This document shows positions 1-32,000 of a stretch of DNA of 32,000 bases, one piece after another. The notes below the pieces were generated by a model. The model worked only from the letters and a program-made list of their open reading frames with translations, made no database searches and had not been told where the DNA came from. The translations under genes and the position numbers were made by a program. Location of the stretch: NCBI RefSeq assembly GCF_000007185.1, contig NC_003551.1:1410001-1442000 (forward strand), written 5' to 3'. How positions within the stretch are numbered: the stretch's first letter is position 1; each line of letters starts with the position of its first letter. Source of the stretch: Methanopyrus kandleri AV19. Lineage in GTDB: Archaea > JAADCQ01 > Methanopyri > Methanopyrales > Methanopyraceae.

Positions 1-831
1 CGCCACCGTCCGGTCGAGCAACTCCTAGAAGTACTCGAGGACGTCGAGAAGTCTCCCTACGACCGCGCGGCCATGATTTCCCCCTCCCCGACGCTACATC
101 CCGAGTTCGAGGAAATACTGGAAGAATGCCTCGAGCGACATCTCGAGGTCTCACTACCGTCCACCAGGATCAACGACCTGGATCCCGAGCTGCTACCCGA
201 ACTCAGGGAAGCGGGCGTCAGAACGCTCACGTTGGCCCCGGAGTCGGGGTCCGAGGACGTCCTCGAGTTCCTGAACAAACCCCTGCATCGGGATCACCTC
301 CTCGAACTCGTGGAGGACGCGGGAAGACTCGGTATGCGGGTGAAGCTGTACTTCATCGTGGGGATCCCGGGATTCCCCCCCGAGGAGGACACCGTGGCAT
401 CGGCGCGGCTGGCCCGCGAGTGCGCGGAACTCGCCGACGTCCGTGTCAGCGTCAACCCCCTGATCCCCAAGGCCTGCACACCGCTGCAGTACTCCGAGAT
501 GCTGTCCGCACGGGAGATCAACCGTCGATACCGGCTGTTCGAGCGGGAATTCAGGGGACGCGTATCGTTCGAAGACCCCGAGTTAGCCCGCGCCCAGTGT
601 CTGCTGTCCAGAGGGGACGTGGACGTCTCCCGGATCCTAGAGGAAGTACTGTGGAACGCTAGGAGTCCAGGGGCGTGGGCACGTGCGATGAGGTCTCATG
701 GTGTCTCGATATCGCCCGACCGACCACCCGACGGTCCCGAAGACGTCCCCTACGACTTCGTTCGAGCGGGACCGGACCACGAGGAGCTTTACCGGCTCTT
801 CACGTCACTTCAGTGCGCTCCCATGAAATGA
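1..831 (+). CDS. radical SAM domain protein, C-terminal part (5' end lies upstream of the window)
   Basis: Frame 1 is open from base 1 into the listed ORF 73..831. The sequence pattern fits a radical SAM TIM-barrel core and C-terminal region (GVRTLTLAPESGSEDVLEFLNKP, MRVKLYFIVGIPGFPPEE, VSVNPLIPKACTPLQ). The Cys-rich SAM cluster motif would lie upstream and is not visible. Confidence 0.6.
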   Translation, partial: RHRPVEQLLEVLEDVEKSPYDRAAMISPSPTLHPEFEEILEECLERHLEVSLPSTRINDLDPELLPELREAGVRTLTLAPESGSEDVLEFLNKPLHRDHLLELVEDAGRLGMRVKLYFIVGIPGFPPEEDTVASARLARECAELADVRVSVNPLIPKACTPLQYSEMLSAREINRRYRLFEREFRGRVSFEDPELARAQCLLSRGDVDVSRILEEVLWNARSPGAWARAMRSHGVSISPDRPPDGPEDVPYDFVRAGPDHEELYRLFTSLQCAPMK

Positions 832-1397
832 GTCACGAGACCCACCAACCCTCCGATGGCGGCGGTCTCGCACCCGCGCAGGATGAGGTCCTTCTTCCTC
901 TCCTTACAGAGTCGTCCCAGGTAGACCCCCAGCAGGAACAGGAAGATCCCGGAGACGCACGTGCAGGCGATCACGCTCCACTTCGGATCCTTGATGATCA
1001 GCACCGGGAGTATCGGCACCATGGAGGCCATGAAACTGGATCCTCCGTGGGAGACCACGCTCGTGTAGATCCGGATCCGAGCCAGATCGTGCACGCGGGT
1101 GTGTTCCAGACCACCCCGCTTCATTATCATTTGACGCTCTAGTTCCCGGATCTCGCGCAGTTCCTCGATCTTTTCACCCAGATAAGAGCCGAACCCGTTG
1201 GAGAGGGCGAGCGCCACCGCCACGCTGAGCCCGGCGCTCGCCGCGTCCTGCGCCGAACCGCCACGGGCCACCACGCTGAGCACGGCACCCATACTCGCCA
1301 GTACACCGTCCATGGATCCCAACGCCATGTAGCGCCCGGTCGCCAGAGCCTCCTTAAGCACCCTCCTCAGCAGCTCCTTCCGGTTCAACGGTGACAC
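810..1397 (-). CDS. VIT1/CCC1-family (DUF125) membrane iron/manganese transporter
   Basis: The 195-aa ORF has a GTG start. It shows an N-terminal cytosolic helix, a GSMDGVLASMG motif, an acidic EELREIRELE helix, and C-terminal TM helices ending in IGGLVGLV. The start lies 6 nt after the DUF211 stop, and the 3' end overlaps the convergent radical SAM gene by 22 bp. Confidence 0.7.
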   Translation of the reverse strand: MSPLNRKELLRRVLKEALATGRYMALGSMDGVLASMGAVLSVVARGGSAQDAASAGLSVAVALALSNGFGSYLGEKIEELREIRELERQMIMKRGGLEHTRVHDLARIRIYTSVVSHGGSSFMASMVPILPVLIIKDPKWSVIACTCVSGIFLFLLGVYLGRLCKERKKDLILRGCETAAIGGLVGLVTHFMGAH

Positions 1398-1403
1398 TAA
1401 CCC

Positions 1404-1694
1404 TTAGTCGTCTTGTGGTGTCTTTACCTCCTCGACGATCCGAGATCCGGCTACCACCTCGTCTATGCTGTGGATGGCGCCTCCCATGTCCTCGATCAGG
1501 TCCTTTATCCGCTCGAAGTCAAGATCCGGTCCCTCTACCGTGACCTTCACGTTCTCGACGTCGCGGTCCACCTCGACCAGGACTATGTTGACGCCGTCGA
1601 CTCCCTCCAGCTTCGCCAGCGAGCGCGCCAGCTCCGTGGTATCGGGTTCCATCGGCTTCATAACGTCCAGTACCAACCTCCGGATCTTAGCCAT
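1404..1694 (-). CDS. DUF211-family small protein
   Basis: Only the last 96 codons of the 302-aa ORF look coding (MAKIRRLVLDVMKPMEPDTTELARSLAKLEGVDGVNIVLVEVDRDVENVKVTVEGPDLDFERIKDLIEDMGGAIHSIDEVV). The ATG is at 1694. The upstream part of the ORF is antisense to cfbD and S/R-rich. Confidence 0.7.
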   Translation of the reverse strand: MAKIRRLVLDVMKPMEPDTTELARSLAKLEGVDGVNIVLVEVDRDVENVKVTVEGPDLDFERIKDLIEDMGGAIHSIDEVVAGSRIVEEVKTPQDD

Positions 1695-1725
1695 GGGAGA
1701 CCCCCTTCGGAGAGGGTGATGGAGT

Positions 1726-2775
1726 TTGAGCACGTGGCACCCACGACCTGGACCCATCCCGGCAGCCATGTACACGCTTCGGGATCTTCTCGCGGATGCC
1801 GTGGTGCTCCACGGACCTAAAGGATGTTGCTTCCGGACCGCACGCCTGCTCGAGAAGGACGGCGTCCGGGTGTTCGTGACCGGGATGGAGGAGGATGACT
1901 TCGTGTTCGGGGCCCTGGAAAAGCTCGTCGAACTCCTCGAGTACGTGGAGGAGCGCCTCGAACCGGAGCTGATCGGGGTCGTCGGAACGTGCGTCTCGTC
2001 CATCATTGGGGAAGACCTCGAGGCCGCCGTCGAGGAGGCAGACGTCGACGCGACCGTCGTCACCGTCGAGGTGCACAACGGAATGGGACCTAACACCGAG
2101 GGGGTCATCAGGACCTTAGAGCGGGCCGCGGAGGCCGGGGTGATCCCAGAAGGGGAGGTGGAACGCCAGAAGAGACTGATGAGGGCAGCGGCCGAGCTCG
2201 AGCGTAGGCGCGGGATGGCCAGTCGGGAGTACCTCGAACCGTGGTCCGGGCACGATCCGTCCGAGGTCGCTCGGGTACTGCTATCCTCCGAGGACGTGCT
2301 CGCCATCCTCAATGCGAAGAAGGAGACCGCCTACCTCTTCGCGGACCCCGTCCTCGAAGTCGGTAAGCGTGGGGCTTGGGTCCTAGCCAACCTATCCCCG
2401 GAGAGCGGTCTCCCCAAGGTACGGCGGGATGCGGAGGTTATCGGATCAATTTTTCGGGAGGAAGGGATCGAGTTCGAAGTCACCGGTTCCCTGGACGAGT
2501 ACGCGGTCACCGGCGAGCTCCTGGCCGAGAAGATCGAGGAGTTCGATCCCGACTCCGTGCTGATCACCGGGATACCCCATGCCGTCGCGCCGGAAGAGCT
2601 CGACGTCGACGCCACGTTCGTCGCCGTCACCGACGGGCTCCGCGAGGCCTCCGCCCTGCGGGAGCTGGGGTACGATTACGTCGTCGTCGAGGAGGAAGCC
2701 CACGCCCGGGTGCTAGGGCGGCGCGAGATCGTGCCGTCCGACCTCGGGGAGGCCATACGTCAGCTCAGCGCGTAG
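1726..2775 (+). CDS. cfbD: nitrogenase-like NflD/CfbD, Ni-sirohydrochlorin a,c-diamide reductive cyclase subunit (coenzyme F430 biosynthesis)
   Basis: 349 aa with a TTG start at 1726. Family-typical motifs are present: HPRPGPIPAAMYTLRDL, VLHGPKGCCFRTARLLEKDG, VVGTCVSSIIGED, NAKKETAYLFAD, GLPKVRRDA, ITGIPHAV. An alternative ATG at 1768 would remove the conserved HPRP segment. Confidence 0.75.
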   Translation: MSTWHPRPGPIPAAMYTLRDLLADAVVLHGPKGCCFRTARLLEKDGVRVFVTGMEEDDFVFGALEKLVELLEYVEERLEPELIGVVGTCVSSIIGEDLEAAVEEADVDATVVTVEVHNGMGPNTEGVIRTLERAAEAGVIPEGEVERQKRLMRAAAELERRRGMASREYLEPWSGHDPSEVARVLLSSEDVLAILNAKKETAYLFADPVLEVGKRGAWVLANLSPESGLPKVRRDAEVIGSIFREEGIEFEVTGSLDEYAVTGELLAEKIEEFDPDSVLITGIPHAVAPEELDVDATFVAVTDGLREASALRELGYDYVVVEEEAHARVLGRREIVPSDLGEAIRQLSA

Positions 2776-3681
2776 TGCGACAGGACCCCCAACATCAGGC
2801 ATGAGCCCTGCAGCACGGCATAGTCGCGGAGAACACCGCGGCTCCCCGCGGCCCTCAACGCTATCAGGTTGGCCACGGAGGCCACCGGCGTCCCGTAGCC
2901 GCCGACCGTTACACCGTGGAGCAGATCCCTCCAGTCGTCCGTCATGGGCACCACTAACACGGTAGTCGGCACGTTGCTCACGACCTGGGACAGCAACACG
3001 GACCACACGAACGGGTCGTCCACCCGCGGGTTCCAACCCAACGACCCGATCACGCTCGGAACCAATACTCCGACCGTCAGCAGGCCGATCACGACCCAGT
3101 CCACTTCTCGGACGGCGTGCGGGCGGAGAACGGCGTAGTAGCCGAAGACCGCGGGGAACCAGAAGTACACCGGGACGTGAGCCAGCAGACAACCGGCCGC
3201 CGCGATCACCACCGCCACGTCCAGGACGTTCGGAGCCGACCCGGAGCCCGACTCGACCCGCTCACCGCGAACCCACGCGTATAGAAGACCGGGCGCCAGG
3301 AGCGCCGCGCATACCGGCAGCTGCGTGACGAAGAAGTCCACAGGATCCACGCGGTAGTGCGAGTAGATGATGGCATTCTGCGGGTTCCCGAGCGGCGTCA
3401 GGGCGCCGACCGAGTTGGCTGAAACCAAAGCCGGGAGGACCACGCGATGGGGTCGGCGGGGCGCCCGGAGCCAGCAGCGACAGGACGGTGATGAGGGCAG
3501 CATCGTTCGTGAGGAACATGGACAGCAGCCCGGTCACTAGCATCACACGTACGGTGCCCGCTCTCTTCCCGAGTACCGCCCTTCTAACCCGGTGAATCGC
3601 CCCGGTCCTGATCCAGTCCGCGGTGACCGCCGACTGAATCGTCACGAATCCGACGGCGTTCAAATCCACCCACACCGACAC
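2760..3681 (-). pseudogene. ArsB/NhaD-superfamily anion permease, split by a frameshift (or sequencing error)
   Basis: The N-terminal part is in ORF 3262..3681 (…LLSMFLTNDAALITVLSLLAPGAP). The continuation is in ORF 2760..3503, in another frame (…RVVLPALVSANSVGALTPLGNPQNAIIY… plus further TM helices). The frames switch within the C-run-rich stretch ~3440-3470. The start is GTG at 3681. Confidence 0.7.
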
Positions 3682-3694
3682 GTCCCCATTCCCC

Positions 3695-3710
3695 CGAAAA
3701 CTTTAAGTAA
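3695..3710. promoter_or_regulatory. BRE/TATA-like box (CGAAAACTTTAAGTAA) upstream of the tRNA; possibly bidirectional
   Basis: This is the only AT-rich patch in the 62-bp gap. It lies ~35 nt upstream of tRNA position 1 (3744) and ~20-30 nt upstream of the divergent permease GTG (3681). Confidence 0.55.
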
Positions 3711-3743
3711 TCGGGATTCAGGTGCGGCTGTGGACGCGGGGAC

Positions 3744-3873
3744 GCCCCGGCGGTGTAGCTCGGTCAAGGGCCCGCGGGTGACCGCGGGCCCGCCGATATC
3801 ATGCGGGACTTTCGAGGCCCGTCCGGGCCGGAGACATCCCGCGACCCGGGTTCAAATCCCGGCCGGGGCACCA
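3744..3873 (+). tRNA. tRNA-Glu: tRNA-Glu (anticodon UUC) with two intervening sequences and a genomically encoded CCA
   Basis: Hand-folded. The acceptor stem is GCCCCGG (3744-50) paired with CCGGGGC (3863-69), with C8 and G9. The D arm is GTGT/AGCTCGGTCAA//TCAT. The anticodon stem is CGGGA (3804-08) paired with TCCCG (3837-41), with loop CTTTCGA (anticodon TTC). The variable loop is the 4-nt CGAC. The T arm is CCGGG-TTCAAAT-CCCGG, followed by discriminator A and CCA. Extra sequence: 31 nt at 3768-3798 (containing a perfect 10-bp hairpin, GGGCCCGCGG-GTGA-CCGCGGGCCC) and 21 nt at 3816-3836 next to the anticodon. The spliced length is 78 nt including CCA. Confidence 0.85.
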
Positions 3874-3917
3874 AACCGACAATCGTTACGAGGAAACTAA
3901 CGATCGGGGAGCGCCCT

Positions 3918-4901
3918 TTGGAGAGATCGCTCCTCATCAAAACCATTCTCGGGGCCGTCGCAGGGGCGATAGCGCTTTACCTCACCTTGTTCCACCTCGC
4001 GGACGTGGACGAGGTCCTCAGAGCCCTCCAACGGGCCGACGTCGCTTGGATCCTGGCGGCGGGCGCGTGCGAGGTACTGTGGTTCGCGGCGTGCGTGGAA
4101 GGATGGAAGAAAACCTTCGAGCCGTTGGGCGGCCGTCCATCCCGAAGACAGCTCTTCCTGATGTACTGCGTCAAACTGATGGTCAACAACCTGATTTCCC
4201 TCGCCAGAGTACTCGGCGACGCCATCCGGGTGTACTACGGAATCCGACTCGGATGGTCGGCGGCTACCGTCATCCCCACCATCGTAGCCGACATCGTACT
4301 GGGCAACGCGGGTTATCTGGCGGTGATCCTGCTCGGATGCGCCATCGTGTGGTGCTGCACCGAAGTCTCCCCCTACCTGATTGCGGCGAACGGTGTCGGC
4401 GCCGTGGCCGTGGCGGGGCTCTGGGCGCTGTTCGCGTCCGAACGCACGTGTCACGAGGCCTACGAGAGCGTACGCGACCTCGTCGAAGCGCTCGTACGCC
4501 GCGTAGGGTACTCCGTCGGAACGGTCGATGAGCTCGTGGATTCCACGGTGCAGCTGTTTCGGTCCAAGGAAGCGCGATTGGCTTTACTCCAGTACACCGT
4601 GGGATGGGCCGCCAGGGTGCTCCGGTTGTACTGCGTCACCTGGGCGGTCTGGCCCACGGCGTCCCCGTTGATCCCGTTGGTTATGTCCGTCGCGATCCGA
4701 GGGTCCGCCGTCGTTTCGGTTTCGCCGGGAGGGCTCGGTATCGTGGAAGGACTGACCACCGGAGTCCTAACCGTGTTGGAGGCGGATCCGAGCCGGGTGA
4801 TGGCGGCCCTGCTCCTGGACCGTCTCTACTCGTTCGTGATCCCCGTGGCCTTGGGGGCCGTCAGCGTGCCCGTGCTGGAAAGGTACGTCGGTCGGGGGTA
4901 A
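3918..4901 (+). CDS. flippase-like / lysyl-phosphatidylglycerol-synthase-TM-type (UPF0104) integral membrane protein
   Basis: The listed ORF 3801..4901 overlaps the tRNA at its 5' end, so the first plausible start after the tRNA is TTG at 3918 ([16 protein letters not shown]…). It has multiple TM helices and the family-like pattern [26 protein letters not shown] … [11 protein letters not shown]. Confidence 0.55.
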
Positions 4902-4930
4902 TATGGGTGGAACTCTACCACGAGGTGATC

Positions 4931-5602
4931 ATGCTCAAGGACATCGCGGCGTTGGCCGACGTGCACGTGGGCGTGGAGATCGAGCTCCGCAGGCGTGGAA
5001 TACGGGCTGTGGACCGTACCGAGGACCGCGTGGAGAAGCTCCGGAGATGCCTCGAGGCGTTGGACCCCTCGATCCTGGTGATCGTGGGCGACCTCAAGCA
5101 CAACGTACCGTTCGCCAGTCGTATCGAGTTCCGGGGCGTCCCGAAACTCGTGGACGCCGCGCTCGAGATCGTGGACGAGGTGATCGTGGTCAAGGGGAAC
5201 CACGACGGCCTGGTGGAGGAGCTCCTCCGGAATCAGCGCGGAGTTCGGGTCGTGGGCACCAGAGGGATCCTGATCGACGGGTTCTACTTCCTCCACGGAC
5301 ACGCGGAACCCGATCCAGAGTTGCTCTCCCGGTCCGACCTCCTGGTGTTCGGTCACGAGCACCCGATCTCGGACGCCGTTCCGGGGGTTTCGGTGAAGGT
5401 ACTCGTCGAGCTGGAGCTCGACTTCGAGGAGCTCACCCGGGGCGAGGTCTCGGGACGGGGCCCGGGGTTCGTACTGCCGGCGTTCGACGACCTGGTGGGC
5501 GGCACCGAGGTGACCTCGGACGACCGGTTACTCCTCGCCCACCGGCGCGGTGCCGTGATCGACGAATCGTACCTCCCCATTCCGGAGGCGGAACCGTTCT
5601 GA
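4931..5602 (+). CDS. calcineurin-like metallophosphoesterase (SbcD/Mre11-related putative phosphoesterase family)
   Basis: Metallophosphoesterase motifs appear in the correct order: DVHVG, GDLKHN, GNHD, HGH, GHEH. The start is ATG at 4931, with an alternative GTG at 4907 lying 5 nt after the upstream stop. Confidence 0.7.
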
Positions 5603-5689
5603 GGGCTCGCCCCCGGAAGTTCTCCTCATCGGCGCGGCCCTCGGGAGAGGGCGCGGATGGTCACGGCCCGGCCGGTCCGGCTGCGGTCC

Positions 5690-5696
5690 TTTTTTT
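5690..5696 (+). terminator. oligo-T tract (T7): archaeal-type terminator for the phosphoesterase transcript and/or T-rich TATA-like box for asd
   Basis: TTTTTTT lies 88 nt after the stop at 5602 and 38 nt upstream of the asd TTG start. A GC hairpin (CGCGGCCCTC-GGGA-GAGGGCGCG, ~5631-5656) precedes it. Confidence 0.45.
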
Positions 5697-5733
5697 AACG
5701 GTGTCCCCTGTCCGCGATGGGGGGTCGCGAAGG

Positions 5734-6798
5734 TTGGCGAAGGTTCGGGTCGGAGTCCTGGGCGCCACGGGTATCGTAGGTCAGCGGTTCATCAGCCTGC
5801 TGGCCGACCATCCGTGGTTCGAGCTCGAGGCCGTGACGGCGTCGCCGCGCTCTGCCGGGAAGACCTACGCCGAGGCCGCTAAGTGGTACCTCGAGGAGCC
5901 GATGCCGGAGGACGTGGCGGAGCTTACCGTTCTGGAGACCGACCCGAAGGAGGTGGAGCGCGAGGCGGACGTGGACCTGGTGTTCTCCGCGCTACCGTCG
6001 GACGTGGCGCGCGACGTCGAGCCGGCGTTCGCGGAGGCTGGCTTCGCCGTCGCCAGTAACGCCAGCGCGTACCGCATGGAGGAGGACGTCCCCCTGGTGG
6101 TGCCCGAGGTCAACCCGGACCATCTGGGACTGATCGACGTGCAGCGGGACGAGCGGGACTGGGACGGTTTCATCGTGACTAATCCCAACTGCTCGACGAT
6201 CCAGATGGTCCTGACCCTCAAGCCGCTGATGGACGAGTACGGGATCGAGAGCGTAGTAGTCTCAACGATGCAGGCGGTCTCCGGCGCCGGTTACGCGGGC
6301 GTACCCTCGATGGCTATCATCGACAACGTGATTCCCTACATCGAGGGCGAGGAGGAGAAGATGGAGACCGAGACCCTGAAGATCCTGGGCGAGCTGGACG
6401 GCGACCGTGTCGAGTTCGCGGACGTCAAGGTCTCTGCATCGTGTCACCGAGTGCCCGTGCTGGACGGTCACACCGAGGCGATCTTCGTGGCGACCGAGAA
6501 GGAGGCTGACCCGGAGGAGGCGGCGGAGGTTCTGGCCGGGTTCCGGGGAGTCCCGCAGGAGAAGGGTCTACCGAGTGCACCGGAGCGTCCCGTCGTGGTC
6601 AGGGAGGAAGAGGACAGACCGCAGCCGAGGTTCGACCGCGACGTCGACGGCGGCATGGCCGTGGTCGTCGGCAGGATCCGTAAGGACCCGGTGTTCGGCG
6701 GTCTGAAGTACGTGTGCGTCGGTCACAACGCGGTGAGGGGTGCTGCGGGCGCTTCCGTGCTGAACGCCGAGCTCCTCGTTGAGGAAGGCTACCTGTAA
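5734..6798 (+). CDS. asd: aspartate-semialdehyde dehydrogenase
   Basis: The C-terminal 354 codons of the 631-aa ORF are clearly Asd: [14 protein letters not shown], the active-site motif [18 protein letters not shown], and [11 protein letters not shown]. The likely start is TTG at 5734 ([13 protein letters not shown]), preceded by a G-rich SD-like sequence. The upstream 277 codons are R/G/P-rich and non-coding in character. Confidence 0.9.
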
Positions 6799-7262
6799 CC
6801 GGCTAGCAGCTCCGCCTTCTCCACGGCCTCCTCGGGTGATTCCGCCCCCTCGATCTCACCGCGCCTCGCCAGCTCCTCGGCCCATCCTCCCGATGACGTC
6901 AGGCCCACGACGGGCTTCCCCATCTTTTTGGCCAGGGAGATCTCGGAGAGCGTTCCCCAGCCGCCCGCGACGGCGATCACGGCATCTCCCGCCCTGACCA
7001 CCAGGGCATTCCGTGCCTCCCCCAGACCCGTCGGGATGACCACGTCGACGTAGGGGTTAGCCTCGTCCCGCCTCTCACCAGGTAAGATACCTACGGTGAT
7101 GCCACCCTCCTCGCGCGCTCCTCGGCATGCCGCCTCCATCACACCTCCTCTTCCACCGCAGACCAGGACGTGGCCCCGCCGGGCGATCTCACGGCCCAGT
7201 TCCTCAGCGAGATTCAGGACGTCCTCTGAGGCCCTTCCGCTCCCGATCACCGAGATCTGCAA
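6789..7262 (-). CDS. LOG/TIGR00725-family Rossmann-fold nucleotide-binding protein (COG1611-like)
   Basis: Family motifs are present: [16 protein letters not shown] and [12 protein letters not shown] (PGGxGTxxE-like). The probable start is TTG at 7262 (MQISVIGSG), preceded by GGGGGA. The ORF is open up to ATG 7364, but that extension is low-complexity. The 3' end overlaps asd by 10 bp in convergent orientation. Confidence 0.7.
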
Positions 7263-7542
7263 CGGGGTCGTTCCCCCGCAAAGGAGTTTTTGCGAGGGTG
7301 ACGACCTCAGCTGGCGTAACGGTCCACATCGGAGGCTGCCTCCGGCCAACCGGGTGCTCGTCATCGGTCACGGAGTTCCGGGATCGGTCCCGGGACCCCA
7401 AGTCATCCATACGGTCCTCTATCATCCGTTTCCTCATCTCCCTGGCTCGGTCGGGGCGCAGCCACCCCATCCGGACGTCGGACCAAGCCGATGTCGTCAT
7501 CGCCGGGGGTGTTCCGAGCTGCTGGACGAGATCCTGGAGCGC

Positions 7543-8286
7543 GTGAGGGAAAGGGTTGAGGAGATTCGCGACCGCACGTTCACGCCGAGAGCGGGAGGAA
7601 GATCGCTACGGAAGGCACTTTCGGGCCCCGGCGTGTCGGTGATCGCCGAGGTGAAACCCACCTCCCCCTCCCAGGGCAGACTACGCGACGTGGACGCGGA
7701 AGACGTCGCCGAGCGGGCCCGTGCGTACGAGCGAGGTGGTGCGGCGGGTATCTCCGTGTTGACCGAGCCCGAGTTCTTCGACGGTCGGCCTGAGTACGTC
7801 GAGGTCGTCCGGGAGGCCGTGGACGTTCCGGTACTCCGCAAGGACTTCATAATCGACCCGGTGCAGGTGGAGGAGAGCGCGCACTACGGGGCCGACGCCG
7901 TACTGATCATTGCCGCGGCCGTAGGTAGAGAGGCTCCCGAACTAATCGATCTGGCACACGAACACGGTATGGAGGTTCTACTGGAGATCGACCGATGGGA
8001 GCACCTCGAACTGCTGAGCGAGTGCGATCCCGACGTCGTAGGGGTGAACAACCGGGACCTCCGCACGCTCGAGGTGGACCTGAACCGGACGCTCGAGCTG
8101 GGTCCCGAGGTTAAAGACCTCACGAACGCCCCCCTGGTCGCCGAATCCGGTGTTTCCGGACCCGAGGACGTCGTCCTGTTGGGTGAGGTGGCCGACGCGG
8201 TGCTGGTCGGTACGTACCTGATGCGTGCCCCCGACCCGAGCGAAGCGGTAAGGAAGCTCGTGGAAGCGGGGCGGTCGACGGAGTGA
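7543..8286 (+). CDS. trpC: indole-3-glycerol-phosphate synthase
   Basis: TrpC motifs are present: VIAEVKPTSPSQG, GISVLTEPEFFDG, PVLRKDFIIDPVQV, GADAVLII, LLEIDRWEHLE, VGVNNRDLRTLEVD, VAESGV. The start is uncertain. GTG 7543 is the first canonical start near the domain, yet TrpC-like N-terminal helix sequence (LLDEILER) is encoded in frame just upstream (~7519) without an ATG, GTG or TTG. Confidence 0.85.
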   Translation: MRERVEEIRDRTFTPRAGGRSLRKALSGPGVSVIAEVKPTSPSQGRLRDVDAEDVAERARAYERGGAAGISVLTEPEFFDGRPEYVEVVREAVDVPVLRKDFIIDPVQVEESAHYGADAVLIIAAAVGREAPELIDLAHEHGMEVLLEIDRWEHLELLSECDPDVVGVNNRDLRTLEVDLNRTLELGPEVKDLTNAPLVAESGVSGPEDVVLLGEVADAVLVGTYLMRAPDPSEAVRKLVEAGRSTE

Positions 8287-9104
8287 TCGAACCGTACAAG
8301 CTGGCGTGGTCGGTTGTTTTCGGTATCTCCAGGGGTCTCTACGTGTTTGCGGGGTCGTTCATAGCGGCGGCCCTGTACCGGTACGTGGCGGAAGAGCGGA
8401 TAACGATGACCACGGCCATGTTCGTGGGCCTCATCACCGCGGGCTTCGCGTCGGGTCCGCAGAAGCTGGCGGCACTGGCCATCAGTCAGCCCAACGTCGA
8501 GGTGCTCTCCTGGACGATCGCAGCCCTGTTCGCGATACCCGCCAGGACCTACGGGGACGCACTGGGTAAGCGGCTCCTGGAGGCGCGGCTGTCCTCGATG
8601 AAGCCCACGACCAAGGTATATCGGCTCCCCGAAGACCCGGACAACATCGAGGACGTCCCGGGAGAACCCCCGGCCCCCCGGGAGGTGAAGAAGCGGATTG
8701 CGGGGCGTGAGTACGAGTTCCCGCGGGGAACCCCACGGGAGGACGTGGAGCGGGTGATCAAGCGGGACCTGGAGGAAGAGGGAGGTGTGGGACGCGCGGT
8801 GGTGCGCGTCGACGGGGACGAGGTCAAGGTGAGGCTCGCCGGCGCGAAGCCGCCGGTCTCGCACACGCTCCCCCCGGACAAGGTCGCGGTTTCGGTGAAA
8901 CCCAAGGGTGGATCGGCCCACATCGGCGAAGGGGACAAGGTGATAGTGTACGCCGACGGTCAGAAGCTCTGCGAGGCGGAGGTCTGGAAGCGGTCCAAGA
9001 GCGGCGTGGTCTTGGTGGTGGATCGGGAGCACGCGGACGAGCTCATGCGCCTGGTTACCAAGGGCAAGGACGTATCCCTCGTCGTGGAGCCTACTGAGGA
9101 ATGA
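8283..9104 (+). CDS. uncharacterized membrane protein (N-terminal TM helices plus a C-terminal soluble beta-rich domain)
   Basis: 273 aa. The GTG start overlaps the trpC stop (GTGA). There are about 3 hydrophobic helices in the first 95 aa, followed by a charged soluble region. I recognise no confident family. Confidence 0.5.
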   Translation: MIEPYKLAWSVVFGISRGLYVFAGSFIAAALYRYVAEERITMTTAMFVGLITAGFASGPQKLAALAISQPNVEVLSWTIAALFAIPARTYGDALGKRLLEARLSSMKPTTKVYRLPEDPDNIEDVPGEPPAPREVKKRIAGREYEFPRGTPREDVERVIKRDLEEEGGVGRAVVRVDGDEVKVRLAGAKPPVSHTLPPDKVAVSVKPKGGSAHIGEGDKVIVYADGQKLCEAEVWKRSKSGVVLVVDREHADELMRLVTKGKDVSLVVEPTEE

Positions 9105-9108
9105 CTGT

Positions 9109-9185
9109 GCCCCGCGGTTAGCCAGGCCGGTCATCCGTCGCCTTCCGGTCGTCACCCGTCCCGGCCCCAGCCTGGACCGCGGGGC
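9109..9185. other. 77-nt GC-rich extended stem structure in a convergent intergenic region
   Basis: GCCCCGCGG (9109-9117) pairs perfectly with CCGCGGGGC (9177-9185). An inner helix CCAGGC/GCCTGG follows. The structure begins 5 nt after the stop at 9104. Confidence 0.4.
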
Positions 9186-9287
9186 TCATCGGCGGCCCCT
9201 ACTCCCCCTCATCGGGAGTCACCCTCAGGTTTTCGGGGCCGTCCTCTCGTGGGTGATCGCCGGGCATCCGGGAGTTAACCCTTTCGA

Positions 9288-9860
9288 TCAGAAGGGGTCT
9301 CGATCGGGGTAGTAGCTCCTGAACCTTCGGAGGGCCTCCTCGGTCGCCTCGGGGAAACGCCGACGTAGCTCCTTCACGAACTCCCCACGCGTTCTCCCCG
9401 GGATCAGCCCCAATATCTCGGAGACAACCCTCAACGCCCGATCCGACGGCCTCCTGGGTACTTCCAGGGTGAGCGTGAGCACGTCCCCGAGGATGCGCTT
9501 GTGCTGGCGTGGAACGGAGCCCAGGAGCACCCCGGCACCGAAGTCGACCAGGCCGGGGACTCCACCACTCCGCCGCTCCGCGGTCAACTTCCTGTAAGCC
9601 CTCGGCCGATAGCAGTGGAGCTCCACGTAGGTGTCGAACGGTCGAAGGTCCTCGACTACCCGTCGCCAACGGGCGCCGACCTCGGAGCGGTGGAACGACG
9701 GATCCACCGTGCTCACGTAAGGTCCGTTCTCGAACACCCTGGAGACCCGGAACCCTTCGGGTAGTACCCTACGCACCACGGGCTCGAGGGCACGACCCTC
9801 GTCCCCGTGAACCCCGTACACTGCCACGGGTCTGCGGATGGGGTGGTCGTTTGCGCTCAT
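9288..9860 (-). CDS. conserved-looking hypothetical protein (possible zinc-hydrolase-like HGxE motif)
   Basis: 190 aa with coding-like composition. The N-terminal VAVYGVHGDEGRA resembles the metal-binding HGxE motif of AstE/AspA/M14-type hydrolases, but the protein is short. The ATG is at 9860, with an alternative GTG at 9827. Confidence 0.45.
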   Translation of the reverse strand: MSANDHPIRRPVAVYGVHGDEGRALEPVVRRVLPEGFRVSRVFENGPYVSTVDPSFHRSEVGARWRRVVEDLRPFDTYVELHCYRPRAYRKLTAERRSGGVPGLVDFGAGVLLGSVPRQHKRILGDVLTLTLEVPRRPSDRALRVVSEILGLIPGRTRGEFVKELRRRFPEATEEALRRFRSYYPDRDPF

Positions 9861-11071
9861 GGTTCCCCCACGCCCCGACGGTATCCGTTCCGGAGATAGA
9901 ACCGGAAGAGGCCCTGTCGTACCGAGACGAGATCCGAACCAGGGTCAGATCCTACGCCTTCGGGCTGGACGACTGGCGGGCGAAGGTAAAGACGCGTCGC
10001 GCTTACCTGCGCAAGGTCAGGGACGAGGACGAGTCGGAGATCCTGCGAGTCTACGGGGCGTTACTCACCGTGGCGGCCGCCGGACCGCGTCCCGTCCGTC
10101 ATCTGATAGCCGAAGGCGAGTCTGCGATGGCCGAGACCGCGCTCTACGCCCTTCGCCACGAGGATGAGTCCGCAATGTCCTACCCCGAGGAGCGTGTTCT
10201 CAGCGACCTGTACCTGTGGGACGTACGGGTACTCGAGCGCGACCTGGGTCTGTACGCCGTCCACTTCTCGTTTCCACTCATACACCGATCCCCGGAAGGA
10301 CAGAAGCTGAAGGTGCTGGTGTGGGAACGCGCCTCTTTGGAGAAGGTACTGAAGGAGGTCAGGTCGAACAGGGTCCTCGGAGTGAGGGTTCTCGATCCCT
10401 CGGGATGGAACGACGTGTGGATATGCCCGCGGTGCGGGGCCACGAGGCGGGGAGGGACGGGAGACCTGGAGCAGGACCACGCCCGCCGGTGCTCCAACTG
10501 CCGAGGGCGAATGCGGAAGCCGGACCCTAACCTGCTCGAGATGCTCAAGGAGCCGGAAGGGTACCTGATCATGCACTTCAAGACCTTGGCCCGGACGTTC
10601 CGCGAGGACGTCCGTAGATTGGTGGTCTCGGATATCGAGTCCCGGGACGACGTGGAGGACGAAGAGCTGCGGGAGTTCTGCCTCAAACTGTTCCCGAAGG
10701 TTCGGAAGCGTCTGGAACGCGTCGAGAAGGGGGCGGGCGGCCGGTTCCCGCCGTGTATCCGGGAGCTCTTACGGAGGGCCCAAGAAGGGGAGAACTTGCC
10801 CCACGAGGCCCGCTTCGCGCTGGCCGCCTTCCTGGTCAACGTGGGATGGGACGTGGACCGCGTGGTGGAAGTGTTCTCGAACCTGCCAGACTTCGACGAG
10901 GAGCGCACCCAGTACCAGGTCCGTCACATCGCCGGTGAGGTGGGCGGAGGTACTCGATATCTACCACCGAACTGCGATAAGATGAAAGCATGGGGGTTGT
11001 GCCCCGGCAAGGATTGTGGGGTGAAGAATCCGCTGGCGTACTACCGCCGACCTAGGGCCGACGACGGATGA
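9851..11071 (+). CDS. priL: DNA primase large (regulatory) subunit PriL with a lineage-specific zinc-ribbon insertion
   Basis: The C-terminal Fe-S domain signature is present: FPPCIRELLRRAQEGENLPHEARFALAAFLVNVGW … YQVRHIAGE … YLPPNCDKMKAWGLCPGKDC. The only canonical in-frame start outside the divergent gene body is TTG at 9851. The internal sequence CPRCG…CSNC is not part of the usual PriL N-terminal domain. Confidence 0.8.
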   Translation: MRSWFPHAPTVSVPEIEPEEALSYRDEIRTRVRSYAFGLDDWRAKVKTRRAYLRKVRDEDESEILRVYGALLTVAAAGPRPVRHLIAEGESAMAETALYALRHEDESAMSYPEERVLSDLYLWDVRVLERDLGLYAVHFSFPLIHRSPEGQKLKVLVWERASLEKVLKEVRSNRVLGVRVLDPSGWNDVWICPRCGATRRGGTGDLEQDHARRCSNCRGRMRKPDPNLLEMLKEPEGYLIMHFKTLARTFREDVRRLVVSDIESRDDVEDEELREFCLKLFPKVRKRLERVEKGAGGRFPPCIRELLRRAQEGENLPHEARFALAAFLVNVGWDVDRVVEVFSNLPDFDEERTQYQVRHIAGEVGGGTRYLPPNCDKMKAWGLCPGKDCGVKNPLAYYRRPRADDG

Positions 11072-11427
11072 ACCGTTATGCGGACTGGAGGCACCCCGAG
11101 CTCGTCCGCCAACGTTTCGAGCTTCTCCTCGACCTCTTTCACGCGGCTGCCGTCCTTGCCGATCGCCTTGTGGTGATCGTCCACGTACACCGTGGCGGCC
11201 AGGTAACCGGCCCCCTTGCCCCTGGGGCCCCTCACTATCACCTCACTCACACCGCAGTCGTCGAATTCCTCCCGCAAAAATCGTCTGGCGTACTCCTTCA
11301 TCCACTTGAGCCTGGTGTCCTTTCTGGGCCTACTCCGGAGCTCTTTGGACCACTCGCACTCCTCACATTCCAGCCGATCGAGCGATGGACGGACAGGACC
11401 TCCGCACCGTGGACACCTCAGGGACAC
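11041..11427 (-). CDS. zinc-ribbon plus KH-domain RNA-binding protein
   Basis: 128 aa with a GTG start 1 nt after the upstream stop and a strong GGAGGGGG SD. It has an N-terminal CPRCG…CEEC ribbon and a KH-type GxxG loop (AIGKDGSRVKEVEEKL). It overlaps the priL 3' end by 31 bp in convergent orientation. Confidence 0.6.
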   Translation of the reverse strand: MSLRCPRCGGPVRPSLDRLECEECEWSKELRSRPRKDTRLKWMKEYARRFLREEFDDCGVSEVIVRGPRGKGAGYLAATVYVDDHHKAIGKDGSRVKEVEEKLETLADELGVPPVRITVHPSSALGRR

Positions 11428-11428
11428 T

Positions 11429-12007
11429 TCAGTCCCCCTCCTTTACTTGCTTCCACAGCTTCCTTACCCTCTCAACTTCTTCCTCCTTAGGCTCCGTCTT
11501 TCTGAGCTTACGCTCGACTTTCGGAGGTTTCCGTGTTTTCTTGGCTTTCCGTGCCTTAGCCTTCATCGACCGCTGAGAGAGCCGTCGTTCGAACTTCACC
11601 AACCCGTAGCCCATCATGACGGCCATGATCGCCAATCCGACCGCGGTCGCCAGCGCGTAGTACCTCAGTTCACGCAACGACCGGGTCAGTCCCTGCAACC
11701 CCGCCTTCCGGGTGCGCTTCTTTTCGGGTTTTTTTCTTCTCTTCTCTTTTTTCTTCTTAGCTTCCCCGGCTTTCTTCCCAGACTCGACCTTCTGCGCCTT
11801 GCCGGCCGTGGACACCGGCTGAGGTTGTGAAACCCCGGCGTGACCTCCTCCACCGGTCGCCGTCGTCGTCCCACCGGGTGCCGGCTGGGACGGTTGGACG
11901 GCGGGAGTCGCTTGTCCGGTCCCCGTCGTGGTACCTCCCTCCTGAGCGGCGACCGGAGCCGCCAGGAGGGACGCCACCACCAACACAGTGACGATGTAGC
12001 GGATCAC
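11429..12007 (-). CDS. secreted/membrane low-complexity protein (signal peptide, T/G/P-rich linker, Lys-rich tracts, one TM helix)
   Basis: The likely GTG start at 12007 overlaps the ribB stop (GTGA) and gives MIRYIVTVLVVASLLAAPVAAQ. This is followed by GTTTGTGQATPAVQPSQPAPGGTTT, a KKKKEKRRKKPEKKR tract, the TM segment YYALATAVGLAIMAVMMGYGLV, and a basic tail. An alternative GTG lies at 12025. Confidence 0.5.
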   Translation of the reverse strand: MIRYIVTVLVVASLLAAPVAAQEGGTTTGTGQATPAVQPSQPAPGGTTTATGGGGHAGVSQPQPVSTAGKAQKVESGKKAGEAKKKKEKRRKKPEKKRTRKAGLQGLTRSLRELRYYALATAVGLAIMAVMMGYGLVKFERRLSQRSMKAKARKAKKTRKPPKVERKLRKTEPKEEEVERVRKLWKQVKEGD

Positions 12008-12717
12008 CTCTCGCCCCCCTTCCACGCCTTCAGGATGTCCTCGCCGGTCAGGAACGGAGCACCACGCTCTCTCGCGACGCGCTCGGCTTCTTCACGTGGG
12101 AGCGCTCCTCCACCCGGCTCCAGCATCTCGCATATGACCGCTACCTTTGGCTCCAAGCCGACGAGTTCGAGTAACGTCGCGGTGAGCTCGGTGTGTCCCC
12201 GGCGTTCCTCCAGCAGTCCGTCGAAGGGGCGCAGCAGGTGCACGTGCCCCGGCGATCTGAACTCCTCACCGAACTCACGTACGGGATCTTCATGGTTGCG
12301 GGTGAAGAACTCCGCCAGTTTCCGTACAGTTAAGGCACGATCCTCGTCGGTGACCCCGGTGAAGGTGTCTCGGTGGTTCACGGTGATCGAGAACGTGGAG
12401 CGCTCGTCGTACGGTATATCGTCGGGCCACGTGGCGCGCAGTAGGGGATGATCGGCACGTTCGTAGACGTCTACCAGGAAGGGTAAGCGTATCTCCCGGG
12501 CATGCTCCGGATGTATTACCACGCAGATCAATCCACCCGCGGTCCTCCGGAGTTCCGCGACGTGATCCGGCGTGACTTCAGGTGCCCAAAACACCATATC
12601 GGTTTCACCTTCACGATCCTCTGAATCGAAAATGAACACGGGTTCTCCACGTCTCAACGCCCGCCGGACGGTCCGCAGGTCAACCTCCTCGCTAGCTTCC
12701 AAGTCGACGGTCCCCAC
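12004..12717 (-). CDS. ribB: 3,4-dihydroxy-2-butanone-4-phosphate synthase
   Basis: Archaeal RibB motifs are present: FDSEDREGETDMVF, AGGLICVVIHP, DIPYDERSTFSITVNHRDTFTGVTDEDRA, FRSPGHVHLL, RRGHTELT, ICEML. With the GTG start at 12717, it overlaps the ribK 3' end by 64 nt. Confidence 0.9.
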   Translation of the reverse strand: MGTVDLEASEEVDLRTVRRALRRGEPVFIFDSEDREGETDMVFWAPEVTPDHVAELRRTAGGLICVVIHPEHAREIRLPFLVDVYERADHPLLRATWPDDIPYDERSTFSITVNHRDTFTGVTDEDRALTVRKLAEFFTRNHEDPVREFGEEFRSPGHVHLLRPFDGLLEERRGHTELTATLLELVGLEPKVAVICEMLEPGGGALPREEAERVARERGAPFLTGEDILKAWKGGER

Positions 12718-13079
12718 ACCTCGATCTTTACCATATCGCCATGGATTACGTTGAGCTCACGTCGTAACTCCGTCTCGGATATCAGCTCCACCTGATCCCG
12801 GTGCTCCGTGAGGTCCGGAAAGACCAGCCACGCGGGCCTTCCGTTCACCAAGCAAGGATAAAGCCAAGCTCCTCCGTACTCGCCGTGAGGCTCTATTCGG
12901 TACCCGTATGAAGACGCGAGCTCACGGAGCGATTCACGCTCCTCGCGCTCTACACGGACGTTGAACGTCCCCGGGAACGGTCGCGCCCCGATCACACGTT
13001 CGATTTCCCTCCGGTAATAAGGAATACTGACGTAGCGACGGCCTTCACCCAGTCCCTCCACATATTCACCTACGGCCAC
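12654..13079 (-). CDS. ribK: CTP-dependent (archaeal) riboflavin kinase
   Basis: The sequence follows the MJ0056-family pattern: VEGLGEGRRYVSIPYY, PFPGTFNVRVE, then a beta-rich C-terminal part. The start is GTG at 13079 (best N-terminal length match) or GTG at 13097. Either overlaps the RIO kinase 3' end. Confidence 0.8.
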   Translation of the reverse strand: MAVGEYVEGLGEGRRYVSIPYYRREIERVIGARPFPGTFNVRVEREERESLRELASSYGYRIEPHGEYGGAWLYPCLVNGRPAWLVFPDLTEHRDQVELISETELRRELNVIHGDMVKIEVWGPSTWKLARRLTCGPSGGR

Positions 13080-13986
13080 GATCGGTCCCGTAAACACCTC
13101 GCCTCACCCTCTCTACGACCTCGTCTACGTCCGCCGACACCCCGTACTTCCGCTCGAAGAACGATACGAGGTTCTTCACGTCCCGCCGGAGTGTCTCAAA
13201 CGCCCCCGGCTCCTTCACTTTCACAGCTTCGGACAGGTCGATGATATACGGTACACCGTCGTCGCCCACGAGGACGTTGAACGCGCTCAGATCGCCGTGA
13301 ACCAGCTCGGCATCCACGGCCAACCGCACGACCTGGTCCAGCAGATCCTCTAACACCGATCCCGGGTCGTCCAGATCCGGCGCTCGGTAGAGGGGTTCGC
13401 CCGGAATGTACTCCATCACGATGAGGCCCGGACGGGCATCGTAGGGCTTCGGTACCCTCACACCCGCCTCGTACGCGCGTCGCAGCCTGGAGAACTCCCT
13501 CAGGGCCGCATCCCCGCGCTCGATCCGTCGTACCTCACCGTCCTCTAACCTGTAAACCCGCTCCTCGTGCCGTTCCTCGTACCCGGTGTGCGCGCGATAC
13601 ACCTTCAGGGCTACCTTCTCCCCGTCACGTTCCGCCAACAGGACATCCGCCTCCTTTCCGGTCATGATCGTCCCGAGAATGCGATCAACTCCGGCGTACT
13701 CCGCCAGAGGGTCAGGCTCCGGGATCTCACGTTCCTCGGACTCTGACACCTTGAAGAGCGCATCTTCGACGGCCTCCAGGGTTTCGTCAGAGATCCTCCC
13801 TTTCTCCCGCTGTATCCGCAACGCTTCCAGGAACCGCTCCGCGTCTTCCGGATCTACCTCCGTCTCCTCCAGCGCCCTCAGGAACGGCTCAGGATCGTCT
13901 TTCTGCACCGTTTCTAACAGTGCACGTCCCAGTTGCTCCAACTCCGAGGCCCCCGGTGGTCCCTGGAATCCCGACACCGGAGCCAC
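13066..13986 (-). CDS. RIO-type serine/threonine protein kinase with an acidic N-terminal extension
   Basis: The RIO core is present: GKEADVLLAE … ALKVYR … REFSRLRRAYEAGVRVPKP … IVMEYI … LVHGDLSAFNVLV … YIIDLSEAV. The start is GTG at 13986. Confidence 0.8.
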   Translation of the reverse strand: MAPVSGFQGPPGASELEQLGRALLETVQKDDPEPFLRALEETEVDPEDAERFLEALRIQREKGRISDETLEAVEDALFKVSESEEREIPEPDPLAEYAGVDRILGTIMTGKEADVLLAERDGEKVALKVYRAHTGYEERHEERVYRLEDGEVRRIERGDAALREFSRLRRAYEAGVRVPKPYDARPGLIVMEYIPGEPLYRAPDLDDPGSVLEDLLDQVVRLAVDAELVHGDLSAFNVLVGDDGVPYIIDLSEAVKVKEPGAFETLRRDVKNLVSFFERKYGVSADVDEVVERVRRGVYGTDRGRR

Positions 13987-14000
13987 GAGGGAACGGGGCC

Positions 14001-15185
14001 TTACTCCGTCAGGTCGAGGCCCTCGAGCTCCCCGACAGTCTCCAGCACATGCCTCCGAGCCTCCTTGGGAGACTTCGGTTCCCGGACTACCTCACCCTCC
14101 TCCACGAACTTCCGCAGCAGCGGCTCGCGTTCCGACCCACATTCCGGACAGGGACTCGGCTCCTTACCCCGAGGGAGCACGACGTCGTCCAGACAGTTCG
14201 GGCACCTCCAGACTTGTTTCGCTCCGGAGAGCTTCCCCCGCTTCGACCTCGGTTCACCTTCGATCTCCACCAGGTCCATCGCGAAGTCCACCGCCGGTGC
14301 GTCCGAGATCGCCGTGCCCACGCCGAACGCGTCGGCTCCCACCTCCGCGAGCCGTCGGATCTCGCCCTCGTCCAACCCTCCGGACACCATGATCTTGACG
14401 TGCTCGTACCCTCGGAGGTCCAGCTCCCATCTGACTTCACGTACGATCTCCGCCATGTCGCCCCGGCGCGAGGACGGTGTGTCGAGCCTCACCCCGTCCA
14501 GCCTCTCCCTCAGCTCTTCGGCCGCCATCAGCGCCTCCTCCACCTCGTCGTACATCGTGTCCACGAGAGCTATCCTGGGGACGTCCTCCGGCACGTGCTC
14601 GTCGAACGCTCGCCAGGCCTTCCGCTGGTCCCCGAACACCAGGACGAACGCGTGCGGCATGGTGCCCACGGGCCGCTCCCCGATCAGCTCCGCCCCCTTG
14701 ATCCCGGAGACCCCGTCGCACCCGCCCACGTACGCCGCCCTGTCCACCATCGGGGCGATCGCCGGGTGTTGCCGACGGATTCCGAAGCTGTACACCGGCT
14801 TACCGCCGGCCGCGACCTTGCACCTCGCAGCTTTCGTGGCGATCCCGGTGGCCTTAGCCAGGCACCCGATCAGCGCCGTCTCGAGCTCGCAGAACTCGAC
14901 GTAAGGCCCCTCAATCCTCATCACCGGCTGCCCGGGTCGGAACACCTCACCTTCGTCCATCGCGTACACCGTAACGTCCCGACCTTCGAGCAACGCTAGC
15001 GCCTCTTCGACGCCGCACAGGACACCCCACTCCCAACCCTCCGGTAACGACCGCGTGGAGATCTCGGCGACCACCTCGGTGTCGGCGAGGCCTTCTTCCT
15101 CCAGTACCTTTCTGATCCTCCTGAAGTACACATCCGCGGTCTCACCGCGTCTTATCTCGTCCTCCGTGGCCACGTGAAGGCGCAC
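14001..15185 (-). CDS. nicotinate phosphoribosyltransferase-family enzyme with a C-terminal zinc ribbon
   Basis: Archaeal NAPRTase-like motifs are present: TADVYFRRI, CELETALIGCL, FGIRRQHP, GTMPHAFV, VDTMYDE, LDTPSSRRGD, IMVSGGLDE, FGVGT. The C-terminus contains CPNC…CPEC. The start is GTG at 15185. Confidence 0.8.
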   Translation of the reverse strand: MRLHVATEDEIRRGETADVYFRRIRKVLEEEGLADTEVVAEISTRSLPEGWEWGVLCGVEEALALLEGRDVTVYAMDEGEVFRPGQPVMRIEGPYVEFCELETALIGCLAKATGIATKAARCKVAAGGKPVYSFGIRRQHPAIAPMVDRAAYVGGCDGVSGIKGAELIGERPVGTMPHAFVLVFGDQRKAWRAFDEHVPEDVPRIALVDTMYDEVEEALMAAEELRERLDGVRLDTPSSRRGDMAEIVREVRWELDLRGYEHVKIMVSGGLDEGEIRRLAEVGADAFGVGTAISDAPAVDFAMDLVEIEGEPRSKRGKLSGAKQVWRCPNCLDDVVLPRGKEPSPCPECGSEREPLLRKFVEEGEVVREPKSPKEARRHVLETVGELEGLDLTE

Positions 15186-15409
15186 TCACACGCACCCCCG
15201 CGGGGCATCCCCGCGAGAATCGAAAGCTTTATCCTCACACCGTCGGTCCGGTCGGGGCGAACTGGGCGGAAAGGAGCCGAGAGCGCGTGCCTCCCGTAGC
15301 TAGGCGACCCACGACACGGGCTTATCGAGGGGCGACCGGAGCGCCGAGACCCTTACTCCGACCTCAACACCCACGCAGTCCGAGGCGAACCGCGACGGGG
15401 GTGGTGACG

Positions 15410-15775
15410 ATGTCGCGAAAGGCCCTGATGCCTTGCACCGGTATGTCACCGAACGGGTTCGTTTCGCGGGTGGTGGTTGCGGAGCTGTCCGAGGAGGAAG
15501 GGATACCGTCGATCTGCCCACCTGCTACCGCCGCCGGTAAGGAGAAGTTCCTCGAGCTCCTGAAGCGCGTCGAGGTACTGGCGGTCGCGGGCTGTGACTA
15601 CAACTGTCCCGCAAGGATACTGCGGGAGAAGGCGGGGAAGGAACCCTCCGAGACCGTATTCGTCTCGGACGTCTCTGAGGAGACCGGTGTGGACGCTGAC
15701 AGTCTCTACGAGCTCACGGAGGCGAACAGGGAGCTCGTTAAGGAGGTTAAGAGAAGGGTTAAGGAGCTCCTCTGA
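15410..15775 (+). CDS. DGC-domain-like putative zinc-binding protein
   Basis: The ATG at 15410 is preceded by GGGGTGGTGA. The sequence follows the DGC pattern: LMPCTGMSPNGFVSRVVVAEL … ICPPATAAG … LAVAGCDYNCPARIL. The upstream part of ORF 15287.. is R/P-rich. Confidence 0.55.
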   Translation: MSRKALMPCTGMSPNGFVSRVVVAELSEEEGIPSICPPATAAGKEKFLELLKRVEVLAVAGCDYNCPARILREKAGKEPSETVFVSDVSEETGVDADSLYELTEANRELVKEVKRRVKELL

Positions 15776-15950
15776 TAGTTCCTTCCGCCCCCTCGACGCC
15801 CCACGCCTAGTCCGATCTCTCCGGGGCGACAGGACCGTCGGATCGTCGAAGTACGTGGGGTCGAGGAGCCGTTCCCCAGACCGCCGTTGACGCGACGGTG
15901 TTCGGTGTTCTCAATCACCGGTCGGGTTTCCCTGCCCTCGCCGTAATCCA

Positions 15951-16034
15951 TTCGAATATTTTTATATGACAAAGTAGCATCGAAACGGAGATTGTTATTC
16001 ACCTGATAAGGGGGAAACTAAAACCACAACCTCC
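15951..16034. promoter_or_regulatory. orphan AT-rich TATA-like element (AATATTTTTATATGAC) plus an adjacent 48-nt hairpin
   Basis: This is the strongest AT-rich patch in the window (15951-16030). No protein gene lies downstream on either strand. GGAGATTG (15987-94) pairs with CAACCTCC (16027-34), with one A/C mismatch, starting ~20 nt after the TATA core. Confidence 0.5.
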
Positions 16035-16224
16035 GCTGAACTGGTGACCGAAGAGCCTACTCGCCGTTATCGGGCCGGAGGCTTACCCGGAGGACGCGGA
16101 GGAGTTCGGCGTGTGGGACGGTGGTCCGGTGGTCGCCGGACGGGAGTGGGAGTGCCGCGCGAGGACGTGACGAGCGACGCGAGTATGTCGGAGCGCGAGC
16201 GGGCACCTGTAGAGTCCGCCCTTC

Positions 16225-16971
16225 CTAACGTACCGCTATCTGCCCGTTCATCCAGTTAACCAGCTCCTTCCGCTCATCCTCGCTCAGTTCTTCGAACTTC
16301 TTGACCTCGACGTCCTCGAGCTCTTCCAGCGGTACCTCAGACTTCGAACCCAGGTCGTAGACGCGTACTTCGGGGTCTAACTCGTCCTTGAAGGTCTCCA
16401 CGAAGTTCTCGTAGATCTCCATCGCGTGATCCGGGTAGTTCTGAGCCACACGGACGACGGTTCCGGCCCCCAACAGGACCGTGAACGGGTACTCGTCCCC
16501 CTCGGATCTCACCGCCCGGCCCGCCACGATCGCCAGGTCGTAAAGGACGCTCTCCAGGGCTTCCAACCTCAGGGCGTCGAGGGGGTTGTCGTCGAAAACG
16601 TCCTTCGGCTCCAGTCGGATCTTATGTAGCATTATCGGAACGATGATGGACCGCTGCGCCGCGTAGTTGGACAGGTACGTTCGGCACACCACCATGGCCT
16701 CAAGCCCGTGCACGTCGGCGCCGACGAGTCCCTTGATGATCTCGGCTACACCTATCCCTCCACCCTGCCCCGCGAACTGCTGCAGATCCTCGACGCTCCG
16801 GATCCGCTCGGCGTCTCGAAGGGCCTGATGGAGGTTGTGGACGAAGGAACGGGCCCTATCCAGGACGAGAACCCTACGGTTTCTGGTGTCCAGGGCCCGG
16901 AGCAGTCTCCCGAGTTCCCACGCGTCGTCCGACTTTATGTACAAGGGCAGTAGGTAGAAGACAGCCCTCAC
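16225..16971 (-). CDS. XPD/Rad3-like helicase domain 2-like protein (second half of an apparently split helicase)
   Basis: The GTG start at 16971 overlaps the upstream stop (GTGA). The order of segments parallels XPD HD2: RRVLVLDRARSFVHNLHQAL (compare vLvfFpSy…), GGGIGVAEIIKG (compare G.faEGID), LEAMVVCRTYLSN, and AGRAVRSEGDEYPFTVLL (compare QaiGRaiR..D.g.v.llD). The motifs are degenerate. The upstream 138 codons of the 386-aa ORF are antisense noise. Confidence 0.45.
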   Translation of the reverse strand: MRAVFYLLPLYIKSDDAWELGRLLRALDTRNRRVLVLDRARSFVHNLHQALRDAERIRSVEDLQQFAGQGGGIGVAEIIKGLVGADVHGLEAMVVCRTYLSNYAAQRSIIVPIMLHKIRLEPKDVFDDNPLDALRLEALESVLYDLAIVAGRAVRSEGDEYPFTVLLGAGTVVRVAQNYPDHAMEIYENFVETFKDELDPEVRVYDLGSKSEVPLEELEDVEVKKFEELSEDERKELVNWMNGQIAVR

Positions 16972-18236
16972 ACTCCCACACCCCGGCGGTCCAGCTCGCT
17001 CAGGGTGGGCCGGTTCTCGGCCACGAGGTACGCCACCGGGAGCTCGAAGTACTCGGGGCCCATGAGCAGCTTCAGCAGCTGCTCCAGGTTCTTCACGACT
17101 GGCGCGAACGTCAGGATCGGCCGCCCGCGACGCGGACTCTTCACTACCACCCACTCCCTGATCCCGGCTTCCTCCGACCTCTCGATCAGCTCGTTCAGCA
17201 GCGACAGGTTCTTCTTGGCGTCGAGGTAGTCGGCCCTGCACTCCCTCTCGACGAGCTCTCGGAGTTCCTCTATCCAGTCCTCGAGCTCGTACGTCAACCG
17301 GTCGTAGACCTCTCGGAACTTGGTCTTCTCCTCCAGCGCCTTCTTCACCTTCCGGACGTCGCGGTTCCAGTCCACGACACTCCACATGTGAGACTGGTCC
17401 AGGGCCAGGTCCTTCAACTCATCCATCAGCGTGCGTGAGCCGACTCTCACGTACCCCCTGATCTCCACTATGAGCGCTCCAGGGAGCACGTGGGCGTCGT
17501 CCAGGACCACGAGCGAGCCCTCCAGCGCTTCTTCCCAGTCCTCTTCAGACACGAACGGTTCCTTACCCAACGCCTCACGTGCACAACGGTGCGACGCGTA
17601 CAGGAACGGGGCCGACAGCAGCTTCTTGAAGGAGAGACAGACGATCCTGGCCGGCTCACGTAACTGACGGATGATCTCGCAGTTCCCACAGGAGTCCCAG
17701 GGAGCGAACCCCTTGATGAACGGGTTCTCCCTGTACAGGGCCCTGCGGACCTTCTCCCGTAGCTCCTCGTCCTCCAGCGGTTTCAGCAGCGGACCCTCTT
17801 TCCGGTAAAACCACGGGTAACACTTCGGTTCGTCCTGCGCCGAGCCCGCGTGTGCCATGACCTCGAAGAGCTCCTCCTGTTCCAACTCTCCGAGGAGCTC
17901 CGGCAGCTTAACCTGACACGGTTCGTCGTAATCCTCCACCCTGCGCCACAGATCGACGCTGAGCTCCCACTCCTTGAACTTCTTGTACTCCCGCTCCGCT
18001 AGGTCCGGTGACGGGACGGAGTAGAACACCCTTTCCCGGTACTCCCTGGCTATCCTCCGCAATAACCAGGTTTTACCCGACCCGGGCCGCGTGGTGAGCA
18101 CGGCCACGCTGTCGCACTCGGCCAGCTGATCGCGGATTTCTTCCAACATCTCGTACTGCGACTTCCTCAGGTCGTACTTCTCCTCGACGGCGTCCAGAGC
18201 TTCGAACAGGACTTCCTTGTCTTCCCCGCAGCTCAA
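16968..18236 (-). CDS. XPD/Rad3-like helicase domain 1 protein (Walker A, Cys-rich insert, DDAH box, helical arch-like region)
   Basis: The TTG start at 18236 overlaps the GTPase stop (TTGA). Features in order: YDLRKSQYEML…; Walker A TTRPGSGKTW; RVFYSVPSPDL; Cys residues at EPCQ, KCYPW and DSCGNC; IVCLSFKKLL; Walker B/DEAH-like VVLDDAHVL; and a coiled-coil-rich 170-aa tail. No helicase domain 2 is present in this ORF. Confidence 0.55.
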   Translation of the reverse strand: MSCGEDKEVLFEALDAVEEKYDLRKSQYEMLEEIRDQLAECDSVAVLTTRPGSGKTWLLRRIAREYRERVFYSVPSPDLAEREYKKFKEWELSVDLWRRVEDYDEPCQVKLPELLGELEQEELFEVMAHAGSAQDEPKCYPWFYRKEGPLLKPLEDEELREKVRRALYRENPFIKGFAPWDSCGNCEIIRQLREPARIVCLSFKKLLSAPFLYASHRCAREALGKEPFVSEEDWEEALEGSLVVLDDAHVLPGALIVEIRGYVRVGSRTLMDELKDLALDQSHMWSVVDWNRDVRKVKKALEEKTKFREVYDRLTYELEDWIEELRELVERECRADYLDAKKNLSLLNELIERSEEAGIREWVVVKSPRRGRPILTFAPVVKNLEQLLKLLMGPEYFELPVAYLVAENRPTLSELDRRGVGV

Positions 18237-19285
18237 CGCGCCACCCCCTCGACGACACCGAGCACCGCCGGCTCGTTGCCCACGGTCACCAGGAACCGGT
18301 CGCCGGGCTCCACCACCACCTCACGGTCCAGCTCCAGGACGACGTGCGCCACGTTGTGGCCCTCGGCGTAGGGTCGCAGCACTTCCGTCCCGGCGTCCGT
18401 CTCGACCTCCGCGAACCTGACATTCGCGGCCGCGGAGAGCACGTGCACCTTCCCCATCGTCCCGGGCCGGACCTTAGCGCCGATCGAGAGAACTTCCGCC
18501 TCGATCCGGTCGGCGGTCGACAACCCCTCCCCGAGGCACATCCCGCGCGTGATCGAGCCCTTCACCCTCAGCCTGGCCCGGAACGGAACCCCCGGCCCGG
18601 ATCCGTCCGTCGATTCCACCTCCAACACCTCCGCGCTCCGTCCACCCGGCTGGACTTCGACCCGCCCTTCCTCCAGCGTACCCCGATCCACGATCCCGAA
18701 CACGTCCACGGTCGTCTCGTCCACCCTCCTCGTGGACTCCACCGGCGCCCGCAGCGGGTCCATCTCGGACGGTCGAGGTGGCTCCTCCAGCTCGGCCAGC
18801 GCGTCGAGCAGCTCTTCCGCCCCTTCCCCCGTCTTCGCGGACACCGGAACGGGTTCCACGACGGCTTCCACACCGAGCAGCTCCAGAAGATCCATCACCT
18901 CATCCGCGACCTCGGCCGCCCGATCGCGGCTTACCAGGTCCACCTTGCTCACGACGGGTAGTACTCTCGCCCCGTAGAACGAGACCACGAGCGCGTGGTC
19001 GATCGTTCCTGGACACGGTCCCTCGTCGGCCGCGACCACCAGGATCGCGTAATCCGCGCTCCAGGCGGACGCCAGCATGTTGCGGATGTAGTCACGATGA
19101 CCCGGTACGTCCACGAACGAGACCGTGGTATCGCCGAGCTCCAGGAACGCGCGTGCGGGCTCTATCGTGACCCCCATCTCCCGCTCGTGGGGTAGCCTGT
19201 CCAACCACTCACCGGTCAGCGCCTTCACGAGCGTGGTCTTTCCGTGGTTGAAATGTCCGCAGACTACCACGTTGACGACACTCAC
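18233..19285 (-). CDS. EF-Tu/SelB-family translational-type GTPase lacking a domain IV (SelB-like)
   Basis: G motifs are present: G1 GHFNHGKTT, G2 REMGVTIEP, G3 DVPGH, G4 SKVD, G5 SAKTGEG. They are followed by two beta-barrel-like domains. The preferred start is GTG at 19285 (MSVVNVVVCGH…), 5 nt after GGAGGGTG. The ORF is open up to GTG 19309. Confidence 0.75.
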   Translation of the reverse strand: MSVVNVVVCGHFNHGKTTLVKALTGEWLDRLPHEREMGVTIEPARAFLELGDTTVSFVDVPGHRDYIRNMLASAWSADYAILVVAADEGPCPGTIDHALVVSFYGARVLPVVSKVDLVSRDRAAEVADEVMDLLELLGVEAVVEPVPVSAKTGEGAEELLDALAELEEPPRPSEMDPLRAPVESTRRVDETTVDVFGIVDRGTLEEGRVEVQPGGRSAEVLEVESTDGSGPGVPFRARLRVKGSITRGMCLGEGLSTADRIEAEVLSIGAKVRPGTMGKVHVLSAAANVRFAEVETDAGTEVLRPYAEGHNVAHVVLELDREVVVEPGDRFLVTVGNEPAVLGVVEGVAR

Positions 19286-19346
19286 GCCGCCACCCTCCAG
19301 TCGCTCCACTCGCCCTTGAGCCTCCGGGCGGTTAATCCCGCGAATC

Positions 19347-19361
19347 GCCTTTTATTTACCA
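19347..19361 (-). promoter_or_regulatory. TATA-like box (GGTAAATAAAAGGCG on the minus strand) overlapping the CobN-like stop codon
   Basis: This is the only AT-rich patch in the 46-70 nt between the CobN-like stop (19356) and the GTPase start. The spacing would place the TSS at ~19326. Confidence 0.4.
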
Positions 19362-22300
19362 CCCCCGAGGGCCCGGCTCGTAGCGCCGCGCCCACCACAC
19401 GGCCAGAAAGCAGCCCGTGAGCAACGCCAGGACCAGCAACCACCTCGGGAAGTAGGAGACCGGGGCCGCCCGGTACTCCTGCGCCAGCACCCGTCCGGTC
19501 CTCGCGGCGGTCGACCCGGCATCCTTCTCTGCACCTCCGGTGACCTTGCCCGCGACACCTATCAAAGACACTCCCGTAGGTTTCGCCGACCTCGGGCCGA
19601 CCACCGCTCCCGTTACCGCCGCGACATGCGATACTGTGACCGTGATCCGGGCGACCGCCGGGACCCTCGGCGCCACACGGACGGTCGGTCCGAACGTCGG
19701 ACGCGCCGTCGGAACGGTTGGAGGTACCGCGGTGGCCGTTTCGATCGCCTCCGTCGCCATCCGTTCGACGACCTGAGTCTGGAAGGCGCATAGTTCGGGG
19801 CAGCAGCAGGCTACGGAGGTGATCCAGGATAACACCTCGCGCGGGTAGGGGACGCCCAGGTCGGTCGAGATCCTGGCGAGCGAGAACGCGGCCGAGGCCA
19901 GGGCCGTCGGCACCGACGCCAACCAGTCCGCGTTAGCGCCTACCGCCGACCAGACGGCCGGGAGCACGGCCGCGAGGTCGCGCCGTCCGATCGCGACGTA
20001 CCCGAGGGTCGCGAAGCGCTTGAGCGAGCGCAGCAAGTACAACGCGCCCGAGACCCCGAACCGGCGGAGCCCGGCGATGAAGCTCCTGTTGTACAACGTC
20101 CTAAGCAGGCTCCGCACGAGGTACGCCCGGGTCGAGACCAACGGGCCCGAACCGCGCTCGATCTCCCGTAGCGTCTCCTTCAGGCCGCTCGCCGCGCGGA
20201 GGAGAGTCTCCTTCCACCCGACGAGCCTCGCGAGCCGACCGGCGCTTTTGGCCACGTTCCAGCCCGGTTTGAAGGCGCCGAGATCAACCTTCGAGACGTC
20301 GAGCGTCCATCCCCTGATGGAATTCTCCCGCAGTAGGTAGTCTAGGAGTGCCCTCGCCGACGCCTCGAGGTCCACGGTGCAGCCGCAGCAGAAGAGGTTC
20401 GAGTAGTCGTCGTACGAGTCGAACACCTGTAGGACCGCGTCCGAGGTGACGACCGCCAGGGCCAGTGCGAGCGGGCAGTGTAAGAACGGTTGCCGCGTCC
20501 CCACGAGCTCCGACCGCACGTACGGGAGGACCGTGTACGAGAACCCGACGAGCGCCCGGAGCCCCAGGGACTCCACGCTGTCGCCCGTGTACATGCCGGC
20601 CTCGATCATTGGGAGTACCGGCGCGATGAACTCGCCCGGACACTGCGTGAAGACCGCGACGCCCGCCATCACCGCGACGTTCTCCCGCGTCAGCCCCCCG
20701 AGGAGCCAGTCGGGGAGCCTCTCTTCCAACGCCTCCCGGAGGACCAGATACGTGACGGCCCAATGGAGAAACGGGGCGTTCCGGGACGGCGGAATCCACA
20801 GGCCGGTACCGACGGCCACCGACCACAGGAGCTCCGCCAGGTTCCACCCGACCAGGTCTCGAAGACCCACGACGACGTAGTCGTTCAGTTCCTTCAGTCC
20901 CTCGTGCAGCTCACGGAGCGTCCCCAGCGGGTCACGCTCCAGCCTCGTCAGAGCGTCGTCGAGGAGCCTCCGGAGGACTCCCGGAACGCACCCTTGATCC
21001 CGGAGTCTCTCCTCCGCCTCCTTCAACGACCTCTTGAGCGCCTCGAGCACGTCCCTGAGGGCGTCCCACCGACCCGTACCGTGAGGCCTCGCGGTCGGTG
21101 AGAGGTACGAGCGCTCGCCCAGTGCCAGGGCGATCCAAGGCTCCGCCGCGACCACATCCAGCATACGACACACGTTGATCAGCGAGAGCGCGGACGGGCT
21201 GATCCCCTGGAACGTAGCCCCCGACACCAGCAAGAGGACGTCTTTACGGACCCTGGGCAGGTCGAGCACCTCGACCCCCACGATCCGGACCGTCCGGAGG
21301 TCGAACGTCAACTCGCCCACGACGACTACCCTCTCCCCGACGCGCAGGTTCACCGGGTACCGGAACGCGACCGTGATGCTCGCGCTCGGGTCGTACTCGG
21401 ACCGGAGGACTACGGTGTGATCGTCCAGGATCCGCGCCACGATCCCGCTCACGCACGCGCTCGTACCTCCGCACACAGTGGGCATGGCGACGAGGTCGGC
21501 CACGTCCACGACGTCCTCCTCACTGTACGATATCACGAGGTCCGAGCACAACAGGCGCACGTTCTCGGCTTCGAAGTCAGGAATTCCGAGCACGACGAGC
21601 TCTTGACCGACGCTCACCCGGGTCCCTTCCGGGAGTACTACCTCCACGTGGGCCGTCCCGTCGTCCACGACGACCGTGGGCCTATTACCGAGGTACCGGA
21701 CCTCCGTGATCCGACCGCGGATCAGGAGGGTCTGGACTGGCACGTTCGGGTGTCGGACGTGCACGAGCGGCAGCTCCCAGGGAAGGACACCGATCACCTC
21801 GCCGGTGAGGTTCGTTCCGTACGAGGCCCGACCGGTCGTCGTGGGAACGTAGCTCCGGAAGGAAGTCTTCACCGGCACGTACCCGAGCAGTTCCAGTGCC
21901 AGCGCGTACTGGAGGCCGCCCGTGGCCAGGTCGGTCGGACCCATCACCGTCATCACGCGGTCTTCCGCGTGCCGGTACAGCTCGGTCGCGATCACCGACG
22001 ACACGGACACGGCGACCTCGTCCGGGAACCTCCGCACGTCGTAGGCGCAGGTGTTCCTCCCGGTCGGGGCGACGTAGACGTACCGGAGCGGGGAGCCACC
22101 GAACCCCGGGCGCACGTACTCCGCGCGCAGCGCCCTGAGGAGGTTCTCGATCTCGTACCGGGCGCTGAGCAGGAACCGCTCGAGCACCTCGCGGGCCAGG
22201 CGCGAGATCCGGTCACCCTGTCTCCCCGTCCATACGGCCTCCCAGTCGACGTCCACCTCCTCCCACAGCGCCCGTCGTAGTGCGAACTCGACCATGCACT

Positions 22301-25184
22301 CGAGTGACTTAAACGGGTCCTCGGGGTCGATCGAGGGCAGACCGTACACGTGTAATCCGCACATCCCCGACTCCTCCTCGACCTCCCGTAAGTACTCGTA
22401 CAACAGCTCCGCACACCGGTCGAAGTTCCGCTCGAACTTCTCCCATTCGTCGGTCACCACCAGGTACACGCCGGTCTCGCGGACGAGCTCGAGGATCGCG
22501 TCTCGGAGTGCGGGGGATCGTGACTGGAGGTACTTCTCAAGCGCCTCGATCAATCGCTCTACCTCAGGATCGAACTGGACCTCGTTCCTGGGCGCTGGGA
22601 AGTGACCGAGGACGATCGCGCCGAGCCGACGCCTGGCCGTGACGCAACCGGTCGGATCCCCCACGTGGTACAGGCAGACTATCGGCGTCCCGTTCGCCAG
22701 GACGATCGGAAACTCCCAGCCGAGGGGGAGGATGGGTTTCATGGGCGTCCACTCGAGTCGACCCCTACCACCTACGCGGACCACCGCGTCCGCGTCGAAC
22801 TTCCGCGTGAGGTAGTACCAGAACGCCAGATAGAGATGCGTGGGTGGGAGGACACTCGCCCGGAGCTCGGTCTCGGATTTCATCCGCAACAGGGGCGGTT
22901 CCGGGAGTACGATAACGTTTCCGAATTTCATTCCCGGTATCGGGAACGCGCGAGTCCCGTCCACGGTCCTCAGGAACGGGGACTCCTCGGGCGGACCCCA
23001 CCCGAAGAGTCCACCCAACTCGTCCAACCGACCCCTCCACTCCTCCCACAACCCGTCCAACTCGCGCAGGACGGGCTCCTTATCCACCCGCTCGCCCCGG
23101 GACACCCGCACCAACAGGTCCGTCACCCTCGCGAAGACCTCCCGTAACTTCCTCACCAGGGCCTCCCGGGTCGCGTCGTCGAGGTTCATCAGGTGTAAGC
23201 ACGAGATCACGGTATCCATCAGTGCCTCCATCCTTACCCGGAGGAACTCGAGGTAGCGTTTGTCGGGAGGTAATTCTTCGGGGTTGGCCCGCTCGACGAG
23301 GTATCGGAGGTACCCGAGTATCCCCCGTTCTACGTACAATCGCGTGGGTTCGGGGAGGGAGCGGTACCACTCGAGGTACTCGTCGAGGGTGACCTTGTCG
23401 AGGAGTAGCAACTCGACCTCGTGCGCCCGACCACCCGCCCGCTCGACGAACCGGTTCAAACCAGTCTTGAGCGGTGGCGTTCTCACGTACGGACCCACGT
23501 GATAGGCCCTGAACAGGTATTCGCGCCAGAACCGGTCCGAAAGCTCAAGCAGTACGTTCAGGGCCTCGCGGAAGATCTCAATCGCCTGCCGGAAATTACC
23601 TCGCTCGAGAAGTTCCCACGCCTCTCGGTCCAACTCGATGACCCGGCGCAGCACCTCGTCCCACGGTGTGTGGACCGAGTACCCGTCCTCGCGCAACCAA
23701 GCCAGAAGGTGTAACACGCTCGCGGGCACGTCCAGCTGGTCCGCCACCGCCACGAAGTCCCGGCCGGACGTGTCGACCCCGTACACGAGGGCCACTCTCT
23801 TCTCACGGTTCGGAGCCTCCCGCAACCGGCGCAGCTTCTCGACCAGGCGGACGACGGCATCGATCGTCTCCTCGATCGGTTTGCCTCTGACCACCAGGAC
23901 GCCACCGGGGACGTGTCGGGCGAGCCCCGGTGGTAGCCTGACGACGCGCGACGTCCCGACGAGGAACAGACCTAGGAAGCCGAGGTTCTCGGGTGCGATC
24001 ACGTTGAACACCATGTAATGGTCGGCGGCGCGTTCGGACATGTACAGGCATTCCCACTGCAACCTCGTCATGCCCATGTGGTTGCTGTCCAGCCCGATCA
24101 CCGGGACGTTCAACCGTTCGAACAGTCTCACGAGCCGGCTGTCGGGGCCATAGTACCGCATCATGCTGTGGTTGACGGCCCACATGATGCAGACGGTGTG
24201 TTCCTCTTTGACCAGCGGTTCCAAGGCCCCGAGGAAGTCTTCGGGCAGCATGTACAGAGCGTCGTAGTGCAGGGCGATGGGTACCACGTTGTACCCGCGC
24301 TCGTGGAGCTTCTCCGCCAGCACGCGCAGCCAATCGAGGTAGCCGAGGTACCGACCCAGGAGGTTGGATGAGTCGAAGACGATGAACACCGTCGGGGCTC
24401 CAGGGGTGTAGAAACCTCTCGACTCACCCAGTCTCCGGTAGCGGTCGAAGATCTCGCGGAGCCTGGGAAGGACCTCGCCGCGGATAAGCTCCACGAACCA
24501 CCGCGGGTACACGGTGATCCCGTGGTAGCTGGACAGTACCTCGCCGTGTGGGAACTCGCGCTGGTACCTCAGGATCACGATCGGGTCGACGGGACGATCG
24601 TAGGAGACCACGGTATCGGTGAGCGGGTCGTACAGGGATAGCAGACCGTCGAGGTAGAATGCCCGGGGCGGCTCTCCACCACCTACGTACCTGAAGAACT
24701 GGACGAGGTTACGCTCGGAGAGCGTGGTTAGGAATAGATAGAGGGGAACCTCGGCACCTCCGACGTTCATCACCCGATCCGCCAGTGGTACCATCTCGGC
24801 CTTGGTCGAACCGGTCGGGATGTTGATGCCGTTCTGATACACGTAGAAGGGGACACCGCGCGACAGAGCCTCGGCGAGAGCCGCGTACTCCGGCGCCGAG
24901 TACGGGTCCAGCGAGGTCAGTCCCGACGAGCGATACAGCACCACGGCCGAGGCATTCCGGATGCGCTCGCAGGTCTCCTTCCTCACCTCCTCGAGGTTCG
25001 CACCGACGATGAGGGAGTCGTACGAACGCGAGTCGATGACGAAGAAGTCCACCCCGGACTTCGATAACGGTTCGATGAACTGGCCGGCGTAACGGGATAT
25101 CACCACTATCTCACCGCAGGAAACCGGTGCGAACGACGTCAAGGCTGGGAGTAATAATGAGAGAACTAGAAGGGGACGTGGCAC
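19356..25184 (-). CDS. giant secreted, C-terminally membrane-anchored CobN/Mg-chelatase-H-family protein with an inserted tandem OB-fold-like module
   Basis: 1942 aa with a GTG start after GAGGGGG. The signal peptide is MPRPLLVLSLLLPALTSFAPVSCG. CobN-like blocks include LDVPASVLHLLAWLREDGYSV, LRAEYVRPGFGGSPLRYVYVAPTGRNTCAYD and PRVRKDVLLLVSGATFQG. A ~160-aa insert is encoded at ~21255-21737. The C-terminus has a T/A/V/P linker and a TM anchor, WLLVLALLTGCFLAVWWARR. Confidence 0.75.
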   Translation of the reverse strand: MPRPLLVLSLLLPALTSFAPVSCGEIVVISRYAGQFIEPLSKSGVDFFVIDSRSYDSLIVGANLEEVRKETCERIRNASAVVLYRSSGLTSLDPYSAPEYAALAEALSRGVPFYVYQNGINIPTGSTKAEMVPLADRVMNVGGAEVPLYLFLTTLSERNLVQFFRYVGGGEPPRAFYLDGLLSLYDPLTDTVVSYDRPVDPIVILRYQREFPHGEVLSSYHGITVYPRWFVELIRGEVLPRLREIFDRYRRLGESRGFYTPGAPTVFIVFDSSNLLGRYLGYLDWLRVLAEKLHERGYNVVPIALHYDALYMLPEDFLGALEPLVKEEHTVCIMWAVNHSMMRYYGPDSRLVRLFERLNVPVIGLDSNHMGMTRLQWECLYMSERAADHYMVFNVIAPENLGFLGLFLVGTSRVVRLPPGLARHVPGGVLVVRGKPIEETIDAVVRLVEKLRRLREAPNREKRVALVYGVDTSGRDFVAVADQLDVPASVLHLLAWLREDGYSVHTPWDEVLRRVIELDREAWELLERGNFRQAIEIFREALNVLLELSDRFWREYLFRAYHVGPYVRTPPLKTGLNRFVERAGGRAHEVELLLLDKVTLDEYLEWYRSLPEPTRLYVERGILGYLRYLVERANPEELPPDKRYLEFLRVRMEALMDTVISCLHLMNLDDATREALVRKLREVFARVTDLLVRVSRGERVDKEPVLRELDGLWEEWRGRLDELGGLFGWGPPEESPFLRTVDGTRAFPIPGMKFGNVIVLPEPPLLRMKSETELRASVLPPTHLYLAFWYYLTRKFDADAVVRVGGRGRLEWTPMKPILPLGWEFPIVLANGTPIVCLYHVGDPTGCVTARRRLGAIVLGHFPAPRNEVQFDPEVERLIEALEKYLQSRSPALRDAILELVRETGVYLVVTDEWEKFERNFDRCAELLYEYLREVEEESGMCGLHVYGLPSIDPEDPFKSLECMVEFALRRALWEEVDVDWEAVWTGRQGDRISRLAREVLERFLLSARYEIENLLRALRAEYVRPGFGGSPLRYVYVAPTGRNTCAYDVRRFPDEVAVSVSSVIATELYRHAEDRVMTVMGPTDLATGGLQYALALELLGYVPVKTSFRSYVPTTTGRASYGTNLTGEVIGVLPWELPLVHVRHPNVPVQTLLIRGRITEVRYLGNRPTVVVDDGTAHVEVVLPEGTRVSVGQELVVLGIPDFEAENVRLLCSDLVISYSEEDVVDVADLVAMPTVCGGTSACVSGIVARILDDHTVVLRSEYDPSASITVAFRYPVNLRVGERVVVVGELTFDLRTVRIVGVEVLDLPRVRKDVLLLVSGATFQGISPSALSLINVCRMLDVVAAEPWIALALGERSYLSPTARPHGTGRWDALRDVLEALKRSLKEAEERLRDQGCVPGVLRRLLDDALTRLERDPLGTLRELHEGLKELNDYVVVGLRDLVGWNLAELLWSVAVGTGLWIPPSRNAPFLHWAVTYLVLREALEERLPDWLLGGLTRENVAVMAGVAVFTQCPGEFIAPVLPMIEAGMYTGDSVESLGLRALVGFSYTVLPYVRSELVGTRQPFLHCPLALALAVVTSDAVLQVFDSYDDYSNLFCCGCTVDLEASARALLDYLLRENSIRGWTLDVSKVDLGAFKPGWNVAKSAGRLARLVGWKETLLRAASGLKETLREIERGSGPLVSTRAYLVRSLLRTLYNRSFIAGLRRFGVSGALYLLRSLKRFATLGYVAIGRRDLAAVLPAVWSAVGANADWLASVPTALASAAFSLARISTDLGVPYPREVLSWITSVACCCPELCAFQTQVVERMATEAIETATAVPPTVPTARPTFGPTVRVAPRVPAVARITVTVSHVAAVTGAVVGPRSAKPTGVSLIGVAGKVTGGAEKDAGSTAARTGRVLAQEYRAAPVSYFPRWLLVLALLTGCFLAVWWARRYEPGPRGW

Positions 25185-25197
25185 CGGAGGAACCCCC

Positions 25198-26574
25198 TCA
25201 GCGGCGTCGGGTCAGGAGCGACGCCGCGAGCGCCAGTGCCACGACTGCCGGAGTCACCGGGAAGATCTTCCGCTTCTTCACTACGCCCTTGCCGACGCCC
25301 AGCTTCTCGGCCAGCGCGAAAGCCGCCAGCGCGTACGAGGTCGCCAGTGTCTGGCTCCGGTAGCGCAGCTCCGGGCTCCAGACGCTCCGGATGAAGTACC
25401 AGTAGAACGGTAGCCTCAGGCGTTTGGCCTCCAGGTACTGACCGTGCAGTACCTCCAGCGCCTTCACGATCGCCTCATGGTTCGGGTCGATGAGACCCAA
25501 CTTCGCGCACCTGAGCAGCGCGACCAGCGCGGAGGCCGTGCTACCGTAGTCCGGCGGGTACTCGCTCAGCGATCCGCGGCCCCACATGCCCGTCTCCGGG
25601 TCCCGGAGCGAGAGCAGGTAGTCGATCGCTTTCTTGAGCGCGTTCTTCACGCGCTCGACCAGGTCCTTCAGCTCGTCCTCCTTGCCCGCCCGCTGCACGG
25701 CCTCGAGCCAGTCGCAGAGGGCGATCATGGCACGACAGTGTCCGGTCGTGTACAGCGGGTACGGACAACCCGTGTCCCGCGGGTCGGTGTAGAAGTTGCC
25801 CTTCTCGTCCTGGTTGTTCAGGAACCACTCAACGACCTTCAGGATCAGCTCGTCGTCCGGAGACGTTCCGGCCGCCAGCAGCATCCGGAGGCAGTACGAG
25901 GTCACGTCCGTGATACCGTGAGCACCACCCGGACGGTCCGGGTAGTCGATCCAGCAGTAGCCCTTGTCCTCCTTCTGCAGGTTCGGACCCTCACGGAGCC
26001 AGTTGATCACCTTCTCGAGGAACGGCTTGTACTCGTTCCACTTGTCGTCCGGGACGATGCCCGCCTGTCTAGCTCGGAAAAACGGCAGCGCGAACTTTGC
26101 CGTCAGCCCGGCGCTCGGGATCTCCTTACCGTCCTTGATCCTGGCCCAATAAGCCCACTCTCCGTTGGGGTCCTCCTTACGCTGGTACTTACCCTTCACG
26201 TTCCACATGTACTGGAGCGCCTTCAGGACCATGTCCTTGTCGACGGGGTACCCTACCTCGACCGCCGTCAGCAGGGTGTCCATGACCACGTATGTGTGCA
26301 GGTTCGGCAGGCAGTAGTACGTAACGTCCGACTTGTACGACATCGGGAACGCGCCGACGTCCTCCGGCTTTACCTCGTAGGTCGCCTTTTGTCCACTGCG
26401 GTCCTTGTACTCGATCACCTTGCCCACGTCCTCCTCGGTGTACTGCTGCGACTTCAGCCAGTCGTGGGCGGCCCTGGCGCACTCCTGGATCTGCTCGGCC
26501 GTGATGGCAGATCCCGGGGCGGTCGAGAGGGCCACGGTGACAAGGGCGAGTACTAACGGTCTGAGAATTCCCAT
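25198..26574 (-). CDS. secreted alpha/alpha-toroid (prenyltransferase / squalene-cyclase-type repeat) protein with a C-terminal TM anchor
   Basis: 458 aa, with the ATG at 26574. The signal peptide is MGILRPLVLALVTVALSTAPGSA. Repeated toroid-type motifs are present (WLKSQQ…, WLREGPNLQKEDKGYCW, FLNNQDEKGNFY, LLSLRDPETGMWGRG). The C-terminus is IFPVTPAVVALALAASLLTRRR. The gene ends 13 nt before the CobN-like start. Confidence 0.65.
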   Translation of the reverse strand: MGILRPLVLALVTVALSTAPGSAITAEQIQECARAAHDWLKSQQYTEEDVGKVIEYKDRSGQKATYEVKPEDVGAFPMSYKSDVTYYCLPNLHTYVVMDTLLTAVEVGYPVDKDMVLKALQYMWNVKGKYQRKEDPNGEWAYWARIKDGKEIPSAGLTAKFALPFFRARQAGIVPDDKWNEYKPFLEKVINWLREGPNLQKEDKGYCWIDYPDRPGGAHGITDVTSYCLRMLLAAGTSPDDELILKVVEWFLNNQDEKGNFYTDPRDTGCPYPLYTTGHCRAMIALCDWLEAVQRAGKEDELKDLVERVKNALKKAIDYLLSLRDPETGMWGRGSLSEYPPDYGSTASALVALLRCAKLGLIDPNHEAIVKALEVLHGQYLEAKRLRLPFYWYFIRSVWSPELRYRSQTLATSYALAAFALAEKLGVGKGVVKKRKIFPVTPAVVALALAASLLTRRR

Positions 26575-26600
26575 GTAGTATTACCCTCACTCGCTCCCAT

Positions 26601-26624
26601 GTTATTACCAAATAAATTTTATCG
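26601..26624 (-). promoter_or_regulatory. TATA-like box (CGATAAAATTTATTTGGTAATAAC on the minus strand) for the toroid/CobN-like unit
   Basis: This AT-rich patch sits in a 52-bp gap ~35-45 nt upstream of ATG 26574. A GAGGGT SD-like sequence lies between them. Confidence 0.55.
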
Positions 26625-26626
26625 AC

Positions 26627-27610
26627 TTATGTCCTATCTCGTACTAATCTCCATATGATACCCGCTGTCATAAGTAATAGTAATATCGCCGCGGAAACAG
26701 CGCCGAGACTCGGATGGCAGGACGCCTCGAAGATACCGGTAGAGACGACCGGCACCCCGATGGTATCCGCGGCGTACCCGGCCGCGACCGCGCAGAGGGT
26801 GATTCCGACCAAGTAAGCCGCGACGATCCTTCCTCCCAGGAACCGTAGGATAACGGATAGCGTGGCTACGTTGGTCCCGGGTCCGGCCACGGTGAACGTC
26901 AGCATCGAACCTACGGAGGCTCCTTTCGCCACCAGTGCGGCGGCTATGGGGATCGCGGCGACCGAACACACGTAGAGCGGTAGACTTATCAGAGCGGCGA
27001 GGACGGGCCCGAGGAAACCTTCGAGGTATCGTACCGCCGGACTCGGCACCCATAGCTCCAGTAGGACGGAGGCCGCCAATCCTATCAGAAGCCACGGCCC
27101 TACGGTGCCCGATAGCTCCAGAAGCTCACGTGGGAAGTCCTTGAAGGAACGTCCCCGATAGCACGGTCCGTGTTCTCCGCACGATGGGAGTTCTTCCGTC
27201 TCCTCGCTTCGATCCTTCAGAGTGAGCTCGGCCAGATAACCGACTATCACGGCCGCGACTACCGCGGTCAGCACCTTGGCCGCCGTGAAGTACGGTCCGA
27301 GCAGCGCGTAGGCCAGCAGTAGGGAGTTCACGTCGGTTTGCGGGGTAGCCACGATGAAGGCGATGACGGGGCCTACACCGGCCCCACGGTTCTTGGCTGC
27401 TATCGCGAGCGGGAGCACCGAACACGAGCAGAGGGGGAGTGGAACTCCGAGGAGCGTCGCGATTATGCAAGCCTTGAGGCCACCACGCAGATGACGGGCG
27501 AGGTAGCGTTCGGGGACCATCGATTGCAGTGCGGCCCCTAACACGAGACCGATGAGTAGGTACGGAGAAATCTCCGTCAAAAGGCCCACGAACGCTCCGA
27601 GAGGATCCAA
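26627..27610 (-). CDS. DUF318/ArsP-type permease (two-repeat, Cys-motif metal/metalloid permease family)
   Basis: 327 aa with a TTG start and about 8 TM helices. It carries the hallmark LPLCSCSVLPL motif, a second-repeat equivalent PLYVCSVAAIPI, and an acidic Cys-containing central loop. Confidence 0.65.
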   Translation of the reverse strand: MDPLGAFVGLLTEISPYLLIGLVLGAALQSMVPERYLARHLRGGLKACIIATLLGVPLPLCSCSVLPLAIAAKNRGAGVGPVIAFIVATPQTDVNSLLLAYALLGPYFTAAKVLTAVVAAVIVGYLAELTLKDRSEETEELPSCGEHGPCYRGRSFKDFPRELLELSGTVGPWLLIGLAASVLLELWVPSPAVRYLEGFLGPVLAALISLPLYVCSVAAIPIAAALVAKGASVGSMLTFTVAGPGTNVATLSVILRFLGGRIVAAYLVGITLCAVAAGYAADTIGVPVVSTGIFEASCHPSLGAVSAAILLLLMTAGIIWRLVRDRT

Positions 27611-27675
27611 GCGCCGTCCCCCCGACAGTCGGTGGTTCCGAAGCGTACATACAAGGTGGGGGCCGGTGTGGAATT

Positions 27676-27698
27676 CGTTACGATAATTGTAACAATAG
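27676..27698 (-). promoter_or_regulatory. AT-rich box containing the inverted repeat GTTAC-N7-GTAAC upstream of the permease
   Basis: GTTACGATAATTGTAAC (27677-27693) lies in the 110-bp gap between the aroB' stop and the permease start. It is the only AT-rich patch there. Confidence 0.4.
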
Positions 27699-27720
27699 CG
27701 AAAAGCGGGGAAGGAGGAAG

Positions 27721-28929
27721 CTACTTCTCCACGATGGTTTCCTCCACCTCCATCCCGAAGTGACGGCCCTTACCTTCCTCGGTCTCCACGTACGCGAGCA
27801 CCTTGTCACCCGGCTTGAGGTCGACCACGGACACCGGCTCACCGTCCTCGCGTACCAGGTGAATGGTCTCGGCGTTCTGAACTATGGTCTGAATCTCCAC
27901 ACCTTCGTACTCCGCGCGGATGAGCATCAGCGGTCTCCGTTCGATCTTCAGTCGGCCCACCACCGCGGCCCTCGTACGTCCTTCCGTGTCGACTATCAGG
28001 ACCTCATCGCCGGGTCTCAGCTCGGCCAGGTACTTCGTCTTCCCACCGGGCACGCGGATGTAGGCGTGGACCGGACCGGCGTTCACCCGGAAGGGTCGCG
28101 GCTCGACGTACGGGTTCTCGAGGCTCTCGCTATGAATGAGGAACATCCCGCGGGAGGTCGATCCTACGAGCATTCCCTCGCCCTCGGACATGAGCGAGCA
28201 GGTGTCCACGCAGACCCTGTCGCCCTTACCTATCGGTTTGACTTCCTTCACCTCGACCGCGACGAGCTCGAATCGCTCGGCTGCGGCCCGCTCCGCGATC
28301 TCCGCGGTCTTCTTGATCTCGGACGGATCGATACGCTCCGCGTCGAGCAGGACGCCGTCCGAACCCACCTCGAGCGTCTCGAAGGCTATACGTGCCTCCT
28401 CGGCGTCCCGAGCTCCGGCGATGAGCTGCGTCTTCTCACCCTGAAGTTCCGCGATGAGGTTCTCCAGTGGGATGATCTTCCAGTCACGGCCGATCGCGAT
28501 CACGTAGTCGGGACCCACGTTCTTCGCGATCTCCGCGGCGAAGCGCTCGTAAGGCTTGTCCAGGATCTCGACGTACTCGGCGACCTCGAACCCGCGATCC
28601 CGCGCCTTCTCGATGAGCGCGGCGTCGATAGACTCGGATATGTCGTCCGGCAGGTCGATAGAACCGTCTCCCTCGCCACCCTTGCCCACGATCACCACGT
28701 CGGCGTCGATGGCGTCCAGCTCCTCAAGGGCTAGGTCGGGAGAGCCCGGAGACTCCGGCATCAGCGGCACCGCGACCTTAACGTTCCCGAGCTCCTTCAC
28801 GCGCTCTACGTCCTCGGGTAGGCAAACTATCACGTCGACACCGGCTTCGATCGATTCCGTGACGTAGGGCTTCTTCTCGTTCCACTCGCCCTCGAACGCC
28901 ACCGAGACCCAGACCTGCTTGGGCCGCAT
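27721..28929 (-). CDS. aroB': 3-dehydroquinate synthase II (archaeal type)
   Basis: The 402-aa protein follows the MJ1249-family pattern: KQVWVSV…, [60 protein letters not shown]. It starts 6 nt downstream of aroA'. Confidence 0.85.
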
Positions 28930-28935
28930 CTCGAC

Positions 28936-29748
28936 TTACACCCGCTCCAGCTCCTTCATCGCTTCCTCCACTTCCGCGTCTTCATGTATGATCCTCGCGA
29001 TGGCACGGGTCATTGCCTCACGCATGCGTGGGGACTTGTGCGCGAAGATATTACGACCGATGGCAGCACCGGCCGCTCCCGCCTCGATGGCGCCCTTAAC
29101 CATCTCGAGGACTTCCTTTGGTGTCTCCGCCTTCGGACCTCCCGCGATCACCACCGGCACCGGACAACCCTTCACGACCTCACGGAAGGAGTCCGGGTCG
29201 CCCGTGTAGTTGGTCTTTACGATGTCCGCACCGAGCTCGGCGCCTACCCTGGCGGCGTGCTTGACGTACTCTACGTCGAACTCGTCCTCGACCTTCGGAC
29301 CTCGCGGGTACATCATCGCGACCAGGGGCATACCCCAATCCGAGCACCGGGCGGCGATCTCACCCAGCTTCTTGAGCATTTGAGGCTCGTCCTCCGCACC
29401 CACGTTCACGTGCACGCTGACGGCGTCCGCACCGAGCCTTATGGCTTCCTCTACCCGGGACACCAGGACCTTGTTGTTCGGGTCGGGTCCCAACTCGGTG
29501 CTGGCGGATAGGTGGATGATCAGACCGACGTCCCGTCCGTAACCCCGATGACCCGCTCTGACCATACCCTTGTGGAGGAGGACGGCGTTAGCCCCACCTC
29601 GAGCCACGGCGTCGACGGTCTCCTCTAGATCCTCGAGACCCGTGATCGGACCCAGGGTCACCCCGTGGTCCATCGGTACGATCAGGGTGCGTCCGGTCTC
29701 GCGGTTCATTATCCGCTCCATCCGGATCTGCTTACCGATATGCACCAA
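28936..29748 (-). CDS. aroA': 2-amino-3,7-dideoxy-D-threo-hept-6-ulosonate synthase (class I aldolase DhnA family)
   Basis: The sequence is collinear with the MJ0400 family: [94 protein letters not shown]. The start is TTG 29748 or GTG 29745. Confidence 0.9.
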
Positions 29749-29754
29749 TCCGGA

Positions 29755-30072
29755 TCACCCCTCCTCGAGCTTCCGGGCCAGGGACTGGTAGCGTTTGGAA
29801 ATGTCCTCGAACTCCCGATTGAGCTCGGACAAACGTCGGGATATCTTCGAGATGCGCGCGGGAGCGTCCTCGGTGAGCACGGCCCCCTTCTTCGAGGGGC
29901 GTATGATCCCTCCCTCCTCCAACACGCGGAGCGAGTACCTGACCTTATGCCACTCCATCCCGGTCACATCCGAGATCCGACCGATCCCGATGGGTTGATG
30001 CTCGGCCACGACCTCCAGGACTTGGACGTGCCGGCGCAGGGTTTCCAGCGCCTCCCTGAGCGACCGCAGCAC
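29755..30072 (-). CDS. small winged-helix DNA-binding transcriptional regulator with a C-terminal coiled coil
   Basis: 105 aa with a GTG start. The wHTH pattern is HQPIGIGRISDVTGMEWHKVRYSLRVLEEGGIIRPSKKG. The gene ends 6 nt before aroA'. Confidence 0.6.
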   Translation of the reverse strand: MLRSLREALETLRRHVQVLEVVAEHQPIGIGRISDVTGMEWHKVRYSLRVLEEGGIIRPSKKGAVLTEDAPARISKISRRLSELNREFEDISKRYQSLARKLEEG

Positions 30073-30105
30073 CCGCGGACCATCCCCTGCTCTGGGCTGT
30101 CAAGT

Positions 30106-30131
30106 GTCACGATTGTGACTACTTAAAATTT
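30106..30131 (-). promoter_or_regulatory. TATA-like box (AAATTTTAAGTAG on the minus strand) followed by the inverted repeat GTCAC-N4-GTGAC
   Basis: The AT box at 30119-30131 overlaps the last codons and stop of the OCD-family gene. The perfect IR GTCACGATTGTGAC (30106-30119) lies between the box and the regulator start at 30072. Confidence 0.45.
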
Positions 30132-31096
30132 CCCGTCGGCAATTCGAACGGCTTTACCTCCACCCCCGCGTCGGTCTTCTTGGCACGCTCGTACGCCAAC
30201 GCCCCGACGGCCACGTCGAGAATGGCGATTCCGGTCGAATCGAACACGGTCAACTCCGAGGAATCGACCTCGGTCTCTCCCCTCACCACATCCGAGAGTT
30301 CGATGAGTTCCTCCGGGTTCAGCTCGCCCCGCTCCACGGGTTGGCTCACGTCTCCCGATTCGACGCACTGCTCGCGGTCGTCGACCACGACCACCGCGCG
30401 CTTCAACAGCTCGGTCTTCACCTCCTGCTTCTCCGGAGCGTCCGCACCGATAGCGTTCACGTGGACGTCCTCCGGAACGTCCTCAGAGCCTAGGTAGGGC
30501 TCGGTGGCGGGGGTGCATGTGCAGACGACGTCGACGTCCAGCCCCGAGAAGTCCAAATTGTCGAGTACCTTGGCGTCGACACCGAGGTCTCGCTCGACCC
30601 ATTCGGCGAGCCTTCGAGCCGCCTCACGTGCCTGGTCGTACACGAACACTGCCTCAAGGTCGAAGACCTCCGCATGCGTGAGGAGCTGGTACCTCCCTTG
30701 TACTCCCGCACCGACGATTCCGACCGTCCGCACGTCTTCGGCTAGGTACTTCGATGCTACCGCCCCGGCCGCTCCCGTCCTCAGCGATGTGATCTCCGTC
30801 GCGCTGACCAGACAAAGTGGCCTCCCCGTTTCCGGCTCGATCAAGCACATGACCGCCATGACCGTGGGTAAGCCGCGATCGGGATTGTCGGGATGTGAGT
30901 TGACGATTTTGACGCCTGCCACACCCAGCTCTGACAGATAAGCGGGCATCACTCTGAAGTCGCCGCCTTCCAGCGGTACGATAGTCTTCGGTGGCATCTC
31001 GCACTCGGGCTTGATCCGAAACGTCTCCTCGACACGTTCGACGACTTCTCTCACGTCGAGAAGCGCTCTGACGTGATCTTCCGAAAGGAACAGCAT
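30119..31096 (-). CDS. ornithine cyclodeaminase/mu-crystallin-family NAD(P) dehydrogenase (archaeal alanine-dehydrogenase-like)
   Basis: 325 aa with the ATG at 31096. Family pattern: FRVMPAY, GVKIVNSHPDNP, GLPTVMAVMCLIEPETG, ITSLRTGAAGAVASKYLA, VGIVGAGVQGR, CTCTPA, VNAIGADAPEKQE. Confidence 0.8.
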   Translation of the reverse strand: MLFLSEDHVRALLDVREVVERVEETFRIKPECEMPPKTIVPLEGGDFRVMPAYLSELGVAGVKIVNSHPDNPDRGLPTVMAVMCLIEPETGRPLCLVSATEITSLRTGAAGAVASKYLAEDVRTVGIVGAGVQGRYQLLTHAEVFDLEAVFVYDQAREAARRLAEWVERDLGVDAKVLDNLDFSGLDVDVVCTCTPATEPYLGSEDVPEDVHVNAIGADAPEKQEVKTELLKRAVVVVDDREQCVESGDVSQPVERGELNPEELIELSDVVRGETEVDSSELTVFDSTGIAILDVAVGALAYERAKKTDAGVEVKPFELPTGNFK

Positions 31097-31195
31097 GGTA
31101 GCCCCGGTAACGTAAAGACTCGATCATGCCTGGAAATCGTTTTCCGGAGTGCTTTGCTCGAAAGTTCGCGGTGGTTCGGGGATAGCGCTCCATCA

Positions 31196-32000
31196 GGTTG
31201 TCCGACGGCGTCACCGGGCTGCGGTGGCTGGTCCTGTACGTGCATTGATGTAGTCGCGATCAGCACCCTCGTTTAACCACTAGTAGAGGGGTAGTCACTA
31301 CTCGACTCCCTGTATTTCACGATCACCGTGATGAGCTCAGGCTACGGGACCCTCGTTCCCCGCACGGAGGCCGGTAAACTGTGGACGATGACGGTCACAC
31401 TGTTGGGCGCCGGCGCCATGTGATGGCTCGTCCTCGCCGCGGTCGAAATCGGTGTGAGAGGCGGACTTCGCGAGTTCCTATACGATATCGACCAAAGGAG
31501 GTGGTTACGGGCCGTGAGGGATCACGTCGTAGTGTGCGGGTTCGGACGCGTAGGGGCCCAGGCTGCCGGGCGGCTCCGCGCCCACGGGTTCGATGTAGTC
31601 GTGGTCGACACCAGCAAGGAGCGCGTGGAACGGGCGAGGCGTGAGGGGTTCGGTGTTCCCTACGGTCGAGGGGAACCTCACCGACCGTCGGACGCTGGAG
31701 CGTGCGGGTGTGGACAGGGCCAGGTTCGTGGTGGTTTGTACGGACTCGGACGAGACCAACGTGTACGTGACGCTGTTGGTCCGCAAGCTCAACCCCGACG
31801 CCCGGGTGATCGCTGTGGCCCGGGACCCGGAGAACGCCGATCTCCTCCCACATGCGGGGGCCGATGAGGTGGTCGACGCCTACCGGGTCGCGGGCGAGGA
31901 GGCCGTGGAACGTGTGCTGGCCGAACACTCGTTCACTGTGACTGTCAGGCACGATCTCGATGAGGTGGAGAAGGAGTGGCGCACGATCGCGTCGAGAACG
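31196..32000 (+). pseudogene. decayed MthK-like K+ channel (pore domain plus RCK/TrkA-N domain), continuing past the window end
   Basis: Pore-helix and filter-like sequence SLLDSLYFTITVMSSGYGTLVP and inner helix KLWTMTVTLLGAGAM-(TGA)-WLVLAAVEIG are followed by the Rossmann motif HVVVCGFGRVGAQAAGRL. In-frame stops occur at TAA 31274, TAG 31292 and TGA 31421. A frameshift at ~31655-31661 separates …REGFGV from PTVEGNLTDRRTLERAGVDRARFVVVCTDSDETNVYVTLLVRKLNPDARVIAVA… A probable further frameshift lies near 31240. Confidence 0.7.

What the first reader, a model, noticed from the sequence alone, without database searches (positions are those of the whole stretch)
19356..26624. Exported CobN-family giant protein with an inserted OB-fold-like pair, paired with an exported alpha/alpha-toroid repeat protein
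CobN and Mg-chelatase H subunits are cytoplasmic and work with AAA+ partners (CobS/T, ChlI/D) that use ATP. Here the 1942-aa CobN-like protein has a clear N-terminal signal peptide and a C-terminal linker plus TM anchor. No CobS/T-type gene is adjacent. A ~160-aa insert (~21255-21737) sits exactly between the conserved blocks corresponding to …LLG..PV… and …RPRIDV…SG.F. The insert reads as two tandem OB-like barrels (RGRITEVRYLGNRPTVVVDDGTAHVEVVLPEG… and SGIVARILDDHTVVLRS…VGERVVVVGEL). The gene 13 nt upstream encodes a signal-peptide-bearing toroid protein built from prenyltransferase/terpene-cyclase-type repeats and carrying the same kind of anchor. That fold also forms the corrinoid-binding alpha domain of transcobalamin-type proteins, and CobN-like proteins act as de-chelatases in some bacterial haem/corrinoid salvage loci (HmuS type). 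A cell-surface tetrapyrrole or metal capture or remodelling module is therefore a plausible but untested reading.
Basis: partly seen in the sequence, partly recalled or inferred. Interest (0 to 1): 0.7.

Follow-up and report, generated by a model that had tools for sequence, protein, structure and literature searches.

The report
Surface-anchored CobN-like and toroid protein pair
A heat-loving methanogen (Methanopyrus kandleri) encodes, side by side, a giant relative of the metal-inserting enzyme CobN and a ring-shaped helical partner protein. Both look as if they are exported and tethered to the cell surface, but this CobN copy has lost the histidines that its relatives need for catalysis, so it more likely binds something than transforms it.

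Summary
Window 19356-25184(-) encodes a 1942-aa CobN-superfamily protein (PF02514, E=1.3e-85). It has an N-terminal signal-like segment, a Thr/Pro/Val/Ala-rich stalk and a C-terminal TM anchor.

Thirteen nt upstream, 25198-26574(-) encodes a 458-aa protein with the same topology. It is modelled with confidence as an (alpha/alpha)6 toroid.

The 32-kb window holds no ChlI/ChlD/CobS/CobT gene.

The insert is real (aa 1108-1293) and made of two homologous beta units. "OB-like" is only weakly supported.

New points:
- The toroid plus giant CobN-like pair is a conserved module. It occurs in 6 of 6 testable Methanopyri loci, as two paralogous pairs in M. kandleri, and nowhere else that I could find.
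- The window's paralog replaces both histidines of the superfamily-invariant HxGxHG motif with arginine (R803, R807). The sister paralog keeps the essential His.
- Exported, membrane-anchored, ATP-independent CobN homologues are already known in bacteria (HmuS/BtuS).

Best reading: a Methanopyri-specific surface module built on the HmuS-like plan, in which the window's copy probably binds a ligand rather than catalyses. The ligand, whether tetrapyrrole or metal, is untested.

Verdict: new variant of a known kind, moderately interesting.

The parts
26575..26640 (-). AT-rich promoter-like spacer upstream of the toroid gene. It holds a TATA-like AAAATTTATTT and the octamer ATAAGTCG (26623-26630). 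The upper end of this range (26627-26640) overlaps the 3' end of the ArsP-like permease gene (26627-27610).
   Evidence: Sequence read. WTAAGTCG occurs once in the 32 kb. It also lies about 40-55 nt upstream of the toroid start in L002, L011 and L013. Function is inferred, not shown.
25198..26574 (-). Toroid gene: 458-aa exported (alpha/alpha)6-toroid protein of the prenyltransferase/squalene-cyclase repeat superfamily (AAM02619.1 / WP_011019774.1).
26506..26574 (-). Toroid signal-peptide-like N-terminus, MGILRPLVLALVTVALSTAPGSA (aa 1-23).
   Evidence: Hydropathy peak 1.83. The sequence varies but stays hydrophobic in orthologues and paralogues. Coordinates verified.
25201..25269 (-). Toroid C-terminal anchor, KIFPVTPAVVALALAASLLTRRR (aa 436-458).
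   Evidence: Hydropathy peak 2.04. The motif PxxPxV + hydrophobic stretch + RRR is shared with the paralogous toroids P0072 and P0065. NCBIfam gives only weak MYXO-CTERM-type matches.
19356..25184 (-). Giant CobN-superfamily gene (1942 aa, GTG start, GGGGGT Shine-Dalgarno-like element 7 nt upstream). GenBank calls it cobaltochelatase subunit CobN.
25116..25184 (-). CobN-like signal-peptide-like N-terminus, (M)PRPLLVLSLLLPALTSFAPVSC (aa 1-23), followed by the conserved mature start GEIVVISRY.
21864..24443 (-). Recognisable class I chelatase core, aa 248-1107, aligned to family-profile positions 180-896 of 1223. I read this as roughly the neck, domains III-IV and the start of domain V, but the domain labels were not mapped here.
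   Evidence: E=3.6e-78.
23004..23522 (-). Insertion 1, aa ~555-727, relative to canonical CobN. Shared with the MK2-type paralogue.
   Evidence: Gap in the profile alignment; paralogue alignment. No secondary-structure prediction was run on it.
22737..22784 (-). Degenerate active-site motif VVRVGGRGRLEWTPMK (aa 801-816). Canonical form is vvH.G.HG.lEw.PGK. R803 and R807 replace HmuS His-534 and His-538. Glu-811 is kept.
   Evidence: Ungapped alignments to solved HmuS 9d26, CobN 9uk9 and 7c6o, and ChlH 6yt0/4zhj. Conserved as Arg in all MK1-type orthologues. Role of the His residues from PMC12583661.
21306..21863 (-). Insertion 2, aa 1108-1293, between LLGYVPVK and the RPRIDV-equivalent RVRKDV. 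It consists of a Thr/Gly-rich loop plus two beta units.
21534..21734 (-). Beta unit 1, aa 1151-1217 (QTLLIRGRITEV...LLCSDLV), OB/TOBE-like.
   Evidence: Pfam tRNA_anti-codon E=1e-4 and TOBE_2 E=0.1, both below threshold. Five strands at pLDDT 66-75. Local Foldseek matches to TOBE/Mop/OB domains.
21264..21461 (-). Beta unit 2, aa 1242-1307 (SACVSGIVARIL...RIVGVEVL). Its last strands take the place of the canonical hairpin before RPRIDV.
   Evidence: Homologous to unit 1: hhalign probability 95.7%, E=9.5e-9, 60 columns..
19785..21185 (-). Highly divergent remainder of domains V and VI, aa 1334-1800. It matches the CobN profile only through the MK2-type paralogue.
   Evidence: No direct profile match. 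It is co-linear with MK2. MK2 in turn matches profile positions 979-1082 (E=7.7e-12) and 1110-1186 (E=8.6e-8).
20379..20390 (-). CCGC cluster, aa 1599-1602. Cys-1602 is invariant in both paralogue types. By my register, counted back from the conserved GG and not tested structurally, it occupies the position of HmuS His-1209 and the CobN Asp of DSDDYYQFEGG.
   Evidence: Motif definition from PMC12583661. The residue correspondence is an inference from sequence alignment.
19788..19808 (-). CCCPELC motif, aa 1793-1799, just before the stalk. It is invariant in both paralogue types. Cys-rich motifs lie near the same place in other exported CobN-like proteins (P0009 SCCDCSC, HmuS-like P0047 CTEFVC).
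19461..19757 (-). Low-complexity Thr/Pro/Val/Ala-rich stalk, aa 1810-1908. It varies in length and carries indels among orthologues.
19383..19451 (-). C-terminal TM anchor FPRWLLVLALLTGCFLAVWWARR (aa 1912-1934), followed by a short basic tail ending ...PRGW.
   Evidence: Hydropathy peak 1.78. PRW...L and the terminal GW are invariant across both paralogue types.

Best explanation
This is one of two paralogous two-gene surface modules found only in class Methanopyri. Each module encodes an exported, C-terminally anchored (alpha/alpha)6-toroid protein. Directly downstream it encodes an exported giant CobN-superfamily protein that carries a tandem beta-barrel insert, a Cys-rich juxtamembrane motif, a stalk and a TM anchor.

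Like bacterial HmuS/BtuS, the CobN-like body sits outside the cytoplasm, where no ATP or AAA+ motor is available.

The window's copy (MK1-type) keeps the chelatase fold. It has exchanged both histidines of the invariant HxGxHG motif for arginine and has lost the HGY and FEGG motifs that its sister paralogue (MK2-type) retains. I therefore read it as a non-catalytic, or chemically re-purposed, ligand-binding subunit. It would hold an anionic macrocycle or metal species in the old active-site cleft, with the toroid as its obligatory co-receptor. Any (de)metalation chemistry is more likely carried out by the MK2-type pair.

Shown: the homology, the predicted topology features, the conserved gene pairing, the motif loss and the insert anatomy.

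Inferred: export itself, a physical complex between the two proteins, the nature of the ligand, and the division of labour between the paralogues.
For: Family membership.

Topology: hydrophobic segments only at the termini, with positive tails after the C-terminal helices. The signal segments are variable but always present, ahead of a conserved mature N-terminus, in the complete relatives.

Pairing: a toroid gene lies immediately upstream on the same strand in the window, L001, L002, L011, L013 and L014. The gaps are 13, 74 and 4 nt in the window, L001 and L002. The two CobN-like paralogue types are only 28-34% identical, depending on the alignment, yet co-linear end to end.

Controls: ordinary CobN genes of Methanothrix and others have no toroid neighbour. 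The three distant toroid relatives whose loci I checked have no CobN neighbour.

No AAA+ partner: none in the window, L001 or L002.

Motif loss: R803 and R807 align without gaps to the His pair of solved HmuS, CobN and ChlH. They are Arg in all MK1-type sequences, whereas MK2-type has NTGKHG. His-538 is essential in HmuS (PMC12583661).

The gene is not decaying: orthologues are 83-90% identical, and a distant one is 69% identical, with the motif changes fixed.

Precedent for exported, ATP-independent CobN homologues.

Precedent for a methanogen CobN homologue responding to metal supply: M. marburgensis CobN1 rises about 300-fold under nickel limitation (PMC12350162).
Against: - No ligand, complex or localisation has been shown.
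- Export rests on sequence features only; no dedicated predictor or proteomics was used.
- Arg-for-His does not prove inactivity. An invariant Cys (C1602, in a CCGC cluster) sits where HmuS has its second axial His, so different chemistry is possible.
- The toroid's nearest structural neighbours are glycoside hydrolases and terpene cyclases, not tetrapyrrole binders.
- The C-terminal ~470 aa match CobN only through the paralogue.
- The Ni-limitation precedent concerns a different, 143-kDa CobN homologue whose relationship to this subfamily I could not test.
- The NikR-like inverted repeat lies upstream of MK2-type pairs in two MAG loci only, not in this window.
Confidence: 0.4

Rival explanations
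1. This copy is an active extracytoplasmic de-chelatase or chelatase of the HmuS type. The protein would strip or insert a metal (Fe, Ni or Co) in an environmental tetrapyrrole at the cell surface, using residues other than the canonical His pair. The toroid would deliver the substrate.
For: The architecture matches HmuS/BtuS: N-terminal hydrophobic segment, CobN body, Cys motif, C-terminal anchor and no AAA+ partner. Glu-811, PTGRN and much of the core are retained. An invariant Cys-1602 lies at the position of HmuS His-1209. The sister paralogue keeps the essential His.
Against: His-534 and His-538 equivalents are Arg in every MK1-type sequence. H538A abolishes HmuS turnover. HGY and FEGG are also lost. 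The HmuS-defining Met-rich insertion and the hmuT/U/V neighbours are absent.
Confidence: 0.15
2. The module has an envelope-structural or glycan/lipid-directed role unrelated to tetrapyrroles. The chelatase fold would serve only as a large scaffold (a pseudoenzyme). The toroid would bind or process pseudomurein, S-layer glycan or isoprenoid components between the membrane and the wall.
For: The best fold matches of the toroid are GH105/GH88 unsaturated glycuronyl hydrolases, epimerases and terpene cyclases. Catalytic motifs of the CobN part are degenerate. Stalk plus anchor is typical of archaeal surface proteins. The family is restricted to one class with an unusual envelope.
Against: The MK2-type paralogue keeps the essential His, HGY and FEGG motifs, which argues that the ancestral module handled a chelatase-type ligand. 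The toroid has no DxDD motif. Glycosidase catalytic residues were not examined, and no glycan-related genes are adjacent.
Confidence: 0.2
3. The module captures a free metal or oxyanion directly. The Cys clusters (CCGC, CCCPxxC) and the TOBE/Mop-like barrels would bind a thiophilic metal (Ni, Co, Zn, Cu) or tungstate/molybdate at the surface and pass it to a transporter.
For: Both Cys motifs are invariant. The best local structural matches of the insert include tungstate- and molybdate-binding Mop/TOBE domains, and Pfam gives a weak TOBE_2 hit. An ArsP/SO_0444-type Cu/Zn-efflux-family permease gene lies 52 nt upstream. Methanothermobacter CobN1 is induced by Ni limitation.
Against: The insert model is low-confidence and no fold match is significant. 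The permease neighbour is not conserved in the orthologous locus L011. This reading gives no reason for keeping a 1,000-aa chelatase body.
Confidence: 0.1
4. The protein is the ordinary cytoplasmic cobaltochelatase subunit CobN of cobalamin biosynthesis, as the database annotation says.
For: NCBI names it so and PF02514 matches.
Against: All CobN and BchH equivalog models score 78-164 bits against cut-offs of 822-1926. The protein has a signal-like N-terminus and a TM anchor. The catalytic His pair is lost. No ChlI/D or CobS/T gene is nearby. Methanogens are reported to use the anaerobic route with CbiX (PMC3087415).
Confidence: 0.02

Closest known systems
HmuS / BtuS1 / BtuS2 of Bacteroidota (heme de-chelatase; PDB 9D26; PMC12583661, PMC6460266)
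   Same: All are CobN-superfamily bodies held at the outer face of the cytoplasmic membrane by hydrophobic segments at both termini, with no AAA+ partner and no ATP requirement. A Cys-containing motif precedes the C-terminal anchor. The window protein hits the 9D26 chain by phmmer.
   Different: The window protein is archaeal. HmuS His-534/His-538 are Arg here, and His-1209 is Cys by my alignment. There is no Met-rich insertion in domain IV and no hmuY/R/T/U/V neighbours. Two other insertions are present (aa ~555-727 and the tandem barrels at 1108-1293), along with a long stalk and an obligatory toroid partner gene.
Class I chelatase large subunits CobN and ChlH/BchH (PDB 9UK9, 7C6O, 4ZHJ)
   Same: The core is homologous over about 860 residues, including FGNV, E-W-P-K, AKRR-like and PTGRN elements.
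   Different: Those proteins are cytoplasmic, work with AAA+ ChlI/ChlD or CobS/CobT and carry the His pair. This one is 600-700 aa longer, looks exported and anchored, lacks the His pair and has no AAA+ neighbour.
MK2-type paralogue pair of M. kandleri (toroid AAM01352.1 / WP_011018507.1 plus a 2042-aa CobN-like protein; locus L001)
   Same: Identical gene order and domain plan: signal segment, both insertions, CCCP motif, stalk, and an anchor ending ...RGW. The toroid carries the same kind of anchor.
   Different: The two are only 28-34% identical. MK2-type keeps NTGKHG, HGY and FEGG. Its toroid carries an extra Ig-like domain. In two MAG lineages its promoter holds an ATTAC-N14-GTAAT inverted repeat.
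Exported CobN-like protein of an Actinomycetota MAG (P0009, MDI6892793.1), followed by genes with DUF2162, MotA_ExbB and DUF2149 domains
   Same: Signal peptide, an insertion in the same region as insertion 1, a Cys-rich motif (SCCDCSC), a Pro/Ser-rich linker and a C-terminal anchor. It gave the longest coverage (44%) among hits outside Methanopyrus.
   Different: It keeps the His pair (HIGRHA) and has no tandem-barrel insert and no toroid neighbour. It is followed by a MotA/ExbB-type channel gene.
Methanothermobacter marburgensis CobN1 (D9PVN3)
   Same: It is a methanogen CobN homologue outside the established cobalamin route. The authors list it among possible metal-chelating proteins.
   Different: It is 143 kDa. 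It is induced about 300-fold by Ni limitation, whereas nothing is known about expression of the Methanopyrus genes.
Squalene-hopene cyclase / prenyltransferase / GH105-GH88 (alpha/alpha)6 toroids; transcobalamin alpha-domain
   Same: The toroid protein has the fold (TM about 0.5 to many members), four to five L..Q..G.W-type repeats and weak Pfam SQHop_cyclase_C similarity. Its only distant sequence relatives are SHC-like proteins.
   Different: It is a single toroid with a signal peptide and a TM anchor and has no DxDD motif. It scores below the Pfam gathering threshold and is restricted to Methanopyri. No specific resemblance to transcobalamin was seen.

Membership tests
CobN/Mg-chelatase H superfamily (PF02514) | Significant match to the family profile above the curated threshold | tested here: met
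   288.6 bits against a cut-off of 24.5, E=1.3e-85. Own family profile gives E=3.6e-78.
CobN/Mg-chelatase H superfamily (PF02514) | Superfamily-invariant HxG(T/A/K)HG motif, i.e. the HmuS His-538 equivalent | tested here: not met
   The motif reads RVGGRG, with R803 and R807, in ungapped alignment to solved HmuS, CobN and ChlH. The same holds in all MK1-type orthologues.
Cobaltochelatase CobN (functional equivalog) | Score above the NCBIfam equivalog cut-off | tested here: not met
   Best score is 164 bits against a cut-off of 822 (TIGR02257). All nine CobN and BchH models fall far below their cut-offs.
Cobaltochelatase CobN / Mg-chelatase ChlH | AAA+ partner genes (CobS/CobT or ChlI/ChlD) in the same locus | tested here: not met
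   None among the ORFs scanned across the 32-kb window or around the paralogous pairs. Presence elsewhere in the genome was not testable.
Cobaltochelatase CobN / Mg-chelatase ChlH | Cytoplasmic location | tested here: not met
   Signal-like N-terminus and C-terminal TM anchor with a basic tail. This is a prediction from sequence only.
HmuS heme de-chelatase family | [quoted passage not shown] | tested here: met
   HmuS description.
HmuS heme de-chelatase family | His-538 and His-1209/Glu-1212 (HFG[T/A]HG and LSLDHxxEFMGG motifs) | tested here: not met
   R807 replaces His-538. The second motif reads FCCGCTVDLEAS, with Cys at the His-1209 position by alignment through the paralogue.
HmuS heme de-chelatase family | Methionine-rich insertion in domain IV | tested here: not met
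   The whole 1942-aa protein has only 27 Met, and no Met-rich stretch is visible in the sequence. The feature is defined.
HmuS heme de-chelatase family | Heme ligands Met-79 and His-254 at the head/neck interface | not tested
   The N-terminal 247 aa do not align reliably to the family profile, and no structure model of this part was made.
HmuS heme de-chelatase family | Membership of an hmuYRSTUV operon | tested here: not met
   The neighbours are the toroid gene, an ArsP-like permease and a SelB-like GTPase. No MotA_ExbB, DUF2162 or DUF2149 hit appears in the window.
HmuS heme de-chelatase family | NADH-dependent conversion of heme to protoporphyrin IX | not testable with these tools
   Biochemical assay required.
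Prenyltransferase / squalene-cyclase (alpha/alpha)6 toroid superfamily (the partner protein) | (alpha/alpha)6 barrel fold | tested here: met
   AlphaFold pTM 0.82. Forty-one Foldseek PDB hits at E<=1e-3, all toroids.
Prenyltransferase / squalene-cyclase (alpha/alpha)6 toroid superfamily (the partner protein) | Pfam family match above the gathering score | tested here: not met
   SQHop_cyclase_C scores 23.3 bits against 26.1.
Class II terpene cyclase | Catalytic DxDD motif | tested here: not met
   No D.DD anywhere in the protein.
OB fold (insert units) | Five-stranded closed beta-barrel with OB topology | tested here: inconclusive
   All-beta model with 5 + 4 strands but mean pLDDT 46.8. No significant fold hit; the best local hits are TOBE/Mop/OB domains. 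Pfam OB match is below threshold.

The most novel reading that the evidence does not exclude
Methanopyri may carry a cell-surface metal-harvesting machine with no close described counterpart. It would consist of two paralogous toroid + CobN-like pairs. One pair retains chelatase-type chemistry (MK2-type, with a His/Cys site). The other is a non-catalytic receptor (MK1-type, the window's copy). Together they would capture environmental metallo-tetrapyrroles such as F430 or cobamides, or nickel or cobalt itself, and release the metal outside the cell without ATP. The tandem barrels and the juxtamembrane CCCPxxC motif would relay it towards a transporter. This would give a first function to the many orphan CobN homologues of methanogens.
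Probability: 0.15. Interest if true: 0.8.

Novelty: new variant of a known kind. Interest (0 to 1): 0.55.

Why it matters
Methanogens carry many CobN homologues that are not linked to cob genes. The 2025 HmuS study says explicitly that their function is unclear. In Methanothermobacter, one such protein becomes highly abundant only under nickel limitation.

The Methanopyrus module offers a sharply defined, testable case:
- a conserved two-gene unit with a predicted extracellular location;
- a natural pair of paralogues, one with and one without the essential histidine;
- two lineage-specific additions, the toroid partner and the tandem-barrel insert.

If it proves to bind or demetalate tetrapyrroles or nickel, the HmuS principle (class I chelatase fold working outside the cell without an AAA+ motor) would extend to archaea and to other metals. 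If it does not, it would be an example of a chelatase fold recruited as a surface pseudoenzyme.

It also shows that the database name "cobaltochelatase subunit CobN" is very probably wrong for this gene.

Tried and rejected
1. Global MAFFT alignment of the query with 11 CobN/ChlH/HmuS-like proteins. It misaligned everything after the insert, so I replaced it with profile searches.
2. Sequence search of the toroid against the PDB, as a single sequence and as a profile. Only noise came back.
3. Word-indexed homologue searches:
   - with the full protein, which missed the 28-34%-identical paralogue in the same genome, so it says little about distribution;
   - with the toroid;
   - with the C-terminal 516 aa, which returned only Methanopyrus sequences.
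4. Structure of the insert from a 4-sequence alignment. Confidence was too low for a firm fold assignment, and Foldseek gave no significant hit.
5. NCBIfam scan of the C-terminal tails for archaeosortase-type sorting signals. Only sub-threshold MYXO-CTERM-type matches appeared.
6. Contexts of three distant SHC-like relatives of the toroid. They sit in ordinary isoprenoid or redox neighbourhoods with no CobN gene, so the pairing is not a general property of toroid proteins.
7. A NikR-like operator upstream of the window's toroid gene. None was found. The inverted repeat exists only upstream of MK2-type pairs in L002 and L013.
8. The ArsP-like permease as a conserved partner. It is absent from the orthologous locus L011.
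9. Rfam and tRNA scans of the window found nothing.
11. dN/dS was considered and dropped, because the only orthologous DNA available (69-74% aa identity) would be saturated at synonymous sites.

Full report
**Source and genes.** The window is from Methanopyrus kandleri. The large ORF is 100% identical to a protein on a 1,694,969-bp contig that NCBI names "cobaltochelatase subunit CobN [Methanopyrus kandleri]". The finding covers two co-directional genes on the minus strand. The first is 25198..26574 (458 aa, ATG). The second is 19356..25184 (1942 aa, GTG), 13 nt downstream, with a GGGGGT Shine-Dalgarno-like element in the spacer. An AT-rich, TATA-like stretch directly precedes the first gene, so the two look like one transcription unit.

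**The large protein belongs to the CobN/ChlH/HmuS superfamily.** PF02514 scores 288.6 bits, E=1.3e-85. phmmer finds solved CobN (9UK9, 7C6O), ChlH (4ZHJ and others) and HmuS (9D26). A profile built from 54 family members aligns query aa 248-1107 to positions 180-896 of 1223 at E=3.6e-78.

It is not an ordinary CobN. All nine NCBIfam CobN and BchH equivalog models score 78-164 bits against cut-offs of 822-1926.

**Both proteins look exported and C-terminally anchored.**
- In the large protein, hydropathy finds TM-grade segments only at aa 3-24 and 1909-1934, plus one moderately hydrophobic internal stretch at 1566-1590.
- In the small protein the segments are at aa 1-21 and 436-456.
- Both C-terminal helices are followed by basic tails (ARRYEPGPRGW; TRRR).
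- The N-terminal segments are the least conserved parts in sequence. They are nevertheless always present, in frame, directly before a conserved mature start: FAPVSC|GEIVVISRY in the window, PTHA|GEIVIISRY in L011, SPVHA|GKLVIITGY in the paralogue. That pattern is expected of a cleaved signal peptide.
- A variable, indel-bearing stalk rich in Thr, Pro, Val and Ala separates the body from the anchor.
- I had no dedicated signal-peptide predictor, so export remains a strong prediction, not a demonstration.

**No AAA+ partner.** Pfam and NCBIfam scans of the other ORFs scanned in the window found no ChlI, ChlD, CobS or CobT gene. The neighbours are an ArsP_1 / SO_0444-family permease upstream and a SelB-like GTPase downstream.

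**Anatomy relative to canonical CobN.** The profile alignment shows two large insertions.
It is shared with the paralogue.
The alignment stops at ...LLGYVPVK (aa 1107) and resumes weakly at aa 1294-1333, where FDLRTVRIVGVEVLD-LPRVRKDVLLLVSGATFQGISP lines up with Wd..grv.glevip.eLgRpRiDVvlriSGlfRD. The insert is therefore aa 1108-1293, window 21306-21863.

Insertion 2 contains two beta-rich units, aa 1151-1217 and 1242-1307.
- The two units are homologous to each other: hhalign on 8-sequence sub-alignments gives probability 95.7%, E=9.5e-9 over 60 columns.
- Evidence for an OB fold is suggestive but weak. Pfam tRNA_anti-codon OB gives E=1e-4 (22.6 bits, cut-off 27) and TOBE_2 gives E=0.1.
- The AlphaFold model is all-beta, with 5 + 4 strands, but has mean pLDDT 46.8.
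- Foldseek finds no PDB match at E<=1e-3. The best local matches are TOBE/Mop domains (MalK-type ATPase C-termini, tungbindin, ModE) and RPA32/Stn1 OB folds.

[quoted passage not shown] - In ungapped pairwise alignments to solved HmuS (...alihfgthgsleftprk), CobN (...vvhmgkhgnlewlpgk) and ChlH (...vlhfgthgslefmpgk), the window protein reads ...VVRVGGRGRLEWTPMK. This places Arg-803 and Arg-807 at the two His positions; Glu-811 is kept.
- The same substitutions occur in all orthologues, including one only 69% identical.
- Two further family motifs are also degenerate: HGY(K/S)GA has become FGVSGA, and DxxYxFEGG has become CGCTVDLEAS.
- The gene is clearly maintained. Methanopyrus orthologues are 83-90% identical over the full length.

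**The small protein is an (alpha/alpha)6 toroid.**
- Sequence evidence alone is marginal: SQHop_cyclase_C scores 23.3 bits against 26.1, and there is no PDB relative.
- The AlphaFold model is good, with pTM 0.82, mean pLDDT 78.6 and a core above 90.
- Foldseek returns 41 PDB matches at E<=1e-3. They are GH105/GH88 hydrolases, squalene-hopene and class II terpene cyclases, cellobiose 2-epimerases and complement TED domains, at TM about 0.5.
- The protein has four to five L..Q..G.W-type repeats and no DxDD motif.
- No transcobalamin-type protein appears in the top 50.
- An exhaustive HMMER scan of 1.84 billion representatives found just 16 proteins at E<=1e-3. The strong hits are Methanopyrus sequences and the weak ones are SHC-like proteins.

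**The pair is a conserved, duplicated module.** Two of the weaker toroid hits turned out to be decisive.

- P0072 (AAM01352.1, M. kandleri, 667 aa) has a signal peptide, a toroid, an Ig-like domain and the anchor ...PAVSPAVAALSVLALALRRRP. It lies 74 nt upstream of a second giant CobN-like gene of 2042 aa (locus L001).
- P0071 lies 4 nt upstream of a 2089-aa CobN-like gene in another Methanopyri-like genome (L002).
- The 2042-aa paralogue (MK2-type) is co-linear with the window protein (MK1-type) from signal peptide to the terminal ...RGW. Identity is 28% by BLASTP and 34% over MAFFT-aligned columns. It has both insertions, the CCCPxxC motif, the stalk and the anchor.
- MK2-type is less derived. 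It keeps NTGKHGTYEWLP, HGYSGA and FEGG, and its C-terminal part matches the canonical profile at positions 979-1082 (E=7.7e-12) and 1110-1186 (E=8.6e-8). By transitivity this identifies the window protein's otherwise unmatchable aa 1334-1800 as the remainder of domains V and VI.

A scan of species-representative genomes found four more Methanopyri-type loci. In each of the three with upstream sequence, a toroid gene sits immediately upstream on the same strand:
- L011, MK1-type;
- L013, MK2-type, on the same contig as L011;
- L014, MK2-type.

The pairing therefore holds in 6 of 6 loci.

Two controls point the same way. Ordinary-length CobN genes of Methanothrix, Solibacter and others, picked up by the same scan, have no toroid neighbour. 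The three distant SHC-like toroid relatives I checked have no CobN neighbour.

**Comparison with what is known.**
- BtuS1 and BtuS2 of Bacteroides fragilis are predicted to be exported and anchored on the periplasmic side (PMC6460266).
- HmuS of B. thetaiotaomicron is a membrane-bound de-chelatase with predicted N- and C-terminal anchoring helices. Its reaction needs NADH but not ATP (PMC12583661).
- An HmuS-like representative (P0047) and an exported CobN-like protein from an Actinomycetota MAG (P0009) show the same end architecture, including a Cys motif before the anchor.
- P0009 is followed by genes with DUF2162, MotA_ExbB and DUF2149 domains.

The Methanopyrus proteins share the plan but fail the HmuS membership tests: the His pair, the Met-rich insertion and the operon context.

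The same paper notes that archaeal homologues are numerous, are not linked to cob genes and have unclear function. One experimental pointer exists. In Methanothermobacter marburgensis, "CobN1" (D9PVN3) rises from about 7e6 to about 2.5e9 intensity units only under nickel limitation (PMC12350162). I could not determine how CobN1 relates to the Methanopyrus subfamily.

**Regulatory lead, weak.** The octamer WTAAGTCG occurs once in the window, about 50 nt upstream of the toroid start. It occurs at a similar distance upstream of the toroid genes in L002, L011 and L013.
- In the two MK2-type MAG loci it is preceded by an inverted repeat ATTAC-N14-GTAAT. That repeat is found nowhere else in the 22 fetched loci or in the window, against an expectation of 0.01 per 32 kb.
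- Its layout recalls predicted NikR boxes, GTGTTAC-N13/14-GTAACAC (PMC545781).
- It is absent from the window's promoter and from L001. It therefore bears on the paralogue, not on this locus.

**Interpretation.**
- Shown: homology, predicted surface topology, conserved pairing, motif loss and insert anatomy.
- Inferred: the two proteins work together outside the membrane on a ligand inherited from the chelatase ancestry, either an anionic macrocycle or a metal.
- Because the window's copy has Arg in place of both His while the fold and many core residues stay under constraint, I favour a binding or receptor role for it. Any chemistry would then fall to the MK2-type pair (confidence 0.4).
- Rivals, in order:
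  - an envelope or glycan role unrelated to tetrapyrroles (0.2);
  - an active HmuS-like enzyme using other residues, notably the invariant Cys-1602 at the His-1209 position (0.15);
  - direct metal or oxyanion capture by the Cys clusters and TOBE-like barrels (0.1);
  - the annotated cytoplasmic cobaltochelatase (0.02).

**Verdict.** The finding is real and richer than described, but it is a lineage-restricted variant of a now-known theme rather than a new category. The functional claim remains open.

Noticed in passing
window 18233-19309 (-), true start probably GTG at ~19285: A 350-358-aa SelB/EF-Tu-like GTPase lies directly downstream of the CobN-like gene (TIGR00475 selB 148 bits, cut-off 242, N-terminal part only). 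A GGAGGGTG Shine-Dalgarno element sits just before the GTG at ~19285. The same GTPase follows the orthologous CobN-like gene in L011 (11003-12115), where the ORFs overlap by about 20 nt. Whether this is linkage or plain synteny is unknown.
   Followed up: partly
window 26627-27610 (-): An ArsP_1 / SO_0444-family (Cu/Zn efflux type) permease with a CSCS motif ends 52 nt upstream of the toroid gene. It is missing at the equivalent place in L011, where 3-dehydroquinate synthase II directly precedes the toroid gene.
   Followed up: yes
window 26623-26630 (-); L002 6695-6702; L011 3508-3515; L013 2973-2980: The octamer WTAAGTCG occurs once per locus, about 40-55 nt upstream of four toroid genes of both paralogue types. 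It may be a shared promoter or TATA element. In L001 the only copy precedes a different gene (TmcA).
   Followed up: partly
L002 6669-6692; L013 2947-2970: The inverted repeat ATTAC-N14-GTAAT lies immediately upstream of the TTAAGTCG element of MK2-type toroid genes in two divergent MAG lineages and nowhere else in the 22 fetched loci or the window. It is similar in layout to predicted NikR boxes (GTGTTAC-N13/14-GTAACAC).
   Followed up: partly
L003 1415-8017 (Actinomycetota MAG, GCA_030019215.1): An exported, anchored 1636-aa CobN-like protein that keeps the His pair is followed by genes with DUF2162, MotA_ExbB and DUF2149 domains. This is a MotA/ExbB-type proton-channel gene next to an exported CobN homologue in a genome binned as Actinomycetota.
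   Followed up: no
L005 5869-14735 (metagenome contig): A 1281-aa CobN (P0058) has CCC at the position of the domain V metal-proximal residue (LLGCCCYFGTQGG). It lies next to a fused ChlI/ChlD-type AAA+/VWA gene, BtuCDF-like transporter genes and archaeal Pilin_N genes. Cys at this position is therefore not unique to Methanopyrus.
   Followed up: no
L011 4896-11022: The MK1-type CobN-like gene of this MAG is split into two overlapping ORFs (4941-8570 and 7321-11022). This is either a frameshift or an assembly error.
   Followed up: no
P0062 (Methanopyrus sp., 340 aa): One toroid orthologue is annotated from what looks like a frameshifted gene. Two stretches of its alignment to the others are out of register, and the C-terminal third is missing.
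   Followed up: no
window 1726-2775 (+): This gene is CfbD, the catalytic subunit of Ni-sirohydrochlorin a,c-diamide reductive cyclase in F430 biosynthesis (TIGR03282, 548.7 bits, cut-off 268). It lies 16.6 kb from the CobN-like gene with many unrelated genes between, so I inferred no linkage. The overlapping 302-aa minus-strand ORF 1404-2312 is probably real only in its DUF211 part.
   Followed up: partly
window 12743-12770 (+): An imperfect inverted repeat, GGATTACG...CGTAACTC, lies 26-53 nt upstream of the start of the 3,4-dihydroxy-2-butanone-4-phosphate synthase gene (12004-12717, -). It turned up as a 3-mismatch hit in the NikR-like search and may be chance.
   Followed up: no
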